A stretch of 64,000 nucleotides of DNA. Source: Naegleria gruberi (Eukaryota). How positions within the stretch are numbered: the first letter of the stretch is position 1; each line of letters opens with the position of its first letter. Position numbers and translations under genes: made by a program. The notes beneath the pieces were generated by a model. It had not been told where the DNA came from and ran no database searches. It was given only the letters and a program-made list of their open reading frames with translations. The stretch lies in the NCBI GenBank assembly GCA_000004985.1, contig GG738865.1, one strand, 5' to 3'. Below are positions 1 through 64,000 of the stretch, piece by piece.

Positions 1-649
1 AAGGTGAAACACTCAAAGATGGAAAACCCTGATTATTGGAGGAGGTAATAATTGAGGAAGGAGAGCAACTAGTCGATGGTGATGAATACACCGAAAAGGT
101 CATACTATTCACAGTAGGTGAAGAACTCAAACCAAAGGATTGTTGTGGTGAGGATGACAATGAACCAATTTGATTATTATTATTAGTACTTGGAATATCT
201 AGCAAGTTATTCCCATTAGTAGGCATCATGAGCATTTGATTTCCACTACTAAAACCTAATTCATTTGTATTAATTGTATTATTATTAATTGTATTAAAAG
301 ATGATGAAGGAAAAACAAGATTAGGCTTTGATAAACTTCTACTCGGACGATTCATCAAGAGACCAGGGGCAGAACTACAACTCGTCAATGATGATCCAAC
401 ATTGCTAATAGTATTAGTTGGTGATGGATTAACACTGGAGGAGGAAGGCTTTGATAATCTCAAGCCATTGTTGGATGATGGAAACGAGACGGAATTAGTG
501 GGGAGTGTGATGGTGGGAGTTCCTAGGCGTTGAAAGGAGGATGGTCTGATCAGTGATGCTGGAGGCGGTTTATTGTTTGATGAAGCTTGCTGTTGATTGA
601 TTGAAGAAGGGAGAGTAGGAGGGAATCGCAAGCGTTGACTTTCAAACAT
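1..649 (-). CDS. Partial gene (N-terminal part; continues past window start): Ser/Thr/Asn/Pro-rich low-complexity protein, function unknown
   Basis: ATG at 649-647 on minus strand. Manual translation (MFESQRLRFPPTLPSSINQQQ...) reaches position 1 without a stop. It is not in the ORF track because it runs off the edge. Confidence 0.35.
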   Translation of the reverse strand, partial: MFESQRLRFPPTLPSSINQQQASSNNKPPPASLIRPSSFQRLGTPTITLPTNSVSFPSSNNGLRLSKPSSSSVNPSPTNTISNVGSSLTSCSSAPGLLMNRPSRSLSKPNLVFPSSSFNTINNNTINTNELGFSSGNQMLMMPTNGNNLLDIPSTNNNNQIGSLSSSPQQSFGLSSSPTVNSMTFSVYSSPSTSCSPSSIITSSNNQGFPSLSVSP

Positions 650-767
650 TTTTTTCTGGTGTAACGGTAAAAAATTTAAAAATTGTGTAACGTTCTTGTG
701 AAAGCAAGATGTTGTCTCAAAAGGGCTATTATGAAATTTAATAAGAATTTTGTGAAATCAAACAACG

Positions 768-850
768 GCCCGCGTAGCAGAGTGGTCAAATGCGTAAGAC
801 TTAAGATCTTATCCCGAATGGGTTCGTGGGTTCGAACCCCACCGCTGGCA
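768..850 (+). tRNA. tRNA-Leu (anticodon TAA), type II with long variable arm
   Basis: Manual cloverleaf: acceptor GCCCGCG/CGCTGGC (one C-T mismatch at pair 4-69), D-loop GAGTGGTCAAA, anticodon stem TAAGA/TCTTA with loop CTTAAGA, variable arm TCCCGAATGGGTTC, T-arm GTGGG-TTCGAAC-CCCAC. Followed by a T7 run at 856-862. Confidence 0.7.
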
Positions 851-889
851 AATTAATTTTTTTCTGTTACCTAATTGACATAAGGATTT

Positions 890-1468
890 TTATTTCTTTT
901 CAATTAATCTAGTAAACAAGTCACTAATCAATTCTTCATCCTTAGGTACCTCTTTCATTAAAATTTCATGATTTGGATGTTCTTCCCAACTTGGATATGG
1001 AGCTTCTTCATAAATTTCACCAAACTTTTCACTCAACTCAGTCTTCAACTCTTCCCAAACTCTTCCTAAATGCATATAAGGTCCAACATAGTGTTTCTTC
1101 AAATAAACTCCTTTTGGAATGGTTTTAAGTTGAATAGGAAGAGAATACGAACAAGTTTCGTTCACTTTCTTTATACTTTCTTCAAATTCTTCTCTCTTTG
1201 AAGGAAGATTGAATTTTTCAACAGTTTCTGCTGTGAGAAAAACAGCATTCTCCAAATCTACATCTTCCACAGAATCGAAACGATTGTAAAACGTAGCTGG
1301 ATACATTCTTGATTGTTCACCAACTAATTTCAATGCCATTTCATGAGTTTGTTTAATCCAATTGGTAAATTCAGGAGTAATGACACTAACTGATTGTCTG
1401 GAGACACTCAGATAGAATTGATCCTCACGGAAGGTAATAAGCTCTGCTGGTTGTGCGAGTTGAGACAT
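890..1468 (-). CDS. GyrI-like / AraC-effector-binding-domain family small-molecule-binding protein (bacterial-type fold), 192 aa
   Basis: Intact ORF. Two-half architecture with second-half motif GVYLKKHYVGPYMHLGRVWEELKTEL...EIYEEAPYPSWEEHPNHEILMKEVP, matching the GyrI/SbmC pattern G-Y-A-V..G-Y..L..Y..L..W and FE-Y. Confidence 0.6.
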   Translation of the reverse strand: MSQLAQPAELITFREDQFYLSVSRQSVSVITPEFTNWIKQTHEMALKLVGEQSRMYPATFYNRFDSVEDVDLENAVFLTAETVEKFNLPSKREEFEESIKKVNETCSYSLPIQLKTIPKGVYLKKHYVGPYMHLGRVWEELKTELSEKFGEIYEEAPYPSWEEHPNHEILMKEVPKDEELISDLFTRLIEKK

Positions 1469-1935
1469 TTTTTTAATTTGAAAAAAGATATTTTGATGGA
1501 AATGGATTGATTGTGGATTTACTAATTTGACACTTCTTATTGGTAGTGGAAGCTCATCTACTTCGAATATCTACTGGAAGTGGGTTCCAATCAATTTGAC
1601 CACTTTGAAAATCTATCAAATAACTTATTATTTGACCTTGGTTGATGGCAATAAGTGGATTATTATTTTCGCAGTAAATAAACTTATTGAAGCTCACCAA
1701 AAATCCTTGTGCAGATATCACTGTTGTGAAATGTTTCAAATTACAGGATGTTTTGCAAAGAAAACCTAATCGAGCATTAATTTTTTACATTCCCCTCATC
1801 ATTGTTGATTTTCTTTATGTAATAAATAAAATCATTGGACAATCTTTTCAGAGCAGATACTAGACATGATATTAAAGGTATTGATATCTCGAGAGTGGCA
1901 AAAGAAAAATAGATGAAGGAAAATGAATCAAAAGC

Positions 1936-2016
1936 TGCAGAAGGTGGGATTTGAACCCACGAAGCTTGCGCAGTAGAACTTGAGTCTACCCCCTTTGACC
2001 ACTCGGGAACCCCTGC
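1936..2016 (-). tRNA. tRNA-Leu (anticodon CAA), type II
   Basis: Minus-strand read: acceptor GCAGGGG/CTTCTGC (two G-U pairs), D-arm CCC-GAGTGGTCAAA-GGG, anticodon stem GTAGA/TCTAC with loop CTCAAGT, variable arm TGCGCAAGCTTC, T-arm GTGGG-TTCAAAT-CCCAC. Overlapping ORF 1777..2034 is spurious. Confidence 0.8.
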
Positions 2017-2155
2017 TTCACATCGTCTCAACAAAGTTGTTTTTCACATTGAAATAGTCCAATAAAAATGGCACGTGCCTTTTTTGTTGGGAATGAATAA
2101 TTGAACTCTAACAATCTAAAATACTACCAACACAGTTCAGTAATATTGTTTAATA

Positions 2156-2833
2156 TTAGAAATGGACGACAGAGTCCATAGTTTTGTCATGTTTCTCAGT
2201 TGGAATGACAAATTGAGTCTCTTCACTTTCAATTAATTGTTTCTCAATTAATTGTTGTTTGTACTCATCGGGAAGTTTGAAATTTTCATCAATAAATTGA
2301 CATGAAAAACAAACTCCAACATGATTTGTCTCAAACTGAATCCTACCTTGCAAATCATCCAATTTTTCAAAGAAAGTATCATAATGACCCTTTCCTCTTC
2401 CCAATCTCCTATTTGAATAATCAAAGGCCAATCCAGGAACTATCACTAATAATTTACTATCCCCATTTAAAGAATCTAGTAAATTTTCTCTATTAGGTAA
2501 GCTTTCAATTGGAGGTTCCAATAACTTATATTTGGTATGAATTTTAAATGTTGAAAAATCCAATTCATCCTTCAGCGAAACCATTGTCATTATATCATTA
2601 ATTACAATGGGAATGAATAGCTGTTTTCCTCTTTTGAGAGCATTGTGAATAATATCCATGGTATCAACTTCATTGCGACCTTGCATTGGAATATAACAAC
2701 AGACATGAGTGCATTTAGTATAAAATTCACTATTTAATATTTGCTGTGCAATACTGTTGGATGATGATTGCTCTTGTTCACTTGTTGAAAGTGAAAGTTG
2801 GTGTTTAAAGTATCTTCTAAAGGTGTTTTTCAT
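2156..2833 (-). CDS. MTHFS: 5-formyltetrahydrofolate cyclo-ligase (MTHFS family)
   Basis: Signature LLVIVPGLAFDYSNRRLGRGKGHYDTFF matches MTHFS LLVPGLGFD..GNRLGRGKGYYD. First real ATG is at 2833 (MKNTF...); the track start at 2854 is a TTG. Confidence 0.75.
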   Translation of the reverse strand: MKNTFRRYFKHQLSLSTSEQEQSSSNSIAQQILNSEFYTKCTHVCCYIPMQGRNEVDTMDIIHNALKRGKQLFIPIVINDIMTMVSLKDELDFSTFKIHTKYKLLEPPIESLPNRENLLDSLNGDSKLLVIVPGLAFDYSNRRLGRGKGHYDTFFEKLDDLQGRIQFETNHVGVCFSCQFIDENFKLPDEYKQQLIEKQLIESEETQFVIPTEKHDKTMDSVVHF

Positions 2834-3430
2834 TTTTTTTTGATCAAAAACCAATTGACTAAACTTTTACAAGATCTTTTCTCTAGGCCTAATGTCATAG
2901 ACCCGACTTTTTTGTAAAGAATATTTAACTATTACAAATAAACTTTTAACGGTGCAAATTCCTCATCTCCTTCCTCATCATCTCCTCATGAAAATCAATC
3001 CCATCATCTCCTCTCCATAATTATCACAAAAATTCGCCTGCATCATGCTGATTCGTTCACTCACAAATTTTAATAATAAAAAAATATTAAAAAAAATTTG
3101 CACAACAGTTGTTGCTGCTTTTTCATTTTGAATTTTTTGTATATTTTGTGTGTGATTAAGTGTCATATATAGCGCGTGGAGAGTTTATTGAATACATATA
3201 ATAATATACTAGTATTGAGTGTGTTGCTCTCACGTTCGTCTTCGGATCATCATTAGCGCTAGTATCTTCCCCGAGACAAAATTTTCTTCCATCACCATCA
3301 TCATTATTTATTTTCTAAATATTATATAATTCATATATATTGCATATAATATATTTATTTAATATTCACTTTTAAAATTGTAACGTATAGAGTAAAATAG
3401 CAACCAACATAACAAGTTTTTGAATACACA

Positions 3431-4774
3431 ATGGGAAATAATCCTTCTAATGATGCTCATATAGGAACCCTTCCAAAGGCTAATCGTTCTTCTTCTTCTT
3501 CTTCTTCACATAGAAAATCATCCTCTACCATATCAAATAATAACAATGCCAATCAACCTTCTGCATTACATTTAAATTTAGTAATGAATGGTAATGTTGT
3601 TGGCGCTACCTATCCACCTCCAAATAATAGTATGAATAATAGTATTAACAGTTCACCTGTTGGTGCTTCTGTGTATCAACCTAACAAGACAGATAAAGAA
3701 GCATTAATAGATGAATCACTCGAGAGTCAAACAGAAGTTCCTAATGAAATAACAGTCATGAATTTTAGTATTAGACGAGATTCTGTATTTGATGGAATGG
3801 ATCAGTGGAGAAATAGAAAAGATGCTGTTGCAAATATCATATTAGAAAGTAATGCTGATATTATTTGTATTCAAGATGCACTTCAACATCAAATACTCGA
3901 TTTATTTACCATGTTAAATGAAAAACAAGAACGTTCTCAATATTTATGGTTTGGTCTAGGACAAAGTTTTAATCAAAATACAAACGAATACAGTGGAGAA
4001 TATGTAACAATATTTTACAATACGGATAAAATTGAACTATTGGATCAAGGATGTTTCTGGTACAGCTACACTCCTTCAACGAAAGGAAGTAGAGGTTGGG
4101 ATTCTGTAGCTCCAAGACTATGTACGTGGTGTAAATTTAGAAATGTTAAAGTCAAGAAGGGCAATAGTTTTCACGTTTTCAATACACATTGGGATATTGG
4201 TGTTGAAGCAAGAAGAAATAGTGCCTATTTAATTAGAGAATATATTGAAAATTTATGTTGTCAGAGAGAAGAGGATAATACCATTCATACAAGACCATGT
4301 ATTGTTATGGGTAACTTGAATGCATTACCAGATTCTAATGCTATACATTTATTAGAAACTGGAATTGATTTGGGCGCCAAATCTATGGAAGAATCAGGAT
4401 CTGATGAAGATACTGCGAGTGATGCTTCCAATTATGAATCAGATGAAGAGGATTTATTTACACTTGTTAATTCTGATCCAACACATCATCCAACATTTGT
4501 TGGTTTGGATGGAAATGGTCCTCCATCATCATCCTCCTCATCACCTCAATCCAAATCTCCATCTAAGAAGGAATCTGTTGTGGGTGACAGTGTTACAATT
4601 GAAATTGAGGCAGGTGTATTCCCAAAGAAAGTCCAAGGAAAGTGTACTGACTACATATTCGTCTCTCCCAATGTAAAAGTATTAGATTTCAAAGTTATCA
4701 CTGATATTAAATGTCAGACAACACAAAGAAATGCCTCAGATCACCTTCCAATAATGGCTGCCTTATTAGTGTAA
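3431..4774 (+). CDS. Endonuclease/exonuclease/phosphatase (EEP) superfamily protein with N-terminal MGxxxS N-myristoylation consensus and a Ser/acidic insert
   Basis: EEP motifs: VMNFSIR..DQW..R...IA.II.ES.ADIICIQDA; VFNTHWD; IVMGNLNALPDSN; C-terminal SDHLPIMAAL (SDHxPV-type). N-terminus MGNNPSND. Confidence 0.7.
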   Translation: MGNNPSNDAHIGTLPKANRSSSSSSSHRKSSSTISNNNNANQPSALHLNLVMNGNVVGATYPPPNNSMNNSINSSPVGASVYQPNKTDKEALIDESLESQTEVPNEITVMNFSIRRDSVFDGMDQWRNRKDAVANIILESNADIICIQDALQHQILDLFTMLNEKQERSQYLWFGLGQSFNQNTNEYSGEYVTIFYNTDKIELLDQGCFWYSYTPSTKGSRGWDSVAPRLCTWCKFRNVKVKKGNSFHVFNTHWDIGVEARRNSAYLIREYIENLCCQREEDNTIHTRPCIVMGNLNALPDSNAIHLLETGIDLGAKSMEESGSDEDTASDASNYESDEEDLFTLVNSDPTHHPTFVGLDGNGPPSSSSSSPQSKSPSKKESVVGDSVTIEIEAGVFPKKVQGKCTDYIFVSPNVKVLDFKVITDIKCQTTQRNASDHLPIMAALLV

Positions 4775-4917
4775 ATATTTTTACTATCGTATAATATAAT
4801 TAAGAGGTTTCGAATAGAGTCCCCAATTTTTGATATTCAGAAAGTTCTGAAATAAATTTTCCTTTTTACAATATGGCTTGACGTTTGACAACACTGATGA
4901 AATAATTAATTAAAAAA

Positions 4918-5658
4918 ATGTTAGGAGGCATGAGTGACGCTCTCGTTGAAAAGGTGGCTGATAGAGCCATTGGATTGATGTGGAAGAGAGCAAGAAATAG
5001 AGTTGGAGAATGGACTAAATTTATTCCAAATGTTGAACCATATATGAGATTTATTTCTCTTGGAGTTAGTGTTTGTATGTTTCTAATACAAATTAAATTA
5101 TCAACAAAGGATTGAAATTGTGATATTTGATGTTCATTGATAATTGTTATTATTTGGAAATTGGATTGAAAATTATTATACAATAATTACATTCGAATAA
5201 TTTGAAATAGTGGCACTGATGGCTTCTGTCGGATTGTTTTTGATTTACTTTTTAAAATCTGGAGCTGATTTTTTGGATAACAATATTTTCAATTTATATG
5301 TTGGTAGGTTTTTGAATCAAAATTTAATGATCAAATTTGGAAAGCAATTTATTGTGCACTCTATGCATTCGTTCTACCAATATTGGAAGTTCCAATCCCA
5401 TATTTTCAAAGGAAGGTTCCAATTCTCAATATTTATCACAAGAATTTTCTTGTTAGGGGAATTGTCGTTATTGTAATGAGTATTTTTGTGTGCTTTACTG
5501 TAATTTCAGCACTGCCTGGATTGGGAGGGTTATTAGTTGGTCTTGCTTATATTTGCTTATTATATCTAAGAGGAATAGAACCTGCTTGGTTGTCTGAAAA
5601 GGAAGACGAATCAGCTCAATATTCTCAAATTAATCAAGACGATGACGATGATTTTTAA
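4918..5658 (+). CDS. Hypothetical small membrane protein, tentative 2-exon model (exon1 4918..5064, intron GTTAGT...TAG 5065..5307, exon2 5308..5658)
   Basis: Exon 1 (MLGGMSDALVEKVADRAIGLMWKRARNRVGEWTKFIPNVEPYMRFISLG) ends in phase 0 at a GTTAGT donor. Downstream frame has hydrophobic TM-like text (...AIYCALYAFVLPILEVP...VIVMSIFVCFTVISALPGLGGLLVGLAYICLLYL) and an acidic tail. Join is inferred only. Confidence 0.3.
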
Positions 5659-5833
5659 TAAATATTAAAGTGTATATTATCTATATTATGATATTTTGAA
5701 TGATTCAAATTCAATTACAATAAAGGAATAATTAAAATCTTGACAATGACTTTATAAACTACTATACAACCTAGTGTCCTTAGATGAAAAATAAATATCA
5801 AAATTGAACTCTTTGTAATTTAGGGATATCGCT

Positions 5834-7557
5834 CTACAGAATCAATTCGTGTTGCTGTGGTTGGGATGAGAGAATTTTAAATCTATCACGTTCTCTTTCC
5901 AATTCGAAAATTCTTCGTTGTAATTGTTGCTTCTCAGTTATGGAAGCTTGTTGGATGGAAGACATGCCTGTCTCTGCTTGTAGCAATTGTTCATTCAAAT
6001 CTTCAACTTGTCTCTGGACAGAATAAACCTTTGATCGATAGGCTTCCTTAATTTTCTTTGCTTTGGCAGCATACCTTTTAGCAATCTCTTTAGCAGCCAG
6101 CAGATCTTTCAATAATTTTTCCACCCTAACATTAGAATCTGTGTGTTTGTGTTTCAGCGTATCCATATCTAGTTTAATATCGGCAATGACCTTTAACAAG
6201 TGATTATTCTTATCGAGTTGATAGTCTCGTTCTTCTCTAAATGCCTGTGCTTCAGCTCTTACGCTTTCAGATTCTTTCCTCAGTCTGGCAATTTCATTAG
6301 TGAGTTCTTGAACATCGTGTTGACTTCTCTTTTCCTTTGAGAGTAAATCTTGTTTTAACTCATTCTTTTCAACTTCAAGTTGTAAATACTTTTCAGTTTC
6401 CTTTCTAAGTGCTTCATGAAGTCTCTCGTTTTCCTTAATGTGAATCTCGTAGGATTGTGTTACCAATTCTTGCTTGGCTTGTTGGAGATCTTCCACCCTC
6501 TTGTTCAATTCAGAAACCTTATTTGCCCAAATGTTTCTATCTCTCTCGTATTCTCTTTCTCTTTGAAGTTGATTGGCCTTGTAGGATGTTCGTTCTGAGG
6601 CAAACTGTTTTTCTGTTTCATCCAATTTGCTCTTTGTTGTGGTTAATTCCTTTTCGAGTTTTAAAATTTGATCGTGCATCTTGTCATTACTTCTGGTAAT
6701 TTCTTCAAGTTCTGCTTGAAGTCTTTCACATTTCTTTTGGAGTCTTTCGTGCTGTGTCTCTGCTGTTCTAACTTTGGAGACCAACTCGGCATGTTTCTGA
6801 TTATTCATGAGGTTGGATTGTTCTCTGGATGAAACAGCTTGCGCTTTTTCTTCTCTTACTTCATGTAGTTCGGAAAGTAGTTTTTTGATGCTTATTGACA
6901 TTTCTTCCTTTTCTTCTTCAAGGCGTTTTACTTGGAGAATCTCCTTAGATGTTTTCATCTGAATGTTCTGATCGTTTAATTGCATGATGAGCTCTTGAAC
7001 ACGATCTTCATAGTCACCCTTCATTTCATCAAATCTCTTCTCTGCCATTTTGAGTTTTTGTGTTAATTCATTCTTGGTTAGTTCGTATTCTCTTCTCAGA
7101 TCCGAATACATTTCACGAAATTTATCATTCTCATCGATTTCCCTCTCCAGACGATGTCTCAACTCCAATTCTTCCATTAATTTCATTTTCATTTGTTGAA
7201 GCTCTTGAGTATCCCGATCAAATTGATTTCGTAAGGACTCGAATTCCTTAGTTTTCTTTTCCAATTGATTTTTCCATCTCAAGTGTTGTTCATTGTTTTG
7301 ATTGTACAAATCCAGATATTCTCTTTTTAACTATTATTATTGTTGTGATGATGATAATTTTAATAATTATAATAATAATAAATTAATAATTTGCCAAAGT
7401 CATGATGATGTAAACAACTTCCGTGATGCTGCCTAATACAACTTACATTATCAAAATTTCTTTGGTAGGTATCATTCTCTGTTCTTAATCGCTGAAGTGA
7501 GAGTTGAACATTCCTATCGTCGCCCTCACGTACCGACGTTGAGGTTGTAGAGTGCAT
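5834..7557 (-). CDS. Coiled-coil protein, 2 exons (7557..7447 and 7330..5834; intron 7446..7331, GTAAGT...AATAATAG), about 536 aa, function unknown
   Basis: Long heptad-rich ORF (ELELRHRLEREIDENDKF..., many E/K/L/Q). Upstream ORF MHSTTSTSVREGDDRNVQLSLQRLRTENDTYQRNFDN ends in phase 0 at GTAAGT. An in-frame TAG sits immediately before exon 2, as expected for an acceptor. Confidence 0.65.
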
Positions 7558-7603
7558 TTTTTTAAACTTAACGGCTTAATATTTTTTAATGGGTTACAAT
7601 TTC

Positions 7604-7612
7604 GGCGGGAAG
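7604..7612. promoter_or_regulatory. E2F-like GC element GGCGGGAAG (TTTCGGCGGGAAG), about 50 bp upstream of coiled-coil gene ATG (7557, minus)
   Basis: GC-rich motif in AT-rich spacer. Matches E2F half-site GCGGGAA. Same motif family as at 39657 and 53812. Confidence 0.3.
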
Positions 7613-8078
7613 TTTTTTAAAATTCAAAGAAAGAGAGATTTTAATGTGAATCGTAAATCAAAATGTTTAATAATGTACTGGATATTCTATTCGTTAATTA
7701 TCATTGCACCTCAATAGCATGATTCTTAGTTTTGAGATAGTATCCAACACCCAATTCATTCTTCACCTTTTTAAGAAGCTCAAAACTTGATAAGCAGCAT
7801 AACATCTTAACAATTCATTTGATTAGAACATCTCAGCAAGAAAGTTTGCGGAAAATGGCAACTCTGAAGTTTATCCTGAACCAAGGAGATACAAAATGTC
7901 AAACACATTCATGAAAGATGCTTGACTTCAAGCTTAATGAAACCAATCAAATCTGCACTAATATTTAATATTTTGCACTCAATAAAACGTTGTTTAATTC
8001 TGTGGTTTTACTTTGCAAAATAATCTCATCACAAAATGAAAAAAAAATAATTAAAATTTATTTTTAATGCAATAAAAA

Positions 8079-8594
8079 ATGCTGAAATCATCAACCTTCC
8101 TCAGACCAATCGGTCTCGTTCACAGCCACTTTGTAGCCAAAAACATGGTGGTCAAGACTGAAAGAATGTCTCTCAGTTCTGTCATTCAACAAATGAATCA
8201 AAGACGTAATTTCTCACAAAATAACACCAACAGAGGATCATCCGGTCATCACGAACAAGAACATAAACAACACACTAAAAAAACCGAATTTGAAGAATTA
8301 GATGATGTGTTACCAGAACCACCAAAGAGAGAAGTCCTCTTGGCAAAGATTGCCGGTGCATCAGCAATGTTCTGGATTTTGTACAAAATGAGACAAGATG
8401 GTTTGATCGTATTTGGTTTGGAAAAGCCGCACTGGGAACATGCTATGGAAGATGATGAATCTGACAGAGATGATGAATACTTTGAAAATGCTCTTCAAGA
8501 AGATGAAGAATCTCTCGACCTCAAGATTGAATATCACTTGAGCAAGCCAGAATCCAACTTTGATAAGAAATTCGACATTTTAAAGTTGAAGTAA
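8079..8594 (+). CDS. Mitochondrial complex I accessory subunit NDUFB2 (AGGG)-like protein with presequence-like N-terminus
   Basis: AGASAMFWILYKMRQDGLIVFGLEKPHWEH resembles NDUFB2 [24 protein letters not shown]. Basic amphipathic N-terminus MLKSSTFLRPIGLVHSHFVAK. Acidic C-terminus. Confidence 0.45.
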   Translation: MLKSSTFLRPIGLVHSHFVAKNMVVKTERMSLSSVIQQMNQRRNFSQNNTNRGSSGHHEQEHKQHTKKTEFEELDDVLPEPPKREVLLAKIAGASAMFWILYKMRQDGLIVFGLEKPHWEHAMEDDESDRDDEYFENALQEDEESLDLKIEYHLSKPESNFDKKFDILKLK

Positions 8595-8955
8595 ATCAAT
8601 TTATTGGAACATTATCACTACATCATCATTTCCCGAGTTTAATAATTATTTAATAGGTCTCTCCTCTCACAAACAATTGCTATTTGTATTTAAAAGGGAT
8701 TTTTATCCATAGCACTCACATAAAACAAAATTCTTAATGTTAGCTTTTTAAAATTAGAACAACCATGATTAATTACATATATTAATTATATTATTATTGG
8801 TAAAACATTGATGAATATTGTATTCAATATTATATTAATAATTGAGAAGAAGGAGATGCAAGAACAATAATGCGTCCGTTCTTTTATCGAATCAAGATAA
8901 AGTGCTGCTGTCATCTTCAGTCTCTCATATCAAAAAATTAGAACAACATAACAAC

Positions 8956-10416
8956 ATGATGATGAAAAACAAAGCAGCCCTGATAGAACTTGCACAAAGT
9001 TGGGCCATCTGCAATGGATTTATCTTGAAGAGCCAACGTGGACAATCCTTCCAATCCGATCCAATACCATTCACTCTCACTCCAACAGGAATCAATAGAA
9101 AAGCCTACGAAAAGGTTGTTTCCATTGCTCCATTGTTGAATACACTCGTTGATCGTATGAGTAGAGATTCTACCTTTATCAATCAATCCCTGGAAAGTGT
9201 TGCCAAGTATGATGATTTTGTGAAACGTTTATTGGACATTTATAATGAAACCTACGAGAGGAATAAGAATGACTATCAATTAGCTGTTCATCGTTCCGAT
9301 TATATGATCCATGTGGATGGAAAGAGTGGACAGGAAATTCCTCAACAAGTTGAATTGAATACAGTTTCATCTGCTTTTGGTGCTTTGGGAGCAACAACAC
9401 ACAAATTGCACTCCTATTTGCAACAATATAGATCATGGCTTGTTCCCGAATATCCAGAACAAGAATTGGAACCAAATAATTCATTGGAAAACATTGTCAA
9501 TGTGATGAGACAGAGTCATGAAACTTTTGTTCAGGAAAATCCAAGCAATTTTGGTAGCATGCCTTACTTTATGCTTTTTGTTGTTCAGGATGGAGAACGT
9601 AATGTCGGTGATCAAAAACCATATGAGCATTTACTCTTACAAAAGTATGGAATTTTCGTTTTGAGAAGAAGTATGAAGGAATTGATTGGAAATGTTGAAC
9701 TTGTAAAGGATGAAAAGTCAAATAGACAACACTTGGTGATTGAAAAGCAATATCCTGTCAGTGTTGTTTACTTTAGATCAGGTTACACACCAGATGATTT
9801 CCCTACTGAAAATGAATGGGAAGTAAGAAGTGTTTTGGAGACTTGTACGGCAATTAAATGTCCAACTATTGGTGTTCAATTGGTTGGTACAAAGAAGATT
9901 CAACAAATCATGTTTGAAGATGCTGTTTTACAAAAGTATTTGACCAAGGAAGAGGCTCAATCAGTTAAGGAAGCATTCACTGGAATTTATTCATTGGAAG
10001 AATCAGAATCCTTGCAATACATGAGGGAAGCTTTTGAAAATCCAGACGATTATGTTTTAAAACCTCAAAGAGAAGGAGGAGGCAATTTGGTTTATGGAGA
10101 AAAATTAAAGGAATATTTGGACATTATTTTACACGACAAGTCACACACTGAATATGCCTCAATCAAGTATACTTACATTTTAATGAAAAAGATCAAACCA
10201 CAATTACACAATAAGGACATTATTAGACAAGGACAAGTTGCAGGTGGTGAATGTATTAGTGAGCTTGGTATTTATGGTATCTATCTTGGAAATGGTTCAC
10301 AAGAATTGACTAATGGAAGTGCTGGATATTTATTGAGAACCAAGTTGGCTAAATTCCAAGATGGAGGTGTTGCAAGTGGTGTTGCTTCTATGGATTCTAT
10401 TTATCTTCGTGATTAA
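8956..10416 (+). CDS. GSS: Glutathione synthetase (eukaryotic GSH synthetase family)
   Basis: Strong family motifs: RSDYMIH, ELNTVSSAFGALG, KPQREGGGNLVYGEKL, ISELGIYGIYLG, GYLLRTKLAKFQDGGVASGVASMDSIYL. First ATG in frame is at 8956 (MMMKNKAAL). Confidence 0.88.
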   Translation: MMMKNKAALIELAQSWAICNGFILKSQRGQSFQSDPIPFTLTPTGINRKAYEKVVSIAPLLNTLVDRMSRDSTFINQSLESVAKYDDFVKRLLDIYNETYERNKNDYQLAVHRSDYMIHVDGKSGQEIPQQVELNTVSSAFGALGATTHKLHSYLQQYRSWLVPEYPEQELEPNNSLENIVNVMRQSHETFVQENPSNFGSMPYFMLFVVQDGERNVGDQKPYEHLLLQKYGIFVLRRSMKELIGNVELVKDEKSNRQHLVIEKQYPVSVVYFRSGYTPDDFPTENEWEVRSVLETCTAIKCPTIGVQLVGTKKIQQIMFEDAVLQKYLTKEEAQSVKEAFTGIYSLEESESLQYMREAFENPDDYVLKPQREGGGNLVYGEKLKEYLDIILHDKSHTEYASIKYTYILMKKIKPQLHNKDIIRQGQVAGGECISELGIYGIYLGNGSQELTNGSAGYLLRTKLAKFQDGGVASGVASMDSIYLRD

Positions 10417-10488
10417 AATAAATAATTTTTTGTTAGATGAAGTGGTATAGACATTTCAAGTTAGGGTTATTTTCATTATGAATGTGAA

Positions 10489-10559
10489 GCGTCGATGGTT
10501 TAGTGGTAGAATACGGCGTTGCCATCGCCGTGACCCGGGTTCAATTCCCGGTCGACGCA
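10489..10559 (+). tRNA. tRNA-Gly (anticodon GCC)
   Basis: Acceptor GCGTCGA/TCGACGC, D-loop TAGTGGTAG, anticodon stem CGGCG/CGCCG with loop TTGCCAT, T-arm CCGGG-TTCAATT-CCCGG. T-run follows at about 10568. Confidence 0.85.
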
Positions 10560-10634
10560 GACATTTCTTTTTCTCTCAACCATTTTAGTTCCATTGTTTT
10601 TCAACTTTTTATCGCTTAAACAAGACATTAATTA

Positions 10635-10760
10635 GTACACGTGGTTCAAAAATTTCTATTCCATTCACTATATTTATCGAGAAAGAGTCCTCGGCTTTGG
10701 CCCTATTTTTTCTCAATTAAAAATGCATCGACGATTCCAAAAAGTACACGTGATTCAAAA
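10635..10760. promoter_or_regulatory. Duplicated 17-mer GTACACGTG(G/A)TTCAAAA (E-box/G-box CACGTG) at 10635..10651 and 10744..10760, upstream of gene at 11023
   Basis: 16/17 identical copies 109 bp apart, between tRNA-Gly and the downstream 3-exon gene. Confidence 0.35.
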
Positions 10761-11022
10761 CAGCATACAAGATTCGTCAGGCTTTGTTGATTGTTCTTAT
10801 CATAGGAAGGATTTAATGATACAAATATACGAGTGTAAACCATCTGAATATTTAACGATATACTTGGCAACATTACCAAGTCACACACAACAAAATCTCA
10901 AGAAAATGGTGAGTGGCAATAGAAAAACCTTTGGGTATGAGTCAAAAAATTTTGAAAAGAGAAAAAAATCGGTATCGATTTCATTCCCGTCGATGGTTTT
11001 TTATATTTAGACCTTAAAAAAT

Positions 11023-11939
11023 ATGCCTCCTAGAAACAATAATGATAAACCACACCGTCTTTATACGTTTAAAGACTGTACAGATCAAACAATAGAAAAG
11101 GCACTAAAATCTTATAGGCTTGCTGATTTGAAAAGGGCAAGACAACAACTTGCCCACAATTTACCAATGAACGTGCAAGCATTGCAACAACAACAACAAG
11201 CAGAACGGTCCAATATTTGCATCACGAATACCAATAATATTCGTAATGACGATGGAGTACAACATCGAAGAATTGAAGATATCACCCCTCTCTTCGACAC
11301 TCAACCAAGCAATCCTATTTCATCGGTTGTTGATTTTGGTGATCAACTAATTGGTAATCCAATACCTGGTGAGTATTATTTTTATATATCTTTTGATTGC
11401 TAACAAATGATGATCAATTCCATTATTAAATTACCACAGAGCAAGTAAATATTGATTTACTTAGTGATGATAGCACAACAGAAGGTGATGATGATTATTA
11501 CACATTATTGTTAGATGAAGAAGAATTGTTGTCGTCTCCACAAGATGATGATGATTATATTTACTATTATAATGATCAACAACAAGATGATGATAATGAT
11601 GAAGGTAAGTAATTAAATACTATATTAATATACAAATATATAATAATATAATTATGTAATTTTCACAAACCAATTTCATATAATACAGATTTGAAGAACA
11701 ATCTCGCAACCATTGATAATGCCAAACAATTTTCCAAGAGTAAGCTTCAGGAATTAATATTCCCTCAATTAGAACTCATCTTGAGAGTGTTGGAAATCGA
11801 CCCATCCGATATCGGAATGATGGGACTGCTTGGATTTCATGGAAGAAATGTGTTCTTGCCATCGAGTTGGGATTTCTTCTGTCTGAGTGATCAAACGAAG
11901 GCAAAGTTGCAAATAGTAAACGAACACATTCGTGTTTAA
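11023..11939 (+). CDS. Hypothetical acidic protein, 3 exons (11023..11368, 11440..11604, 11689..11939; introns GTGAGT..CACAG 71 nt and GTAAGT..ATACAG 84 nt)
   Basis: Phase-1 joins restore a single frame: ...GNPIPG-EQVNIDLLSDDSTTEGDDDYY...DDDNDE-DLKNNLATIDNAKQF...IVNEHIRV*. Poly-Q and acidic stretches. No family recognised. Confidence 0.55.
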
Positions 11940-12071
11940 AGTATTTTTTTTTGAATATGTTGAATTTGTTGTGAATATTAATGAAATGACCCATCTGAAA
12001 CACACTGAAAAACGATTAGGTTCAATGACAAAATTAGACAATTTCAATCACAAGGACAAAGCAAAATCATT

Positions 12072-12143
12072 CTCCCATGCCGGGAATTGAACCCGGACCT
12101 CCTGGGTGAAAGCCAGGTATCCTAGCCATTGGACTACACGGGA
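12072..12143 (-). tRNA. tRNA-Glu (anticodon TTC)
   Basis: Minus read TCCCGTG-TA-GTCC-AATGGCTA-GGAT-A-CCTGG-CTTTCAC-CCAGG-AGGT-CCGGG-TTCAATT-CCCGG-CATGGGA-G. Typical eukaryotic Glu tRNA. Confidence 0.85.
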
Positions 12144-12209
12144 ATCTTGTTCATAATAATAGTATTACAAATTTGATAATTCATAATCATAGAAACTTTA
12201 TTGTTTTTT

Positions 12210-12479
12210 TCAATGCTCCATCAAGTCAATAATCCTGTGTTTCAATGACTCCAAATCTCTCTCCACCTCAATCGAATCACAAAATTCCTTCTCATTCTTT
12301 GTTTCCAAGTAGCATTTAACCATCCGCATCTGTTCCGAGTAATATTCAACTCGTTTTTCAATTTTTTCCTTATCATCATCACGTTGATTATAAACATCAG
12401 TGCCATTATTTAAATAATTATTATTAATATTATTAAATTGATGATCATTGATCGGATTATTGGAAGAATTGCCCTCCAT
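12210..12479 (-). CDS. Hypothetical small protein (about 90 aa from first ATG, MEGNSS...), Asn-rich N-terminus and helical C-terminus
   Basis: ORF 12210..12554 in track begins at TTG. First ATG is at 12479. No recognisable domain. Sits in the 136-bp gap downstream of the kinase gene. Confidence 0.3.
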   Translation of the reverse strand: MEGNSSNNPINDHQFNNINNNYLNNGTDVYNQRDDDKEKIEKRVEYYSEQMRMVKCYLETKNEKEFCDSIEVERDLESLKHRIIDLMEH

Positions 12480-12690
12480 TACTTGTTGTTGTTTCACTTC
12501 CTTCAATAACAGAATTTCAATCCAACTCTCAATAAACAGAATTTTCTTCTCCAATAAAACTCCCTTTTACGATGGTTCATGGTATTGTATTGCAATTTCT
12601 TCTTTTTTATTTAGAGAGAAGAAAGCATCAAATCTAATTCCATAAGACATTTTTTTTTTGTAAACTTTATTGAAAGATTTACTTTCACTA

Positions 12691-15600
12691 TTATTGTAAT
12701 AGGGCTCCCAATAGACCAACTGTAACCAATTTGCTTAATCTAGCAGCTGCGAGTTTATACTTGAGTTCGAATGGTTTTCTTGAAAGAGCTGCTTTGAAAC
12801 TCTGGTAACTTTCGACATATTCTCCCAATTTCTCTTCACACAAACCTAAAGTATACAATAATTCGGCATTTGTGGGATCTTTCATGAGGAGAAGGGAGGT
12901 AACAAGCTTTCCCTCAGTCCATTCCTCATTTTGGATTAAGAGTTCAACTAATAGTGCAGAATTGGATTGATCACTTTTCAAGTTGAAGGCAATTCGAGCA
13001 TGATGGAGAGCCTTCACATACCTATCAGTAAGTTTATAGGCCATTGCTAAGTAATATTGACATAGTTCAGAATTAGAGTCAATATTATTGGCTCTTTCCA
13101 AATATGGAATGGCAGCTGTTGGATTCTTATGTTTGAGATAGATTATTCCCAACAATTCACAAGCTTCATGACAGAAGGCATTACACTCTCGCAAAATCTT
13201 TTCACACACTTCTTTGGAAGTTTTAGCATTTCCAATCTTTTCCTCACATCTAGCTTTCATAATCAGTGCCTTTTCACAGAGTGGATATTTACGAAGGGCC
13301 TTGTCTAAATGTTGAACGGCTTCTTGGAAATCATTGACTATCATGTTGATTCCAGCAGCTGCAAGATCAGCCTCAAATTTCTCATCCAAAATTTCCAATT
13401 TGGCAAATTTGTGATTTTTGTGAGATGAAGTGTTCTTTTTTTGGTAACAAGAATTGCAGAGATCATAATTTGGACAATCGAGGCACTTCCAACGAATTCC
13501 TGTAAAATCACTTTGTTTACATCCATCACAAATGATATTTTCATGTTTGATTCTTGAAGAAGTATTCGAATTGGAAAGTAAAGGTGGTGATTGGGTCAAT
13601 CTTGGTTCTTGTGGTGGGTTGTTTTGTTGAGGTTTTTGGGTAGTGGATTGTGGAGGATTCTTAATTCTCAAATAAGTTTCGAATGTAGTTGGTTGAACCA
13701 TCTTTCGAATATCTGATTCACTCAAAGATTGGGAACAAGTCATACACCTGATTACAGTGCTTGAATTCATCTTGGAGATGGAATCTTCCATGTAAAATTC
13801 TAAACAATCCCTACAGACTGAATTGTTACAGGAGCAATTACTGAAACCTTTCGAATAACAAGTCGAATCTTTGCACTTGTTGCATTTTGAACATTTTGTA
13901 GTATTGTCACAAATCTTTAAAACTTCTTCTGGAGTAATTCTATCTTTTGGTTCATACAAAACCATCTTTGTGATCAATTCAATCAATCGTTTCGAATACA
14001 CTCCAGTTCGATTCCTAATCTTTTCCTGAATTCTTTCGAATAGTTTCGTTTCTTCTCTATTCGTTTCTGCAATAGTTCCAATATCAGTACTCATATTTAA
14101 CGACAATATTCTAAATAGAGTAGTACCAAATGCAAACATATCACTCGCATACGAATAGTCCTTTGATCCTTGTGTCAATAATTCTGGAGCAATATATCCC
14201 AAAGTTCCTGAACAGTTGGTTTTTGTGTGTGTTCTCATATTTTCTAATTCTTTAGCCAAGCCAAAATCGCTCAACACATAAATTTTTCCTTCTGTTCCAT
14301 CTTTTTGGAGGAAATTCTCTGGCTTAATGTCTCGATGGACTACCTTATTTTGTTTAAGGTATTCTAAGGCGAGTGCACCTTGTTTGATGAATCTCCAGAC
14401 TTCAGTTTCGGGGAGCTGTGTTCCTTGGTTCATGAGTTTGAGTAAATCACCCAGGGGAAAGTATTCCATAACCATATATAGATATGTTGGATCATTGTTG
14501 ATACGGGCATATTCAATTTTGACTATATTGGGATGAGAAAGGGAATTAGCCCTCATGGCTTCTTGTAATGCTTGATTGAGTGTTGATTCATCACTTGATT
14601 TGCTAGAATTGAGAATAACCTTTACAACTTTAGTTTTTCCATTATCAGAAACTTTGAATACGAACGAAAATCCTCCTTCTCCCAAACAAGCTACATTTTG
14701 AAACTTTTGCTGTAAACTCCTCTCAACAATACTACAAAACTCTTCTTCACTAACTTTCAACTGAGCTTTCTTTGCTTCTGGATGGACTAAACCATCAGAA
14801 ACACCATTTTTGGAAAAACTTGGCCTAAACTGAGCTCCAACATTAATAGAACTTCTGGCTCCTGTGACAATGGCTCTCATCCTTCTCTTACCAGATTCAA
14901 CCGTATTTAAATACTTGAACATTAAGCCAACACTATCATCATCTGAAATCTTATACCAAGCTCCATCTTCCAAATATTTCAAATCAAAATTGTCGCATTT
15001 GATCTTTGATTTGATTCGTTTGGTGAGATCAGAGAAGGTATCCAATTCTTTGAGAAATATTTTGTGGATATTTTCCTCTTTGGTGGATGATTGGGAAGAG
15101 AGAGTTTCCTCTAAAATAATGTTTAGTTCTGTGCCTTGAGTGGATGAAGTGCTACTTGGCAATGAAGTGCTGGATGTTGAGTTTTGACTGATAGAGATGG
15201 AAGAAATACTGCTTCTAGAAGATGATTTCTCAATGGCATGAATAATTCTATTGGACTTGTCCAGAGTTTCGTAAAATTCCATCATTGATTCGAATGATAC
15301 CTTGTTGAGGGTAAGTTTATCCTCCAATTCGAAATAGCTAATTTCAAACTCAGCATTTGGTAATTCTGCATACTTTCTAACCAATTTCATCAAATCTTCA
15401 TAACCTTCACCTGATTTCAAACTTGATGAAAATTTCAACAAATTTTCATTTGATTTCAATTGAATTTCAAGTTTGAATTCAAACTTTTTAGGTTGTAAAT
15501 CCATTTGAAAGGAGGCACTTGTAGTGAATGATCCAATTCTTGAAAATGAATTCATTGATTGTGTAGGAGAAATCAGTTTCGGCACTTCTTTCGGATAGGA

Positions 15601-15930
15601 TGAAGAATCGAAAGTGGAAGATTTTGCAATCGTTGTTGTAATGTACAAATAGTTTTTGGTGGTGCTATTGGAGAATCTGGTTACCAGTGAAGGGAGATCA
15701 TTGTTGGTAAGAAGTTTTCGTTCTAAATCGTCGTGGAATTTAATTTCGACTAGACTTTCGTTTGCAATTTCGAATACTGCTCTTGCTTTTTGTTGGATTT
15801 GAGAAATACTTTGGAAAAAGGAGTTGTCGACCTGAAGTTCTACTTCCCTCTTTTCGAGTTTGAGAATTACAGGTATTGTCATGTTGTTTTTTTTGAATTG
15901 AGAAGAATTTGAAAAAGTTTCGAACAGCAT
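12691..15930 (-). CDS. Ser/Thr protein kinase, multidomain: three PB1/ubiquitin-like N-terminal modules, kinase domain, Cys-rich B-box-like region, ZZ zinc finger, C-terminal TPR repeats (1079 aa)
   Basis: Kinase motifs GEGGFSFVFKV, VVKVIL, HPNIVKI, HRDIKPENFL, DFGLAKEL, GTLGYIAPELL. ZZ finger ICDGCKQSDFTGIRWKCLDCPNYDLCNSCYQKKNTSSHKNHKF. PB1-like FDLKYLEDGAWYKISDDDSVGLMFKY. TPR-like helical repeats at the C-terminus. Confidence 0.85.
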   Translation of the reverse strand: MLFETFSNSSQFKKNNMTIPVILKLEKREVELQVDNSFFQSISQIQQKARAVFEIANESLVEIKFHDDLERKLLTNNDLPSLVTRFSNSTTKNYLYITTTIAKSSTFDSSSYPKEVPKLISPTQSMNSFSRIGSFTTSASFQMDLQPKKFEFKLEIQLKSNENLLKFSSSLKSGEGYEDLMKLVRKYAELPNAEFEISYFELEDKLTLNKVSFESMMEFYETLDKSNRIIHAIEKSSSRSSISSISISQNSTSSTSLPSSTSSTQGTELNIILEETLSSQSSTKEENIHKIFLKELDTFSDLTKRIKSKIKCDNFDLKYLEDGAWYKISDDDSVGLMFKYLNTVESGKRRMRAIVTGARSSINVGAQFRPSFSKNGVSDGLVHPEAKKAQLKVSEEEFCSIVERSLQQKFQNVACLGEGGFSFVFKVSDNGKTKVVKVILNSSKSSDESTLNQALQEAMRANSLSHPNIVKIEYARINNDPTYLYMVMEYFPLGDLLKLMNQGTQLPETEVWRFIKQGALALEYLKQNKVVHRDIKPENFLQKDGTEGKIYVLSDFGLAKELENMRTHTKTNCSGTLGYIAPELLTQGSKDYSYASDMFAFGTTLFRILSLNMSTDIGTIAETNREETKLFERIQEKIRNRTGVYSKRLIELITKMVLYEPKDRITPEEVLKICDNTTKCSKCNKCKDSTCYSKGFSNCSCNNSVCRDCLEFYMEDSISKMNSSTVIRCMTCSQSLSESDIRKMVQPTTFETYLRIKNPPQSTTQKPQQNNPPQEPRLTQSPPLLSNSNTSSRIKHENIICDGCKQSDFTGIRWKCLDCPNYDLCNSCYQKKNTSSHKNHKFAKLEILDEKFEADLAAAGINMIVNDFQEAVQHLDKALRKYPLCEKALIMKARCEEKIGNAKTSKEVCEKILRECNAFCHEACELLGIIYLKHKNPTAAIPYLERANNIDSNSELCQYYLAMAYKLTDRYVKALHHARIAFNLKSDQSNSALLVELLIQNEEWTEGKLVTSLLLMKDPTNAELLYTLGLCEEKLGEYVESYQSFKAALSRKPFELKYKLAAARLSKLVTVGLLGALLQ

Positions 15931-15965
15931 TTATTTGAGTGAAAAGGTTAATAATAGACAATCTC

Positions 15966-16025
15966 AAACGTGAAACGTGATCACGCTCTTCTGTAAGATA
16001 TTTTATTGACAAACAAAACGTGATC
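15966..16025. promoter_or_regulatory. ACGTG-core repeats (AAACGTGAAACGTGATCACG and AAAACGTGATC) in the 155-bp spacer between the tandem kinase genes
   Basis: Three ACGTGA copies within 60 bp, immediately upstream of the ATG of kinase 12691..15930. Confidence 0.25.
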
Positions 16026-16085
16026 TTCTTAAAATGGTTTATGTTGATATTTACAAAAATTTTATTCAATAATTATTCGAATCAT

Positions 16086-18098
16086 TTAAGGTTGAATGGA
16101 TCTCAATGCTTCTACAATAAATTCATCATCATTTGGTAATTTATCCAAAGCTCTCTCAAGTAATTTTCTCGATTCGTCCAATTCATTCAATTTTTTCATA
16201 TAAATTCCATGAGCAAATAAGGCAATTCCTTCATCAGTCCATGAGTAGATATTTAGAGGTGAAGATAATTGTTGTAAGACTTGAACAATTGCATCGATAG
16301 CTTCTATATTTCTTTTCAAGGAATATGACTTTGAAAGTAAAGCAACACTTCTTTCGAATAGATTAGTTTTCAAGGCACATAGTCCAGCAAGGTAGAAAGT
16401 TTTGTAATTCTCCTTTGAAAGAGCTTTTTCATATAAAGAATAGGCATTCTCGTACTTTCTAATATTAAAATAGCAATAGGCGAACCTTTCATAGAATTTG
16501 ACATCTAGTCTTGATTTCCATTCTTTAACAGAATATGCCTTACTGAAATATTCGATTGCCTTCTCATAATTTTTCAAGTAAAAGCAACAATTGGCTGCTT
16601 TCGTAAGAATTGTTAAACTTGCACTGGATCTTTTAAGATATTGATCACAAAATTTGAGAGCAATCTCATAATTTCCATTCTCATAATTTTTAGAAGCATT
16701 TTGCAAAACCTCATTAATTGGACTGAGTTTCAGAGTAATCACTCTTTGCTTTGGATCTTTTGATAGGAGGGAAGTGATCATTTGATAACATTCTGAATCA
16801 TTGGTTACGATTTCTTGATTATGAGTCAAGTTAAAGTCATTGTGCCCTAATTTCTTTTCAATTAGTTTAACCAATTCATCGTATTTAGGATAGAATGGTA
16901 ATTCGATACGATATGCTTCACCATCTGCTTGTAAAGTGAAAAGTTGCTTTTTGGTATTTAAATAGTCATTGGTCAACTGAAGCAACACATTGAGAGACAT
17001 TCTTTGAGCTGGATCTTTTTTAATCATTCCAAGAATGAGTTGACTAACAAATGGTGAAATACTCAACTCAACCAAATGTCTTTCAACTTGTTCAGGTTTC
17101 TCACATAGAATTTCTCCAGTTGCCCCGAACCTTCCAATCATTAAATAATACAATGTAATTCCCAAACTAAAGATATCACTTTGAATTGAGAAATTCTTAC
17201 AATCTTCAACAACTTCTGGTGCCAAATATCTTACAGTTCCTTCCATTTCAATATTGACTTGTCTATTGAATTTGGAAGAGGTAAAGGCACTTCCAAAATC
17301 ACTCAACACAACATGGATGCTATCATCTGAAATTGACTTGACAAGTATATTATCTGGTTTCACATCTCTATGACAAACCTTTCTATCAACACAAGCCTGA
17401 AATGCCTGGCTAACTTGATTAATAATCATCACAGCAATGTGCTCTGTAATATTTCTCAATTTTTTCTTACCATCATCGTCCAAGAAGAAGTTTTTCAAAG
17501 TTCCAAGCATTCTCTCCATTTCATAGCACACCACAGATTTGAAATAGCTAACATTATTTAGTGTGAAAAAGTTACCTGCCTCAACAATATGTGGATGATT
17601 CATTGAGAGAGTAGTTTTCACTTCATTCAATAGATCATTTCCATTATCGTCAATTAGAACTTTGACAGCAATTGGTATTGAATTTTCAATTGGAGGAAGA
17701 CCAAACACAAAACCAAAACCACCCTTACCTAGCAAGGAAATAGAGTTCTGGTCAACATTGTACTTTTCGGCTAGTTTCTTCTTTAATTTTTCTGCCTTTT
17801 CCTTGCTTGAAATGGAAGGACGAAACGATTTGTAACAAATCAATTTGTGTTCAATCTTTGCACTCCCTCTAAACTTGGTGATCATGGTTTCGACATCAAT
17901 ATCTTTCGACAAGCAGAATTCCTCCGAATCGAATTTGTATTTTAGAGAACGATTCTCGAGTGAAATGGTTTTTGATACAATTTTCTTCAATTCCTTGATT
18001 GTTCGAGTGTTTGTTGAAATCTCAACGACCAACAGGCGTTCTACTGTGTTTTCTTCCACAATAATCACCTGGACATTCTTATTGAATAGATTAAACAT
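16086..18098 (-). CDS. Ser/Thr protein kinase paralog: PB1-like N-terminus, kinase domain, C-terminal TPR repeats (about 671 aa from first ATG)
   Basis: GKGGFGFVFG, IAVKVL, HPHIVEA, HRDVKPDNILV, DFGSAFT, GTVRYLAPEVV. TPR-like C-terminus (YEKAIEYFSKAY...). Track start at 18176 is a GTG. First ATG is at 18098 (MFNLFNK). Confidence 0.85.
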   Translation of the reverse strand: MFNLFNKNVQVIIVEENTVERLLVVEISTNTRTIKELKKIVSKTISLENRSLKYKFDSEEFCLSKDIDVETMITKFRGSAKIEHKLICYKSFRPSISSKEKAEKLKKKLAEKYNVDQNSISLLGKGGFGFVFGLPPIENSIPIAVKVLIDDNGNDLLNEVKTTLSMNHPHIVEAGNFFTLNNVSYFKSVVCYEMERMLGTLKNFFLDDDGKKKLRNITEHIAVMIINQVSQAFQACVDRKVCHRDVKPDNILVKSISDDSIHVVLSDFGSAFTSSKFNRQVNIEMEGTVRYLAPEVVEDCKNFSIQSDIFSLGITLYYLMIGRFGATGEILCEKPEQVERHLVELSISPFVSQLILGMIKKDPAQRMSLNVLLQLTNDYLNTKKQLFTLQADGEAYRIELPFYPKYDELVKLIEKKLGHNDFNLTHNQEIVTNDSECYQMITSLLSKDPKQRVITLKLSPINEVLQNASKNYENGNYEIALKFCDQYLKRSSASLTILTKAANCCFYLKNYEKAIEYFSKAYSVKEWKSRLDVKFYERFAYCYFNIRKYENAYSLYEKALSKENYKTFYLAGLCALKTNLFERSVALLSKSYSLKRNIEAIDAIVQVLQQLSSPLNIYSWTDEGIALFAHGIYMKKLNELDESRKLLERALDKLPNDDEFIVEALRSIQP

Positions 18099-18283
18099 TT
18101 TTTTATTCGAAAGTGGCTCTCTGTCACGTTTCGAATACTTCACCACAGGCAATAATCTCTTTAATTCTTTGATCACGTTTCAGATATTTTTAAACCAATT
18201 TGTCCCTCCAATCAACCTTTTTCACAAAGTTTACAAATCTTTAACTTTTCTGATAATTATTACAAAATTAATGGAAAAAAAAA

Positions 18284-21011
18284 ATGTCGCTGATCGTTCG
18301 GTTCGTTCGTCCTCGATTATTCTTCCTGCACGAGAACTTTAAAAACAAACGAATCACATGTAGTGCCGATTTACATCACTTTCATAAAAACATCAAAATT
18401 TTGATAGAATCCAAGCTTTCCGAAGATGAAATTAAACATCATAAAGGGATGAGTAGAGTCAAGCAGAGGCTGGAATATTACGGATTTGATGCTAGTTATT
18501 TTATAGGAGAGGAGGGATTATTTTCCGGAAAGATTCATCACGATAAGGAAATTAGTGATGAGAATTTATGTATCGAGCTGATGATTTTAATTTATCATTA
18601 TTTGATGTGTTGTTTGGAGGAGGCAAAGAGAGAATTTGGTTATGAGGCATTTCATCCATACTTTTGTTATTTGGAGGAGAAGATATTCCCTGGTTTTTTT
18701 GATTGTGCAAAACGAGTGGCAGAAAGATCAAATGTTGGACAAGATATGGAAGCATTCGAAACTGGAGTGGAAAGTTTGGAAAATTGGCAACAATTTATTT
18801 TACAATTATATGTTCAATTACAATGTGGGATAACTACATCTAGATCTATTACTGAATTTGGAGAGAATGGATGTTCTGTAAATTCTTGTTTTCTCTTTTT
18901 CACATTGTTGAAATACTTTCTGGAAAAGAAGGAAAAATTCTTGAAAGAGAACAAACAACAGGTTTGGGAATTACCAATGGAGAAGGAAATTTTATTCAAA
19001 GTTTTTGAATATTGGTCTCGTTACATCACTTTTTGTGAGTGAGAAAAGAGAATTTGGTGATAAAGCTCTCAATAGTCTAGCGTCCTTTTACAGATACCAT
19101 TTTGGATATATGATACCATTATTCACAAAGTACATGTATAGTTTTACAGAGGAACACTTCACAGATGATATTCCAAGCGAGCCCTTATCAATACTGATAA
19201 GTCTAATGCCACATTCGAAGCAATCTTGGAAAATTTATAGAAATTTAATTGAAGCTGATCATTTAGAAGTGAAAAATCTGGATTCTGTGGCAATCATTTC
19301 AGAGGAACAATCTCAAAGAAATTGTTTCAAGTATGTTTGGAGGGTCAAACAAAAAATATTACATAATGTTGCTTCGATATTGGATACCGAGTTTGAAGAA
19401 TATGTATTCCAATATTCTGTGGGTACAAAATTAATTAGTAATTACAAAGATTTGCTTTTTCAATGCTTAAAAGAAAGTGGAAGTGGACCTCTTGGAAAGT
19501 TAAGCGAGACAGCTATTTCTGCTTCATTAGCGTTTATCAATGTTATTAATGACACAGGTCAGTTTAAGGAGGTGTCAAATGAAATATTGCAAGTTTGGAA
19601 AAGTTTTCTTTTTTCAAATGATTATGCATTAAGGAATTCAGCAATGATTATGTTATGTCTTTACTTCCGAAACAATTATCACTGTCCTGATGATTTGGCA
19701 GAGGCAATTATCAATTCTTATGAAAATTACAAAATCAATATTGTAGACTATTCTGTAATGTTACAAGAATTTGTAAGAATTTTGAAGCAAAATATGAACA
19801 CAAGTATTAATCAATCAATGTTGGAAAAGTTGCGAGAAATGGTTAATAATTTATTCGACACTATTGTTGTTAGAGATTCTCTTGAATATTTGAAAGATGT
19901 CAATGAATATTATCAAACAAGCCCAAGCCATCCAGAGTATGTCAATGAAGGAGAAAAAGAAAAGATACATAGCAAAAACGTAACGGCATGCTTTAGAATA
20001 GTTGAATCTACTTACTCTCTTCTTAGAGATACTAATCTGTTGTTAACGGAGAATTTTCTCTCCATTATTAAGAAAAAAACAGAAACTATTTTGGAAAATA
20101 ATTCTTTCAAAGAGGACAATTTATTGATATTATCACTTATTGATTGTATCACTGAAATAGTTAGATACACTAATAGAAGCCATCTATTAAGAGTTTTTGG
20201 AAATCTTGATTATTATCCATTTTTAACTAAATTAATTCGTAGCACAATTACAGACCCAGATTTCATGGAAACAGGAATAATGCTAGTTGGATTTTTGAGT
20301 GATACCGACGTATTATGGGATCAATGTCCTTTTGATGAAAATGAAACTCCTCAAGTAGAAAATAACTTGGTGTATGATTTTATCCTTCCAATAATTACCA
20401 ACCAAATAGAGAATTGTTTCTATTTTCTTACTGGACTCGAAGTAATGAGGCATACTGATGAACAGCATATTGAACAGTATCAGAAATGGTTTTGGGTTAT
20501 GGGAAGGATAATATTTAATGACATTTTTCGAAATGGAGGAGAGAAGTCACTTTCTCAATATGACAATGTAGCAGAAACCATATTTCATATTTTAGTAATG
20601 TTAGGTGGTAAAATATGTACCGGTTTAATAGAGTCAATTATGGTGACTCTCTTGATTATCAGCAGCAAAAGAATGGAAGTACTAGCTCCAAAACTTGCCC
20701 TTTTCCTTGATAACATTTTCAGTGTTATTGTTTTGCCAACTCTTGATAGACAAGGATACACTGTGTTTTTCTCTCGTGTTTTGGAGTTATTGGACTATCT
20801 GATGGACAATGAAATAATATCTATTGGACCAAGAGAGATGAGTTTGACAACAAACCTACCAGAGATTTACAATTCCTTTTCTATATATTTGAAACTTAAA
20901 GCTGAGAGGGTTTTATTAAAAATGGCTTCACTATTTGAAATGAATGATTCAGATGATGATACAGAAGAGGAATCAGAGCATGAGTCAGAACATGACAATA
21001 CATCTGAATAA
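18284..21011 (+). CDS. Large alpha-helical hypothetical protein (about 897 aa), likely 2 exons (18284..19038, 19076..21011) joined by a 37-nt micro-intron GTGAGA...AATAG; acidic C-terminal tail
   Basis: Two track ORFs overlap by 38 bp in different frames. A phase-2 donor TGTGA|GTGAGA and acceptor AATAG|T reconstitute the frame (...ITFCD-LASFYRYHFGYM...). No family recognised. Confidence 0.5.
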
Positions 21012-21039
21012 TTTCTAGATCTTTATATTACACATTAAT

Positions 21040-21789
21040 TTATTCAACATCTACTTTTACAACATTATGATCATCCCTTTGCAATACGAAAAAGTAAGGT
21101 TCCTTCATTCCTTTCAAATCCATCACTCCCAAAACTGTATTCTCATCCACCTTTCTAAAAACATCATTAATTGGTTGAGTATCATACACCATGGTTGCAC
21201 TGACCTTTCCTCTAAATTCAGTCATTCTCAATCTGGCTTTGGATTTTCTTATGGAAATGAAAGGTTTCAACCATAACATGATCTTTTTAACAAATGGAGT
21301 TCTAGGAACATTGGTTAGTGTCATTCCAGCAACTACTCGATCAGGATTAACTGCAAACAAATCTCTGCTATTCGATTCATAAAACAGTAATGGATGGACA
21401 TTTTCTGTATCTTGAAACATCTTGCCATACCACCCAGAAATATCCAACATGTTATCCATAGGATGATTAGTTCTGAATTCACTTCCTTTCCATCTTCCGA
21501 TCATAAAGTCCGTGGACACAGGTTCCAACTGATCATAGAAATCCAATGCAATTTGACGTTCGGTAATTCCTCCCTTCAATCCAGAATCAAAGATCTCTCT
21601 CGTGGCCACTTGTGAATCCTTTTGCACAATATTTTGTGAGTGAAATTGATGAGTGTGAAAATTCATCATCATCATCTTTGTGGTCATCATCATCAAACCA
21701 CCCAATTGTTGTTGTGAATTATTGATGAGAAGTGGATGATGAAGACTCTTCATGATATTTAACATGTTGTTTCCTCCTTGTCTAATCAT
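21040..21789 (-). CDS. GXWXG/DUF4334 two-domain protein (family mainly known from bacteria)
   Basis: MIGRWKGSEFRTNHP...GWYGKMF...NVHPLLF (GXWXG domain), then ATMVYDTQPINDVFRKVDENTVLGVMDLKG...FFVLQRD (DUF4334-like). Convergent with the upstream gene; only 28 bp separate the stops. Confidence 0.6.
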   Translation of the reverse strand: MIRQGGNNMLNIMKSLHHPLLINNSQQQLGGLMMMTTKMMMMNFHTHQFHSQNIVQKDSQVATREIFDSGLKGGITERQIALDFYDQLEPVSTDFMIGRWKGSEFRTNHPMDNMLDISGWYGKMFQDTENVHPLLFYESNSRDLFAVNPDRVVAGMTLTNVPRTPFVKKIMLWLKPFISIRKSKARLRMTEFRGKVSATMVYDTQPINDVFRKVDENTVLGVMDLKGMKEPYFFVLQRDDHNVVKVDVE

Positions 21790-22058
21790 TTTTTTAATTT
21801 GTGTAATTTTACTGTTTGTTGTTCTGGCAGTGAGTCAATTAAGTTCGTTCGTACTCGATGGATGATGATTGTTTTTCAAGAAGGAGGACTTGTCGGAAAC
21901 TATCCGCCTCCGAACATTCCTACACTGCGATGAAATTTATTACAAAATTTTACCTTAATTGTTCATCATTGACGAATTTTAGACCATTTCCATGCTGCAT
22001 CCAGTTTTAAAAAGTGTGTGAAAACAATTTCAAAATTTAAAACCAAAATCAAAAAAAA

Positions 22059-23120
22059 ATGCAAAACGAAAAGATGAGAAGGTTTTTCAATGGTGGAATT
22101 GTTTCACAAGAGATTATAGAGAGTGCTGATTTGAGAGGAAAGACAGTTGTGGTGACTGGAGCTTTGAAAGGTGGGTTGGGATTTGAGACTGCTAAAGTAT
22201 TGTACGAGTTGGGGGCTCATGTAGTTTTGGCTGTTTTGGATGAGAAGAAAGGAAACGAATCGATGAGTGAAATTGTTAGAAAGAGTCAAGAGGAAGTGAA
22301 TGAGAGTAGAACTGCCTATACTTCAGTGGAAGCTGTTTGTTTTGGAAGAAGAGACTTGATCGGAAGTGGAAGTTTGGATGTCATGGTTGTTGATCTTTCT
22401 GATTTGGCATCTGTCAAGAAATTTACAGAAAACTTCAAAGCAAAATATGACAAGATTGACATCCTACTTAACAATGCAGGTGTCATGCTCACACCACATG
22501 GTGTTACCAAGCAAGGTGTAGAAATCCAATTTGGAATCAATCATTTGGGTCATTTCTTATTGACACATGAATTACTTGATTTGGTAATGAATGCAAATGG
22601 ACGAATTGTAAACTTGTCATCCATTTGTGGTGAATTTATCAAGTGGAAAGATCCTACTACCAATTTCTCCATTAACAGTGTTACTGGACCATGCAATTTC
22701 TCTCCATCCATCCATTTATACAATCGTTCCAAATTTGCATGTGCAATCAATGCCAAATGTCTTGACAGATTTTTATTGAAAGAGAATGATCAGAGTTTTG
22801 CTGTGAGTGTCCACCCAGGTGTAATCGAAACTAATCTATTTACTCATCGAACTGTTATGAAATATGTCTTTCATTTTGGAAATATGTTTCTCAAGAAACC
22901 ATTTTACGGAGCTCAGACAAGTTTATATGCTGCATTAGCACCAAAGGACAAACTTTTGAGAAGTGAATATCATGCTGATTGTAAACCTAAATTGATAGAT
23001 TTGAAATTGAGAAATAGTTCAGAACTTCAGGATAGATTATGGGAAACAAGTTTGAAATTATGTGAAAATTACTTGGCTGTTCAAAGAAAGTTACCAAACG
23101 CCATCAAGAATAAACTGTAA
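22059..23120 (+). CDS. Short-chain dehydrogenase/reductase (retinol-dehydrogenase-like classical SDR)
   Basis: Cofactor site GKTVVVTGALKGGLGFETAKVL, NNAGVM, catalytic YNRSKFACA (YxxxK), PGVIETNL. Confidence 0.85.
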   Translation: MQNEKMRRFFNGGIVSQEIIESADLRGKTVVVTGALKGGLGFETAKVLYELGAHVVLAVLDEKKGNESMSEIVRKSQEEVNESRTAYTSVEAVCFGRRDLIGSGSLDVMVVDLSDLASVKKFTENFKAKYDKIDILLNNAGVMLTPHGVTKQGVEIQFGINHLGHFLLTHELLDLVMNANGRIVNLSSICGEFIKWKDPTTNFSINSVTGPCNFSPSIHLYNRSKFACAINAKCLDRFLLKENDQSFAVSVHPGVIETNLFTHRTVMKYVFHFGNMFLKKPFYGAQTSLYAALAPKDKLLRSEYHADCKPKLIDLKLRNSSELQDRLWETSLKLCENYLAVQRKLPNAIKNKL

Positions 23121-23228
23121 ATAAACCCTATAATATCATAATATTTATAATATTTGGAAATTATCAGAAATTATTAGCAATTTCTTTAAATAGAAGATTT
23201 TTCCATTTTTATTTAATACTATCTTTAT

Positions 23229-24971
23229 TTAGTATAGCAATGTTTCAAGTCGTTTTATGGATACTAACCAACCCTGAGCAGTATAACCCAATTCATTCTT
23301 GTTAATTATCAAAGTTCTCAAACTTTTTAGTTCACTAGTTCTGTGGATGTGTTCCACTCCTGTGAAAGTAATTTGGTTGGATACCAATGAGAGGCTATTC
23401 AAGTTATTCATATTGGTGCTATATGCAATGTGTCTAACACCTAAATCTTTGATTTCACAATTGGATAAACCAAGCTCTGTCAGATTTTGGAGATTTTCAC
23501 AATTTGAAATATGACAGGCACCTGCAGAACCAATAGGATGATCATCCAATATCAATTGAGTCAAGTTGTTTATAAAGGGGCTCTTGCATAATAGCTGACA
23601 ACCAGTTGATGACAAACGAGTTTCCAAAGCTGTCAACCTTTCCAAATTTGTGCAAGTAAATAATTGCTTGAATTGTGATTCTCCATTTAAAAACAATCCT
23701 AATCTGACAATATTTCTAATAAACTTGCCAGAAACTATCTGGGAAGTTATTTTTTCACTCATGTGAGACAAACAAATATCAAGAAATTTCACTCTTGACA
23801 TTTTCTCACTTGACATTAAGGATTGCACTCCTTCTTCATGAATATCATTATTGTTCAATGATAAACTAGTTAAATTTTGCATGTTTTCGCTTTCTGCAAT
23901 GCTTTTCAATGCAAGATCACAAATGCCAATATCACAAATATTTAAATTTTCTAAATTTCTCATGAGTGGATTTCTGGTCAACTCTATAATTGGTTCGCTT
24001 CCAATTAAAAGATTTCTACTCCAGAATAGTTTCTTCAATTTTGGGAAATGAGAACTTTTAGCAAATGCTAAAGCACCAACAGTTGAAATTTCACATTCAC
24101 AAGCATCAAGAAAGGTCAAATTAGGCATTCCTACACATTTTGACAAGAAAATCATTCCTTCATCTCCTATTTTCGTATTGAATATAGATATTTCAATTAA
24201 ATTAGTCATATTTTTAGAATTACATAAAAATTCCATTCCAATTTTGGTAATACTATTTGTGGAAATTCTCAAAATTGTCAAATTAGTAATGAACGGACTC
24301 TCTGAAATATATTCAAGAGACTTATCTGTCAGCTTATTCATGGAAACATCCAAAACTTTCAAATTCTTCATTTTTTCACTGTTACAAAGCGCATAAATTC
24401 CCTCATCTGCAATGTAATTTCCACTCACATTAAAATGTGTCAAATTCTTTACAATATCTTGAGAGCAAAACTTTTGAAAACTGAAAGAGCTCACTTTAGA
24501 GAGTGCCACTTCCAAAGTTTCCAACTTTCTAATTTTGGAAAGTTTAGAAATCAATTCCATTCCAGAATATCCTAATTGGACATTTTCACTTGTTTTTGAT
24601 AAATGAAGGCTTGTGAAATTCTCGATATATTTTGAATTGGACTTTTGCATGACATCTAAAACTCTTTGTGGTGAAAATGGATTTTTAATTCTATAGGAAA
24701 GTCTTAACTGATTAGTTTCGAATAACCATTGTTTTGAAATTAATGCACAGGTCTGAAGAACAAAACGAAAATCAAGAAATGTCATTATTTCATGACAAAT
24801 ATCATTAGGAATATCCAGAATAACTCCTACAGTTGGAGAAGAAACTAGTTTAGTTTTGCGTTTGGTTGCATTATATTTCGGATAGGAAGTTTCTTTTAAT
24901 TTACCTGAAACAGAACCTTCTATTGTTGTTCGTTTTCTGAACGAAACGACAGGAGTTGGATAAATCCTCAT
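23229..24971 (-). CDS. F-box / leucine-rich-repeat (RNI-like) protein, 580 aa
   Basis: N-terminal F-box-like DICHEIMTFLDFRFVLQTCALISKQW, followed by about 20 LxxLxLxxN/C LRRs (NLTxLxLxxNxIgdeG pattern). Confidence 0.75.
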   Translation of the reverse strand: MRIYPTPVVSFRKRTTIEGSVSGKLKETSYPKYNATKRKTKLVSSPTVGVILDIPNDICHEIMTFLDFRFVLQTCALISKQWLFETNQLRLSYRIKNPFSPQRVLDVMQKSNSKYIENFTSLHLSKTSENVQLGYSGMELISKLSKIRKLETLEVALSKVSSFSFQKFCSQDIVKNLTHFNVSGNYIADEGIYALCNSEKMKNLKVLDVSMNKLTDKSLEYISESPFITNLTILRISTNSITKIGMEFLCNSKNMTNLIEISIFNTKIGDEGMIFLSKCVGMPNLTFLDACECEISTVGALAFAKSSHFPKLKKLFWSRNLLIGSEPIIELTRNPLMRNLENLNICDIGICDLALKSIAESENMQNLTSLSLNNNDIHEEGVQSLMSSEKMSRVKFLDICLSHMSEKITSQIVSGKFIRNIVRLGLFLNGESQFKQLFTCTNLERLTALETRLSSTGCQLLCKSPFINNLTQLILDDHPIGSAGACHISNCENLQNLTELGLSNCEIKDLGVRHIAYSTNMNNLNSLSLVSNQITFTGVEHIHRTSELKSLRTLIINKNELGYTAQGWLVSIKRLETLLY

Positions 24972-25366
24972 TCAAGTGTTCTTGTTTCTTTTTTTTTTCT
25001 AATTATTTTCTTGTAATGTGGCCCAATAGTTTTTTAAAGTGAAATGCGAACTTCTAATTGACACTCATCTTTCATCCATTAAAGTCTTCAAGACTTTCAA
25101 ATTGATGAAAGTTTAGGTTCAATCCAATAGATTTTAAAAACAAGTTTGATGGATAATCGGAAATATAATTTTGCAATTTGATGGACAAGGAACTTGGAAA
25201 AGCAGGTTAAAAAAATGAAAAAATGAAAGTGGCAAAGCTTTGATTAATTTCTAGATGGTTTCAAGAGATGAACATGTAAAATTTGAAAATTAGGTAGATT
25301 AGATTAATGGCTTGATATAATGAAAAAGTTAAAACTCAAAGGTTGGTGATTGTGTTAAAAATTTAT

Positions 25367-25437
25367 CTCGAGTGCCGGGAATTGAACCCGGGTCGCCAGA
25401 GTGACAGTCTGGAATGCTACCACTATACCACACCCGA
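25367..25437 (-). tRNA. tRNA-Asp (anticodon GTC)
   Basis: Minus read TCGGGTG-TG-GTAT-AGTGGTA-GCAT-T-CCAGA-CTGTCAC-TCTGG-CGAC-CCGGG-TTCAATT-CCCGG-CACTCGA-G. D-stem has one mismatch. Confidence 0.8.
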
Positions 25438-25504
25438 TTTCACATTTATTAACACTGTTTGTTTGATTGTATAAATTAACCGCCTAACCATTAAATTTAT
25501 TGCC

Positions 25505-26662
25505 TCAAATTGAATTATCTTCCTCATCTGAATCTGTTGTTTCCCCTTTAAACTTAGCAAAAGGTATCCATTGCTCATTACTTGCCAGGAATGATTTCTC
25601 ATGCTCTCCCAATGTACATTGTAAGTAATTATAAATGAGTTGATATCTCACAATTGTTCTTTCCTCAGACAATATTCCAATTTCTTTCAAATTCTTCTCA
25701 AAATCATTTCCAAGAATCTCACTCAATAACTCCACAGCTGGTTCATTGATCCTCTCCTTATTACTATCCATATAACCTGTAGCAGAGGAAAACATAAACC
25801 CACCAAACACCTCCTGGCCATAAACAGTGAACGATTCACTGGCATTGGAAATTCCTCTGAGCGTGTCGATATTTCTTTGATATTCTCCCTCCACCACCAG
25901 TGGATATCCACAATTGGTGAAAATCAGACATTTAACTTTGTAATGTATATGTCCTTCCATACTTTTATCTAATTTCCATTCCAAAATAAATTCATCTCGT
26001 GATCCACTTGTGAAAATTAACTCAATTTCATCTTTGCTTATTTCAGTTTTACCCAATTCTTCAGTGATAATATAAGAACCTTCTAGAAAATAACCAAAAT
26101 TTGAATTGATAAATCGTTTGGCTTTCATTCTATCCAAAATTTGATATAAATTGTCAAATTGAAAGTCTGCACTGTAAATGTCATCAATTAAATTTGATAA
26201 TTTTTCTTTGGATTTTTGATAGAGATTGGAATCATTCAATTGAAGATACCATTGAAAAACTTGTTGAAAACTCGTTGGTGGATTGGATAAGTCGAGAGTG
26301 CCCTTTTTAGAATGTTTGATATTCTTTTTTTTCTTGTCAAATGTAGTTTCGTCTCGTTTCCTCTTCTCACCAACAGCTCCATTCAATAAAGATTCACGAA
26401 ATATTGGTGGATTATAAATTAATTCTTCCAATTTCTTCTCCTCTTCCTCTAACAAATTAAAATATTCGCACAAATAATCCCGAGCGAATGTTTCACTATT
26501 CGAAAAGGAATAAAATGTTTTTGAGATCAGAAATGGCTTGCTAACTTTCCATTCCTCTGGTTTTATGAAGAGAAGAATTTGAGAACAAACAACCGTATCA
26601 AAACAAGCAAAAGATCCACTGGATGTGAAAACCGTAGCGTGTGGAAGCATTTTTTTTGACAA
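25505..26662 (-). CDS. Hypothetical protein, 385 aa, no recognised family; divergently paired with G-alpha-like gene (129-bp spacer)
   Basis: Intact ORF with normal composition. Confidence 0.55.
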   Translation of the reverse strand: MSKKMLPHATVFTSSGSFACFDTVVCSQILLFIKPEEWKVSKPFLISKTFYSFSNSETFARDYLCEYFNLLEEEEKKLEELIYNPPIFRESLLNGAVGEKRKRDETTFDKKKKNIKHSKKGTLDLSNPPTSFQQVFQWYLQLNDSNLYQKSKEKLSNLIDDIYSADFQFDNLYQILDRMKAKRFINSNFGYFLEGSYIITEELGKTEISKDEIELIFTSGSRDEFILEWKLDKSMEGHIHYKVKCLIFTNCGYPLVVEGEYQRNIDTLRGISNASESFTVYGQEVFGGFMFSSATGYMDSNKERINEPAVELLSEILGNDFEKNLKEIGILSEERTIVRYQLIYNYLQCTLGEHEKSFLASNEQWIPFAKFKGETTDSDEEDNSI

Positions 26663-26791
26663 TTATTTTTACAATATTTGAAAATCTTGTAAAATTGAGA
26701 ATTTTTTAAAGTTCTTGCAGAGTTCTTTGAACTTCAGAGGTGAAATTAATTTTTCCTTTTTAGATTTTCCATAATTTTACAATAAAAAAAA

Positions 26792-27928
26792 ATGGGAAAC
26801 AAGCAAGCAACACAGGATATTGACGAACATGGTGGCGACAATGATCAAGAAACAATTCGAATAGATTCGTTTCTCATGATGGTTGGCGGAAGTTCAAGCG
26901 GAAAAACACAAACAATTTTAAATATTAGAAAGGATTTTAATATTGCGATAAGGATTTATCAAATTATGGACATGTTATTGTGGGAATTGAAAGTAGTAAC
27001 GGATGAATCTATGCAATTACCAATGTATTTAATTCCGAAATTTTGTAAAATGAAACGAAACTGGAAGAAAGAAAGAAAAGTTTATTTACAGAGATTGGAT
27101 GAAAAATTTAGAAAGAAATTGGAATTATATGATGTTTCTATTGATTCTTTGGTGGAAGTGGTTGGAAAATCCATTGGAAAGGATAAACATTTGAGTCCAC
27201 TTATGGATAAACAAATTTTCAAACGGTTGACCAAATCAGATTTTGACATTCTTGAAAAATGTAAAATAATTCTCAAGACCTTTTACATATTCGAGACGTG
27301 TAATTTTCCCTTTAGAGTTGTTAACGAGCAGAATGTCGGATTAGTACTGGTTTCGACTAACATTTTTAAACTACCTCAAGCTATTACAAATTTGAAAGCT
27401 TTGAAAATATTCGAAACTGTTTTAATTTATGTTTCATTGACTGGATTTTTAGATAATACAGACATTAGAAATCATATTAGATATTCGAATGAATTGGATA
27501 GGACCATAGAAAGTCTGATTGAAAATGTTGTACAGTTTCCTGATAAGAGATTTGAATTTGTATTTACAAAACCAGATTTATTAGAAATGGTACTATCAAA
27601 AGGTGTTGAATATCCTAGACGAATACTTCATTCAACAAGAAATGAGTTTCGTTCAATTCCATCATTTGCCAAAACTCTGAAAATCATTAGCTCAATAATT
27701 GCAGAATGCGAAGAAAAGTTTCTCCACTTTACCAACTATCAAAAACCATTCCAATTTCATATTGCTCGGGCTAATTTGTTAAATGAAATGGAGAGAGTAC
27801 TTGCTAGTGCAACAGGTAACCATTTCAAACAGTTTATTACACCAATTATCAAATTTTATACTCCACCATTCGAATCATCTCAAATCATGATCGCTTTTTC
27901 AGATATTTCATTTACGATTTCTATGTAA
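26792..27928 (+). CDS. Divergent G-protein alpha-subunit-like protein with N-myristoylation consensus (MGNKQAT) and degenerate GTPase motifs
   Basis: P-loop FLMMVGGSSSGKTQTI (res 27-42) vs G-alpha LLLLGAGESGKSTI. FRVVNEQN at switch-I position. FETVLIYVSLTGFLDNTD (207-224) vs CFEGVTAIIFCVALSDYD. FEFVFTKPDLLE vs ILFLNKKDLFEE. Inter-motif spacings (144/32/52 aa) match G-alpha (138/37/54). No DVGGQ. Confidence 0.45.
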   Translation: MGNKQATQDIDEHGGDNDQETIRIDSFLMMVGGSSSGKTQTILNIRKDFNIAIRIYQIMDMLLWELKVVTDESMQLPMYLIPKFCKMKRNWKKERKVYLQRLDEKFRKKLELYDVSIDSLVEVVGKSIGKDKHLSPLMDKQIFKRLTKSDFDILEKCKIILKTFYIFETCNFPFRVVNEQNVGLVLVSTNIFKLPQAITNLKALKIFETVLIYVSLTGFLDNTDIRNHIRYSNELDRTIESLIENVVQFPDKRFEFVFTKPDLLEMVLSKGVEYPRRILHSTRNEFRSIPSFAKTLKIISSIIAECEEKFLHFTNYQKPFQFHIARANLLNEMERVLASATGNHFKQFITPIIKFYTPPFESSQIMIAFSDISFTISM

Positions 27929-28026
27929 ACCAAGAGATAGTGTTGTTTCGTTTTAGTAAACAAGTACCGTAGGTCTGATTTTGTTTGACAAATTATGTTA
28001 TATTCCTTGGATTAAGGTTATGAATG

Positions 28027-28145
28027 GCTACGGCCATATCACGATGAATGCACCTCATCCCGTCCGATTTGAGAAGTTAAGCATCGTCGAGCCACATCAG
28101 TACTGAGGTTGGAGACAACTTGGGAACCTGTGGTGCTGTAGTCTT
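28027..28145 (+). rRNA. 5S: 5S ribosomal RNA gene (dispersed single copy)
   Basis: GGCTACGGCCATATCACG...GAATGCACC..ATCCCGTCCGATTTGAGAAGTTAAGC...AGTACTGAGGTTGGAGACAACTTGGGAACCTGTGGTGCTGTAGTC. Helix I ends pair. T5 terminator at 28145-28149. Confidence 0.85.
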
Positions 28146-28198
28146 TTTATATTTTAAACCATGTTGTGGTTCTTTTATTTGGTTTTTAATGGTCTTTA

Positions 28199-30403
28199 TT
28201 ACTTTCGACTGTTTAATGAAATTATTTCTGCTTCCTTCATAAACTCTACGTCGTTTCTTAATGATTCATCGGCATATTCAAGTGCTTGTAGTCCATATGT
28301 TTTAACTGCCTCCATAACAACTTCTCTGTCTTTTCTTAATGATTCATCTGCAAATTCAAGTGCCCATCCATGTTGCTGAACTGCTTCCATTACAACTTGT
28401 CTATCTTTTTTCAATTCATTATCTGCATATTTAAGTGCTCGACCATGCATGTTAATTGCTATCATTACAAGCTCTCTATCTTTCCTCAGTGCTTCACCTG
28501 CAAATTCAAATGCCCATACATCATGTTGAACTGCTCGCAGTACAATTTCTCTATCATTTCTAAATGATTCATCGGCAAATTCAAGTGCTCGTCCCTGTAT
28601 TACAACTGCCTCTAAAACAAATTCTTTGTCTTGTTTCAATGATTCATCAGCAAATTCAAGAGCCAAACCATGTGATTTAATCGCTGCCATTACAATTCCT
28701 CTATCTTTTTTCAGTAGTGTATCTGCAAACTCGAGTGCCCATCCATTTTGTTGAACTGCCTCCAAAATCACTTCTCTGTCTTTTCTTAATGATATATCTG
28801 CATGTTTAAGTATTTGCCATTGAATCTTAATTAATTCCATTACAAGTTTTCTGTCTTTTCTGAGGGATTCATCTGCAAATTCAAATGCATGATCATTTTG
28901 TGCTACTTTTAGAATAAAGTCTCTATCTTTTCTTAATGATTCGTCTGCAAATTTAAATGCTTGTCCATGGATTTTAATTGCTTCAAATACAATTTCTCTA
29001 TCTTTTCTTAGTGATTCGTCTACATATTGAAGCGCCCATCCATTTTGCTTAACAGCTTCCATTACTATTTCTTTATCTTTTCTTAATGATTCATCTGCAA
29101 ATTCAAGTTTCAATCCCTTTCGTTTAACTGTCTCTATTACAACCTGTCTATCTTTTCTAAGTGATTCATCTGCAAATGCCAACAGACCATGTTCTATAAT
29201 AAAAGCCCTGCTACTACTTGGTATGGTGAGCGCTTTATCAAGATGAAAAGTTAATTCACAAAATTCCGCAGCTATTATATCATTTTTCCAAATATCATAT
29301 TTACGATTCCTAAACAAAATATAATTAAATATAAAATAATAGAATCCATCTTCCCTCTCTTGAGGATTACTCGATGTAAATCGATCAAGCATTTGAGTCA
29401 AGTCAAAATTTTCAAATACTGAATTCGAAACATCATTGTTCTGATTATTATCGAGCAGTTTTTGGAAGGTTTTTCCCAATGAATAAATATCAGAGTGGAA
29501 TGTTGGTTTAAAATCCGGACCATTCTTGAATCTATTTTGACCATCCTCAAATATCAATAATTCAGGTGCACAGTATTTAGTTGTTCCACCCAATGATACA
29601 ATTCCCATTTGATTGGCCAATGTTTCATTATGTATAGATAATCCAAAATCACATATAGCTACTTCTGCCAAATAGGTATCATTTAATTTCTTAATCAGAA
29701 TATTTGCTGGCTTTATATCAGAATGTACCATTCCATTCTGTCTCATTAAGGCCAATACTTCACAACATTGATATAGTATTAATACCATTTGTTGATGATT
29801 GAATTTAACTGTCTTGTTATCTAATAAATATTGTAAACTTCCAAATGGTAAATATTCCATTTCAATGCAGCAAATATTTCTAATAAGCATGATGTTAAAT
29901 ATTTTAATAACATTAGGATGTTTCAAATTGATAGCATTAAAAGCTTCACTCAATCCCATTGTTGAATTGGGAATAATCTTCATTGCTCTAATAGTTTCCA
30001 CTTGTTTAGTTTTTTGATTTCTCTTAGTTACCTTTAAAACAGTTCCAAATCCTCCATTTCCAATCCTTTCAGCATGCCACACCTTTTCATAATCATCAAT
30101 TTCATCATTATTCGATCCAATTTTTTCAGGCTTACCATTTAAATACTTATTAAAGTAGCCAATCACTAAATTCACACAACCCTCTGCAAATTGATCTGTA
30201 ACCTGTTGTTCATTATTCAATTTTAACAAGTGTAGAAAGTGTTCCATAATTTTAATATTATTTTCACCTTTAATACAGTGTGATGCAATGGATTGATTGA
30301 CAAATAACAAGTCTTCGTAGAATTGACTTGTTTTTTGATATTTAAAGGCTTGTTCCGTTGTATCGTCATCATAAATGTCAGCAGTCAGTTGACTTCTTTT
30401 CAT
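28199..30403 (-). CDS. Protein kinase (non-RD: HSDIKPANIL) with 13 C-terminal DUF4116-type tandem repeats, 734 aa
   Basis: GNGGFGTVLKV, AMKII, HPNVIKI, HSDIKPANILI, CDFGLS, GTTKYCAPELL, then 13 repeats of about 25 aa of the form (F/Y)ADESLRKDREIVxEAVKQxGxAL. Confidence 0.85.
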   Translation of the reverse strand: MKRSQLTADIYDDDTTEQAFKYQKTSQFYEDLLFVNQSIASHCIKGENNIKIMEHFLHLLKLNNEQQVTDQFAEGCVNLVIGYFNKYLNGKPEKIGSNNDEIDDYEKVWHAERIGNGGFGTVLKVTKRNQKTKQVETIRAMKIIPNSTMGLSEAFNAINLKHPNVIKIFNIMLIRNICCIEMEYLPFGSLQYLLDNKTVKFNHQQMVLILYQCCEVLALMRQNGMVHSDIKPANILIKKLNDTYLAEVAICDFGLSIHNETLANQMGIVSLGGTTKYCAPELLIFEDGQNRFKNGPDFKPTFHSDIYSLGKTFQKLLDNNQNNDVSNSVFENFDLTQMLDRFTSSNPQEREDGFYYFIFNYILFRNRKYDIWKNDIIAAEFCELTFHLDKALTIPSSSRAFIIEHGLLAFADESLRKDRQVVIETVKRKGLKLEFADESLRKDKEIVMEAVKQNGWALQYVDESLRKDREIVFEAIKIHGQAFKFADESLRKDRDFILKVAQNDHAFEFADESLRKDRKLVMELIKIQWQILKHADISLRKDREVILEAVQQNGWALEFADTLLKKDRGIVMAAIKSHGLALEFADESLKQDKEFVLEAVVIQGRALEFADESFRNDREIVLRAVQHDVWAFEFAGEALRKDRELVMIAINMHGRALKYADNELKKDRQVVMEAVQQHGWALEFADESLRKDREVVMEAVKTYGLQALEYADESLRNDVEFMKEAEIISLNSRK
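28235..29210 (-). repeat. Coding tandem repeat: 13 copies of about 75 bp (25-aa DUF4116-like unit EFADESLRKDREVVMEAVKQNGWAL)
   Basis: Periodic protein repeat visible in translation of 28199..30403. Coding, not CRISPR. Confidence 0.7.
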
Positions 30404-30487
30404 TTTTTTTAATAATATTTTATTAATTTAATGTTGATTGTTTATGTAAACTATTCAAATTGGAATTCGTCTCTTTTCTGATAAAAT

Positions 30488-30841
30488 TCATTGATTTCTG
30501 TGCCACTTTTTATGATTAGATTTGATTTTCTTCGTTGTTTGATTTCGGATTTTGTTCTGTTTCAAATCAGCAAAATATTCGGTTCTTTCATATCCCCTCT
30601 CTGTATTGAACTTGTGATAGGAATTTGAAACAGTTTCAGCAACATTCCCATTTCTGAAAGGAAACATTCTAAAAGATCCATTATTAAATTGACAATTCGT
30701 CGAAGATTTCATTCGAAACTTGCATCTGCCTTGTTTCGGATAGGACTTTTTATTACTTGACTCAACGTTAGGTGTATTGTATTTCACTTTACCAGCACTT
30801 AACGAAAATCTCGTCGATCCAACCAATTTGATTGTGCCCAT
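30488..30841 (-). CDS. Hypothetical small basic protein (117 aa)
   Basis: ORF only. Lys/Asn/Arg-rich. Lies 84 bp upstream of the DUF4116-kinase start. May be spurious. Confidence 0.25.
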   Translation of the reverse strand: MGTIKLVGSTRFSLSAGKVKYNTPNVESSNKKSYPKQGRCKFRMKSSTNCQFNNGSFRMFPFRNGNVAETVSNSYHKFNTERGYERTEYFADLKQNKIRNQTTKKIKSNHKKWHRNQ

Positions 30842-31171
30842 AATAATATTAATCTGTTTTTTTTGAGTTTGAACTTATTAATAGCCTGCCCTTAAGTGTT
30901 GTTTTATTAGCTGTAGTTCAATTAAACAAATGCAAAGATTAATTTTCAGATATCTATCACTCTCTTATTCTTTGTGAATTGCTTTGTTTTTGTTTGAAAA
31001 TTAATGAACAAGAATTATGTTGTTTACTGTATGATAAAATGGAGAGAATTTCCAATCCATTAATGATTTTCAATATTGAAAATAATTTGTTATAATGAGA
31101 ATGCAAAATTGTCCATCCTAATATTATGAAATCCTTAAAAATTGTTCTCAATATACTAAGCAAAATGACTT

Positions 31172-31243
31172 TACCAGGAACGGGATTTGAACCCATGTCT
31201 TCGGGATGGGAACCCGACATGCTAACCTCTGCACTATCCTAGT
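31172..31243 (-). tRNA. tRNA-Gly (anticodon CCC)
   Basis: Minus read ACTAGGA-TA-GTGC-AGAGGTTA-GCAT-G-TCGGG-TTCCCAT-CCCGA-AGAC-ATGGG-TTCAAAT-CCCGT-TCCTGGT-A. 5-prime nucleotide is A and acceptor has one T-G pair. Overlapping ORF 30957..31220 is spurious. Confidence 0.6.
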
Positions 31244-31329
31244 CTTCAATTTTGTTTTTAAAAAAATTTCCTCCCATCCAGTATGCTATTCGGGTGGTCA
31301 TCAACAAACAGATGAGCACTCTCTCTTTA

Positions 31330-32279
31330 TCATTTCCCTGGTATGCTCATCACTGAAATTACTTGGCAACCCTTAACGAATAGCAAGGGAAATTCCCTCT
31401 CCTTCTCAACAAGACATCTCACTCTTCTCTTTCTGTTACGACTATTCTTCTTCTTTGTGGTAGTGGTGGTGGTGGTGGTGGATGGAATCATTATTCCTCT
31501 TTCCCTATCCAATGTCTTTTGTTTTTTAAATCTAATTTCCAATTCCTTGTAATTTTCCTTCACATCTAATAGTATCTGTGATGATGATAACAAGTGTTAA
31601 TAATTTAATATTAATAATTAAATATAATTTAAAGATAACTTACCATATTGAAAAACTTATCAAAACCAGATAATACTCCTTCTAACTTGCTGTGTCCATG
31701 TCTAGTTTTAACCATGACACCAACTCTCTTCTTCTCCATCACTGCCTGATATAACAAACCGAATGAATGTTGGGAAGAGGATACAGATGCTTGGCCATAC
31801 TTGTGTTCTAGAAAACCTCTGTATGTATCCTTATGGGCCAATGTTGGCAAATCCTTCACATCTGGAAGGTTAGATTTAACAATGGACTCATCACTCGATT
31901 GCTTCTGTTCTGATGATGACAAAGATGATGAAGATGAACTGCCGGCTGCAACAATTTGATCATCACGATCCACCACAACACAAGATTCCTTCTTCTCTTC
32001 CTTGTTGATCTGTTGTTTCTGCTTTTGCTGTTTTGGCTTGTTCTTCAACAATAATTGATCTAAATTAATTGCATCAAATGTCTTGTATGGCTTGATATTA
32101 GATATTGGTGGGATCATCACATCATCATCAGCATCAGTAACACTGTTATTATTATTATTCTTATCAACAGATCCAAACAGTGCTATCAGTGGATCAAAAT
32201 CTTCCCTCAGAAACACATTCTTTCTCTCACTCATTTCCATCAAATTCAATACAATATTAACGAAAAGCGTATACTCCAA
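31330..32279 (-). CDS. Sm-like (LSm) domain protein, 2 exons (32279..31644, 31575..31330; intron GTAAGT..CACAG 68 nt), with about 190-aa N-terminal extension and a 55-aa Thr8/basic insert between the Sm1 and Sm2 motifs
   Basis: Sm1: LLYQAVMEKKRVGVMVKTRHGHSKLEGVLSGFDKFFNM|ILLDVKEN across the intron. Sm2-like LLFVKGCQVISV near the C-terminus. TTTTTTTT encoded by (ACC)8. Confidence 0.55.
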
Positions 32280-32598
32280 ATAATATCCAACACAATCTTG
32301 TTATTCGTAATGATGATGATAACGCCTTCAAACACCTCGCATCAAATCAGCACCAAATATTTGTAACGGTTTTATTTTAAAAAAAATTATTGCTCCCTCT
32401 CTCACCTTGAGAATCAACAGTTATCCTTGGTTCATCCTCTCGCTAACTAACGGCTGTGGTGTTGGAATTTTTTTATGTTGCACCAAGTTACGGTTGGGCA
32501 ATCTTCCACTAAGCTAACGTGCTGGAGGTTACCAGTTCTTCTCCGAAGAGATTTGTGAGCTGGAAGATAATTGGATATTTGAAATTGAATTTGTGAAT

Positions 32599-35500
32599 TT
32601 ATTGAAGGAAGGAAGATAATTTGTTTTGGAGTTGGTTAGTGAAATATTCCTTCATTTTGGATAATGGAGAAAAGATTTTGGATACAATTGACTTGGATTT
32701 GCTGGAGATCATGATCATGGTTGAAGTTGGACTAGATTGCCACAAGAGACCGTAAGCAAATATTCTGAAAACTAATCCAAAACTGAGAGCGACCAGGACT
32801 AGATAGAGAATGTGATCACTTTGGTAACTGTATAGAGATAGACTCTTTACAATATTGTAATCCTCTTCATAGTTGATAATTTCACCAATGTAGAGCAATT
32901 CTCTGACATAACGAGCATGAGAAAGAAGTGGAAACATTGGAAGTGGTTGTGGCATTTCATTCAAATCGGTCAATGTTGGAGTTCCTCCACAAAACATGTA
33001 AGACAGAAAGATTATGGTTGCACATGTAATTTGTCTCAGTTGTGGACTCACTGTAATTGAAACACAGTAAGCTATTGGAAAGGTAACATAGCTCAATAAG
33101 AACATGCTTCCAAAATAGAAACCAAAACTTGCTCTAGGTGAAATGATAAAGTAAAAAGTCAAGGAAAAGAAGAAGGAAACAATGAGAACTTGCAAGTTGG
33201 CTAACAGATCCTTGACCAGAAAGTACATGATAGAATTGATACCATTCAAAGTTTCTCTGATATAATTTGCCTTTTCGTTACCAAAGACTCTCAATGAAGA
33301 CATGGCAGCTGTCAAACTACATCCAAATATTAATAAACTTGCTAGGGCTATCACGTAATCCTTTTGAGGAAGTGCACAAATTGCAATCTTATCAGTTGGA
33401 CATTGATAGACTATACTCTTATCTACAGGTCCTTGATACAAATCACCAGACTGATTCAGGAATAACAATCCCAATAGAAAACCAGCAAGTATACTCAAAA
33501 CAGCATCAAAGATAATACTCATCCAACTTCTGGCCATTTGGATAATGGATCTAATCATTAATGCAATGAATTGTTTGTAAAATGGAGAGACATCTTTGGA
33601 GTGACGAGATTTTCCTCCTTCCTTATTATTTTCCCTTTCAGTTTGCTGAGATGGAATAAGGGAAGGGGTTGATGACAACTCCTCAGCAATTGAATCAATT
33701 CTTAATTGTAATTGATTCAATTCTTCATGAGTAGCTCCAGAAACAAAATCTAAAATTTCATCTGCATTGGCACCTCTCTTGATTTTGAGAATCTTTCCAA
33801 CTTCCCTACATATCACCTCACGCTTACCTCTCAAAACAACTTGTTTAGTCTTGAAAACCATGACATCTGTAAAGAGACAGAAAGTTTCATAGGCAGGTTG
33901 ATGGATAACACAAATGACTGTTTTTCCTCCATCTGCAATTTCCTTGAGGATTTTACAAGTTTTGTTTGCTGTCAAATAATCAAGACCCTACGAATATAAA
34001 ACGATTGATATTGATGAATTTACCAAAAATAGAAAATTGATTAATATAATTAGGAAAATCAAAAAAAAACATACAGTTGTAGGTTCGTCCAAAATAAGAA
34101 CTGCTGGTTGAGTAACCAATTCAATTCCTACATTCACTCTCTTCTTTTCACCACCTGAAATTCCTCTATGCTCTTCATTTCCAATAATTGTATTCGAAGC
34201 ATCATAACCTTCCTTAATAAGCTTCAAATCTCTCAAAACCTTATCCACAACCTTTCTATGTCCATCCATATCCAAATAATCATTCCTAACAAAAGAATTA
34301 AACATGAGTGTCTCTCTTGGAGTCAGAGTATGAATCATTATATCCTGTTGTGGCACAAATCCAATTAATCTCTTTTGGGAATCGGATTTTAATTGCTTCT
34401 TGCCAATATAAACTTTCCCGCCCATTTTACCACGTGCTCTTCTACTCAGAGTGTTGATGAAAGTTGTTTTGCCACTTCCAGATTCTCCTAGAATTGCAGT
34501 GAAGGTGAATGGATGGAATTCGCCACTGCTTTCGTATAGATGAGTGTTACCTGAGAAATCTTTGAAATTCAACTTTTCGTAAGTGATTTTGGCTCCTGTT
34601 TGAGAAGTTTTGGTTTCAGATACGGATTCTTCTAGTTTCTTTGAAGGTTTCTTTAACAAATTAATGGTAATCTTTCGAATAAATAATGGAAGAAATGTGG
34701 AGATTTCACCAGAATATAAAACTCTTTGAATTCTCATGGAAATTGACAAAGTGGCAATCAAGCAGAAAATCAAAATCAAGACGAAACCAATCATGAGCCA
34801 AGTAACTTCACTCATGGAACTTTCTACATAGTAGGAACCACTGATAGTGAATGGGAAACTTGTAGAATTACTTTCTATATAATCTTCTAATGAGGATTCG
34901 GATATTGTTGTCAAGTAATCATATCCTACATAATTAGAACTATTCGAAAGTGTTTCAACTGAGTAAAAGTTGACTTGAAATAAAATTCTCACACCATAAT
35001 TTCCCTTTTCTTCAATTTCTGTTGAATTATCAACAACAGATAACGCAAATTGTTTAAAACCATATTTAGTATTAGAAGTAATCCAATAATTGACCGAATA
35101 TGGATCTAAATAATAAGAAGAGTTGTAGCTCTCAAAGGAAGATAACTCTTTAAAGTAGTAAATGTTGAATGTTGTTGGAGAATAGTAAAATAAAGTCAAC
35201 TTGTCCAAATTTTCAAAAGTTTCACTTGTAGAGTTAATGGAAATGATCTTTTGGGAGAAACATGTCTTGACGAGAGTTGAGTTGAGAGTTGGGTGCTTGT
35301 AAACGAAACCATTGTCAGTGTTGCATGTACTCGAAAATTCTTCATTGAAATAGACGAATTCTGACGAAACTCTTCCGATACTGTAGTAAGAATAATAGAT
35401 GGTTCCACTCAATATCAACATGTAAATGAAAATGAAGAGTGAAATTAACATGCAAGTGATACCATTCTTCAAAATGGATTTCCTTTCTTTCGAAGCATTT

Positions 35501-35847
35501 GTTGAGTGAGGTTTCGTATTTGGTTGATGAGTCGTAGATTGAATATCATCATATTCAGATACAATATCCAGTTGAATAGCTTCATCAAATGACGACTGAC
35601 TATCAGAATTTGCACTCACATGTGTTATTGTTGAACTCTTCACCTTCTTATTTGATTCTCTTGGAGTTTCCATTGGTTTCTCCGATCCATTTTCATCATC
35701 TTGCACCTCTTCAATAGAAATTTCATATTCTACTGAGACCTGTTGTTGACTTGCTGTTCCAAGAGTGGACATGTTTTTTTTGATTTGTAAACTAATTGCA
35801 TCAGTTTCGTATATCATTCTTTTAACCCAACAGTCAAGAAACAACAT
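32599..35847 (-). CDS. ABC transporter, ABCG-like half transporter (NBD-TMD) with extra N-terminal TM-ectodomain-TM module; 2 exons (35847..34075, 33987..32599; intron GTATGT..TCGTAG 87 nt)
   Basis: Walker A LGESGSGKTT, signature ISGGEKKRVNVGIE, Walker B VLILDEPTT|GLD split by the intron, six C-terminal TM helices (ABC2 type). N-terminal region has two TM helices flanking an about 200-aa NxS/T-rich segment. Confidence 0.8.
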
Positions 35848-36024
35848 TGAAAGTTCTAATGCAATGTTTTAATCAGTGAATTTTCTACATACCGTTGTGG
35901 TAGAATCTTCCATCAGAACACATTCAAAAACTTGTTTGTTGCGTGACGGAACATTTTCAGCTTTTTGAAATATGAACTTGGATCACAAAAATGGATCGTA
36001 CTACCAAGTTTGGAACATTTGCTG

Positions 36025-36037
36025 TTTTGGCGCCAAC
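36025..36037. promoter_or_regulatory. Palindromic E2F-like element TTTTGGCGCCAAC in the shared 420-bp bidirectional promoter of the ABC transporter pair
   Basis: TTGGCGCCAA is a perfect 10-bp palindrome. Matches the high-affinity E2F palindrome TTTSGCGCSAAA. Confidence 0.35.
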
Positions 36038-36299
36038 AATTTTCACTGAATATTCGAGTTCTTGGTAAGCAACTGCTTATCACACAATCTTCTTGTCATA
36101 CGTTGAACGGTAAATAGTTCATCATCAAAGTTTCGAATAAGTTTTCCCAACACAAAGTAACTTTCAAAGAAACTTTCAACAAAAAAATGTCAAACAACAA
36201 CTCTCAAACACTCTTTCGTCTTGGCCTTCTTCCACAGAATTATCCACTCAGTGGAATGCCTTCTGTGTGGTGCCAATTTCAATCTTGATTTTATGTTTC

Positions 36300-39200
36300 G
36301 TCATGTTGACGAGTTCATTAGTTTTTGGCTTTAGAAATATGATTCAATTTCCAAAACAACAAAAGAAGAGAAAGGAATTGAATAGAAAGGCGACTGTTGG
36401 TAATTTGAATAGTGATAAAGGTGATATGAGAAATGTTAGTGCTAATTCGTTTGTATTCGAAAGTGAAATGATTAGTTTGGGAAGAGAAGAGCAAGAACCT
36501 AATACTTTTGAACAATTGGGATCTATCGGATTGAATATTTTGAAAAAGACTGAAGAAAAACCAAGTACCACCTCATCAATTAATCAACCAATTCAGGTTG
36601 AAATTAGTAGAAACCTTTCGTCTTCCTCTGTGATGAATTCTTCAATGAAAAATCTCAAGACCATCAATACTACACCAGTTAGTTCACCTAATTTTTGGTC
36701 TCTCTACACTCCTCTTATCATTCTAATCACAATTTTATTAATTCTCTCCTTAATTTGCATCTGTATTGTAACAGCAATTTCAATTTACCAAGTTGACTAT
36801 TTAACACAAAATATTCAAACATTTAATTTAGACAATTCACATCCTGAATGGACAAACACAAGAACCATGACTGAATCTTACGGATCCACCAAGACATACA
36901 CTGAAACTCTTATCCAATTGACTTCATCTCAACAATCCAAAGCTCTCTATGGGTTGTACTCTGCCAATTCAACACTCCGCATTCTCCTCTTCAAGAATCA
37001 AAGCTTATATGATGAGTTTGATACATCCAACTCTATTAATTACTACTCTTCTGATGTAAAGGAGATTAACAAGACGAAACAGGGTGTTATTTTGAATTCA
37101 TGGAAATTGTGGAATGGAAATTCAGATTCAAGCTCACAACAAACATTTCATTTGTTAATTCAGGTGGAGAATTCATCATCTGCTTATGAAGCAATATTCC
37201 ACTTGATTGTTGAGGATGAAAACTATTCAAATGCTTCAAACTTTTTAGTTTTTGTGTGGATTTTAATTTTGGAAATTTTAGTGTGTTTGATAGTTTCGAA
37301 TCAAATTTACTTGTCAATGATTTCTTACGATCCAACCAATAAGCAACTTTTCATTAGTGAGTGGACATCTCCTTTTACATTTTTCTCGTGTAAGAAAGAA
37401 TCAGAAAGTGAAATTTCATCAAAGAAAGATGTTACAATAGAATTTAAGAATTTGAGTTTTCACAGTTTTGAGGGAAAACGAATTTTGAATAATATTTCAG
37501 GAAGAATTGAATCAGGAAAGTTGACAGCCGTGATGGGTTCAACAGGGAGTGGTAAATCAAGTTTCTTAACTGTGCTGAGTAAGAGAGCTCACTATGGAGT
37601 TCAAGAAGGAGAAATTAAACTAAATGGACGAATTCTTACAGAAAGTTTAAAGAAGGCCATTGGTTTTGTCCCTCAAGATGACATTATGATCTCAAGTTTA
37701 CAAATCTGGGAAACTCTTATGTTCAGTTCCATCTACCGATCCATGACATCATTATTCTTTCCCCTGTTTCGAAAGGTCAAAGAAACTGCCGAAATGTTAA
37801 ACATTCGCCACAAACTCTTCAGTACCATTGGTGATGTCAACAAGAAAGTCCTCAGTGGTGGAGAAAAGAAACGTCTCAATGTAGGCATTGAAATAATCAA
37901 CGAATGTCAGGTCCTCCTCCTCGACGAACCAACAAGTGGCCTGGACAGTAAGCAAGCTCTTTTGTTGTGTAAAATTCTGGCCCAGAAAACAAAGAATGAA
38001 GGGTTGAATGTTATTTGCGTGATTCATCAGCCATCTGCTGAGATTTATGAAATGTTTGATGATTTGATATTGTTTAGGAATGGTGAGATGATTGCTCATG
38101 GAGATGCCAAGCAGATTGCAAGTAAATGTGCGAAGGATATTTTGCAAATTTCAGATAATTTTGAAAAGCAAGACGAAAGTGAGGGAAAGGAGAGTGAGGA
38201 GTATAATAATCCTGGAGATTGTGTGATTGCTGCCATGGATATAATGACAGCAGAACAGCAACAGGAACTGATTAGGATTCAACCCTCCCTCAGTAAGTTT
38301 AAACTTGATAAGGGTGGATATCAAAATGAAATGTCAAATTTCATTCCTGTTCCAAATGTGCCATTCTACATTCAAGGATTGGCATTCTTATTCAGAGGAG
38401 TACTCCAAATCTTCCATGAATTCTCATCATTTGCCACTGATCTCCTCATTAACACAATTAGTGGAATTTTCATTGGCGCCATTTTTGTTGGAAGTTTAAA
38501 TTATAATGGTCAGAGTACTGAAGAAATTGCAAAGAAATGCCCAACTTATCTCTACTCGACATGTTCCCAGGCACAAGAGGATGATATTTCTGCATTTATT
38601 AGTATTTTGGTTCTTTCGATTAGTTTATCTTCAATACTGAGCTCTTTGAGTATTTTTGGAAGGGATAAGGTTGTGTTTCGTAGAGAATCTCAAAGTGGAC
38701 TCAATTCATTGGTTTACTTTTTGGTGAAGGATGTGATGGCATTTATTCCAATTAGTTTGGCTTCATTCTTTTTCACAATTTCTAGTTATTATTTGGCTAG
38801 TCCAAAAGGATCGCTGGTTGACTATTTTAAACTGAACTTTCTGATAACTGCCACAACTTATCCGATTGGATATATCATTTCCATAGCGATGAGGACTGAG
38901 ATCTCTCAGATCGCTTCTGGCTTAGTTGTGTTCGTTGTGTATTTATTCTCCGGTGTAACTCCAACTATTCCTGAAATAAGTAGTTTCTATTTTCCTTATT
39001 CCTGGCTTCCACACTTTTCCTTTTTGAGATATGCAAATGAGATATTATACTTGAATGAGTTGAAAAATTATTCATCCTACGGCAAGAGTGTTGAGTCGAA
39101 AGGTTACATTATGGAAATGATTGATGTGAATATGATGTTCATGGTTTCGTTTGCTTTCTTTTTCCATATTTTGGCAGCTGTTGTGTTGTGGCAATCTGTA

Positions 39201-39305
39201 CCTGGTTCTTATGTTAGCATTTGGACTAGTTTGATTAAGAGTAAGGTTACTTTATTCATTCAAACTATTAGAAATCTAAAAAACAAGACGAGCAAAAATT
39301 CCTAA
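36300..39305 (+). CDS. ABC transporter paralog (ABCG-like half transporter with the same N-terminal TM-ectodomain-TM module), single exon
   Basis: MGSTGSGKSSF (Walker A), LSGGEKKRLNVGIE, LLLDEPTSGLD, six C-terminal TM helices. N-terminal TM LIILITILLILSLICICIV, Asn-glycosylation-rich ectodomain, then TM FLVFVWILILEILVCLIV. Track ORF starts at a GTG (36267). First ATG is at 36300. Confidence 0.8.
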   Translation, partial: VMLTSSLVFGFRNMIQFPKQQKKRKELNRKATVGNLNSDKGDMRNVSANSFVFESEMISLGREEQEPNTFEQLGSIGLNILKKTEEKPSTTSSINQPIQVEISRNLSSSSVMNSSMKNLKTINTTPVSSPNFWSLYTPLIILITILLILSLICICIVTAISIYQVDYLTQNIQTFNLDNSHPEWTNTRTMTESYGSTKTYTETLIQLTSSQQSKALYGLYSANSTLRILLFKNQSLYDEFDTSNSINYYSSDVKEINKTKQGVILNSWKLWNGNSDSSSQQTFHLLIQVENSSSAYEAIFHLIVEDENYSNASNFLVFVWILILEILVCLIVSNQIYLSMISYDPTNKQLFISEWTSPFTFFSCKKESESEISSKKDVTIEFKNLSFHSFEGKRILNNISGRIESGKLTAVMGSTGSGKSSFLTVLSKRAHYGVQEGEIKLNGRILTESLKKAIGFVPQDDIMISSLQIWETLMFSSIYRSMTSLFFPLFRKVKETAEMLNIRHKLFSTIGDVNKKVLSGGEKKRLNVGIEIINECQVLLLDEPTSGLDSKQALLLCKILAQKTKNEGLNVICVIHQPSAEIYEMFDDLILFRNGEMIAHGDAKQIASKCAKDILQISDNFEKQDESEGKESEEYNNPGDCVIAAMDIMTAEQQQELIRIQPSLSKFKLDKGGYQNEMSNFIPVPNVPFYIQGLAFLFRGVLQIFHEFSSFATDLLINTISGIFIGAIFVGSLNYNGQSTEEIAKKCPTYLYSTCSQAQEDDISAFISILVLSISLSSILSSLSIFGRDKVVFRRESQSGLNSLVYFLVKDVMAFIPISLASFFFTISSYYLASPKGSLVDYFKLNFLITATTYPIGYIISIAMRTEISQIASGLVVFVVYLFSGVTPTIPEISSFYFPYSWLPHFSFLRYANEILYLNELKNYSSYGKSVESKGYIMEMIDVNMMFMVSFAFFFHILAAVVLWQSVPGSYVSIWTSLIKSKVTLFIQTIRNLKNKTSKNS

Positions 39306-39656
39306 TATAATGCAAAGATACCATACCACTAGTGTAATGTAATTATTAAACAATTATTATTATTATCTAATTGAGTAAAATCTTGGTTGTAGACTATCAG
39401 AAATAAACAAAATCAAACTGATGCAAATCTTGGCTTTCCAAAATGAGAATATTCATAAATACTTTTCTCTGACTCCCACTTTCCAAAAAAATCACCAATA
39501 GCAACTTTGATAATTGTAAATATCGGTTTGAGTCTTCAATGTCAGACAATTTTTTTCTTCTTCCTCATTATCCTCGGATCAGAATTGTCGTAATTTTTTG
39601 ATTTTCTTTGTGACTATTAAATAACAAACAATAAGCAGATACGTTCATGTAGGTTG

Positions 39657-39678
39657 GCGGGAAAAGTTTGGCGCCAAT
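39657..39678. promoter_or_regulatory. Composite GC element GGCGGGAAAAGTTTGGCGCCAAT (two E2F-like sites plus CCAAT), 40-60 bp upstream of ATG 39718
   Basis: GCGGGAAA and TTTGGCGC are both canonical E2F consensus variants. CCAAT box overlaps. Confidence 0.4.
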
Positions 39679-39717
39679 AATTTACATTTCCATTCATTTT
39701 TAAAACAATTTAAAAAA

Positions 39718-42548
39718 ATGTCTTTTGGGCGCTACAACCAAACCTACCAAGAAGAGGAGGAAGATAGAATTGGAGACGTGGAAGAGGAGGAAGCCGACGA
39801 AGAAGAAGAAGAGGAAGGAGGTTTTGGAAATCCATATGATGATACTTCATTTGAGGATACTAGTCATTCAAAGCAATCCCCTTCATCATCATCACAAAAT
39901 AATGCAAGAAGTGTCTACTCTCCAAGTGCTAGTTATAATAGTATCCCTAATCAGAGTTCAACATCGTTTAATGCCTCATCTTCAACAATGAATGGTTCGT
40001 TATTTACGAGTTCTCACACCAAATTGCCACCAGTCAATGGAGCAACACCAGCATCAACAACACCAACTAATTATCAAACCAATATCGATCTAAGAAATAG
40101 CAATGTTACTAACAAGGAGAATATTAACAATTCTTATGAAGCAACATCGGCTAGGAGTGATCGTTCTACTTACAAGCCATTTACTTATAATCCTCTTCCT
40201 TACCCAACTTCTGCCCACACCCCTTCCACAAATCAACCTCAATCTGTTCCCTACCCTTATGAACCACATGCCCCTCCATCCATTCACTCTGATAGATCTC
40301 TCAAGAGAAAGGAATCATCGGATGAATTATTTGAGGTGATGAATCATCACCACAATGATGTCAACAACACATCAACAGATTACTTTACAAATCGCCCAAG
40401 AAGTGCTGGGAGACCTTCATCTGCCTCTACGCGTCCTTCAAGTGCAGGCTCTACTAGGTCAAAAGTTAATCCCTCTCAATACAAGCTCTCACACATCCCA
40501 ACACCTAAGCAATTTCCAATTGCCTCTTCAAGAAGCACCAATAGTGTTTTAGAGAAGAATACACTCTCTAAAAAACAAGTTGTACAAAATTATTTATCTA
40601 CTGCAAACAAGAGTATGAAAAAGAGAACAATTCCTACCAACTTTTTCAAAGATCCAGAAGGAATGTATATGGATTTGCAAGAATTAAGACAAGAGGTCGC
40701 TATACTAAGAAGAGATAATCAATCACTAAGGACAGCTGCTCAAAAATCAGAAGCTGACAGTACTAGAAAACAAAAGCAAGTGGAGGAGCTACTGAGAGCT
40801 CATGCCCTTGTCGAAACTAAGGGAACAAGATATGAGAATCTTTTCAAGGAAGTCAATGTAAGTACAATATTAGAGACTCGAATTTAACTCGAAAATTATA
40901 GCTTGTGAAGAGCTTGAAATCAAGAATAAGAGAACTTGAAAAGAACCTAAGTGAAAAGGAAAATGAGTTCCAAAGAATTAAATTGGACAGTAGATACACC
41001 AGAGTGAGAGAATTGGAAACTGAATTAAAGGCATACTATACTGAATCAAGAAGACTTCAAAAGGTTGTGGAAGATTTGGAATTGGAAAAGCAGGAACTTG
41101 AAGTGATTGATGAGGAAAATGAAAAATTAAGTCGCCAAAACGTGAAACTAAGAGAACTAATTGTAAAAATGAAACAAGTTCAAGATTATTATAAGGAACA
41201 AAACGAGTCCATTTCTGAAGAGTTGAGATATGTGAGAGACAATAATGGTGCTTCATCTAGGTTATCAGCGCAAGAACATCAAATTGATGACATGTCCAGA
41301 ACGATACATGAACTCAATGAAAGGTTGTCAGAGTATGATCAACAATTGACAGATACAAAGAAAGCAAATGCAGAACTGCAAAGCATTAGTGATGGAATTC
41401 AATTTGATAACAACTCTCTGAGGAAAGAGAACAATGACATGAAAAAAGCAATCGAAGAACAAAAACAAAATTACGAAAGAAAACTCGCAGAAAAAGATAA
41501 TGCTATTACAGAGCTGGGCAAACAGCAGGAATCATATTCACATCTCAGATCGAGTGTGGTGACTGTAGAACAGAGAGTGACAGAGAAGGAGAAGGAATGT
41601 CAATTCCTTACTGCCACACTTAAGGAAAAGACCGATTTGTTAAGTGCCAAGAATCAAGAAATTCTAACACTAAGAAGCAAGATGGAAGGTGTTGAAGAGC
41701 AAAATAATACCCTCATGACCAAATTCAAAGACATGAAAACAATGAATCTCAAATTGTTGGATGAAGTGGCAAATTTACAAAACAAGCTTGCCAATTCAGC
41801 CATGAACACTCCTCCACCAGTGCCAATCCAACCTGTGCATAGCAGTGCTCACGAACAACCAGCCTATGAAGATGTTATTGATCCTGTTGATCTCGTTGAA
41901 TCACCAGAAATTAACTATTGCCCTCCAGAACCAATTGAGGAAGAGGAAGGACTACAACAACCTGAACAACATTCATCAGTCCCGCAAGTGGAACCATCAA
42001 ATGATACTCCAAACAATGTACAAGAGGTTGAAGAAGAAGAGGAACAACAACAAGACGATGACATTGGAGGAAATTACAGTTTTGAGGATGAGACAGAAGA
42101 TCAAGAAGAGTCAATTTACGATGCGGCAGCAACAAAGATTCAGAGATGTGCCAGAAGGTTCTTGGGAAGAAGAAGAAGGCAGAGAATAATATCAGATCGA
42201 GAGCAATTAAGACAAGAACAAGAACTTCAAGCACAACCAGAAGAATCAACGAATTATGAAGAAGAGCAACACCAACCTGTAACTGTTTTGGAAGAGTCCT
42301 ATCAAGAAGAACCGTCATTTGAAGAAGACCACCATGGTGGTGCAACATATGATGAGTTTGGAGGAATGGTTGACCATGACGAGCATGATTATTATGGAAC
42401 TGGTGATTCATTTGAAATGCAAGAAGATCAACACGAACCAATTAACTTTGATGACGATGATAGAAGCGAGGAACACAATTTCAATGATGATAACTTTGAT
42501 GACAATCACTACGATCATCACGATAGCTATGGTGATGATGAGTGGTAA
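39718..42548 (+). CDS. Coiled-coil protein with IQ motif and acidic termini, 2 exons (39718..40857, 40902..42548; intron GTAAGT..TTATAG 44 nt), about 929 aa
   Basis: Phase-0 join ...FKEVN|LVKSLKSRIRELEK. Extended heptad coiled coil. IQ-like AAATKIQRCARRFLGRRRRQRII. Ser-rich N-terminus and Asp/Glu/His-rich C-terminus. Confidence 0.7.
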
Positions 42549-42660
42549 AATAAATATTATTAATTCACTAGCTCTGTAATTTTTGAGGAACAATTAATCT
42601 AAAATACAAATTACATTTAGAATAAATAATTGGTGTTTATATAATACAGAGAAGAGAATT

Positions 42661-44259
42661 TTAACTTTGGTTTTCTTCGTTAGAACATGCATGTTCAGTA
42701 TAACCGCGAGAATACCAATCCTTTCTTGCCTTCTTGTGATCTTCCACAGTTCTGACCTTTCTAACAAATGGATTATATCCATCTGTAGTAATATAGTTCC
42801 ATAAAACTCCAGACCAAGAGTCCAAGTGATACATTTCCTGTACTTCTGATGAGTACTTATCATTTGAGTTGTCACCCTCTCTCTTCATACCAATAACATC
42901 CTCGAAACCATAATATTCAGGAGCAATGTGTCTCAAGAGTGGCAATTTGGTACATGGAATTCTTGGGAAATCGTGATGTTCATTATGATAACCAACATTG
43001 AACATGAACCAGTTAGCAGGTCCATAGTATGAGTATGTTTCTTGTCCAGTCTTAGTCAACCAATGTTCAGAAATAAAGTGACCAGACAATGGATGAAGAC
43101 CCAAACCAAAGAGAGTAGCAATCAAACAATAAACAAGAGCTCTATAACCCCACATCATGACCAGAACTGAATCAAAAGTCAAAGTTACAACAATATTCAA
43201 AATTTCCCACTTGTTTGGAACCTTTGGAGAGACAAGTAATGGTTTGATACCATAAATCAAACCCAAAAAGATAATGTGAAGAATTTTCATGATTGGACCT
43301 CTCACATATCTGCCTTCATACTTGGTTGTGATATCAGCATCCAAACCAGGCACACCCAAATACAAATGATGTTCACTATGATATCTATTCGAAATGAATC
43401 ATCACATTGTATTTTGATGATGATTTCAAAAACAGAGAAAGCCGCCAATAATAACGAAAGTGCGGATTAAATCGTTAATATGTTTTCAAGTGCAAATGAA
43501 ATCAATAAGCGTAATTGATTAGTTGTTGTCCGCAATTTTCGTAATAAGCGTTTGGACAAATGAACCGGTATTTAAGCGCAGGTGTTGTTTTTCATCACCG
43601 CCAATCACAGATTTTTGCAAGTCAAAAGTATAAAGCAATTGAAAAGATAATTAATAATCAAATTGAATTGAGAATGAATAACTTACCTCTTGAAGGTCAT
43701 TGCAGAAGGAATGCCCATTGATAAATTGCAAAAGATTGCAAAGTAATAATTGTGTTCTAACTTTTCAAAACACATCCTAATTAGTAGAAATGAGTCGTTG
43801 GAAAATCATCATCATCATTGCAGAGTAGTAGTATGCATATTCATGAAAATGACCATCATCACACGATTAAAACAAACCAATTATCCAATAAACTTACCCA
43901 TGTGTAATTTCATGAATAGCAACTGTCATTGATTGAACAAAGGCACCACCAATAAGCCAAGCAGTCGGAATCAGCAACCACCAACTTCTATCCTTAACCA
44001 AGTAGCAAATTAAAAAGTGGAGAAGGACGAAAAAGATGCATTGCCACTTTGTTTCTGGATCATAGCCGAACAGTTTTTCAATTTGTGGATACTTCTTTAG
44101 CATTTCATACTTTCTTCTAAGATGAGGTTCTTCCTTGTTTGTCCAGACAAAATCATTTCTATTGAGAAGGTCTGGTTCAATGGTTGAGTAAGCATCCTGC
44201 GATGGAACCTTTTCTATGGCAGGCGTTGAAGGTGTTGATGAGGTTGATGAGGCTCTCAT
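42661..44259 (-). CDS. DEGS: Sphingolipid delta4-desaturase (DEGS/DES1 family), 3 exons (44259..43898, 43776..43687, 43384..42661; introns 121 nt and 302 nt)
   Basis: AIHEITHG|G-MCFEKLEHNYYFAIFCNLSMGIPSAMTFK|RYHSEHHLYLGVPGLDADI... aligns with DEGS1 [41 protein letters not shown]. C-terminal GYHNEHHDFPRIP histidine box. Both donors are GTAAGT. Confidence 0.8.
43385..43686 (-). other. Intron 2 of desaturase gene: longest intron in window (302 nt), relatively GC-rich, carries two CCGCCAAT elements (43441..43449, 43596..43605, plus-strand text) and a GGTGATGA C-box-like motif
   Basis: Boundaries fixed by protein alignment. Other introns in the window are 37-121 nt. Confidence 0.6.
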
Positions 44260-45066
44260 TGAAATTTCTTATTAGTATTTGAAATGTAAGCTGTTTGAAT
44301 ATGAAGTGAGTTGTGAATGATGATAACCAATCTATCAGCAGTTAGTGAGAAGTATTTGTGCTGTCTTACTTCAAAAGTCACCTGAATGTTTGGTTTTTTT
44401 TCAAATTGATTTCCTTCATCCAACTACCCTGTGTTGTGGATTATTTATGGACAATAACAAAAGAGAGACTATTGTCTTGGGACGTAAGTTTCCTTCATTG
44501 TCCTCTTCAGTGTCGTTCTTTCCTTGAAGCTCTCAAATGCGCCGGTGCAAGGAAGTTTTGATTTTCAAGTGGTCGCTTAATATTTAGTGCGGTCGAGCAT
44601 GAGAGAAGTGAGCGCATATTTGAGGAGCGAGGAATTTGTCATGTTTAATTTTCAAATACCGACGTTTTCATTTGGCGTTGTAAACGGATTTTGGAATGTT
44701 GCTTGGTTGACGAAGGATATTGGAATCAAATGATTAATATTTGGTGTTCCTTTTGATCAATGGAAGAAAGGAAGTATCATGTTGATGATTTTCTGAATCA
44801 ATTTCAATGTTGGAAGAAGGATTTGAGGTTGATGTATTTTTTGTGCAGAGAAGGCAAGACATTGATACATAATGGCTTTAAGCTAAATTTGAAAAATAGT
44901 CCTGCTTTGTAAAGGTGTACTAAAATGTCAAGGTTTATGTGACAACTACAGTTGGAAGACTTCCATTTTACGTGAGACAAAAGGATATGACCGTTTAAAA
45001 TGTGAAATAGAAATTACGCTGTTGTATGAATGGTAAATAGAAATAAGCGTCCAGTGTTTGTGATCT

Positions 45067-48000
45067 TTATTGAAGGTTCTTAATGAATGAGTTTTCATAA
45101 GCATACCAATCTTCATCTTTGGATGCATAAGTTTCATCATCTAAATAACCAGCACCCTTGAAGGATCTATAGTATGGAATTTCACCAACAACACGTTCCT
45201 TTTCATCATACAACTTTTTAGTCCAGAACTTACTGGCCAAAGTCTTGTCCAATTTGGCACCTCTGAGTCCAATATTTTGTTTACAAATTTCCAAACAACC
45301 ACCATTCATACTAATGTTGGTTCTAATCTTTTGTCTGTATTCACCAAGCTTGGCATCCTTAGTGAAAGGTTTTGGATAGTATGACAAATGTTCTCTGAGT
45401 TCAGCAAACTCTTCACATTCATCCATGAGAGCTCCAGTTCTATCCTTACCACTCTTGCAATTGTAGTGAATTTGTTCACCAATAATAAAGGACAAGAGAA
45501 CAACTCTAACTGGAATAGCATATGGATCTCCGACTTTAACTTCATCAGATTCCATAATACCTTGATTGAATTTTTCATGTTGCTTGGAGTGGTACAAATT
45601 CTTGAGAGAACCAAACAGTTCATACATGTCTCTTTCCAAATTACAAAATTCGTAATATTCTTGCCAGTGAGGAATAGGAGGAAGTTGAGGTTGTGAAGCT
45701 CTTGCATTGGATACGCTTGTATACAAACTCTTCAAAAAATGTTGCTCCAATTCTATCAATTCGTCATAACTATTCTCCCATTTAAGGTCAATATTGTGAA
45801 TCTTATCAATCATAGAGTCCATATCGTTAACCAAGAACATAATATCTTTCAAGTAGGTAAATTCAACAGAGGTAATGTCATCAAACTTTGGCAACCATTT
45901 TTCGTTAATTCTCTTTTCCAATTCTTTTTGTTTCTTTTGCAAATCAAATTCTAAAGGAGTCAATTCTCTGATAGCAGCTGCATGTTTTTCTCTCATTACA
46001 GCATAGACATTATTAATTCTTGTCAACTTGTTGACCAATGCTTGAACATACATGTTACCATCTCTAGAGTTTGTGAAAATACCAGTAATATAATTCATGA
46101 TTGCACCTCTGATAGTATTCTTATATTCACCGAGAGCAAGCATAAATCTTTGAACCTTCTTTTCAAATTGTCTAATACCAAATTGTCTACAATTAACTGA
46201 TCTTTGAATACCAACACCACACTTGAATGTCTTGATAATAACATTGACACCAAAGTTCAAAAGACAAGGTTCATGGAAAATAATAGGCATGTCAATAGGT
46301 GGTTGTCTATCGTATAAATCTACAAGTACAGATGGTAACAAGTTATTTTGAAGTACATGATAAATAGCACCTTGATGTTCCATAACTTGTCTGTCTTCTC
46401 TGTTTTGAACAAATGAAGGAGTCAAGAGACTGATTGTAGTGAATGGAATCTTGAGTGGTTCTTGTCTTTGTTTGAGTCCTTCTAATTCTTCTCTGGTAAA
46501 TCTCTTTACATGATTTACTGCCATGGCCTTGAGCATTGTCTTGGCATTTTCAATGGCAATAGCTTGTCTTTGCTTCTTATCTTGTAACTTGTAGGCTGGG
46601 AAAGAACCTGATCTCATCATTTCTAAAATAACTCTTCCTCCCTTAAGGTAGACACTCTTGTAAGGATTAATTAGACCTTCTCTGTGTCTGTCGCGAGATG
46701 TCTTCAAGCCCTCATTAGTGAACGAATAAGAGTCAAACAATTTGTTAATTGGAATTTGAACAGAATATGAAAGGGAGGCTTCTTGTTTGTTAACTGTAAT
46801 ATCATTCTTATCGAGAGAGATATCAACTGCTCTATTTTTGACAAAGTACAATTCTTGTACCATGATTTTTCTTGGTTTGGAGCTCATAGTAAAGCCAAAT
46901 GCCAATCTAAAAGCATCAAAAACATCATTCATAGATGATTTGAAGAATGATGCCATTGATTGAAGATTTGAAACATCCTTATCAGACATTTTCATCTTGG
47001 TTTTCAATAAATTAGACATTTCCATATTAGATTCAAGCAACAATCGTACAATTTGTCTCTTGAAGGATAAAATCAAATGTTCAAACTTTTTCTTATCATT
47101 AAAATCAATTTCATCGAAAGGACTCACATAAAGCTCAGAACAGAAGTAGGTGAAAATCTTGTGGGCTTGGGAAAATCTATTGAAGGCATTCTTACCAATA
47201 TTACTGCATTCAGCTTCGATTACTCTATATTTGATATCTGGGAATGTAATTTTAACTTCTTGAATTAATTCCAAAATGTAACGTTGAGCAACAGATAGTA
47301 AAAGATCACCATAAGCTTGAAGATGATATCTTTGAGTACTCAAAAAGACATCTTCATCAATAAATCTATTAAAACTCAACTCATTTGTCTCATAACCAAG
47401 AATCTTTTGTGACTTGTCAAGTTGGAATGGCTTTGTTGTTTGTGTGGCCTCGTACAAGAGTTTTGATACAATAACCCAGAAATTAAGGGCCATTCTTCTT
47501 GGTCTAACTGAGAATTGGTTTGGATTGAGTGGAGGAGGAATGTTCTTCTTTCTTTCCTCTTCCAACATTTCTAATTCTCTTCTCTTTCTCTCTTCCTCTT
47601 CTTCTTGAAGTCTTCTCTTTCTTTCCTCTTCTTCAATTTGTTGTTGGAGATAGAGTTCATATTGGGTCCAATCTTGTGGATCTTCTGTTATTGTTACATA
47701 GTTTACAAAATCTACATTGCTTAATTTAATTCTCTCATTAAGCTTTTCCTTGTAGTCATTACATTTTTCTTCATTGCTTAAATAGGTTTCAACGAGATGC
47801 CAATAAAAGTTATTATTATTTGTTCCATCTTCAAATTCAGAAACATCAATTTCTGATTCATCATTAATCAAACGATCCAATATTACTCTTCTTCCCCTGT
47901 TGAGCCATTCATTAAATTTAATTCTAATGTTATCTTCAATTTCAGATGCTACAAAATCAGTAATTTCTGGTATTGGAGTATTGCTAACAACAGATACCCA

Positions 48001-49976
48001 TCTACTGTCAATTTTTGGAGGATTTTGGAAGTCAATATTATTGGCATTGTGAGGATCAAATGCAGTGAGTGCATATTGAATAACACTACTATATGGGAAA
48101 AATTGTTCATACTTGATAGCCAATCCAGGATCAGGTCGTTTGAAAACTTCAAATGTGAATGGATCAAGATATGGTATCAAATCATCAGTTTGGTTGACTG
48201 TCATTTTGAGATTATATTTTCCAGGGAGTGGGAAATGAACCTCAACTTCATATTCTCCATTTTGGAAGTCATTAATAACGACCTGATTCTTTAAATTGTT
48301 AATAACAACTCCTTCCTCAGAAATGAAGGAAAATTCTGGATAGAATTTATCTCCACCACGAGTACAATAATTTCCAAATTGATCTCTAGCATAGATTTTG
48401 AATTTGATTCTTTGACCTTCAAAGAATGGACCTTGCATTTGTTCGTACTCGTCTACCACTTCACAATTCTTACCATATGCTTCACCAGGCACAACCCTAA
48501 CAGGTTTAATGCTAGGATGTGTAAGTTTCAATTTACCATCCAACTTGATATCAATATTATATTTACCAATAATTTCTGGCACAAAATCAACCTTATAAAT
48601 TCCATTTCCAAGATCTGTTACTGTTCCCTGGATAGTTTCTTCTGGATCATTGTCATTTTCCTTAATTCTTGTTAGTGTTACAGTGAAAACCTCTCCACCA
48701 GTTGTAATATCATCACCATTTTGGTCTTTGGCAACTATTTCAAATGTGTTGACCTTTCCTACAATAGCAGTTTGACAACCTCTGCCTCTTATTATACATT
48801 GTTCTGGGTCTATCATTTCCAGATCGCCTTCAATTGTTATATTGTCTTGCTTTATAGGTTTGATGTCTAATTTGGCACCAACTTTTAATTTGTTGAATCT
48901 GTCCAATAGCGATGAAGCCTTGTTAACAGGTTTTTGTTGTTTTGGTGTTACTTGTTGTTCTTCATCCTCTGGTTGTTTAAAATTAAAGTTTAGCTTTATA
49001 TCCACGTTTCTTTGTTCCAACTTTTTAAATTCTTGTTCTACCCTATCAAGTTTAGATTTTGAAAACTTTAATCCAGATTTTGACAAGTCTTGTATTCTCT
49101 TAGAAGCATCAATTCTTCCTGATTTCCACAAAAAGTGAGCCAAAGCATGAATGCAGTGGACCACCTTGGTAATATTCTTCCTTTCCCATAAATCTGTTCT
49201 TATTGTTATTGAAAAGTTAATAACAAAATACTAACCTGGTGTAGAAAATTGATAAATGGAAGGGAAGTTAATCTTCTCACAACAATCTTGGAAATTGTTG
49301 ATATTATCTGTTGACATCATGAAAGCTAATTTACTTTCCAAATTAACATTCTTGTGATACTTTTTCATGGTATTCTTCTCTGTGAATACTTCTGAAAGTC
49401 TACACAATACAATACCATTACGTAATTGATCGAAAAAGTCTACATTTCTAGCCTCTGCTTTTTCAGCGTTTGATGATGAAGTTGAATAATTATAGCCTTG
49501 TTTCAAGTCTTCCGAAACATCCTCATCATCCATATCATCGAAGAAGATTTGTTCATCTAACATGTCTTCAATCCACCTCTTTGCTGTTGTAATATTAATA
49601 ATTAATAATAACATGATTAGTAACAAAAGCAATCAACATGACAAGTCACCAATTGATCATTAGTTAAATAATCATAAAATTTTCACTACTAACCTTCCTC
49701 TTGTCTTAACAAAAATTCATATGCTCTAAATTCAGTGATTGTGGCTTGAATATTGGATTTTCCTTCTTCACCAATTCCTTGAAAGGTAGGACGTTGGTAT
49801 GTTTGCCAAGCTTTGGATGCGTTCTTCATAATTTCTCTTTCGGTTGGTTCATCAGATGTTGTTGATGTTGATGTTGTAGTATTATTATTACTATTATTTG
49901 TTCCTCTATTTAAAGAAGGAACTGGAGGTCGATTATTAGATCCACCATTGGTATTAGGAGGTGGAAATCTGACCAT
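45067..49976 (-). CDS. Giant multidomain protein (about 1590 aa): IQGAP-type calponin-homology domain, filamin/ABP-type Ig repeats, long helical middle region with EEERKRR coiled coil, C-terminal inositol-polyphosphate 4-phosphatase/SopB-IpgD-like CX5R domain. 3 exons (49976..49694, 49583..49236, 49193..45067)
   Basis: CH domain spans both introns: ATITEFRAYEFLLRQEE|AKRWIEDMLDE...LRNGIVLCRL...INFPSIYQFSTP|DLWERKNITKVVHCIHALAHFLW, very close to the IQGAP CH. Filamin-like IIRGRGCQTAIVGKVNTFEIVAKDQNGDDITTGG. Active-site-like HYNCKSGKDRTGALMD. Introns GTTAGT..ACAG (110 nt) and GTTAGT..AACAG (42 nt), both phase 1. Confidence 0.7.
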
Positions 49977-50161
49977 TGTTGTTTTGGGTGGACTGTTGGT
50001 ATTTTCTTTTGATGATTTAAAATGTTCATTAGAATGAAGTCGTATTGGTTTTGAATCAAATTAGAACCAAAGGTAAAAGGAACAGCGTTTGATATTACAT
50101 AAACAACAAACTGATAGTCCTCGTATACGAATGGACAGTAGCCATGTAAAGCAAAAAGGAA

Positions 50162-53100
50162 TTATTGATTTTTATTGTCAAGCAAATGTTCTAGTTGGGA
50201 ACATGTTTCCTGCGCTTTTTGGGTTTCAATTTGATTTTGAGAAAGTTTGTCTTCAATTTGTTGCTTAACTTCTGGTGGAAGATTTGGATGCACTTGTTTG
50301 AGATATTTGGCTTTTACAGAGGCAAGTTGTTCAATCTTCTTTTGCCACTTTTCAATCTCCTTTTCTAATTGGAACTCATCTGGTAAAACAAGTTGAGTCA
50401 TTACTGTTCCTTGAGGAGTGGAGAATGCAGTTGCTGTAAGATAGAGTGTATGTTTGTGTTTCTTAGATTCTTCTTCAGTTATAAATTTGATTGAGGTGAA
50501 TTTGGTGAGGGTTTGAATAATCTTAATGTCATTCTCTGAAAGATTGAAAGCAGTTGTGGAAGATCCTTGATAGAAAATATAGGCAGTCAACTCGGATTTG
50601 GATGGTAATTGAAGATTTTGTTTCATAGATCTTAATTGTTGTACAATTTGGAGAATCTTGTCCATCTTTTCTGTAATTAGTTGTTTGGATGATCCAATTT
50701 CAAGAATTGAACCAATTTCATCAGCAGTGAATGAGGTTGGATAGGAACATTCCAAAATACTACTGGTTGGAATGTAGCTAGAGTTCTTATTAGACAACTT
50801 GGCATAGAGAGCATTGTTTTCTCCATTCAAAGGGCAACAATGATACAACTCTTCAGTTATGAATGGCATGTAAGGATGTAAGAGTTTTAAAACAGTAACT
50901 AAACAATAATTTAGGGTGTGGAGAGTATTTTCGATAAGTGGAGTCATTGTGTTAGAACTGTGGAGAATTGGCTTGACAATTTCTAGGTAATTATCACAGA
51001 ATTGATAGATGAAGAATTGATAAATAGAGGTACAACCATCACTAAACATAAAGTTATCAATGGAATTTCTGGTAACATCAATTGTTTCACTGAGATTGAG
51101 TAAAATCCATTGATTTTGAAGTACTTGTTGCGATTTTTCAAGACTTGCAAAGGATTTCAACAATAATTCAGACAAGTTTTCATCATTTCCTGGTACGCTA
51201 TAGTTGAATCTCTCAAAGTGGGATAAGCAAAATCTTGCAGATTGCCAAATCTTATTACACAAATGTCTATTGGATTGAGCACGCATAACATCCAAATTAA
51301 TTTGTCTTCCTTGTTGAGTGTATTGAATGAGAGTAAATCTGAGTGCATCAGTTCCACATTGAGGAATACCATTAGGGAATTCTTGTTGAACACCTTGTAA
51401 GGCTTTCTTCATTTCTTGTTTGGTAATGTTTGTATTCTTTTCAATGCCTCTCTTTAAATCTTCAAAGGTGGTTCCTTTTATCATATCAATAGGGTCAATT
51501 ACGTTACCAAGACTTTTAGACATCTTTCTGCCTTGTTTGTCTCTAACCATAGAGTGGAGGTAAATTTCATTGAAGGGTTTTTCCTTATTATCGGACAAGT
51601 AAGTGCAAAGCATGACCATTCTTGCAACCCAAAAGAAGAGAATGTCACTTCCTGTTTCCATGACAGAACTAGGATATCTGTAATCCAAGTCCTTGAGTAC
51701 ATTTTCACTTCTTGAAGGCCATCCAAAGGCTGCCAATGGATAAAGTCCAGATGAGAACCAAGTATCCAAAACGTCTTCATCTTGTTCCAATACAAAGTTA
51801 GAGAAATTTGGAACGTTCTTTTGAAGGATAGAAATGGCTTCTTCCTCCTTATGGGCTACAATCCAAATATTTTCAATGTTTGAAGAATTCTTATTGGAAT
51901 ATTCCATAATGAACGATTTTTCCTTTCTGAGTTCCTCCATTAAAGGTTCCAATTTGGAAAGGTCTCCAACCAATTTAAAGGCAGGAATTCTGTGACCCCA
52001 CCACAATTGTCTTGAAATACACCAATCATGAATATTTTCGAGCCAGTTATTCCATGTGGTCTTGTGATAGGATGGATGGATTAAAATTTCATTATTGTTG
52101 ACAAGGTCGAGGGCTTTCTTTGCCAAACTGTCACATTTAACAAACCACTGATTGAGTAACATTGGTTCGAGAATGTCCTTGGATCTTGAACAGATAGGGA
52201 GTTCCATTTCGTGATCTTGTTCAGAAATGAAAAGTTCCATATCTTTAAGTTTGTCTACTAACAATTTTCTAACAATAAATCTATTCTTACCAGAAAATTC
52301 TACTGGTACTTGATCATTCAAAGAACCATCCTTATTGAGAATGGTAATAAATTCCAAACCATGACGTTTTCCACATTCAAAATCTTCAAATGAATGAGCT
52401 GGGGTAATCTTAACAGCACCTGTACCAATTTCCATATTTACCAATTTTTCATCACAAATAATTGGTACAGCTCTCTTTGAATCGAATGGATGCAAAATGA
52501 ACTTGTTATGGAAGTTTTTGTATCTTTCATCTTCTGGATGAATGGCAACAGCAGTATCTCCAAGCATGGTTTCCAATCTTGTTGTACTGACATTAATGTA
52601 TCCAATAATTTCTGTACTACCAGGAGATGAAATAACTGGGTATTTAAAGGTGTGCATTACACCAAAGTCAAATGATTTTTCTTCACAACTTGGAACCATT
52701 ACTTTAGTCTTTTTCTTGAGTGAAATATATTCCACTTCAATATCCGAAATTGCTGTATTTAATTGAGGACACCAATTGACAAGTTTGGCATCTCTGTAAA
52801 TGAGACCATCCCTTGCTAATCTTACAAAACATTCAAGAACAGCACTTGAAAATTGAGCATCCATAGTAAAGACTTTTCTACTCCAATCAGTCATGGAACC
52901 CATAGCCTTCATTTGATTATCAATTCTATTGCCATACTCTTCCTTCCATGACCAAACTCTCTTTAAAAATTCCTCTCTTCCTAAATCGTGTCTGGTCTTT
53001 CCTTCCTCTTTAGCAATTTTCTTTTCCACAGCAACTTGTGTTGAAATACCAGCATGGTCAACACCAGGAACCCACAATACATTGTATCCATTCATCTTTT

Positions 53101-53479
53101 TATATCTACAAAGTGAGTCTTGAATAGAGGCAGTGAGAGCATGTCCAATGTGAAGACTTCCTGTCACATTAGGAGGTGGAAGTAAAATTGTATATTGTGG
53201 TTTTGTTGTTGAATCCTCTCCTTTGAATAATCCTTTTTCTTCCCACCATGAATACCAATCCTGTTCGACACGAGATGGATCAAATGATGAAGTGAGGATT
53301 CTATTCAATTTTGTTGTTGATGATTCCTCCGAAGAATTGGTTTCATCTTGTATGTTGTTATAGTGAAAATTTCTATATTGTTGTTGATGAACAGAAGAGA
53401 TTCCTAATTGTTTCATCAATCCAAATTTTTTGTTTTGATTATTTGGTGTGGCTTGTTTGATGGTAATCCTCTTTAGCAT
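50162..53479 (-). CDS. VARS: Valyl-tRNA synthetase, class I, 1105 aa, with basic presequence-like N-terminus (possible dual cytosolic/mitochondrial forms)
   Basis: PPPNVTGSLHIGHAL (HIGH), RKMSKSLGNVIDP (KMSKS), editing-domain and anticodon-binding regions, C-terminal coiled coil. Single exon. Confidence 0.9.
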   Translation of the reverse strand: MLKRITIKQATPNNQNKKFGLMKQLGISSVHQQQYRNFHYNNIQDETNSSEESSTTKLNRILTSSFDPSRVEQDWYSWWEEKGLFKGEDSTTKPQYTILLPPPNVTGSLHIGHALTASIQDSLCRYKKMNGYNVLWVPGVDHAGISTQVAVEKKIAKEEGKTRHDLGREEFLKRVWSWKEEYGNRIDNQMKAMGSMTDWSRKVFTMDAQFSSAVLECFVRLARDGLIYRDAKLVNWCPQLNTAISDIEVEYISLKKKTKVMVPSCEEKSFDFGVMHTFKYPVISSPGSTEIIGYINVSTTRLETMLGDTAVAIHPEDERYKNFHNKFILHPFDSKRAVPIICDEKLVNMEIGTGAVKITPAHSFEDFECGKRHGLEFITILNKDGSLNDQVPVEFSGKNRFIVRKLLVDKLKDMELFISEQDHEMELPICSRSKDILEPMLLNQWFVKCDSLAKKALDLVNNNEILIHPSYHKTTWNNWLENIHDWCISRQLWWGHRIPAFKLVGDLSKLEPLMEELRKEKSFIMEYSNKNSSNIENIWIVAHKEEEAISILQKNVPNFSNFVLEQDEDVLDTWFSSGLYPLAAFGWPSRSENVLKDLDYRYPSSVMETGSDILFFWVARMVMLCTYLSDNKEKPFNEIYLHSMVRDKQGRKMSKSLGNVIDPIDMIKGTTFEDLKRGIEKNTNITKQEMKKALQGVQQEFPNGIPQCGTDALRFTLIQYTQQGRQINLDVMRAQSNRHLCNKIWQSARFCLSHFERFNYSVPGNDENLSELLLKSFASLEKSQQVLQNQWILLNLSETIDVTRNSIDNFMFSDGCTSIYQFFIYQFCDNYLEIVKPILHSSNTMTPLIENTLHTLNYCLVTVLKLLHPYMPFITEELYHCCPLNGENNALYAKLSNKNSSYIPTSSILECSYPTSFTADEIGSILEIGSSKQLITEKMDKILQIVQQLRSMKQNLQLPSKSELTAYIFYQGSSTTAFNLSENDIKIIQTLTKFTSIKFITEEESKKHKHTLYLTATAFSTPQGTVMTQLVLPDEFQLEKEIEKWQKKIEQLASVKAKYLKQVHPNLPPEVKQQIEDKLSQNQIETQKAQETCSQLEHLLDNKNQ

Positions 53480-53811
53480 TTTTGTTTGTTGTGATAATTT
53501 TAATGAATAGAGATGAGAAGTGTAAAAAGCTTGATTTCAGAGATGATGAAGATAACAGAGATTGCTAGGTTTGAAGGACTCTTGTTTGAATTGATTAAGG
53601 AAGAGATGCTTTCCTTATTATTATTGCCTAGTATCTTTAACTGTGAACAAGAAATTGAACTGACTTTAAATTGTCAAAAAGTGAAAATACAAAAAAGATA
53701 ATGATTGTTCCAACTAGATTTTTACCAACCAATTAACAACTTGGTTGACTAAACTGATTCTATTTTAAACTGGTTCATTGAATTTTAACATTGTGTTGTA
53801 TGAAAAGAAAA

Positions 53812-53825
53812 TTTTCCCGCCCAAT
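53812..53825. promoter_or_regulatory. TTTTCCCGCCCAAT: E2F-like site (TTTCCCGCC) fused to CCAAT box, 26-39 bp upstream of the dynein heavy chain ATG
   Basis: GC-rich island in AT-rich spacer. Reverse complement of the GGCGGGAAA motif seen at 39657 and 7604. Confidence 0.4.
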
Positions 53826-53850
53826 GGTTGTACAAAATTAATCAAAAAAA

Positions 53851-56800
53851 ATGCCAGAGTTTATTACCACCGATAAACGATTGGATTGGCTCTATGAAAA
53901 AATAGCGGATGCCTTCCATATGGATAAGGAAACAATAGCTTCAGTGGGAAGATCAAAAGAAAATATAGGACTAATACAATCATTCCTTGATGGAAAAGGA
54001 GCAAAGTGTCTCCTTTGGTTCTTCTTCAGTCAGGGAGTGAATGATTTTTCTGATTTTGATGAAACCCTCACATCAAGTTCTTTAAACACCTACTCTAAAT
54101 CACAAACAGTTTTATCGTTCGCAACATCAGGAGAGTCCGATTCCGTAGCTTCACAAAAATCACCTAGAGGAAGTGACGGACCAGCCTTCTTAGTATCAAC
54201 AGATTTTAATGCAAACCCTCTTATTAGTAATGCTATTTGTATTTACTTTGTAAAGGAGGATGAAGCAACACAACTTTCAATGAATAATATAGAAGATATT
54301 GCAATGGGAGTAATATCGGGTAATAAGGGATTGATGAAAGAATTAAAAGATAGATTAGAAACATTATACATTCCTCAACTTTTAAAACAATCGGATTGGG
54401 GAGAACTAAGTAATTCAAGCAATTTAGATTCTAAAGAGGAAATTATGGAATTTTTGGAAAATGTTGACAAGTTTGTGCAGAATGTCAGTGAAGCAAAAAT
54501 TGCTTTGGAATCCAGTATTAGATTGGAAGCTCCAAAGAAGTTCTCAAATTTTGATTCAAAACCAAAATCTTTCCTCAAACAAGCTTTGAACAGGGTTGAT
54601 ATAATATCTTCATTTGAAGAGGCAGTCACAACGTGGATGGGAGACATTGATGCCTTATTGAATGAAGTTACTGCAGTCAGAGAAGAAGACGATGAAAGTG
54701 GTCCTGCTGCAGAGTTAGAATATTGGAAATCGAGAATGGCCAAATTCAACAGTATTACAGACCAATTAAGAAATAAGGTCTGCAAAACAGTTCTAAGTGT
54801 TTTAAAAGCTAAGAAATCGGCAGTGTTAGCTGGGTGGAAAAACATTGATATAAGAATTACAGATGCTGCTAACGAAGCAAAAGACAATGTAAAATACTTG
54901 TATATATTGGAAAAATTCAGTGAACCTCTCTACAAGAGTGATCCAGTTCAAATGATTAACACTCTTCCAGCACTCATTAATGCTATCAAAATGATGCAAA
55001 GGTAAGTTAGCTTTCTTGGAATTCAAATATTAATCTTTTCTAATAACAAATTTCTAAAAAATGTCGCAACACAATTTACCTTCAACAGTATCGCAAGGTA
55101 TTACAACACTTCCGAACGAATGACAGCACTTTTTGTTAAAATAACAAATCAAATGATTATTTGTTGTAAAAAGTACATTGTGAAGGATGGTCGTTTGTGG
55201 GAACAAGACACAGAAAAATTAATAGAAAAATTTAAATCATGCATTGATTTGAATGAAGCCTACCAACACTTTTATAGAAAAACTAAAAGCGAATTACAAA
55301 TGAATCCGTTTGGAAAACAATTTGATTTTAGTGAAAGTGCAATTTTCGGAAAGTTTGACCAATTTTGTTGGAGAATTCAAAAATTAATTGATTTATTTAC
55401 TACATTTAATCAATTTTCATATCTTCAGAAATGCACTATTGAAGGTCTGGATCCAATAATTAAACAATTCATCAAAATAATAACAGTGCTAAAGAGAAAG
55501 AAATATGACTTTTTGGATTATAGAAAATCTGTAAGTAATTAATAATAGCAATTTAATTAGAAATATATTTAAATAATACTAGGTATTTGATACTGATTAT
55601 ATTGAATTCAATAATGATATGACTAAATTGGAATTGGAGTTGGTGACCTTTATTAATAATAGTTTTGCTGAAGCTAGGACAACTAAACACTGTTTGGAAC
55701 TTCTTGAACAATTCAGAAAAGTGCTAAAACAAGACAACTTACAAAGGATTTTGGAGGATAAATTCCGATCGATATTCAGCAACTATTCTAGGGATGTGGA
55801 ACATATTAAAAATGTTTATGAGGAAACCAGCAGAAAACCAAATATTCCAAGAAACGCTCCTCCTGTTGCTGGTAATATTGCGTGGTCCAGACAGCTCATG
55901 AGGAGGTTAGAAGAGCCTATGGACTTATTTAAACAAACTCCTGCAATTTTGGAATATAAGGATTCGAAGAAAACTATCAAGCTTTACAACAAGATTGGAA
56001 AAGCATTACTGAGGTTTGAAGCATTATGGATGGAAAAATTCAATGATGCACTTGAAACTGCTAGAGAAGGTCTCTTGGCTACAGTTTTAGTAGAACAAAA
56101 CAATCAACTATATGTTAATTTTGATGGAGATCTTAAAATGTTAATGACAGAAGTTAAATATCTTCAGCTTATGGATATTGAAATTCCTGAAACAGCAATT
56201 TCTATTTTCAACCAACATGAGAGATTGTTGACTCTTGCTGAAAGACTTAGATTCATGGTCAAGGAATATTATCGAGTTATTTCTCTTCAAGACGATCTGT
56301 ACAAACCAATTTTGAAACCTCTTATTTTATCGTTGGATGAGAAAATCAGTGCTGGGAAATCTGCAATTACTTGGTTATCTGTAAGAATTGATAGATTTAT
56401 TGATGAAGTCATGAAGGCTATCTATTCATTGGAAGATACACTTGAAAAAGTGAACGATATTCTTTCGTATAGATTGAAGGCAAATTGTGATTCTATTATG
56501 AAAACCTTCCTAATTTCCTTCTCCTCGGATGTGAGGTCTATTCAACAATTTTTATCAGACAATGAAAAGTTTGCCAAACAAATGGCTATTGAAATTGATA
56601 TTAAGAATCAAGAAATAGAATCAGCAGCCTCAGACCTTATTGCTATAATTACACACAAATATTCTGAGGAAGAAAAGATGGGAGTAGCTAGAGAGTGTAA
56701 AGTATTCAAGAATCATTTCGAAGAGAGAATGCTTGACTCGGTATCTACTTGCCTTAGAGCATCAGTTAAACATTTGAAAGATAGAATCAGTCAAGACAAG

Positions 56801-59800
56801 AGATACAATGCCAAACCTGTTTTCAATGTTCAATTAGCCTTGTCGATACCTAATATTGTATTGCAACCAAGCTTAGAAGAAATTCAAAAATGTGTTAACA
56901 AGTGTGCCAGAATTATGCTTGAATCCACTCAACACATCTATAGATGGAACCAAGAAAAAGCCAAGGAAAAGAAGAGTATTTTCTCTCAAATTGGTGAAGA
57001 TAAGACTACAATTAAGGGTTTCTTGCAATTGACAGGTGCTATTGCAGGTTTATCAAGCAAACTTAACATATTCATTACTAAATTCCAACAATACGACTTC
57101 CTCTGGAAGCAAGATAGAAATGAAGTAATAACTTCCTTCATTGATGGACAAACAACATTGGATGATAAGAAGATACCACCATCATTGGACGACTTTGAAA
57201 GTAAGATCAAACACTTTTCATTGTTGGAAAAGGAAATTGATGACCTAGAACAATATCACCAAGAAGGATCCCTTTTGGTAGATTTAAAACCAATCAAAAG
57301 TGCTCTTAAAGTTGAAGCTTCCCAATGGAAGTTTGCATACGGTCAAGCACTTAACACAAAGGCAAAAGCTGAAATGGAGGATTTACTTAGCTATATTGAA
57401 GAAACTACAAATAATTTGAAGAGAGATGTTTCTGATATAGAAGGAATTAATGGTGTTATGATTGTTCTCAATCAGTTAAGAGAAAGAGAAAGCACCTTCG
57501 ATTTGGAAATCAAGCCAATTAACGAATCTTATGAAATTTTAAAGTTATATAACATTAAAATTTCTAAAGAAGAACTTGAACAAGTTGAAGATAATGGTAT
57601 TGAATTTAAATGGAAAGCTTTAATTGCACTTTCAAGAGAAGTGATGTCAAAATTCCAAAAGATTGGTCCTGGTTTCAGAAGAGACCTTGAACAAAAGGTT
57701 AAGCAATTCAAGAATGAAGTATCAGATTTTAAAAAACTTTACGAGGAACAAGGACCAATGGAAAAGGGAATTAATCCTAGAGTTGCAAAGGCCAGATTGA
57801 CATCTTTTAAGAGTGCCTTTGACGAAAAGCAAAGAAAATGGAAAACATACACCATGGGTGAACGTCTTTTTAGAATGAAAGAAACTGAATATCCAGAGTT
57901 GGTAAAAATTAGCAAAGAATTAGACTGGCTTTCTGGTCTCTACGATCTTTATACAGAAGTTATTGTTACCGTAAATGGATTTGAAGACATAACATGGAAT
58001 GAATTGGATACAGAGGAAATGACTAATACTCTTAATAGTTTCAATATCAAATGTAAAAATATGCACCCAGCTCTCAGAAAATGGGACGCCTATATTGAAC
58101 TTAAAGATACTATTGAAAACTTCCTCAATACTCTTCCATTATTAGAAAAGTTGAATCAAACATGTGTAACTCAAAGACATTGGAAGCAAATTTCTGAGTT
58201 GTGCAAGAAGACCTTGGACTACAAGAATCCTGAATTTAAAATCAGAGATATTGTCGAAGCCAAGTTGGTAGAACACAAGGATGATATCGAGGAAATTGTG
58301 AATGCAGCCAACAGAGAATTAAACGTAGAGAAAAAGCTCGAAGAAATCAAGGAAGAATGGAAACTTAAAAAGTTTACTTTGGGAGACTTTAAAAATAGAG
58401 GAAAGCTTGTTCTTAAGGATACGCAAGATTTGATGCAGAGTATTGAAGATACTCAATTGGCCCTTTCAACATTATTGGGTGATCTTTATAATGAACCATT
58501 CAAACCAGAAATTCAGCAATGGATGGTAAAGCTTTCAGTCACTCAAAGCGTTGTTGATGATTGGCTTCAAATTCAATCACTCTGGATTTATATGTTCTAT
58601 GTTTTCACAGGAGGTGATATTGGTAGAGAGTTACCACACGTATTTAAAAGATTCCAAAATGTTGATAGGTCATGGGTCAAAATTATGTCTACAGCAGAAT
58701 CAGAACCAAATGTTATCAAACTTTGCTACAATGATGAAATGTTAAGAGATTTACTTCCTCACTTGAAGACACTATTGGAAAAATGTCAAAGAGATCTTTC
58801 AGGTTATTTAGAAAAGAAGAGAATGTTATTCCCAAGATTTTTCTTCCTTTCTGATAAGCAAATTCTAGAAATTTTAGGACAAGGAAGTGATCCTTCATCC
58901 ATTCAAAAGCACTTGCTCAGTATTTTCTCTTCAGTTTCAGAGGTTGAGTTTGATGCCAAGCACAAGAACCAAATTATTGCTCTCAGATCTCCAGAAGGAG
59001 AATATGTACCACTTGTAGAACCTGTTATTTGTGAGGATAACATTGAAGTGTGGTTGAATAGATTAGTAGCAGCAATGCAAGAAACTATTCATGAACTAGC
59101 TAGAAATATGAGTGGAACTCTGTTATCAGATTTGTCTGTTGTTGAGAATAACTCTCTCGGTAGAGATAAACTCACCAAATTTATTGGTGACATTCCTTGT
59201 TCCCAACTTGCATTACTTGGTATTCAATTGTTGTGGACATGGGACAGTGAAATGGCTATTAGAAATTCAAGAGAGAGAAATTCTCTTGCCAATGCCAATA
59301 AGAAATTTACTACAATTTTCAATCACTTGGTTACTTTAACAACCAATCCAAAGTTAACACCTCTCCAAAGAACTAGACTTGAAACACTCATTACAATCCA
59401 TATTCATCAAGTTGAAATCTTCCAAGAACTTGTCAGGAAAAAGATTAAAAATGTCAACGATTTTGAATGGACAAAGAGAACAAGATTCTATTGGAAGCCA
59501 GAGCAAGATAAGTGTGTAATATCAATCACAGATGTAGACTTTGAATATTGTAACGAATATTTGGGTTGCACTGAAAGATTGGTCATTACTCAACTTACAG
59601 ACAGAATTTACATTTCTTGTGCTCAAGCTATGGGAATGTTTCTTGGTGGTGCTCCTGCTGGACCTGCAGGTACAGGAAAAACAGAAACAACCAAGGATAT
59701 GGGTAGAACAATGGGAAAGTATTTCATTACTATCAATTGTTCTGATCAAGGTTCTGTACACTCTATGGGAACTACATTTAAGGGCATTGCTCAAAGTGGT

Positions 59801-62800
59801 GCTTGGTGTGGTTTTGATGAAATCAACAGAGTTAAGTTGGAAGTTTTGAGTGTTGTTGCTGCTCAAATTGCTTGTATTTTTGATGCTATGAGAAACAGAG
59901 CAACAAGATTTACTTTCACTGACGGCTCAGATTTAATTTTAGATCCAACATGTGCTTGCTTTATTACATTCAACCCAGGTTATGCTGGTCGTACGGAGTT
60001 ACCAGAAAATATGAAGGCACTCTTCCGAACTATTGCTGTAGTTCAACCTGACAGAAGAATTATTATGAAAGTTAGATTAGCTGCCTCTGGATTTTCTGAC
60101 AATCAAGGTTTATCCAAGAAGTTCGACATGTTATACAAATTGTGTGAACAACAATTATCCAATCAAAACCATTATGATTTTGGTTTGAGAAATATCTTAT
60201 CCGTTCTGAGAACTTGTGGCGTTTCTCTTAGAGCTGAAACTGAGAAAACTGGTATTGACAATAGATCACCAAGAGAAGAAACCAAAGTCTTAATGAGAGT
60301 CTTACAAGATATGAATAATTCAAAACTAGTAGATGAAGACTCTACTCTATTCAAAGAATTATTGAAAGATTTATTCCCAAATGAGTCTACAGATGAATCT
60401 CCTGACGCAAATATGAATGCAGCCATTGATTCTATCATTGACAAGAATGGCCTGATTAATCACCAACCTTGGAAGCTTAAAATTTTACAATTGTATGAAC
60501 AATACAAGGTAAGACATGGCTTGTGTTGTATGGGACCAAGTGGAAGTGGAAAATCAGCAGCTATTAACATTCTTTGTGAGGCTCTTGGTAAAATTGGAAT
60601 TCAAACAAAGATTAAAAAGATGAATCCAAAGTCTATTACCTCAGAACAAATGTTCGGTACTCTCGATAAGGGAACTAATGATTGGGCTGATGGCGTTTTT
60701 ACTTCCTTATGGAGAGAAACAATGGAAAAGAAGAAGGAATATTCATGGGTATTATTGGATGGTCCAGTTGATACTATCTGGATTGAAAATTTGAACACTG
60801 TTCTTGACGATACTAAATCTTTAACATTAGCTAACGGTGACAGATTGAACATGCCAAAAACTTTAAAGTTGGTATTTGAAGTTGGTAGCTTGGACAATGC
60901 TTCTCCTGCTACTGTCTCAAGAATGGGTATGGTTTACATTGGTTCTTCTATTCTTGGATGGGAGCCTCTTTTCCAATCTTGGATAAAGAAAATCGGCAAA
61001 AGACCTTCTTCTGAGATTGAAAAGTTGAAGTTCCTTTTCAACAAATATGTAAATGATATTTTCCTATTCATTGAAAATGAATGTGCACCATCAATGTCAA
61101 ATGGTAATGCAAACGTTATTTCAACTACTTTGAAGATATTGGATGGTTTGTTCACAAACTTTAACAGAAAAACTTTCCCTGATACTATGATTGAAAGGTT
61201 CTTTATCTTCTCTGTCATTTGGGGTGTAGGAGGTACTTTAGAAACTGCTGATAGAATTAAATTACATACCTTCTTGGAAAAGGAATGTAAGATGAATATT
61301 CCTTCTATGGACTCAAACGATACAATTTATGAGTATACCATAGATGAAAATGGTGATTGGAGAAATTGGAAATTCAATGTGCCTGAATGGACATATCCAA
61401 CAGATTTTGTTCCACTTTTCAATTCCATCTTGATTCCAACTGTGGATAATGTAAGAACAGAATTTTTAATTAATCTTATGGCCAAACAAGAGCACTCTGT
61501 ATTACTTATTGGTTCTAGTGGTACAGCCAAGACTGTTACCATCAAAAAGTATCTTAACGATCTGGATAAGAATAAGTTTAAAAACAAATTTATTTCCTTC
61601 TCTAGTGCTACTACCACTGGTATTGTTCAAAATTCAATCTTCACTTCTCTGGAAAAGAGATTGAGCAATAAGGTATTTGGTCCTCCACTCGGAAGAAAAA
61701 TGTATATTTTCATTGATGATATTAACATGCCAGAAATCAACGAATGGGGTGATCAAATTACAAACGAAATTGTTAGACAAGTTATTGAAGATGGTGGATT
61801 CTACTCTCTTGATTCAAATAATCAATGGTTGAAGATTGTTGACGTACAATTCCTTGCAGCAATGAATCAACCTGGTTTTGGTAAAAATGATATTCCTGAC
61901 AGACTCAAGAGACACTTTGCCATTTTCAATTTGACTGTCCCTTCAACCAAGTCCATCGATCATATCTTTACTACAATTGTTGAAGGTCATTATTGCAAAG
62001 CTAGAAATTTCTTGGATGAAGTTGTTCAATGTGCTTCTACTCTACCAGAGCTCACTAGAAAATTGTGGATCTCAACAAAGGAAAAGATGCTTCCAACTCC
62101 AAGCAAGTTCCACTATGTTTTCAACTTGAGAGATTTGAGTAGAATTTTCCAAGGTTTATTATTGGGTACCAATGAAATTATCAAGGACCATCTCGATTTG
62201 CTTCACTTGTGGAAGCACGAAACTGAAAGAGTTCTTCAAGACAAATTTATTGATGAAGCTGATAGAGAATGGTTCCAAACCACTTCCAAAGGTTTGCTCA
62301 AGGAACATTATAGTGATGATGTATCCAGAGCAATTAAATCCAAGTTGTTTGTTGACTTTTTGAGAAAGGCTGAATACGAAGATGAAAATGTTGGAGGTGA
62401 AGAGTTGGACTATGAAGCCAAGCCAATGAATGATGATCCAAAGGTTTATGAACCAGTTGAAGACTTTGGAATTTTGTTCAATAGATTGGACGAGCTATTA
62501 CTTCACTACAATGAAAAACACAAGAAGGAGCCACTTGATATTGTTCTCTTTGACTTTGCTATTCTTCATATTACAAGAATTTCCAGAATTATTAGAAGTG
62601 AGAGAGGTAACGCACTCTTGGTCGGTGTTGGAGGTAGTGGTAAACAATCATTGACTAAGCTTGCTTCCTTCATTGCAGGATACAAGACATTCAAAATTCA
62701 AGTTACAAAGAATTACCACATTCAAGCTCTATTGGATGACCTTAAGAAATTGTACAAGATTGCTGTGCTTGAATCACCTGTTACTTTTATTTTCACTGAC

Positions 62801-64000
62801 AATGATATCAAGGATGAACAATTTTTGGAATACATTAACATGATGCTTACATCTGGTGATATTCCAGGTTTATTCACAAAAGAAGAAAGAGAAATGATGA
62901 TTGGAGAGTTGCGTCCAATTGCTGTTAAGAGTGATCCTGCATTCTTGGCAACTCCTGAAAATCTTTTCAATTTTTTCATTGATAGAGCGAGAGATAATTT
63001 GCATCTTGTTTTGTGCTTCTCTCCTATTGGTGATCAATTCAGAAATAGAGCAAGAAAATTCCCTGGTATTATTAGTGGATGTACAATCGATTGGTTTGAT
63101 CCATGGCCAAAGGAAGCTCTTAAAGCAACTGCTGACAAGTTTATTGGTGGATATTCATTGGCAACCTCTGAGACCATCAAAAGTGATCTTGTATTATTCA
63201 TGAAGGATTTGCACTATCGTGTCAATGAAATTACAGAGGAATACTTGAACAAATACAGAAGACATACCTATGTTACTCCAAAGACATACCTTTCCTTCTT
63301 GAATAGCTATAGAAAATTATATCAAGACAAGTTGCAACAAATTGAAAGGAAGAGCAACAATATTGCAAAGGGTCTTGAAAAGTTGCAACAAGCTAAAGAA
63401 GATGTCAGAGAGAAGGGTAAAGAACTCGAACAAAAGGAAAGAGATCTTCTAATTGCACAAGCATCTGCACAAGTACTGGTTGATAAAGTTCAAAAAGAAA
63501 CCAAAGCAGCCGAAGAACAAGGAAGAGAAATTCAAAAGAGAAAAGAAAAGCAAGAAAAAGAAGTCAAAGTGGTACAAAAGGAAAGAGATGAAGTTACCAA
63601 AGACTTGAAGAATGCAGAGCCGCATCTTCTTGCTGCCGAAAGAGCTCTTAATAACATTACAAGTGCTTCGTTGAGTAAAATCAAGAAGTATCAAACTCCA
63701 CCTGAGCCAATCATGAGAGTCATGGATACTATTCTTGTTTTGAGAGGTTTGAATATTGAAAAGACTGAAATAGAGGAAAGATCATTAGATCCAAAGAATC
63801 CAAGAAAGATTTTGAAACCTTCATGGAAGTATGCAAAGGAAATGATGAACAATATTAACTTTATGCAAAGCTTACTGAAGTTTGATAAGGATTCAATCTC
63901 TGATGAGCAGGTAGAATTAGTAGCACCATACATGGATGATCCAACACTTACAGTTGACAATGTCAATAATTCATCTGAAGCTGCTGCTAGTTTATGGGAA
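53851..64000 (+). CDS. Axonemal-type dynein heavy chain, partial (N-terminal tail, linker, AAA1-AAA4, start of stalk); at least 3 exons (53851..55001, 55089..55530, 55583..>64000); continues beyond window end
   Basis: N-terminal DHC_N1-type tail (PPVAGNIAWSRQLMRRLEEPM). AAA1 P-loop GGAPAGPAGTGKTETTKDMG (axonemal; cytoplasmic DHC has GGSPFGPAGTGKTESVKAL). AAA2 MGPSGSGKS, AAA3 LLIGSSGTAKT, AAA4 LLVGVGGSGKQS. Frame is open to 64000 (…NVNNSSEAAASLWE). Introns GTAAGT..CAACAG (87 nt) and GTAAGT..ACTAG (52 nt). Confidence 0.9.

What the first reader, a model, noticed from the sequence alone, without database searches (positions are those of the whole stretch)
26792..27928. N-myristoylated G-alpha-like protein with intact GKT P-loop but missing DVGGQ switch II and NKxD changed to TKPD: likely a GTPase-dead pseudo-G-alpha
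Motif order and spacing reproduce the heterotrimeric G-alpha Ras-like domain (P-loop, RV at switch I, FExVxxIIFxxxLSxYD, xKxD) with a helical-domain-sized insert and an MG N-terminus. The Mg/gamma-phosphate-binding DxxGQ is absent, and switch I lacks the conserved Thr. Such a protein could act as a nucleotide-independent scaffold or GPCR/G-beta-gamma sink.
Basis: partly seen in the sequence, partly recalled or inferred. Interest (0 to 1): 0.5.

Follow-up and report, generated by a model that had tools for sequence, protein, structure and literature searches.

The report
Degenerate G-alpha paralogue in Naegleria gruberi
This gene of the amoeba Naegleria gruberi, so far annotated only as a "predicted protein", is a very divergent copy of a G-protein alpha subunit that keeps its phosphate-binding loop but has lost the residues needed to hydrolyse GTP and to switch. 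It is of modest interest: Naegleria has many G-alpha copies, and this one looks confined to one species and may be decaying.

Summary
The ORF is real: 26792..27928 (+), 378 aa. The window is Naegleria gruberi, and the gene is NAEGRDRAFT_48704 (XP_002677676.1), a "predicted protein" annotated from Met30.

- an MGNKQAT N-terminus
- a Walker A loop, GGSSSGKT
- FETVLIYVSLTGFLD
- TKPD
- no DxxG(Q) in any frame

Pfam G-alpha (PF00503) does not match, even at E<=10, and a canonical G-alpha profile aligns only the P-loop. An exhaustive phmmer search of 1.8 billion proteins nevertheless gave exactly one non-self hit (E 9.5e-5). It is an N. gruberi paralogue that matches PF00503 itself (E 3e-42).

Best reading: a G-alpha-derived pseudoGTPase that may still hold nucleotide but cannot switch. 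No orthologue was found outside N. gruberi, and a sister strain carries a frameshifting 101-nt deletion, so gene decay is a serious rival. A role as a G-beta-gamma or GPCR sink is untested.

The parts
26792..27928 (+). Complete ORF, 378 aa plus stop. It is N. gruberi NAEGRDRAFT_48704 / XP_002677676.1 / D2VDP2, a 'predicted protein'.
   Evidence: ORF list. The exact-sequence look-up places the cluster and the neighbouring gene in N. gruberi. The annotated 349-aa product is identical from Met30 onward.
26792..26812 (+). MGNKQAT. It fits the N-myristoylation consensus G-{EDRKHPFYW}-x(2)-[STAGCN]-{P}. This is a prediction only.
   Evidence: Sequence. Relatives P0010, P0005 and P0007 also start with MG. 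An in-frame stop lies just upstream. The public model instead starts at 26879.
26861..26908 (+). Beta-1 strand plus the G1/Walker A loop: IDSFLMMVGGSSSGKT (aa 24-39). GxxxxGKT is intact, with Ser at the Ras-G12 / G-alpha-i1 G42 position and Ser at the E43 position.
   Evidence: Regex match. Aligned to LLLGAGESGKST in every alignment. The model gives a strand at 26-32.
26930..27280 (+). All-helical insert of about 117 aa (aa 47-163), in the position and of the size of the G-alpha helical domain. It has no detectable sequence similarity to that domain.
   Evidence: Spacing of 222 aa against 218-223. The model predicts six helices here, but with pLDDT below 50.
27281..27409 (+). Degenerate switch I / beta-2 / beta-3 / switch II region (aa 164-206). 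The alignment here is ambiguous, and no Arg finger or DxxGQ is present.
   Evidence: Three alternative alignments. No D..G or GGQ.
27341..27367 (+). LVLVSTNIF (aa 184-192): beta-3 followed by STNIF where G-alpha has DVGGQ. This is the most likely placement.
   Evidence: Gap-free BLASTP alignment to LNLVTAGGK of P0002. The same placement appears in A2 and A6. The model gives a strand at 184-189 and a helix at 191-202.
27410..27454 (+). FETVLIYVSLTGFLD (aa 207-221): beta-4, equivalent to FEDVTAIIFVVALSEYD of G-alpha.
   Evidence: Aligned identically in all alignments. V214, S215, L216 and F219 are invariant within the clade. The clade HMM match starts here. pLDDT is about 78.
27551..27583 (+). 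FEFVFTKPDLL (aa 254-264): beta-5 plus the G4 motif. It reads TKPD (27566..27577) in place of NKxD, with the Lys and Asp retained.
   Evidence: K260 and D262 are invariant in all alignments. [STV]KPD[ILV]L is shared with P0002, P0003 and P0010. pLDDT is about 82.
27755..27775 (+). FHIARAN (aa 322-328): beta-6 plus the G5 equivalent. G-alpha has H-x-T-C-A-T; the His and Ala are kept, while Thr/Cys/Thr are replaced.
   Evidence: H323 is invariant. The model gives a strand at 321-325.
27833..27925 (+). Clade-specific C-terminal extension (aa 348-378): FITPIIK...FSDISFTISM. It replaces the canonical short receptor-contacting C-terminus.
   Evidence: F348, I349, D371 and I372 are invariant with P0002 and P0003. 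There are 115-124 aa after the G4 Asp in the clade, against 80-82 in canonical G-alpha. This part is modelled at low confidence.
27683..27783 (+). A 101-nt segment that is absent from a 97%-identical environmental N. gruberi-like contig (L001). Its loss shifts the frame for the last ~80 codons, covering alpha-4, G5, alpha-5 and the tail.
   Evidence: blastn of L001 against the window. The P0001 sequence diverges after ...SFAKTLK. TGAAA microhomology lies at both edges.

Best explanation
The ORF is a highly diverged paralogue from a Naegleria subclade of heterotrimeric G-protein alpha subunits.

What it keeps:
- the G-alpha layout: a short N-terminus, beta-1 and the P-loop, an all-helical insert of about 120 aa, then the second half of the Ras-like domain
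- an intact Walker A loop (GGSSSGKT)
- the G4 Lys and Asp (TKPD)
- the G5 Ala

What it has lost:
- the Mg/gamma-phosphate-sensing DxxG and the catalytic Gln of switch II (most likely STNIF now)
- the switch I Arg finger
- the acidic P-loop residue

Inferred mechanism: the protein may still hold a guanine nucleotide as a static cofactor, or may be empty. Either way it cannot hydrolyse GTP or undergo the GTP-dependent switch II transition. It would therefore act, if it acts at all, as a constitutive non-switching binding module. It is probably tethered to membranes through Gly2 myristoylation, and its partners would be contacted through the conserved Ras-like core and the clade-specific C-terminal tail.

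Shown: homology, motif status, architecture. Inferred: loss of GTPase and switching, lipidation, adaptor role.
For: - Homology. An exhaustive phmmer search of 1.84 billion proteins returns only a strain variant and P0002 (E 9.5e-5). P0002 is an N. gruberi protein that matches PF00503 at 145 bits, E 3e-42.
- Pairwise support. BLASTP of the ORF against P0002 gives 5e-13 over 190 aa with collinear motifs. There are weaker collinear matches to P0003 (E 0.002) and P0010 (E 1.5e-4).
- Clade HMM: 35.2 bits, against a maximum of 10.0 in 2000 shuffles.
- Architecture. The P-loop to G4 spacing is 222 aa, as in G-alpha. The C-terminal length and the FI[ST]P / [ST]DI[SQ][FI] tail are shared only with the clade.
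- Motif loss. There is no DxxG(Q) in any frame. The roles of the missing residues (Q204, R178, G42, E43, A326) are as summarised.
- Weak sign of constraint. Between strains pN/pS is 0.34 (8 non-synonymous and 6 synonymous changes, one-sided p=0.046), the same ratio as in the neighbouring gene.
Against: - There is no direct match to PF00503 or to a canonical G-alpha profile. The N-terminal half has no significant similarity to anything beyond the P-loop.
- The structural model was built from an alignment that contains G-alphas, so its resemblance to G-alpha is partly built in. Its helical domain and switch region have pLDDT below 50, and TM-scores are only 0.3-0.4.
- No orthologue was found outside N. 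gruberi.
- A sister strain has a frameshifting deletion that removes the last ~80 residues of the frame.
- No expression data were available.
- The public model starts at Met30, which lacks the MG signal.
Confidence: 0.6

Rival explanations
1. The gene is a decaying, functionless paralogue: a relic of the lineage-specific G-alpha expansion in Naegleria that still has an open frame in strain NEG-M but is drifting towards a pseudogene.
For: - It is restricted to N. gruberi. No relative other than P0002 passes E<=1e-3 in the exhaustive search, and the metagenome scans found nothing.
- It is the most degenerate end of a graded series: P0003/P0010 at 185/172 bits to PF00503, P0002 at 145 bits, the ORF with no hit.
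- A 97%-identical environmental strain carries a 101-nt out-of-frame deletion. Divergence rises from 0.8% before it to 4.7% after it.
- The evidence for constraint is thin: 14 substitutions, p about 0.05.
Against: - A 378-codon frame is intact in 31% G+C DNA.
- The Walker A loop, the G4 Lys/Asp and the hydrophobic core strands are kept.
- pN/pS is 0.34, equal to that of the neighbouring gene.
- The clade-specific C-terminal FSDISF motif is conserved with P0002 at only 25% overall identity.
- The deletion comes from a single metagenome assembly and could be an assembly artefact or private to one strain.
Confidence: 0.27
2. The protein is still an active NTPase or switch that uses a non-canonical catalytic arrangement. 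It could work like the GTPases that carry a hydrophobic residue in place of the catalytic Gln (HAS-GTPases, from my own knowledge), or it could have changed its nucleotide specificity.
For: - The Walker A loop is intact, with Thr39 available for Mg.
- The G4 Lys/Asp and the G5 Ala are retained.
- Under the preferred alignment, Phe or Ile sits at the Gln position.
- Characterised Naegleria G-alphas already show unusual P-loops and kinetics.
Against: - HAS-GTPases keep the DxxG motif (my own knowledge). Here both the Asp and the Gly that contacts the gamma-phosphate are gone.
- No Arg finger can be aligned.
- Ser sits at the G42/Ras-G12 position, and substitutions there impair hydrolysis.
Confidence: 0.08
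3. The protein is not G-alpha-derived. It would be an unrelated P-loop NTPase, or an orphan, whose resemblance to G-alpha is a chance match of low-complexity, AT-biased composition.
For: There is no Pfam hit at all. hhalign probability against canonical G-alphas is 3%. The PDB phmmer search gives only a P-loop match to a tRNA isopentenyltransferase at E 0.22.
Against: - The single hit among 1.84 billion proteins is a G-alpha from the same species.
- The match covers beta-3 to alpha-5 collinearly, with six shared motifs and identical spacing.
- The shuffle control reaches at most 10 bits, against 35 observed.
- Two further clade members match independently.
Confidence: 0.04

Closest known systems
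N. gruberi 'predicted protein' P0002 (431 aa) and its relatives P0003 and P0010, a Naegleria subclade of PF00503 G-alpha proteins
   Same: - Same species.
- G-x-S-[DS]-SGK P-loop.
- VSL[ST]xF beta-4.
- [STV]KPD[ILV]L G4 motif.
- Y-x-R and H-[IV] motifs.
- A C-terminal extension of about 35 aa containing FI[ST]P and ending in [ST]DI[SQ][FI].
- P-loop to G4 spacing of 218-222 aa.
- P0002 is itself degenerate at switch II: TAGGK, with no Asp and no Gln.
   Different: - These proteins still score 145-185 bits on PF00503, whereas the ORF scores nothing.
- P0010 keeps DVGGQ and P0003 has DVGGR, whereas the ORF has STNIF.
- Identity to the ORF is only 18-25%.
Canonical and Naegleria fowleri G-alpha subunits (for example Nf G-alpha-7, PDB 6ne6; Bosch et al. 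2022, PMC9283941)
   Different: - All 13 N. fowleri G-alphas were found by HMM, and all conserve the switch II Trp. The ORF has no detectable profile match.
- The ORF lacks DVGGQ, the switch II Trp and the Arg finger.
- Its G4 reads TKPD.
- It has a longer C-terminus.
Plant extra-large G proteins (Arabidopsis XLG2), described as a 'decoy' G-alpha (Lou et al. 2019, bioRxiv 10.1101/795088)
   Same: Both are G-alpha-derived domains lacking the catalytic Gln and Arg. XLG2 is proposed to work independently of nucleotide by binding partners. It is the best functional analogy.
   Different: - The origin is independent.
- XLG has a long N-terminal extension and a degenerate P-loop and G5 (Ala to Gln). 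The ORF has no extension and keeps GxxxxGKT and the G5 Ala, but has lost DxxG.
- XLG2's binding to RGS1 and G-beta-gamma is experimentally shown. Nothing is known for the ORF.
PseudoGTPases in general (for example the AAGAB and p190RhoGAP pseudoGTPase domains; PMC12490416, PMC5593906)
   Same: A GTPase fold with catalytic G motifs missing, used as a protein-interaction module.
   Different: Those examples derive from small-GTPase-like domains, and class i members bind no nucleotide. The nucleotide-binding class of the ORF is unknown, and an intact P-loop with the G4 Asp suggests binding is possible.

Membership tests
Heterotrimeric G-protein alpha subunit (Pfam PF00503) | Significant match to the family profile (gathering score 48.8 bits) | tested here: not met
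   No PF00503 hit at E<=10 for the whole protein or for its N- and C-terminal fragments. hhalign against four canonical G-alphas aligns only the P-loop, at 3% probability. A local canonical HMM run with --max finds nothing.
Heterotrimeric G-protein alpha subunit (Pfam PF00503) | Significant sequence similarity to bona fide members (transitive homology) | tested here: met
   The phmmer hit to P0002 has E 9.5e-5 in 1.84 billion proteins. P0002 matches PF00503 at E 3e-42. The clade HMM scores 35.2 bits against 10.0 or less in 2000 shuffles. Pairwise matches to P0003 and P0010 add support.
Heterotrimeric G-protein alpha subunit (Pfam PF00503) | Ras-like domain interrupted by an all-helical domain of about 120 aa between alpha-1 and beta-2 | tested here: met
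   The P-loop-Lys to G4-Lys spacing is 222 aa, against 218-223 in seven G-alphas. The model predicts six helices in the insert, at low confidence.
Heterotrimeric G-protein alpha subunit (Pfam PF00503) | G1 motif G-A-G-E-S-G-K-S-T | tested here: inconclusive
   The generic GxxxxGK[ST] is present as GGSSSGKT. The G42 and E43 equivalents are both Ser.
Heterotrimeric G-protein alpha subunit (Pfam PF00503) | G2 / switch I motif R-x-x-T-x-G-I (Arg finger plus Mg-binding Thr) | tested here: inconclusive
   No R..T is present anywhere. Alignments disagree: STNI or ETCNF can each fall on TTGI. No Arg finger appears in any of them.
Heterotrimeric G-protein alpha subunit (Pfam PF00503) | G3 / switch II motif D-V-G-G-Q | tested here: not met
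   No D.GG, GGQ or correctly placed DxxG in the protein or in any frame of 26500..28100. The best-supported equivalent is S188-TNIF.
Heterotrimeric G-protein alpha subunit (Pfam PF00503) | G4 motif N-K-x-D | tested here: not met
   TKPD: the Asn is replaced by Thr, while the Lys and Asp are invariant. The same Asn loss is seen in P0002, P0003 and P0010.
Heterotrimeric G-protein alpha subunit (Pfam PF00503) | G5 motif T-C-A-T | tested here: not met
   A-R-A-N follows the invariant His323. Only the Ala is retained.
Heterotrimeric G-protein alpha subunit (Pfam PF00503) | Binding of G-beta-gamma, coupling to a receptor or 7TM-RGS, and a GTP/GDP cycle | not testable with these tools
   These need biochemistry. 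Sequence gives no support: the N-terminal helix region is short and acidic, switch II is replaced, and the C-terminus is non-canonical.
Naegleria [STV]KPD G-alpha-like subclade (informal; P0002, P0003, P0010) | [STV]KPD[ILV]L G4 motif, G-x-S-[DS]-SGK P-loop, and a C-terminal extension of about 35 aa with FI[ST]P and a terminal [ST]DI[SQ][FI] | tested here: met
   All three features are present in the ORF.
PseudoGTPase (GTPase fold lacking catalytic G motifs) | GTPase fold | tested here: met
PseudoGTPase (GTPase fold lacking catalytic G motifs) | Catalytic motifs missing | tested here: met
   DxxG, the catalytic Gln and the Arg finger are all absent (alignments).
PseudoGTPase (GTPase fold lacking catalytic G motifs) | No GTP hydrolysis; defined nucleotide-binding class | not testable with these tools
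   Requires recombinant protein assays.
Plant extra-large G protein (XLG) | Long N-terminal extension preceding the G-alpha-like domain; plant lineage | tested here: not met
   Only 31 residues precede the P-loop, and the organism is a heterolobosean. XLG is therefore an analogue, not a relative. The specific make-up of the XLG extension (Cys-rich, NLS) is from my own knowledge, not from a tool result.

The most novel reading that the evidence does not exclude
Heterolobosea would have evolved their own 'decoy' or adaptor G-alpha, independently of plant XLGs. A Naegleria-specific subclade first exchanged NKxD for xKPD and gained a new C-terminal tail, replacing the receptor-contacting end. Its paralogues then lost the switch machinery step by step (DVGGQ, then DVGGR, then TAGGK, then STNIF). 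The ORF would be the end-point: a functional, myristoylated module that holds nucleotide but never switches, and that wires membranes to a partner recognised by the conserved FSDISF tail.
Probability: 0.25. Interest if true: 0.55.

Novelty: new variant of a known kind. Interest (0 to 1): 0.36.

Why it matters
- If the protein is functional, it would be a second, independent case of a G-alpha turned into a non-switching module, after plant XLGs. It sits in a lineage where G-protein signalling already departs from the animal model (self-activating G-alphas, many 7TM-RGS proteins; PMC9283941).
- It shows that HMM-based censuses of G-alpha repertoires, such as those built on PF00503, miss the most divergent paralogues.
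- The graded series within one genome (P0010/P0003, then P0002, then this ORF) would be a natural experiment on the order in which G motifs are lost.
- If the gene is merely decaying, it is an ordinary by-product of a lineage-specific gene expansion.

Tried and rejected
- **Pfam.** Scans of the whole ORF and of two fragments at E<=10 gave no G-alpha hit and nothing else meaningful.
- **phmmer against PDB sequences.** Only a P-loop match to a tRNA isopentenyltransferase, E 0.22.
- **Word-indexed homologue searches.** The search with the ORF returned only a strain variant. The search with P0002 found the paralogue P0003 and a few canonical G-alphas, but no new relative of the ORF itself. The search with the 3-sequence alignment added only P0010.
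- **Metagenome contig scans.** Both the scan with the ORF and the scan with the alignment returned nothing.
- **hhalign.** ORF against four canonical G-alphas: P-loop only, 3% probability.
- **Single-sequence AlphaFold.** pLDDT 33, unusable.
- **afdb50 fold search.** The library was not available.
- **tblastn for paralogues inside the window.** None found.
- **Intron or alternative-frame rescue of DVGGQ.** Rejected. No such peptide exists in any frame, the public model has no intron, and the 101-nt difference from L001 is a genomic deletion, not a GT-AG intron.
- **First guess at the organism.** I first suspected a parabasalid. The exact-sequence look-up showed N. gruberi.
- **Literature.** Searches for the locus tag and accessions found no paper on this gene; the single D2VDP2 hit is unrelated.
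- **N. fowleri supplements.** A search for xKPD motifs was uninformative.
Full report
**Observation**

An in-frame stop lies just upstream of the ATG.

The protein begins MGNKQAT. It carries a perfect Walker A loop, G32-GSSSGK38-T39, preceded by the hydrophobic stretch IDSFLMMV. It also has FETVLIYVSLTGFLD (207-221) and TKPD (259-262) after the hydrophobic FEFVF.

The only DxxG is in the acidic N-terminal tail (D11-EHG). No D.GG, GGQ or [DE][VIL]GG peptide occurs in any of the six frames of 26500..28100, so the 'hidden exon' escape route is closed. My own estimate is that an open frame of this length in 31-33% G+C DNA has a chance probability of about 1e-13.

**Origin of the window**

An exact-sequence look-up identified the neighbouring kinase/DUF4116 gene (28202..30403, -) as N. 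gruberi XP_002677780.1. It placed the ORF's 90% cluster with XP_002677676.1 / NAEGRDRAFT_48704 / D2VDP2, a 'predicted protein' of 349 aa. That public model is identical to the ORF from Met30 (MVGGSSSGKT...) and has no intron.

Starting at Met30 would remove most of beta-1, the central strand that precedes every P-loop. That strand aligns with KLLLLG of G-alphas and is modelled as a strand at 26-32. Relatives P0010, P0005 and P0007 also start with MG 27-40 residues before the P-loop. I therefore prefer the 378-aa reading. The start codon, and with it the myristoylation signal, remains unproven.

**Direct family tests fail**

- Pfam gives no family at all for the ORF at E<=10, neither for the whole protein nor for its N- and C-terminal fragments.
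- phmmer against PDB sequences gives only a P-loop match to a tRNA isopentenyltransferase (E 0.22).
- hhalign against an alignment of four canonical G-alphas aligns only the P-loop, at 3% probability.
- A local HMM of canonical G-alphas run with --max finds nothing.

**Transitive homology rescues it**

An exhaustive phmmer search of 1.84 billion representative proteins returned exactly two hits. One is a strain variant (P0001). The other is P0002 (E 9.5e-5), with ORF residues 185-374 aligned to P0002 residues 240-430.

P0002 is an N. gruberi 'predicted protein'. It matches PF00503 at 145 bits (E 3e-42) over residues 70-394, so the region shared with the ORF lies inside its G-alpha domain.

Pairwise BLASTP of the ORF against P0002 gives 5e-13 over about 190 residues with only a few short gaps. 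The stretch from beta-3 to beta-4 is gap-free. The shared motifs are VSL[ST]xF, [ST]KPD[IL]L, Y-x-R, [FY]H[IV], FI[ST] and a terminal FSDISF.

Two further clade members match the ORF collinearly in pairwise tests: P0003 (N. gruberi, PF00503 185 bits) at E 0.002, and P0010 (environmental, 172 bits) at E 1.5e-4. An HMM of the three clade members scores the ORF at 35.2 bits, and 2000 shuffles of the ORF reach at most 10.0 bits.

**Architecture**

The distance from the P-loop Lys to the G4 Lys is 222 aa in the ORF and 218-223 in seven G-alphas. This can only be explained by a helical-domain-sized insertion. The length after the G4 Asp is 116 aa, against 115-124 in the Naegleria clade and 80-82 in canonical G-alphas. 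The ORF thus shares the clade's C-terminal extension of about 35 aa, in which F348, I349, D371 and I372 are invariant.

**Structure**

Single-sequence AlphaFold was useless (pLDDT 33). With the 6-sequence alignment A6, the model reached pTM 0.58. The Ras-like core elements had pLDDT 70-82, in the order beta-1, alpha-1, [six helices], beta-2, beta-3, alpha-2, beta-4, alpha-3, beta-5, alpha-G, alpha-4, beta-6, alpha-5.

- In Foldseek against the PDB, all top hits are G-alpha subunits (E from 2e-5, probability 1.00, TM only 0.3-0.4).

Because the input alignment contained G-alphas, this shows compatibility rather than independent proof. The helical insert, the switch region and the tail are all below pLDDT 50.

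**State of the G motifs**

G-alpha-i1 numbering and residue roles follow.

| Motif | Canonical G-alpha | This ORF | Comment |
|---|---|---|---|
| G1 | GAGESGKS | GGSSSGKT | Generic motif intact. Ser at the G42 (Ras G12) position and Ser instead of the acidic E43. The clade has G-x-S-D-SGKS. |
| G2 | R-x-x-T-x-G-I | undecidable | MAFFT variants give three different alignments of residues 160-206. None provides an Arg finger. The gap-free one puts T169 on the Mg-binding Thr. |
| G3 | DVGGQ | most likely S188-TNIF192 | Placement rests on the gap-free alignment with P0002's LNLVTAGGK and the modelled beta-3 at 184-189. Asp, the gamma-phosphate Gly and the catalytic Gln are all lost. |
| G4 | NKxD | TKPD | Lys and Asp are invariant. 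Loss of the Asn is a clade trait (SKPD, VKPD), present even in P0010, which keeps DVGGQ. It is not a sign of death in itself. |
| G5 | H-x-T-C-A-T | H-I-A-R-A-N | The Ala is kept. |

Within one genome there is a graded series. P0010 has DVGGQ, P0003 has DVGGR, P0002 has TAGGK and the ORF has STNIF. PF00503 scores fall in step: 172-185 bits, then 145 bits, then nothing.

**Mechanism (inferred)**

A protein with Walker A, the G4 Lys/Asp and the G5 Ala could still bind a guanine nucleotide. Without DxxG, the catalytic Gln and the Arg finger, it should neither hydrolyse GTP nor order switch II in response to the gamma-phosphate. It would therefore be a non-switching module, and the MG N-terminus would tether it to membranes.

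The closest functional analogy is Arabidopsis XLG2, a G-alpha-like 'decoy' that lacks the catalytic Gln and Arg and binds partners independently of nucleotide (bioRxiv 10.1101/795088). XLG2 has the opposite pattern, with a degenerate P-loop and G5, and an unrelated N-terminal extension.

The regions that contact G-beta-gamma and receptors in canonical G-alpha are precisely those that are short and acidic (the N-terminal helix region), replaced (switch II), or non-canonical (the C-terminus). That these regions make those contacts is from my own knowledge.

**Is it alive?**

No orthologue was found outside N. gruberi. The only other copy is on a 2.4-kb environmental contig (ERZ929261, L001) that is 97% identical in DNA. 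It lacks window bases 27683..27783. This 101-nt deletion, flanked by TGAAA microhomology, shifts the frame for the last ~80 codons. Divergence is 0.8% before the deletion and 4.7% after it.

Between the two strains the ORF has 8 non-synonymous and 6 synonymous differences. This gives pN/pS 0.34 and a one-sided p of 0.046, the same ratio as in the upstream neighbour. That is a weak hint of constraint, and it does not exclude ongoing decay. I found no paper that mentions the gene.

Published surveys note a lineage-specific diversification of G-alpha in N. gruberi (PMC3971589). They also report 13 HMM-detectable G-alphas in N. fowleri, all of which conserve the switch II Trp (PMC9283941). The ORF lacks that Trp and would be invisible to such surveys.

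**Verdict**

The G-alpha ancestry and the loss of the catalytic and switch motifs are supported, although only through intermediate sequences. The proposed functions are untested, and gene decay is a serious rival.

This is a new, unannotated and extreme variant within a known kind (G-alpha-derived pseudoGTPases). It is of modest interest unless function is demonstrated.

Noticed in passing
window 28026..28144 (+): A complete 5S rRNA gene (105 bits, model positions 1-120) lies only about 100 nt downstream of the ORF's stop codon, as a solitary copy between two protein-coding genes.
   Followed up: no
window 768..850, 1936..2016, 10489..10559, 12071..12144, 25367..25437, 31172..31243: Six dispersed tRNA genes: Leu-TAA, Leu-CAA, Gly-GCC, Glu-TTC, Asp-GTC and Gly-CCC. 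tRNA-Asp sits right after the 3' end of the ORF's upstream neighbour.
   Followed up: partly
window 28199..30403 (-): A protein kinase domain followed by 11 DUF4116 repeats (489 bits). It is identical to N. gruberi XP_002677780.1 / NAEGRDRAFT_66990, and this match identified the organism.
   Followed up: partly
window 12691..15930 (-) and 16086..18176 (-): Two adjacent kinase + TPR genes. The first also has PB1 and ZZ domains. They look like a tandem pair of signalling paralogues.
   Followed up: no
window 32599..33975 (-) and 33988..35847 (-): An ABC_tran ORF is followed 12 nt later by an ABC2_membrane ORF on the same strand. This is probably one ABCG-type half-transporter gene split by a short intron or a frame change.
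   Followed up: no
L001 1..2385 (ENA ERZ929261, PRJEB11402), matching window 25505..27933: An environmental metagenome contig is 97% identical to this N. gruberi locus. It has three indels (12, 10 and 16 nt) in the 129-nt intergenic promoter region, and a 101-nt frameshifting deletion in the ORF.
   Followed up: yes
window 25505..26662 (-): The divergently transcribed upstream neighbour (385-aa ORF) has no Pfam family at E<=10. Between the two strains it shows pN/pS 0.34. It is another orphan gene.
   Followed up: partly
P0002, P0003 and P0010 (N. gruberi paralogues and an environmental relative; not in the window): These are PF00503 members with [SV]KPD in place of NKxD, Ser at the Ras-G12-equivalent P-loop position, and a C-terminal extension of about 35 aa. 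P0002 also lacks the switch II Asp and Gln (TAGGK). This looks like an undescribed Naegleria G-alpha subclade.
   Followed up: partly

What the first reader, a model, noticed from the sequence alone, without database searches (positions are those of the whole stretch)
32599..39305. Head-to-head pair of ABCG-like half transporters sharing a novel N-terminal TM / glycosylated ectodomain / TM module and a palindromic E2F-like element in their common promoter
Both paralogs (32599..35847 minus, two exons; 36300..39305 plus) have the ABCG order NBD then 6-TM domain. Both prepend about 110 cytosolic residues, one TM helix, an about 200-aa segment dense in N-x-S/T sequons (presumably extracellular) and a second TM helix. 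This gives a predicted 8-TM topology with a large extracytosolic domain that canonical ABCG proteins lack. Divergent transcription from a 420-bp spacer carrying the perfect palindrome TTGGCGCCAA suggests co-regulation and a heterodimer partnership.
Basis: partly seen in the sequence, partly recalled or inferred. Interest (0 to 1): 0.55.

Follow-up and report, generated by a model that had tools for sequence, protein, structure and literature searches.

The report
Paired Naegleria ABCG transporters with ectodomain
Two neighbouring, divergently transcribed Naegleria gruberi genes encode ABCG-type half transporters that carry an extra membrane hairpin holding a small outward-facing beta-sandwich domain, a genus-level variant of a known transporter branch and not a new kind of system.

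Summary
The window is Naegleria gruberi NEG-M. Gene A (minus, two exons) is NAEGRDRAFT_66992 and gene B (plus) is NAEGRDRAFT_48707; both are public "predicted proteins".

- **Core:** both have an ABCG-type core with the nucleotide-binding domain (NBD) before an ABC-2 membrane domain. They fall in the PF19055 branch.
- **Distribution:** a profile search of 1.84 billion proteins found the module only in Naegleria and Willaertia ABC transporters.
- **Not unprecedented:** other PF19055 relatives (a plant ~1,100-aa ABCG protein, Acrasis, Amoebophrya) also place hydrophobic segments before the NBD. Some add a Cys-rich N-terminal region.
- **Pairing:** the head-to-head arrangement is conserved in N. 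lovaniensis and N. fowleri. This favours a heterodimer, but both ATPase sites are canonical.
- **Corrections:** A starts at 35772. B orthologues have a further conserved N-terminal helix (TM0), which the reference loses to a 1-nt frame break near 36205.
- **Palindrome:** TTGGCGCCAA is over-represented in the window but absent from both orthologous spacers.

Verdict: a new variant of a known kind, of modest interest.

The parts
32599..35772 (-). Gene A = NAEGRDRAFT_66992 (1028 aa). Exon 1 is 34075..35772, the intron is 33988..34074 and exon 2 is 32599..33987 including the stop codon.
   Evidence: ORFs and splice site. Exact-sequence look-up of the spliced 1028-aa product. An A-rich run precedes ATG 35772.
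35407..35463 (-). A TM1, the signal-anchor helix GITCMLISLFIFIYMLILS.
   Evidence: Kyte-Doolittle mean 2.4. 4 K/R in the 15 aa before it and 1 after. AF2 models a long helix. Coordinates checked.
34798..35406 (-). A ectodomain, 203 aa, a predicted 7-strand/1-helix beta-sandwich with 6 sequons.
34741..34797 (-). A TM2, LMIGFVLILIFCLIATLSI, returning the chain to the cytosol.
   Evidence: Kyte-Doolittle mean 2.93. 0 K/R before it and 2 after. AF2 helix.
33811..34596 (-). A nucleotide-binding domain, interrupted by the intron. Motifs: Walker A GESGSGKT, Q-loop VPQQD, signature ISGGEKKR, Walker B LILDEPT, H-loop VIHQP.
   Evidence: Pfam ABC_tran 2e-20. Motifs read from the translation.
32746..33573 (-). 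A ABC-2 type membrane domain (6 TM).
   Evidence: PF01061 5.5e-12 and PF19055 1.9e-15. phmmer hits to solved ABCG/PDR chains.
35773..36186 (.). Shared divergent spacer, 414 bp between A's annotated ATG and B's probable ATG at 36187.
   Evidence: The orthologous spacers are 437 bp in N. lovaniensis and 499 bp in N. fowleri.
36027..36036 (.). Palindrome TTGGCGCCAA, containing the E2F-type core TTTGGCGC at 36026..36033.
   Evidence: 2 exact copies in the window against 0.02 expected. The TTTSSCGC core occurs 6 times against 1.38 expected. Absent from the orthologous spacers.
36187..39305 (+). Gene B. The public model NAEGRDRAFT_48707 runs 36303..39305 (1000 aa). The probable true start is ATG 36187, which the reference puts out of frame because 1 nt is missing between 36204 and 36205.
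   Evidence: Exact look-up. Alignment with a 99%-identical environmental contig whose ORF starts MSNNNSTNTLSYWPSS.... Orthologue N-termini.
36258..36332 (+). B TM0 (AFCVVPISILILCFVMLTSSLVFGF), followed by the conserved GFRNMIQFPK motif and a K/R-rich stretch. Most of it lies upstream of the annotated start.
   Evidence: Conserved in N. lovaniensis B, N. fowleri B, P0122 and P0121. The frame is open from 36158. AF2 models a helix at low confidence.
36714..36770 (+). B TM1, LIILITILLILSLICICIV.
   Evidence: Kyte-Doolittle mean 3.5. AF2 helix 165-204 of the model.
36771..37241 (+). B ectodomain, 157 aa, with the same strand/helix order as A and 6 sequons.
   Evidence: Alignment with A. AF2 strands at block pLDDT 65-85. 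Sequons.
37242..37298 (+). B TM2, FLVFVWILILEILVCLIVS.
   Evidence: Kyte-Doolittle mean 2.98. AF2 helix 343-375.
37428..38105 (+). B nucleotide-binding domain. Motifs: GSTGSGKS, VPQDD, LSGGEKKR, LLLDEPT, VIHQP.
   Evidence: Pfam ABC_tran 3.4e-23. AF2 pLDDT above 90.
38379..39179 (+). B ABC-2 type membrane domain (6 TM).
   Evidence: PF19055 5.5e-18 and PF01061 2.6e-11. Foldseek TM-score 0.75-0.82 (target-normalised) to ABCG2/G1/G5/G8/G25/G16.
35991..36157 (+). Hypothetical alternative 5' end of B: exon 35991..36064 (MDRTTKFGTFAVLAPTIFTEYSSS) plus a 93-nt GTAAGC...AAAG intron at 36065..36157. This would restore an in-frame ATG in the reference and would place the palindrome inside coding sequence.
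   Evidence: Open-frame enumeration. Weakened because the donor site is deleted in the 99%-identical strain. Inference only.

Best explanation
These are two paralogous ATP-driven half transporters of the ABCG type, in the PF19055 branch. That branch also holds a plant ~1,100-aa ABCG protein, of the size listed for the ABCG24/28 group.

Each protein has the usual cytosolic NBD followed by a six-helix ABC-2 membrane domain. In front of the NBD sits a membrane hairpin found only in Naegleria and Willaertia. The hairpin consists of a disordered cytosolic N-terminus, a signal-anchor helix, a 157-203 aa probably N-glycosylated beta-sandwich of GOLD/jelly-roll type on the extracytosolic side, and a second helix that returns the chain to the cytosol. 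Protein B most likely has one more helix (TM0) at its extreme N-terminus.

Two half transporters must pair to form the two ATP sites. Here the partners are most likely A and B, because the divergent A/B gene pair is kept in three Naegleria species. The working transporter would then carry two different beta-sandwich domains above the extracytosolic exit of the translocation path. Their inferred role is to receive, hold or hand on the exported substrate, or to bind a partner or ligand. The substrate is unknown.

- **Shown here:** gene structures, ABCG core, hairpin architecture, lineage restriction, conserved pairing.
- **Inferred:** topology, glycosylation, heterodimer, role of the ectodomain.
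For: **Core**
- Pfam finds ABC_tran, then PF01061 and PF19055.
- phmmer's best solved relatives are CDR1/Pdr5, ABCG25, G16, G2, G5, G1 and G8.
- The AF2 full-length B model (pTM 0.72) matches ABCG2, G16, G5/G8, G25 and G1 at target-normalised TM-score 0.75-0.82, E about 1e-27.
- ATPase motifs are canonical in both proteins.

**Hairpin**
- Two hydrophobic segments with Kyte-Doolittle means of 2.4-3.5 precede the NBD.
- K/R counts for the A-type proteins are 4-5 before TM1, 1 after TM1, 0 before TM2 and 2-5 after TM2.
- AF2 models helix / 7 strands plus 1 helix / helix, in the same order for A and for B.
- Three sequon positions are conserved in 6-7 of 10 members across paralogues that are only about 20% identical.
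- Sequon excess over composition is significant in the N. lovaniensis and N. fowleri B proteins (p 0.001).

**Fold**

**Restriction**
- A profile search of 1.84e9 representatives returned 10 hits at E <= 1e-3.
- Nine of them are from Naegleria, Willaertia or unnamed environmental contigs that closely match the Naegleria proteins; most include ABC-transporter sequence. The tenth is an unrelated repeat protein.
- The module-bearing proteins form a 100%-bootstrap clade.

**Pairing**
- The head-to-head arrangement is also present in N. lovaniensis (spacer 437 bp) and N. fowleri (499 bp).
- The A and B clades each have 100% bootstrap support and one copy per species.
- N. gruberi has a second, diverged A-like/B-like pair with consecutive UniProt accessions.
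Against: - Both NBDs keep all catalytic motifs, so nothing forces a heterodimer. In ABCG5/G8, from general knowledge of that pair, one ATP site is degenerate.
- The Willaertia homologue has no ABC neighbour. The ancestral state was therefore probably a homodimer.
- The ectodomain models have only moderate confidence. The N-module model has mean pLDDT 69.8 and pTM 0.56 from a 10-sequence alignment.
- Foldseek found no PDB match at E <= 1e-3, and no sequence or profile link to GOLD families exists.
- Sequon density in the window's own A and B is not above the composition expectation.
- No topology predictor, expression data or biochemical data were available. The substrate is unknown.
Confidence: 0.55

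Rival explanations
1. A and B each work as homodimers. The head-to-head layout is a leftover of an inverted tandem duplication, perhaps kept for shared chromatin or promoter reasons, and is not a sign of physical partnership.
For: - Both proteins have complete, canonical Walker A, Q-loop, signature, Walker B and H-loop motifs.
- The Willaertia magna homologue is a single gene without an ABC neighbour.
- From general knowledge of the family, many ABCG half transporters such as ABCG2 act as homodimers.
Against: - The arrangement is retained in N. gruberi, N. lovaniensis and N. fowleri even though the spacers no longer align.
- There is strict one-to-one A and B orthology.
- A second A-like/B-like couple exists in N. 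gruberi, which suggests the pair duplicates as a unit.
Confidence: 0.3
2. The palindrome TTGGCGCCAA is a functional E2F/DP-type site that co-regulates both genes from the shared spacer.
For: - The exact 10-mer occurs twice in the window (36027 and 39668) against 0.02 expected.
- The E2F core TTTSSCGC occurs 6 times against 1.38 expected. Four of these sites sit just upstream of start codons.
- E2F/DP/pRb families are reported across eukaryotic supergroups, including Excavata (PMC4862756).
Against: - No match to TTSSCGCSAA, even with one mismatch, exists in the orthologous A/B spacers of N. lovaniensis or N. fowleri.
- One site cannot show bidirectional control.
- Under the alternative spliced model of B, the palindrome would be coding sequence.
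- Whether N. gruberi itself has an E2F/DP protein was not tested here.
Confidence: 0.2
3. The Naegleria ectodomain is not a new domain. It is a strongly diverged, cysteine-depleted descendant of the Cys-rich N-terminal region seen in other PF19055 transporters, with the signal peptide converted into a signal anchor.
For: - It sits at the same position in the architecture, before the last pre-NBD helix, as in the Acrasis, Beta vulgaris and Amoebophrya relatives.
- Acrasis is also a heterolobosean and groups next to the Naegleria/Willaertia clade in the NJ tree.
Against: - No sequence similarity was found. The relatives carry 10-34 Cys before the NBD and CPxG-type repeats, against 0-3 Cys in the Naegleria module.
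- The profile search did not retrieve any Cys-rich relative.
- Bootstrap support for the Acrasis grouping is only 35%.
Confidence: 0.15
4. The Asn/Ser/Thr-rich segment is cytosolic or membrane-peripheral, because the flanking hydrophobic stretches are not true transmembrane helices.
For: - No dedicated topology predictor could be run.
- Sequon density in the window proteins is explained by composition alone.
- The flanks of B's TM1 and TM2 carry few charged residues.
Against: - Hydrophobicity over 19 residues is 2.4-3.5.
- AF2 models long helices on both sides in two independent runs.
- The positive-inside pattern holds in all A-type proteins.
- Sequon positions are conserved.
- In B, TM0 is followed by KQQKKRK, which gives a self-consistent out-in-out-in path.
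Confidence: 0.04

Closest known systems
PF19055 (ABC2_membrane_7) long ABCG half transporters, represented here by a Beta vulgaris ~1,100-aa protein, with protist relatives in Acrasis kona and Amoebophrya
   Same: - Same NBD-then-TMD core, with PF19055 scores of 57-65 bits against a cut-off of 22.7.
- At least one extra hydrophobic segment lies N-terminal to the NBD, and in some relatives a Cys-rich N-terminal region precedes it.
- Similar overall length. Maize entries listed under the synonyms ABCG24/28 are mostly 1040-1112 aa, against about 600-750 aa for most other half-size ABCGs in the same table.
   Different: - The relatives have a signal-peptide-like start (Beta vulgaris) or no first helix in the gene model, and a Cys-rich region with 10-34 Cys before the NBD. 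Naegleria has a cytosolic N-terminus, a signal-anchor helix and a Cys-poor (0-3 Cys) beta-sandwich.
- There is no detectable sequence similarity in the N-terminal part.
- The Naegleria proteins match only the C-terminal half of the PF19055 model (positions about 213-405). The Beta vulgaris protein matches all 410 positions at 1e-206.
ABCG5/ABCG8 (animal sterol exporter encoded by a divergent gene pair)
   Same: - Two ABCG half-transporter paralogues are transcribed divergently from a short shared spacer: 414-530 bp here, against a 374-bp intergenic promoter for ABCG5/G8 (PMC7961684).
- The AF2 core model superposes on ABCG5 and ABCG8 chains at target-normalised TM-score 0.75-0.82.
   Different: - They are not orthologues. 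The Naegleria pair arose within Heterolobosea.
- Both Naegleria NBDs are canonical. In G5/G8, from general knowledge, one ATP site is degenerate.
- G5/G8 have no N-terminal hairpin or ectodomain.
- A heterodimer is unproven here.
GOLD domains of p24/TMED cargo receptors, and GOLD-like lumenal domains of TMEM87-type proteins
   Same: - Foldseek's top, non-significant hit is TMEM87A.
- In both cases the domain is membrane-tethered and extracytosolic.
   Different: - Sequence identity is 6-9%, and there is no profile match to any Pfam family or PDB sequence.
- Foldseek found nothing at E <= 1e-3.
- Jelly-roll sandwiches recur in capsids, carbohydrate-binding modules and SID1, so the resemblance may be convergent.
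- Here the domain is held by helices at both ends.
ABC transporters with a large extracytosolic domain between two membrane helices (ABCA exporters; bacterial MacB/LolCDE type)
   Same: The general idea is the same: an extracytosolic domain anchored by two helices sits above an ABC membrane domain and could take part in substrate hand-off. This rests on established knowledge of those families and was not tested here.
   Different: - In those families the domain sits between TM1 and TM2 of the transport domain itself.
- Here the hairpin is a separate unit N-terminal to the NBD, and the six-helix ABCG domain is intact.
- No sequence or fold match to those ectodomains was found.

Membership tests
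ABCG subfamily (reverse-order ABC half transporters) | NBD lies N-terminal to the membrane domain in one polypeptide. | tested here: met
   A has ABC_tran at 441-591 and ABC2_membrane at 730-958. B has them at 395-545 and 693-919.
ABCG subfamily (reverse-order ABC half transporters) | Complete ABC ATPase motif set (Walker A, Q-loop, signature, Walker B with catalytic Glu, H-loop). | tested here: met
   A: GESGSGKT / VPQQD / ISGGEKKR / LILDEPT / VIHQP. B: GSTGSGKS / VPQDD / LSGGEKKR / LLLDEPT / VIHQP. These columns are at least 90% conserved in the 43-sequence alignment.
ABCG subfamily (reverse-order ABC half transporters) | ABC-2 / ABCG-type fold of the membrane domain; nearest solved relatives are ABCG/PDR proteins. 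| tested here: met
   phmmer's top hits are CDR1, Pdr5, ABCG25, G16, G2, G5, G1 and G8, at E 3e-43 to 2e-27. The AF2 model matches ABCG chains at target-normalised TM-score 0.75-0.82.
ABCG subfamily (reverse-order ABC half transporters) | Functions as a homo- or heterodimer that exports substrate on ATP hydrolysis. | not testable with these tools
   This needs biochemistry or a multimer structure prediction.
PF19055 long ABCG half transporters (represented by the Beta vulgaris ~1,100-aa protein) | Match to PF19055 above its gathering score. | tested here: met
   57.1 bits for A and 65.5 bits for B against a cut-off of 22.7. Only model positions about 213-405 are matched. The Beta vulgaris protein matches 1-410 at 1e-206.
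PF19055 long ABCG half transporters (represented by the Beta vulgaris ~1,100-aa protein) | N-terminal extension with at least one hydrophobic segment before the NBD. | tested here: met
   Two such segments in A and three in B. Relatives have 1 to 7.
PF19055 long ABCG half transporters (represented by the Beta vulgaris ~1,100-aa protein) | Cys-rich N-terminal region behind a cleavable signal peptide. | tested here: not met
   The Naegleria/Willaertia module has 0-3 Cys, against 10-34 before the NBD in Acrasis, Beta vulgaris, P0012 and Amoebophrya. It is preceded by 100-230 cytosolic residues and an internal anchor helix.
ABCG5/ABCG8-type obligate heterodimer pair | Divergent gene pair with a short shared spacer, conserved between species. 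| tested here: met
   Present in the window, in N. lovaniensis locus L001 and in N. fowleri locus L005. Compare the 374-bp ABCG5/G8 spacer.
ABCG5/ABCG8-type obligate heterodimer pair | Asymmetric ATP sites (one degenerate), which make the partners interdependent. | tested here: not met
   Both NBDs are canonical.
ABCG5/ABCG8-type obligate heterodimer pair | Physical heterodimer. | not testable with these tools
   No multimer prediction or biochemistry was available.
GOLD domain (p24/TMED, Sec14-like, ACBD3) | Beta-sandwich fold superposable on solved GOLD domains. | tested here: inconclusive
   [not shown]
GOLD domain (p24/TMED, Sec14-like, ACBD3) | Sequence or profile membership in GOLD Pfam families. 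| tested here: not met
   No GOLD/EMP24 family appeared among Pfam hits for the 10 module sequences, even at E <= 10. The profile search against PDB sequences gave only chance hits at E about 0.7-1.
E2F/DP binding site | Match to the TTTSSCGC core, more frequent than chance. | tested here: met
   TTTGGCGC lies at 36026..36033. There are 6 sites in the window against 1.38 expected, and 0 of 100 shuffles reach 6.
E2F/DP binding site | Conserved at the orthologous promoter. | tested here: not met
   No match within one mismatch in the N. lovaniensis or N. fowleri A/B spacers.
E2F/DP binding site | Bound by an E2F/DP factor of the organism. | not tested
   Only group-level presence of E2F/DP in Excavata comes from the literature (PMC4862756). 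No search of the N. gruberi proteome and no binding assay was done.

The most novel reading that the evidence does not exclude
A and B form an obligate heterodimeric ABCG exporter. Its two different GOLD-like beta-sandwich ectodomains form an extracytosolic acceptor chamber that takes a lipid, sterol or lipid-anchored cargo from the ABCG exit and passes it on. This would be an ectodomain-assisted export mechanism like that of ABCA transporters, evolved independently on an ABCG scaffold by adding a separate N-terminal hairpin.
Probability: 0.12. Interest if true: 0.55.

Novelty: new variant of a known kind. Interest (0 to 1): 0.3.

Why it matters
If the model is right, it shows that the N-terminus of this ABCG branch is a hot spot for adding membrane-anchored extracytosolic domains. 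The Naegleria/Willaertia lineage appears to have invented or replaced such a domain and then split the transporter into a conserved gene pair.

That would give a compact natural system for asking what an ectodomain contributes to ABCG-type export. The pathogen N. fowleri also carries the pair, so it would supply a genus-restricted surface-exposed protein module.

There is a practical point too. The public N. gruberi model of gene B probably lacks a conserved first helix because of a single-base frame problem in the reference.

None of this bears on a long-standing open question, and the substrate is unknown.

Tried and rejected
- **Sequence links for the ectodomain.** Pfam scans of both full proteins and of all 10 module sequences at E up to 10 gave nothing credible. 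The ectodomain profile against PDB sequences gave only chance hits. A Foldseek search of the N-module model against PDB gave no hit at E <= 1e-3. The afdb50 fold library was not available.
- **Word-indexed homologue searches.** These missed the N. gruberi, N. lovaniensis B and N. fowleri entries. The exhaustive profile search and exact look-ups recovered them. From those misses I first inferred that the window was not strain NEG-M; the exact look-ups showed that it is.
- **Spliced 5' exon for B.** I considered exon 35991..36064 plus a 93-nt intron as the fix for the missing in-frame ATG. I ranked it below a 1-nt reference error or polymorphism, because the near-identical strain has the ATG at 36187 in frame and lacks the donor site.
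- **Conserved promoter blocks.** The A/B spacers of N. gruberi and N. lovaniensis share only an 11-mer at E 0.06, which I judged to be chance.
- **Second N. gruberi pair.** I tried to fetch the genomic context of 79337/66288, but it is not on record. Their adjacency rests only on consecutive UniProt accessions. In this window, accession order does follow gene order.
- **Literature.** Searches for the gene identifiers, for Naegleria ABCG transporters and for GOLD-ABC fusions found nothing relevant. The Arabidopsis ABCG28 paper is not held in the library.

Full report
**Identity of the locus.** The window is AT-rich eukaryotic DNA (GC about 0.30-0.38). Exact-sequence look-ups place it in Naegleria gruberi NEG-M, on an 820,293-bp scaffold.
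- The ORF 36303..39305 is NAEGRDRAFT_48707 (XP_002677677.1, D2VDP6), 1000 aa.
- The minus-strand product from ATG 35772, spliced over an 87-nt GTATGT...TAG intron (33988..34074), is NAEGRDRAFT_66992 (XP_002677782.1, D2VDP5), 1028 aa.
- Both carry only the name "predicted protein". No paper in the searchable library mentions their identifiers.
ATG 35772 is preceded by an A-rich run, as are other start codons in this region.

**The transporter core.** A and B are paralogues (30% identity over 886 aa, E 3e-96).
- Both show ABC_tran followed by ABC2_membrane (PF01061) and ABC2_membrane_7 (PF19055), all above the gathering scores.
- Walker A, Q-loop, signature, Walker B with its Glu, and the H-loop are canonical in both.
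- The closest solved sequences are CDR1/Pdr5, ABCG25, ABCG16, ABCG2, ABCG5, ABCG1 and ABCG8.
- An AlphaFold2 model of B (mean pLDDT 75.4, pTM 0.72, above 90 over most of the NBD and membrane domain) superposes on those ABCG chains. Target-normalised TM-scores are 0.75-0.82 at E about 1e-27.
- "ABCG-like half transporter" is therefore correct.

**The N-terminal module.** Two strongly hydrophobic 19-residue segments precede each NBD.
- Kyte-Doolittle means are 2.4 and 2.9 in A, and 3.5 and 3.0 in B. They flank 203 aa in A and 157 aa in B.
- The modules of A and B align with each other at about 20% identity and share motifs such as L..FY.S...I.YFK..S.F..YN.S..LDP.S.NY.
- In the A-type proteins, K/R counts follow the positive-inside rule: 4-5 before TM1, 1 after it, 0 before TM2 and 2-5 after it.
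- Because the NBD must be cytosolic, two true TM helices put the intervening segment outside the cytosol.
- Sequon density is 3.0-3.8 per 100 aa in the segment, against 0.6-1.2 elsewhere in the protein. In the window proteins this equals what the segment's own composition gives (shuffle p 0.23 and 0.20). It exceeds composition only in the N. lovaniensis and N. fowleri B proteins (p 0.001).
- Position conservation is more telling. Three sequons are kept in 6-7 of 10 members across A-type, B-type and Willaertia proteins.
- AlphaFold2 models the same layout in both proteins: a long helix, seven strands with one short helix in the same order, then a long helix (A module mean pLDDT 69.8, pTM 0.56; B in the full-length model).

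**A correction for gene B.** The B proteins of N. lovaniensis (assembled from locus L001) and N. fowleri (FDP41_011288), and two environmental proteins (P0122, P0121), all begin with a further hydrophobic helix.
- That helix is followed by the invariant GFRNMIQFPK motif and a K/R-rich stretch.
- The window encodes this helix (AFCVVPISILILCFVMLTSSLVFGF, 36258..36332) in the frame of the long ORF, which is open from 36158. No in-frame ATG precedes it.
- A 99%-identical environmental contig has one extra base (CTCTACAAAC against CTCT-CAAAC, between window 36204 and 36205). This puts the ATG at 36187 in frame and gives MSNNNSTNTLSYWPSSTELSTQWNAFCVVP....
- The reference therefore carries either a one-base error or a strain polymorphism, and the public model (start 36303) truncates a conserved helix.
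- An alternative fix is an exon at 35991..36064 plus a 93-nt GTAAGC...AAAG intron, which also keeps the frame. Its donor site is deleted in the near-identical strain, so I rank it second.
- With TM0, B follows a self-consistent out-in-out-in path and has nine helices, not eight.

**Distribution.** A profile of the ectodomain was scored against 1.84 billion representative proteins. It returned 10 hits at E <= 1e-3 and 6 at E <= 1e-10.
- The named hits are N. fowleri FDP41_011289 and FDP41_011288, N. gruberi NAEGRDRAFT_79337 and 66288, and Willaertia magna ABK040_006149. The rest are unnamed environmental fragments close to the Naegleria proteins, plus one unrelated repeat protein.
- In an NJ tree of the core, the module-bearing proteins form a 100%-bootstrap clade. 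The A and B sub-clades are each at 100%, and 79337 joins A at 86%.
- The module's sequence is therefore confined to the Naegleria/Willaertia lineage.

**Not an unprecedented architecture.** Other PF19055 proteins from the first search also carry N-terminal extensions with membrane segments.
- A Beta vulgaris 1095-aa protein has a signal-peptide-like start, 23 Cys before the NBD and a TM at 284-302, with Walker A at 526.
- Acrasis kona has 22 Cys and a TM at 203-221.
- Amoebophrya has 10 Cys and one hydrophobic segment.
- Other members have one to seven pre-NBD hydrophobic segments.
- The Beta vulgaris protein matches PF19055 end to end at 1e-206. Maize entries listed under the synonyms ABCG24/28 are mostly 1040-1112 aa.
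- The Naegleria version differs in three ways. It has a cytosolic N-terminus with an internal anchor helix instead of a signal peptide. Its domain is Cys-poor (0-3 Cys). It shows no sequence similarity to the Cys-rich regions.

**Fold of the ectodomain.**
- Foldseek finds nothing at E <= 1e-3. Its best, non-significant hits are TMEM87A, capsid jelly rolls and carbohydrate-binding modules.
- No Pfam or PDB sequence link exists.
- I therefore describe it as a GOLD-like/jelly-roll beta-sandwich at fold level only.

**The gene pair.**
- N. lovaniensis has B on the minus strand (9563..5991) and A on the plus strand (10001..13625), 437 bp apart.
- N. fowleri has A on the minus strand (5501..1762) and B on the plus strand (6001..9486), 499 bp apart.
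- The spacers no longer align, so it is the arrangement that is conserved.
- N. gruberi also has a second, diverged A-like/B-like couple with consecutive UniProt accessions. In this window, accession order follows gene order, so adjacency of that couple is inferred.
- The Willaertia gene is unpaired.
- This pattern resembles ABCG5/ABCG8, whose start codons are separated by a 374-bp intergenic promoter (PMC7961684), and it favours an A/B heterodimer. Both ATP sites are canonical, however, so homodimers remain possible.

**The palindrome.**
- TTGGCGCCAA is at 36027..36036. That is 255 bp from A's ATG and 151 bp from ATG 36187.
- It is not a chance oddity in this window. A second exact copy lies at 39668, next to TTGGCGGGAAAA and 40-60 bp before the ATG at 39718. 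That makes two copies against 0.02 expected.
- The E2F core TTTSSCGC occurs 6 times against 1.38 expected, and four of the sites are just upstream of start codons.
- E2F/DP factors are reported across eukaryotic supergroups, including Excavata (PMC4862756).
- Neither orthologous A/B spacer has any match within one mismatch. The site gives no evidence for conserved co-regulation of the pair.

**Mechanism and verdict.**
- Most likely (0.55): these are ATP-driven ABCG-type exporters whose lineage-specific N-terminal hairpin displays a glycosylated beta-sandwich on the extracytosolic face. They probably work as an A/B heterodimer, with the two ectodomains sitting over the exit and acting in substrate reception or partner binding.
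- The gene structures, core, hairpin, lineage restriction and conserved pairing are shown here. The topology, glycosylation, partnership and ectodomain role are inferred. The substrate is unknown.
- The main rival is homodimeric function (0.3).
- This is a new variant of a known kind, an interesting architectural twist with a useful annotation correction. It is not a surprise to specialists. Interest 0.3.

Noticed in passing
window 39654..39677: Tandem E2F-like sites, TTGGCGGGAAAA then GT then TTGGCGCCAA, lie 40-60 bp upstream of ATG 39718. That ATG opens a 389-aa Ser-rich ORF with no Pfam match. The next ORF (40905..42548) has a weak TPR_MLP1_2 coiled-coil hit. The N. lovaniensis orthologous position has TTTTTGGAGCGAAAAA directly before the ATG.
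   Followed up: partly
window 53813..53820: The E2F-core site TTTCCCGC lies 38 bp upstream of ATG 53851. That ORF carries a dynein heavy chain N-terminal region (DHC_N1, 1.6e-38). It sits in a divergent spacer shared with a class I tRNA synthetase gene (53479..50162).
   Followed up: partly
window 36204..36205: The reference lacks one base relative to a 99%-identical environmental Naegleria contig (run ERR1078381). This puts ATG 36187 out of frame, so the public model NAEGRDRAFT_48707 starts at 36303 and omits a conserved N-terminal helix.
   Followed up: yes
window 33988..34074; L001 about 7362..7490: The intron of gene A follows DEPTT|GLD. N. lovaniensis B has a 117-nt intron two codons further on (DEPTSGL|DS), while N. 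gruberi B has no intron there. This suggests an old intron near this site that slid or was lost.
   Followed up: partly
window 28199..30403 (-): NAEGRDRAFT_66990 is a protein kinase domain followed by 11 DUF4116 repeats (1.8e-150).
   Followed up: no
window 31629..32279 (-): This ORF ends in a weak LSM-domain match (E 3e-4), directly downstream of gene A. It is probably one exon of an Sm-like protein gene.
   Followed up: no
N. gruberi proteins P0126 / P0128 (another scaffold, 507,294 bp): This is a second, strongly diverged pair carrying the same module. NAEGRDRAFT_79337 (920 aa, A-like, only about 12 residues before TM1) pairs with the B-like fragment 66288 (302 aa). Their UniProt accessions D2VBP6 and D2VBP5 are consecutive.
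   Followed up: partly
window 33420..33470 (A) and 38520..38570 (B), approximate: The first extracellular loop of the membrane domain carries a conserved C-P-x(6-7)-C motif: YQCPTDKIAICALPQKD in A, KKCPTYLYSTCSQAQED in B, and KQCPEGMKELCRLPLDD in Acrasis. It may form a disulphide loop. The Beta vulgaris relative lacks it.
   Followed up: no

What the first reader, a model, noticed from the sequence alone, without database searches (positions are those of the whole stretch)
39657..39678. Recurrent GC-rich E2F-like/CCAAT promoter module near ATGs of dynein heavy chain, two coiled-coil genes and the ABC pair: candidate co-regulated (cell-cycle or flagellar) regulon
GC-rich 9-14-mers of one family stand out in AT-rich spacers. 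GGCGGGAAAAGTTTGGCGCCAAT lies 40-60 bp upstream of the coiled-coil/IQ gene. TTTTCCCGCCCAAT (53812..53825) lies 26-39 bp upstream of the axonemal dynein HC. TTTCGGCGGGAAG (7601..7612) lies about 50 bp upstream of the other coiled-coil gene. Palindromic TTTTGGCGCCAAC (36025..36037) sits in the ABC-pair bidirectional promoter. GGCCCAAT (25020..25027) sits about 50 bp upstream of the F-box/LRR gene. All fit E2F consensus variants (TTTSSCGC, GCGGGAAA) coupled to a CCAAT box. In animals this arrangement marks cell-cycle genes, and E2F4/5 also drive multiciliogenesis. Sharing between an axonemal dynein and two coiled-coil proteins suggests a flagellar or basal-body regulon driven by an E2F/DP-like factor, not described for protists of this kind.
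Basis: partly seen in the sequence, partly recalled or inferred. Interest (0 to 1): 0.6.

Follow-up and report, generated by a model that had tools for sequence, protein, structure and literature searches.

The report
Conserved E2F-type promoter sites in Naegleria
Three genes in this stretch of the amoeboflagellate Naegleria gruberi (a flagellar outer-arm dynein motor and two coiled-coil proteins) carry, just upstream of their starts, binding sites of the kind recognised by the cell-cycle factor E2F; related species keep these sites, so they are probably real switches, but whether they serve flagellum building or cell division is not settled.

Summary
The window is Naegleria gruberi NEG-M. The GC-rich motifs are at the stated coordinates (within 1 base). 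Three of the five promoters hold up: coiled-coil/IQ gene B (39654-39678, two sites), outer-arm dynein heavy chain (53812-53825) and coiled-coil gene A, NAEGRDRAFT_48696 (7600-7612). TTSSCGSS occurs 14 times against 2.1 expected. Two hits are tRNA T-arms. Three of 21 promoters carry a site against 0.41 expected (P=0.005).

The same genes carry an E2F-consensus site in 6 of 8 orthologous promoters (N. fowleri, N. lovaniensis, Willaertia magna, two metagenome relatives). Control neighbour genes carry none. Orthologous sites swap TTCCCGCC for TTTGGCGCC, as the consensus TTTSSCGC allows.

N. gruberi encodes E2F, DP, DEL and RB. Its E2F recognition helix is identical to human E2F4.

The "CCAAT box" is not conserved and is best read as the A-rich half of the E2F palindrome. 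The ABC site probably lies in an exon and is absent from the N. fowleri orthologue. The LRR site has no E2F core.

Whether this is a flagellar or a cell-cycle regulon is open: only one gene is clearly flagellar, and sites also sit upstream of APC3, a gamma-tubulin complex protein and a kinesin in relatives.

The parts
39654..39665 (.). Distal E2F-like site TTGGCGGGAAAA upstream of gene B (reads TTTTCCCGCCAA on the other strand)
   Evidence: Matches TTSSCGSS on both strands. Not visibly conserved in N. fowleri or N. lovaniensis.
39667..39678 (.). Proximal palindromic E2F-like site TTTGGCGCCAAT, 40-51 bp upstream of the gene B ATG
   Evidence: Aligned block CGCCAAWA(A)TTAC is conserved as ATCCCGCCAAAAATTTACA in N. 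fowleri and GCCCGCCAAAAGTTACG in N. lovaniensis.
39679..39686 (+). Conserved flank AATTTACA directly 3' of the proximal site. Inferred to be a start-site or initiator-like element.
   Evidence: Conserved in three Naegleria gene B promoters. The same composite GGCGCCAATCATTTACAA lies upstream of a kinesin gene in L012. Its function is inferred, not shown.
39718..42548 (+). Gene B: 928-aa coiled-coil protein with one IQ motif. Exons 39718-40857 and 40902-42548, separated by a 44-nt intron.
   Evidence: Orthologues in N. fowleri, N. lovaniensis and Willaertia, with weaker homologues beyond them. Invariant block RVRELETELKAYYTESRRLQ. No Pfam or PDB family above threshold.
53812..53825 (+). E2F-like site TTTTCCCGCCCAAT, 26-39 bp upstream of the dynein ATG
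   Evidence: Orthologous promoters carry TTTCCCGCG (L003/L004) and TTGCCGCGC (L005/L006), each the only TTSSCGSS match in its locus. L001 carries the variant AAACCGCGCAAT.
53830..53835 (+). GTACAA about 20 bp upstream of the dynein ATG. Candidate start-site element.
   Evidence: GTAC is invariant in all four aligned dynein promoters. Function inferred.
53851..64000 (+). Outer-arm axonemal dynein heavy chain (DNAH5 / Chlamydomonas gamma type). The 5' part has short introns, and the gene runs off the window.
   Evidence: Pfam DHC_N1. Best PDB matches are DNAH5 (8j07) and Chlamydomonas outer-arm gamma (7kzm_C). Intron shown.
7600..7612 (-). E2F-like site CTTCCCGCCGAAA (gene orientation), 43-55 bp upstream of the gene A ATG
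   Evidence: Orthologous promoters carry TTTGGCGCCTAAATTGTA (N. fowleri, -84) and ATTCCCGCTCAAAA (Willaertia, -47).
5834..7557 (-). Gene A = NAEGRDRAFT_48696: 535-aa all-coiled-coil protein. Exon 1 7557-7447, exon 2 7330-5834.
   Evidence: The model equals the NCBI protein at 100% identity. Homologues were found only in Naegleria and Willaertia. No Pfam or PDB hit.
36025..36037 (.). TTTTGGCGCCAAC: fits the E2F consensus, but promoter status is doubtful
   Evidence: Probably codes AVLAPT in exon 1 of ABC gene 2 (ATG 35992, donor at 36068). The N. fowleri ABC orthologue has no site near its start.

Best explanation
The motifs upstream of gene B, gene A and the outer-arm dynein gene are most likely genuine binding sites for the Naegleria E2F-DP heterodimer, and possibly for the E2F7/8-like DEL protein. 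Each lies a few bases upstream of a short conserved T(T/G)TAC(A) element and 25-65 bp upstream of the ATG. That places it at or just upstream of the transcription start, as in TATA-less E2F promoters of animals and plants.

Inferred mechanism: E2F-DP binds TTTSSCGC(S)AAA, and its activity is gated by the RB pocket protein. The genes are therefore switched as a set when the cell changes proliferative state.

Shown: consensus match, promoter position, enrichment, gene-specific conservation across species, and presence of the cognate factors.

Inferred: actual binding, the sign of regulation, and which programme (mitosis or amoeba-to-flagellate differentiation) uses the sites. The gene set seen so far is the outer-arm dynein, a gamma-tubulin complex protein, a kinesin, APC3 and two coiled-coil proteins. 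It leans towards the microtubule system, which Naegleria builds only in mitosis and in flagellates.
For: 1. Enrichment. TTSSCGSS 14 against 2.1 expected. Three of 21 promoters against 0.41 expected, P=0.005, and six matches in 4.5% of the sequence.

2. Gene-specific conservation. Among 71 promoters in 9 loci, a TTSSCGS match within 150 bp of the ATG occurs at gene A 3/3, gene B 3/4 and the dynein 3/4. Control orthologue sets all score 0: ValRS, desaturase, filamin, Exo_endo_phos, COPI_assoc, UQ_con, XG_FTase. Orthologues of site-bearing genes score 6/8 against 0/10 for controls, Fisher P=0.0015.

3. Consensus behaviour. Orthologous sites change within the E2F consensus while flanks diverge: TTCCCGCC in N. 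gruberi, TTTGGCGCC in N. fowleri, TTCCCGCT in Willaertia.

4. Cognate factors. N. gruberi E2F, DP, DEL and RB sequences are in the supplement of PMC4862756. The E2F scores on Pfam E2F_TDP and E2F_CC-MB. Its recognition region [24 protein letters not shown] matches the human E2F4 DNA-binding domain of 1CF7 residue for residue.

5. Other genes. The same motif lies -33 of N. fowleri APC3, -36 of an N. lovaniensis gamma-tubulin complex protein, and about -110 of a kinesin in L012.

6. A distant relative. GGCGCC occurs only 11 times in 278 kb, yet sits in the centre of the 154-bp spacer shared by the dynein and the gene B homologue in L012.
Against: - There are no binding or expression data for these genes.
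- The sample is small: 64 kb plus about 200 kb from relatives.
- Transcription starts are unknown, so promoter position rests on distance to the ATG.
- One dynein orthologue (L001) has only a degenerate version, AAACCGCGCAAT. Willaertia gene B has no site within 270 bp of the annotated start.
- The L012 spacer site has one mismatch to TTSSCGS.
- The motif also occurs in coding sequence by chance: 4373, 34415, 38473, and a cluster inside a Willaertia MCM coding region.
- A classical mitotic gene, Mad3/BUB1 of N. fowleri, has no site.
- N. fowleri and N. lovaniensis are close relatives, so their gene B sites are not independent.
Confidence: 0.62

Rival explanations
1. One reading: the sites define a flagellar and basal-body regulon. 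The single E2F4/5-like factor of Naegleria would switch on axonemal and centriolar genes during the amoeba-to-flagellate differentiation.
For: - The outer-arm dynein gene keeps the site in N. gruberi, L003 and L005, which is only 44% identical at the dynein N-terminus.
- In L012 the gene B homologue and this same dynein type share a 154-bp divergent promoter with a GGCGCC core.
- Three of four outer-arm dyneins are differentiation-specific in N. gruberi (PMC10802493).
- Naegleria lacks RFX, FOXJ1 and XAP5, and the factors for its cilia genes are unknown (PMC12183034).
- The CC-MB domain of NgruE2F scores higher against E2F4 and E2F5 than against E2F1.
Against: - Only one clearly flagellar gene could be examined.
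- Genes A and B have no demonstrated flagellar role.
- The motif also precedes APC3/Cdc27, a mitotic gene.
- Multicilin and GEMC1, which convert E2F4/5 into a ciliogenic activator in vertebrates, are vertebrate proteins (own knowledge).
- No other axonemal gene promoters were reachable with the tools.
Confidence: 0.2
2. Ordinary cell-cycle E2F targets. The sites tie genes A and B, and APC3 and GCP in relatives, to S or M phase. The dynein site is a by-product, for example repression of flagellar genes in cycling amoebae.
For: - E2F-DP-RB is ancestral and present.
- Sites lie at APC3 and GCP.
- Coiled-coil proteins are typical spindle and kinetochore components (own knowledge).
- Some axonemal genes are also up in Naegleria mitosis (PMC10802493).
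Against: - A site held for this long upstream of a purely axonemal motor is hard to call incidental.
- No DNA-replication gene promoter could be examined.
- Mad3/BUB1 lacks a site.
Confidence: 0.25
3. The motif is bound by a different GC-box factor, such as an Sp/KLF-like zinc finger, or is a generic GC-rich core-promoter element. It is not an E2F site.
For: - CCCGCC, present in three sites, is also the core of the Sp1 GC box (own knowledge).
- The sites sit at a roughly fixed short distance from a T(T/G)TAC element and the ATG, as a core-promoter element would.
Against: - Orthologous positions interchange TTCCCGCC with TTTGGCGCC and carry T-runs and A-runs on the flanks. This fits TTTSSCGCSAAA but not GGGCGG.
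- Only about 5% of control promoters have the motif, so it is not a general core element.
Confidence: 0.1
4. Composite E2F plus CCAAT (NF-Y) module, as in animal cell-cycle promoters.
For: - CCAAT follows the GC core in two N. gruberi sites (39674-39678, 53821-53825), in the L012 kinesin site and in the L001 dynein variant CGCGCAAT.
- L005 has TTGGCCAAT about 40 bp upstream of its E2F-like site.
Against: - SSCCAAT and SCSCCAAT are not enriched.
- None of the orthologous sites of genes A or B keeps CCAAT. They read CCAAAA, CCTAAA, CTCAAA and CCGAAA, and L003 reads GCGATT.
- What is kept is an A-rich half-site.
Confidence: 0.04
5. Chance: GC-rich oligomers in AT-rich spacers with no function.
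For: - The window-only sample is small.
- Several matches lie in coding sequence or in tRNA genes.
Against: Shuffle tests and gene-specific conservation across four or five lineages with diverged flanks (Fisher P=0.0015).
Confidence: 0.04

Closest known systems
E2F/DP binding sites (TTTSSCGC, palindromic form TTTSGCGCSAAA) in TATA-less cell-cycle promoters of animals and plants
   Same: - Same consensus, including the S/S degeneracy seen between orthologues.
- Works in either orientation.
- One or two sites close to the start site.
- Cognate E2F, DP, DEL and RB are encoded, and the E2F recognition helix is identical to human E2F4.
   Different: - The organism is a heterolobosean amoeboflagellate for which I found no published promoter elements.
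- The target set seen here contains an axonemal outer-arm dynein and lineage-restricted coiled-coil proteins, not replication genes.
- Binding is untested.
E2F4/5-DP1-Multicilin (MCIDAS/GEMC1) programme of vertebrate multiciliated cells
   Same: - An E2F4/5-type factor is linked to genes for centriole and cilium assembly in non-dividing cells (PMC12183034).
- Naegleria also builds basal bodies de novo after leaving the cycle.
   Different: - Vertebrate E2F4/5 acts mainly on centriole-biogenesis genes and upstream regulators, with RFX and FOXJ1 driving axonemal genes. Naegleria lacks RFX and FOXJ1.
- No geminin-family co-activator was looked for here.
- The link rests on one dynein gene.
X-box/RFX and other ciliary cis-elements (Chlamydomonas tub box, XAP5 targets)
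   Same: A short promoter-proximal element shared by ciliary genes and conserved between species.
   Different: - A different sequence and a different factor family.
- Those elements are shown to mark many ciliary genes. Here, membership of a ciliary regulon is unproven.
DREAM/MuvB-type promoters (E2F/CDE with Myb or CHR elements)
   Same: The gene A promoter has an E2F-like site plus a conserved CCGTTA (Myb-type core) 30-35 bp downstream, in both N. gruberi and N. fowleri.
   Different: - Seen in one gene only, and not kept in Willaertia.
- No CHR (TTTGAA) spacing was tested.
- MuvB and Myb components were not examined.

Membership tests
E2F/DP binding site | Sequence matches TTTSSCGC (or the palindrome TTTSGCGCSAAA) | tested here: met
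   39654-39665, 39667-39678, 53812-53825 and 7600-7612 all match TTSSCGSS. Orthologous sites also match.
E2F/DP binding site | Located in the promoter, close to the transcription start | tested here: inconclusive
   The sites lie 25-65 bp upstream of start codons in N. gruberi and 33-124 bp in relatives. No start-site or RNA data were available.
E2F/DP binding site | The genome encodes E2F and DP with conserved DNA-contacting RRXYD helices | tested here: met
   NgruE2F, NgruDP, NgruDEL and NgruRB are in the PMC4862756 supplement. Pfam E2F_TDP E=1.3e-28. Alignment to the 1CF7 E2F4 DNA-binding domain shows an identical [22 protein letters not shown].
E2F/DP binding site | More frequent in promoters than chance, and kept under selection | tested here: met
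   Shuffle tests. 6/8 orthologous promoters against 0/10 controls.
E2F/DP binding site | Physically bound by E2F-DP, and mutation alters expression | not testable with these tools
   Needs EMSA, DAP-seq or ChIP, and reporter or genome editing in Naegleria.
E2F + CCAAT (NF-Y) composite cell-cycle module | A CCAAT pentamer conserved next to the E2F site | tested here: not met
   CCAAT is absent from all orthologous gene A and gene B sites. GC-prefixed CCAAT is not enriched.
Flagellar (ciliary) gene regulon | The element is shared by many axonemal and basal-body genes and enriched in them against other genes | not testable with these tools
   Only one axonemal gene was available. The N. gruberi genome is not in the gene-position index. 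A metagenome scan returned only assorted eukaryote dyneins.
Flagellar (ciliary) gene regulon | Site-bearing genes are co-induced during flagellum formation | not tested
   The gene-level tables of the RNA-seq and microarray studies are not held. The text says only that 3 of 4 outer-arm dyneins are differentiation-specific.

The most novel reading that the evidence does not exclude
The single E2F4/5-like E2F of Naegleria, with DP and RB, is the missing transcription factor that switches on axonemal and microtubule-organising genes during the amoeba-to-flagellate transformation. If so, the E2F4/5-ciliogenesis link known from vertebrate multiciliated cells reflects a much older connection between leaving the cell cycle and building centrioles and flagella. 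A wider form of the idea: E2F gates the whole microtubule gene set, which Naegleria expresses only in mitosis and in flagellates.
Probability: 0.2. Interest if true: 0.8.

Novelty: new member of a known kind. Interest (0 to 1): 0.5.

Why it matters
Naegleria is the classic system for de novo basal-body and flagellum assembly. Hundreds of genes are induced within an hour, yet it lacks RFX, FOXJ1 and XAP5, and a 2025 review states that the responsible factors are unknown.

A conserved E2F-type site in front of an outer-arm dynein gene is a concrete candidate. It can be tested with existing genomes and RNA-seq data. It would also be, as far as I could find, the first cis-regulatory element described for Heterolobosea.

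If the sites prove to be ordinary cell-cycle elements, the result is still useful but modest. It would extend the ancestral E2F-RB circuit, with its DNA code unchanged, to another deep eukaryotic branch.

Tried and rejected
1. CCAAT/NF-Y box: rejected.

2. ABC-pair "bidirectional promoter" site. A splice model puts it in exon 1, and the N. fowleri orthologue has no site.

3. LRR-gene GGCCCAAT has no CGC core and is dropped.

4. Matches at 12079 and 25374 are tRNA T-arms.

5. A cluster of five matches in Willaertia looked like an MCM promoter but is MCM coding sequence.

6. Function of genes A and B. Pfam, PDB sequence search and a profile of gene B homologues gave nothing above threshold. The only hints are a weak CCDC89 label and an IQ motif.

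7. Official N. gruberi gene coordinates and further N. gruberi loci.

8. Gene-level expression. Fritz-Laylin and Cande 2010 and Kennard 2025 are not held, and the preprint has no supplements held. A search for the gene id found only chance number matches.

9. A metagenome scan with the dynein AAA1 region, meant to reach paralogous dynein promoters, returned only assorted eukaryote dyneins.

10. A codon-usage coding-potential map was too noisy to use.

11. The N. gruberi-specific desaturase intron that holds two CCGCCAAT copies is not a repeat family.

Full report
**Source and gene content**

The window is from Naegleria gruberi NEG-M. Several single-exon proteins are exact matches to NCBI entries EFC45028-EFC45041 on an 820-kb scaffold.

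It is AT-rich, about 34% G+C. Spacers and introns are short, and start codons usually follow an A-run. It also carries six tRNA genes and a 5S rRNA gene.

The genes relevant here:
- Gene B, 39718-42548 on the plus strand: a 928-aa coiled-coil protein with one IQ motif.
- Gene A, 7557-5834 on the minus strand: NAEGRDRAFT_48696, a 535-aa coiled-coil protein. My splice model equals the NCBI protein.
- A dynein heavy chain starting at 53851. It is the outer-arm DNAH5 / Chlamydomonas-gamma type.

**Checking the observation**

All five quoted strings are present at, or within one base of, the coordinates given.

The E2F-like core is over-represented. TTSSCGSS gives 14 matches against 2.1 expected, and none of 100 shuffles reaches 14. 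Two matches are the T-arms of tRNA-Glu and tRNA-Asp.

I defined 150-bp zones upstream of 21 trusted start codons, which cover 4.5% of the window.
- These zones hold 6 of the 16 non-tRNA 7-mer matches.
- Three of 21 promoters carry a match against 0.41 expected (P=0.005).
- The other matches lie in coding sequence (4373, 34415, 38473 and others), at the ABC site, or in an intron.

Two of the five claimed members do not hold up.
- The site at 36025-36037 most likely encodes AVLAPT in a first exon of the plus-strand ABC gene (ATG 35992, GTAAGC donor at 36068, acceptor restoring the long reading frame). The single N. fowleri ABC orthologue has no such site near its start.
- GGCCCAAT at 25020 has no CGC core.

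GC-prefixed CCAAT is not enriched.

**Conservation in related species**

Protein searches gave orthologues in N. fowleri, N. lovaniensis, Willaertia magna and several metagenome or unnamed assemblies. I fetched their loci.

Gene A:
- N. gruberi has CTTCCCGCCGAAATTGTAA at -54.
- N. fowleri has GTTTGGCGCCTAAATTGTA at -84.
- Willaertia has ATTCCCGCTCAAAAATAC at -47.

Gene B:
- The proximal N. gruberi site TTTGGCGCCAATAATTTACA aligns with ATCCCGCCAAAAATTTACA in N. fowleri and GCCCGCCAAAAGTTACG in N. lovaniensis.
- Willaertia has nothing within 270 bp of the annotated start.

Dynein:
- TTTTCCCGCCCAAT in N. gruberi.
- CTTTCCCGCGATT in L003/L004, which are 81% identical in protein.
- GTTGCCGCGCTT in L005/L006, which are 44% identical. 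In L003 and in L005 this is the only TTSSCGSS match in 12 kb and 22 kb respectively.
- L001/L002 (84% identical) have the degenerate AAACCGCGCAAT.

Across 71 promoters, the motif occurs at these three gene families in 9 of 11 cases. It occurs at only three other promoters (N. fowleri APC3, an N. lovaniensis gamma-tubulin complex protein, and Willaertia WS_DGAT), plus two divergent partners that share a spacer with a site-bearing gene. Seven control orthologue sets have none.

Orthologues of site-bearing genes score 6/8 against 0/10 for controls, Fisher P=0.0015. Flanking spacer sequence is largely unalignable, so these are footprints rather than undiverged DNA.

**What the element is**

The variation between orthologous sites (TTCCCGCC, TTTGGCGCC, TTCCCGCT, CCCGCCAAAA) is exactly the degeneracy of the E2F consensus TTTSSCGC and of its palindromic form TTTSGCGCSAAA. 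It is not the degeneracy of an Sp1-type GC box.

The "CCAAT" of two N. gruberi sites is replaced by CCAAAA, CCTAAA, CTCAAA or CCGAAA in the orthologous gene A and gene B sites. It is therefore best read as the A-rich half-site and not as an NF-Y box.

The supplement of Medina et al. 2016 (PMC4862756) lists one E2F, one DP, one DEL (E2F7/8-type) and one RB for N. gruberi.
- The E2F scores on Pfam E2F_TDP and E2F_CC-MB.
- Its recognition region is identical to the human E2F4 DNA-binding domain crystallised on DNA in 1CF7.
- Its CC-MB domain scores higher against E2F4 and E2F5 than against E2F1.

Each site is followed within 3-10 bp by a short conserved element: TTGTA, TTTACA or GTACA. I take this, by inference only, to mark the start site.

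**Which programme?**

This remains open.

For a flagellar reading:
- The dynein is purely axonemal and keeps its site in lineages as distant as L005.
- In L012, a distant relative, the gene B homologue and the same dynein type are divergent neighbours. They share a 154-bp spacer with TTTCTGGCGCCTGAA in its centre, and GGCGCC occurs only 11 times in 278 kb of all sequence held.
- Three of four outer-arm dyneins are differentiation-specific in N. gruberi.
- The factors for cilia genes in Naegleria are unknown, because RFX, FOXJ1 and XAP5 are absent.

For a cell-cycle reading:
- Sites sit upstream of APC3/Cdc27 and a gamma-tubulin complex protein.
- E2F-RB is an ancestral G1/S module.

A reading that covers both is that the sites mark genes of the microtubule system: dynein, GCP, a kinesin-1-like gene in L012 about 110 bp downstream of GGCCGCCAAT-type sequence GGCGCCAATCATTTACAA, APC3, and the coiled-coil proteins. 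Naegleria uses this system only in mitosis and in flagellates. That grouping is post hoc.

Genes A and B gave no family assignment. Gene A has homologues only in Naegleria and Willaertia. Gene B has an invariant block RVRELETELKAYYTESRRLQ shared with homologues as far away as Andalucia.

**Novelty**

Full-text searches found no paper that connects E2F motifs with Naegleria promoters or flagellar genes.

The best-supported statement, E2F-type sites in a heterolobosean, is a new member of a well-known kind. The more novel statement, E2F as a driver of flagellar gene induction, is not excluded. I rate it at about 0.2.

**Limits**

- There are no binding, start-site or gene-level expression data.
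- Only one axonemal gene could be examined.
- The N. gruberi genome could not be scanned.
- The metagenome scan did not give paralogous dynein promoters from the right organisms.

Noticed in passing
L012 9063-9218 (with window 39718 and 53851): In a distant relative (JGI contig Ga0606064_0211), the gene B homologue and the DNAH5-type outer-arm dynein are divergent neighbours with a 154-bp shared spacer. In N. gruberi the two genes lie 11-14 kb apart in the same window. This suggests an old linkage or co-regulation of the two genes.
   Followed up: partly
L012 19726-19743 (minus strand): GGCGCCAATCATTTACAA lies about 110 bp upstream of a kinesin-1-like gene. It is almost the same composite as window 39670-39687, GGCGCCAATAATTTACAT. 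This hints at a longer two-part element: an E2F-like site followed by ATTTACA.
   Followed up: partly
window 15973-15982, 16016-16025, 18171-18180: Three exact copies of GATCACGTTT, all in the spacers upstream of the two tandem PB1-kinase-TPR paralogues and the divergent 252-aa gene. ACACGTG also occurs twice near 10650-10760. This is a second candidate promoter element (CACGT core), unrelated to the E2F-like one.
   Followed up: partly
window 43388-43684: The sphingolipid delta-4 desaturase gene (42661-44259, minus strand) has a 297-nt intron that is absent from the N. fowleri and Willaertia orthologues. It holds both CCGCCAAT copies found in the whole window (43442, 43598). It is not a repeat family, and its meaning is unknown.
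   Followed up: partly
window 7569-7574 (minus strand); L007 about 9948-9953: CCGTTA (Myb-type core) is conserved between the N. gruberi and N. fowleri gene A promoters, 30-35 bp downstream of the E2F-like site. It is not kept in Willaertia.
   Followed up: no
window 28026-28144; tRNAs at 768, 1936, 10489, 12071, 25367, 31172: A solitary 5S rRNA gene and six dispersed tRNA genes lie between protein-coding genes. The T-arms of tRNA-Glu and tRNA-Asp (GCCGGGAATTGAACCCGG) mimic the E2F-like pattern and inflate motif counts.
   Followed up: yes
window 40858-40901: Gene B has a very short 44-nt intron (GTAAGT...TATAG). The exact 928-aa spliced product is not in the protein collection, so the public gene model probably differs.
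   Followed up: partly
window 35992-36152: The plus-strand ABC transporter gene seems to need a short upstream exon (ATG 35992 to 36067) and an intron of about 85 nt to reach the long reading frame. That frame has no in-frame ATG before 36303. An A-rich ATG at 36187 is out of frame.
   Followed up: partly
L003 2480-2524: In one Naegleria-like metagenome contig, the ValRS and dynein start codons are only 45 bp apart and divergent. The E2F-like site lies between them, so the whole bidirectional promoter and both 5' leaders fit in 45 bp.
   Followed up: no
gene B family (alignment A4): An invariant protein block K.D.R.TRVRELETELKAYYTESRRLQ is shared by Naegleria, Willaertia, an Andalucia protein and metagenome homologues. 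It defines an unnamed conserved coiled-coil family.
   Followed up: partly

Follow-up and report, generated by a model that had tools for sequence, protein, structure and literature searches.

The Naegleria gruberi NEG-M gene analyzed here encodes a protein that is probably an amoeba's own CX5R phosphoinositide phosphatase of the SopB/IpgD family, permanently joined to an actin-binding scaffold and with PI(4,5)P2 as its likeliest substrate. From the N- to the C-terminus, the protein contains an IQGAP/Rng2-type calponin-homology (CH) domain, two filamin Ig repeats, a small alpha/beta domain, an ER/K-rich helix and an 823-aa SopB-like region. The first-pass annotation of this DNA had proposed that a single gene fuses an IQGAP-type CH domain, filamin repeats and a CX5R module, and profile and PDB matches well beyond chance confirm this proposal. 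A Pfam scan returned Filamin at 2.8e-17, IpgD at 6.6e-15 and CH at 6.6e-9.

Gene structure

The gene lies on the minus strand of the window (the whole stretch of 64,000 nucleotides of contig GG738865.1 that was analyzed) and was reconstructed as three exons (49976-49694, 49583-49236, and 49193-45067) encoding a 1585-aa protein. The spliced product is identical at every residue to XP_002677784.1 / EFC45040.1 / UniProt D2VDP8, which carries the database name "IQGAP3"; the length first reported, 1590 aa, was too high.

45067..49976, minus strand: entire CDS, start to stop codon (reconstruction; identical to the deposited N. gruberi sequence)
49694..49976, minus strand: exon 1, low-complexity N-terminus and CH helix 1, ending ...LLRQEE (Rng2 and IQGAP1 alignments, YDYLCRvdEAKkWIE, cross the junction)
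49584..49693, minus strand: intron 1, 110 nt, GT..AG (splice borders)
49236..49583, minus strand: exon 2, main part of the CH domain, with an acidic/Ser-rich loop (reconstruction and CH alignments)
49194..49235, minus strand: intron 2, 42 nt, GT..AG (DLWERKNITKVVHCIHAL alignment to Rng2 and IQGAP1 crosses the junction)

The predicted junctions, 49694/49583 and 49236/49193, are those of the first-pass annotation; both introns have GT..AG borders and the reading frame is kept across both. The CH peptides that had been listed, EEAKRWIEDML (residue 93), LRNGIVLCRL and VVHCIHALAHFLW (residue 221), were all found in the product, as was HYNCKSGKDRTGALMD, whose Cys is residue 1456. In the PDB sequence search, the alignments to the CH domains of Rng2 and IQGAP1 traversed both exon junctions without gaps. 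One 4.1-kb exon encodes everything from residue 212 to the C-terminus: the final helix of the CH domain, the two filamin repeats and the whole SopB-like region. The fusion of filamin repeats to the SopB-like region therefore does not depend on splicing.

An IQGAP-type CH domain and filamin repeats

49120..49736, minus strand: IQGAP/Rng2-type CH domain, residues ~81-235, both introns inside the span (Pfam CH 6.6e-9; PDB Rng2 4.3e-15, IQGAP1 7e-14)
48490..48813, minus strand: filamin-type Ig repeat 1, residues 338-445 (Pfam Filamin; AF2 beta-sandwich; Foldseek gelation factor)
48142..48468, minus strand: filamin-type Ig repeat 2, residues 453-561 (Pfam, PDB sequence search, AF2, Foldseek)
47686..48126, minus strand: small alpha/beta domain, residues 567-713 (AF2, pLDDT ~80-90; kept in orthologs)
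47545..47667, minus strand: single long E/R/K-rich helix, residues 720-760 (AF2 helix, 421-461 of the fragment; composition scan)

The CH domain matched those of Rng2 and IQGAP1 in the PDB with E-values from 4e-15 to 2e-12. By analogy with these two domains it may bind F-actin, a property that is not universal among single CH domains. The filamin profile (PF00630, 2.8e-17) matched in two stretches, and a PDB sequence search with the Naegleria protein detected the Dictyostelium gelation factor (1wlh, 4.9e-9), whose rod domains 5-6 (1qfh) were also the best Foldseek match of the Ig repeats (2.6e-14). The small alpha/beta domain that follows had no match in the Pfam scan and is 75% identical to its N. 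lovaniensis counterpart. The modeled E/R/K-rich helix probably serves as a rigid spacer or forms a coiled coil.

The filamin-type Ig repeats and the order of CH domain followed by Ig repeats recall filamin and the Dictyostelium gelation factor (ABP-120), but the Naegleria protein has a single IQGAP-type CH domain in place of the tandem CH1-CH2 actin-binding domain, and just two repeats followed by a C-terminal enzyme. The CH domain is of the type present in IQGAP1-3 and Rng2; nevertheless, the protein was rejected as an IQGAP. A Pfam scan (E up to 1) detected neither RasGAP (PF00616) nor RasGAP_C (PF03836), both of which are present in the true IQGAPs of heteroloboseans (P0004-P0009 and P0011), and a strict IQ motif was not found, the sole loose match lying inside the insertion of the SopB-like region. 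The database name "IQGAP3" is thus wrong, since the protein lacks RasGAP and IQ elements and its C-terminal half is SopB-like; we correct it here because it is misleading and liable to spread to orthologs.

The C-terminal region belongs to the SopB/IpgD family

45070..47538, minus strand: complete SopB-like C-terminal region, residues 763-1585 (823 aa)
46180..46926, minus strand: SopB-homologous N-lobe, residues ~967-1215, with RSGSFP, LLTP and NFGVN blocks (second profile stretch; invariant alignment columns)
46243..46257, minus strand: NFGVN motif, residues 1190-1194 (NxGxN block also in bacterial SopB-family proteins)
45589..46179, minus strand: lineage-specific helical insertion from the NFGVN block to the P-loop, residues 1216-1412 (spacing comparison; AF2 long helices)
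45145..45588, minus strand: catalytic C-lobe, residues 1413-1560 (Pfam IpgD 6.6e-15; NCBIfam NF011905 3.7e-19; SopB 8jzl 1.1e-9)
45433..45459, minus strand: P-loop CKSGKDRTG, CX5R Cys and Arg being C1456 and R1462 (invariant in alignments A1-A3; aligned to SopB C460 and R466)
45244..45255, minus strand: K1524-L-D-K1527, aligned to SopB K525 and K528 (HMMER alignment; K1524 invariant in A3)

The similarity to SopB/IpgD, noticed at first through the CX5R signature, is backed by significant profile matches and by an intact C1456-KSGKD-R1462-TG. With a threshold of 22 bits, Pfam IpgD (PF05925) scored 55 (E 6.6e-15), matching positions 455-555 of the 580 in the profile; the NCBIfam equivalog NF011905 reached 68.7 bits where 615 are required, over positions 439-537 of 565. 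Both matches are confined to the C-lobe, and with an NF011905 score so far under the cut-off, the protein does not count as an equivalog of the secreted SopB. When an ortholog profile was compared with the PDB, SopB was the sole match (1.3e-15), in two stretches (profile 302-444 and 670-799), the first of which is weak taken alone (i-Evalue 0.28). Against 1.84 billion proteins the ortholog profile gave 538 matches, about 500 of them SopB-type and typically on both lobes. The predicted structure of the C-terminal region matches the three-dimensional fold of SopB, from models built on shallow input alignments (8 and 6 sequences) in which the active-site loops have a pLDDT below 50. The structural comparison suggested earlier had set SopB beside INPP4, and the INPP4/P-Rex score was much lower. 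A mere motif match was rejected as an explanation, given that two-lobe homology and the fold match span nearly all of SopB.

The P-loop form CKSGKDRTG is the commonest in the family (118 of 153 surveyed matches). Conservation of the catalytic Cys and Arg had been raised as a check on the assignment; both are kept in every complete family member examined, and P0029, whose spacing diverges, has them too. Equivalents of SopB C460, R466, K525, and K528 are all present, the correspondences being taken from the HMMER alignment, as MAFFT alignment A2 misaligned the middle of its sole bacterial-type sequence (P0025). The second accessory lysine (K1527 in N. gruberi) is Q in P0003.

Compared with SopB (SigD) of Salmonella and IpgD of Shigella (PF05925; 8jzl), overall identity is about 19%, and the Naegleria protein is the product of a eukaryotic gene, not a secreted type III effector. 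In front of the enzyme is a scaffold of about 760 aa, made up of the CH, filamin, alpha/beta and ER/K-helix parts; where SopB has its N-terminal secretion, chaperone-binding and Cdc42-binding region, the Naegleria protein has this CH-filamin scaffold. A helical insertion of ~150-200 aa also separates the NFGVN block from the P-loop in the Naegleria protein. The spacing from NxGxN to CX5R is 261-268 aa in nearly all members of the protein's own family and 305 in P0029, vs. a median of 114 aa (range 92-169) in bacterial-type members. The insertion (residues 1216-1412) is 90% identical to that of N. lovaniensis and, lying beside the active site, could alter substrate access or specificity.

Predicted activity at the actin cortex

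By analogy with the CH domains of IQGAP1 and Rng2, the protein would be held on cortical F-actin by its CH domain, and the C-terminal enzyme may there act on plasma-membrane phosphoinositides adjoining the cortical actin. PI(4,5)P2, the likeliest substrate, would be dephosphorylated via a Cys1456 phospho-intermediate, following the chemistry of SopB/IpgD (PMC13540636; bioRxiv 10.1101/2021.05.25.445663). The enzyme is possibly also a phosphotransferase, passing the phosphate to the 3-OH to yield PI(3,4)P2; the two lysines K525 and K528 have been linked to phosphotransferase output in SopB (PMC13540636). Local loss of PI(4,5)P2 would be expected to loosen the attachment of membrane to cortex and lead to actin remodeling at pseudopods, phagocytic cups or pinosomes.

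It is rather unlikely that the enzyme and scaffold are correctly identified and the substrate or position differs, the protein being a SidF/SidP-like 3-phosphatase, an INPP4-like PI(3,4)P2 4-phosphatase or a soluble inositol-polyphosphate phosphatase. SidF and SidP of Legionella are described as 3-phosphatases, and because they are relatives in fold, positional specificity is unreadable from the fold. They are bacterial effectors with 11-12% identity to the Naegleria region (4fye, 4fyf, 4jza), and a sequence-level match to them was absent. Sequence similarity to INPP4A/B and the IP4P domain of P-Rex1/2 (7syf) was undetectable when the ortholog profile was compared with the PDB; their structural score was far under that of SopB, and their accompanying domains are different. 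If such a substrate were the true one, the protein would serve to terminate PI3K-type signaling at the cortical actin instead of using up PI(4,5)P2.

Less probable still is a catalytically dead SopB-like region that serves as a lipid- or protein-binding module in a pure cortical scaffold. The INPP4-like domain of P-Rex proteins, generally held to be a non-catalytic binding module, offers a parallel. However, CKSGKDRTG is intact in N. gruberi and all other complete members, with Cys and Arg kept in P0029, and conservation along the protein is highest in the catalytic lobes: the SopB-like lobes are 88-90% identical to N. lovaniensis vs. 82% for the CH domain, which argues for selection on catalysis.

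With PI(4,5)P2 as substrate, a further step can be considered. To our knowledge, the ATP- and kinase-independent conversion of PI(4,5)P2 to PI(3,4)P2 and PI(3,4,5)P3 has so far been described for SopB/IpgD of Salmonella and Shigella alone. That the same conversion is a native heterolobosean pathway, with its enzyme hard-wired to cortical actin, is a tentative proposal that we consider doubtful but worth stating. If it holds, the bacterial effectors and the amoebal enzyme would share an old common origin, and SopB-type effectors could derive from, or have been honed against, protist hosts with the same chemistry. The amoebal enzyme makes it tractable to ask whether 3-phosphoinositides are made by a phosphotransferase outside infection.

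SopB/IpgD enzymes have been presented solely as virulence factors with which bacteria subvert the phosphoinositides of their hosts (PMC13540636; bioRxiv 10.1101/2021.05.25.445663). That free-living and pathogenic amoebae, N. fowleri among them, conserve a member that appears to be catalytically intact suggests that a eukaryote uses this enzyme in its own cell biology, and the built-in actin-binding head suggests where it acts. It is speculative, but the N. fowleri enzyme could be of practical interest: it may control the dynamics of cortex and membrane, and humans lack a close counterpart. The initial impression that no such protein had been described agrees with our literature search (eukaryotic SopB/IpgD homologs, Naegleria phosphoinositide 4-phosphatases, and the accessions), which found no description of the fusion protein; the sequence itself is in databases as "IQGAP3."

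Conservation and origin of the fusion

The fusion architecture is also found in N. fowleri, N. lovaniensis, Willaertia magna, Acrasis kona and further protists, with full-length orthologs of identical domain order in at least four other species. A distant relative has the CH, Ig-like and SopB-like parts in a single intron-free ORF of 4356 nt. Judged by sequence, the fusion is conserved across Heterolobosea and hence no one-off. That it is an annotation artefact, in which gene prediction merged the CH-filamin exons with the SopB-like ORF of an adjacent gene, is very improbable: both introns are predicted and one is unusually short (42 nt), but the single 4.1-kb exon, the gap-free CH alignments across both junctions, the same-order orthologs and the uninterrupted ORF of the distant relative, which joins CH and phosphatase, all speak against a separate gene for the CH exons.

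In two broad protein searches, the named relatives outside Heterolobosea were all bacterial, one of these searches, with the C-lobe, giving mostly short metagenomic fragments and so being a weak survey for other eukaryotic members. When bacterial and archaeal genomes were scanned with a C-lobe alignment to which bacterial-type sequences contributed, no close bacterial relative was found, the best having 35-43% identity over the most conserved lobe. With the 823-aa ortholog profile, for which the peptide patterns chosen were heterolobosean-specific, the genome scan gave no match. Because the best bacterial identity is just 35-43%, the acquisition appears to be old; recent horizontal transfer from a bacterium was rejected on this identity and on the insertion common to the lineage.

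An IQGAP-like protein of N. fowleri (P0008) aligns collinearly with the N-terminal ~550 aa, which comprise the CH domain, the linker and both filamin repeats (E 4e-43). This collinearity with heterolobosean IQGAP N-termini points to a module swap in which the SopB-like domain replaced RasGAP, a concrete case of domain shuffling: a lipid phosphatase took the place of the RasGAP tail behind an IQGAP head.

Domain architecture of the protein

The first-pass annotation proposed that the gene at window positions 45067-49976 (minus strand) encodes an IQGAP-type calponin-homology (CH) domain, filamin repeats and a SopB/IpgD- or INPP4-like phosphatase in one protein of 1590 amino acids. The joined exons encode 1585 amino acids instead, and every residue is that of XP_002677784.1 (EFC45040.1; UniProt D2VDP8); the exon junctions first proposed are therefore those of the public model, and all of the peptides quoted were found in the spliced protein. 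The features of the gene and protein are:

49976-49694, minus: exon 1, opening with ATG at 49976
between 49694 and 49583, minus: intron 1, 110 nt, GT..AG
49583-49236, minus: exon 2
49194-49235, minus: intron 2, 42 nt, GTTAGT...AACAG, GT..AG
49193-45067, minus: exon 3, 4.1 kb, stop included
residues about 81-235: IQGAP/Rng2-type CH domain
residues 338-445: filamin Ig repeat 1
residues 453-561: filamin Ig repeat 2
residues 567-713 (47686-48126, minus): small alpha/beta domain, after filamin Ig repeat 2 and before the ER/K helix
residues 720-760: single long helix, E/R/K-rich
C1456-KSGKD-R1462-TG (45433-45459): P-loop

Pfam detected the CH domain (6.6e-9) and two filamin repeats (2.8e-17). The IQGAP affinity of the CH domain held: S. 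pombe Rng2 (4.3e-15) and human IQGAP1 (7e-14) gave the best PDB sequence matches, through their CH domains. Both alignments cross the two exon junctions without interruption, which is evidence for the splicing that does not depend on the gene predictor. Dictyostelium gelation factor was matched at 4.9e-9 when the whole protein was searched against PDB sequences, and its rods 5-6 were the top Foldseek match of the filamin region (2.6e-14). The small alpha/beta domain is conserved and had no family match in Pfam. Because no RasGAP domain, RasGAP_C domain or IQ motif was found by Pfam and a motif scan, the database name of D2VDP8, "ras GTPase-activating-like protein IQGAP3," is a misnomer. Orthologs in N. 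fowleri and N. lovaniensis bear only the labels "hypothetical" or "CH domain-containing."

A SopB-like enzyme in the C-terminal half

The C-terminal region matched the Pfam family IpgD (PF05925; 6.6e-15, scoring 55 bits where the cut-off is 22), and the whole protein matched Salmonella SopB (8jzl) at 1.1e-9. A profile built from the last 823 residues and three orthologs detected only SopB among all PDB sequences (1.3e-15), in two separate stretches corresponding to the N-lobe and the P-loop lobe. Against 1.84 billion representative proteins it recovered 538 relatives, 15 of which (E < 1e-30) are of the same long type as the studied protein. Past a large score gap lie about 500 SopB/IpgD-type proteins, typically matched on both lobes and including an "inositol phosphate phosphatase SopB" of the cyanobacterium Oxynema. 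These matches resolve the C-terminus to SopB/IpgD; INPP4, the other affinity initially suggested, shares the fold class but is more distant. Judged by sequence, a whole SopB-like enzyme makes up the C-terminal half.

The predicted CKSGKDRTG signature is present (C1456 to G1464), and SopB has an identical nonapeptide; of the 153 family matches surveyed, 118 share its first eight residues, CKSGKDRT. In the HMMER alignment, with SopB numbered according to where the catalytic Cys falls in the 8jzl chain, SopB C460, R466, K525 and K528 correspond to C1456, R1462, K1524 and K1527. According to a 2026 review (PMC13540636), either water or another phosphoinositide's 3-OH can resolve the Cys460-phosphate intermediate of SopB (see also 10.1101/2021.05.25.445663), and K525 and K528 selectively affect phosphotransferase output. 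The blocks RSGSFP (1071), LLTP (1133) and NFGVN (1190) are also common to the studied and bacterial-type proteins. In contrast, nearly all heterolobosean-type members have 261-268 residues between NxGxN and the P-loop (305 in the outlier P0029, a distant relative), compared with a median of 114 (range 92-169) for bacterial-type proteins. Long helices are predicted for the added stretch, residues about 1216-1412.

Proposed function

By analogy with the CH domains of IQGAP1 and Rng2, the CH domain is probably what anchors the protein to cortical F-actin. The Ig repeats, alpha/beta domain and ER/K helix would serve as spacers, possibly also as dimerisation or partner-binding sites, and the SopB-like domain would act on the inner leaflet adjoining actin. 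By analogy with the enzyme family, C1456 would most likely attack the 4-phosphate of PI(4,5)P2 and yield PI5P; PI(3,4)P2 would be a further product if the phosphotransferase route is kept. Both lysines are present. SopB lowers PI(4,5)P2 in host cells, releases membrane-cortex linkers and promotes ruffle, cup and vesicle dynamics. A local drop in PI(4,5)P2 under actin would be expected to have the same effects on linkers and membrane dynamics.

We consider a different substrate or position unlikely, if worth keeping in mind. That the region is a non-catalytic scaffold is less probable again: even P0029 retains Cys and Arg. The P-loop of P0029 is altered (CKTGLSRTG, with LS in place of KD), and its specificity may be too.

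Conservation of the fusion

The same order of domains recurs in full-length proteins of N. lovaniensis (81% identity), Willaertia magna (70%) and a EukProt species (31% identity, 97% coverage), and also of N. fowleri, whose protein shares a 90% cluster with that of N. lovaniensis. Acrasis kona and metagenome contigs encode filamin plus IpgD proteins, from N-terminally truncated or partial models. P0029 carries CH, Ig-like and SopB-like regions in one uninterrupted 4356-nt ORF (contig L081, 6001-10356, plus), which frees the fusion from dependence on intron prediction. The claim of a single gene was thus borne out, and an annotation artefact is highly improbable. The 43.8-kb contig L081 (SRR23962323; 26.6% GC) is AT-rich and eukaryote-like.

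Between N. gruberi and N. lovaniensis, the SopB-like lobes and insertion are most conserved (88-90% identity), followed by the CH domain (82%) and the remaining parts (62-80%). Metagenomic heterolobosean-type members (P0026 cluster, JGI/IMG) carry the source labels "rubrerythrin" or "MazG-type NTP pyrophosphatase," which look like annotation errors.

As the first-pass annotation had supposed, no such protein seems to have been described: a full-text literature search returned no account of this protein, its orthologs or any SopB/IpgD homolog from a eukaryote. The sequence and automatic domain matches are public, and the components and enzyme family are known; what is new is that a eukaryote has an endogenous SopB/IpgD member, that this member is covalently joined to an IQGAP-type actin-binding scaffold and that it carries a lineage-specific insertion.

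Origin of the two halves

Heterolobosean IQGAP paralogs combine CH, filamin repeats, RasGAP and RasGAP_C. Residues 1 to about 550 are collinear with one of them, P0008 of N. fowleri (BLASTP E 4e-43). The simplest history is recombination of a SopB-like tail onto an IQGAP-type head, and the IQGAP-like proteins P0004-P0009 and P0011 (Willaertia, N. fowleri, N. lovaniensis) likely represent the donors of the N-terminal module. Several filamin Ig repeats lie between CH and RasGAP in these proteins; we know of no animal IQGAP with such repeats there.

When one genome per bacterial and archaeal species was scanned, catalytic-lobe relatives were detected in 341 genomes. Bacteria account for all 80 of those listed, most of them from lineages that are symbiotic or host-associated, including Symbiopectobacterium, Succinivibrionaceae, Porisulfidus, Spongiihabitans, Endozoicomonas, Desulfovibrio piger, Sutterella, Chromobacterium, Verrucomicrobia and Kiritimatiellae. 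Since identity over the catalytic lobe reached 43% at best among these 80, and named matches outside Heterolobosea in two broad protein searches were all bacterial, the scan and searches gave no sign of recent transfer. The heterolobosean proteins appear to be a separate, old branch with its own insertion.

Flanking genes

50162-53479 (ORF 50165-53479), minus: valyl-tRNA synthetase gene, 1105 aa, intron-less, identical to XP_002677785.1 of N. gruberi NEG-M
43897-44259, minus: downstream ORF, N-terminal Lipid_DES domain of sphingolipid delta4-desaturase (1.2e-18)

The valyl-tRNA synthetase gene, on the same strand, ends 186 bp upstream of the studied gene's start codon, leaving very little intergenic and promoter sequence. 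Its identity to the NEG-M protein assigns the window to that genome. The 42-nt intron 2 is very short, even by the standards of compact protist genomes. The downstream ORF probably represents exon 1 of a DEGS-like gene.
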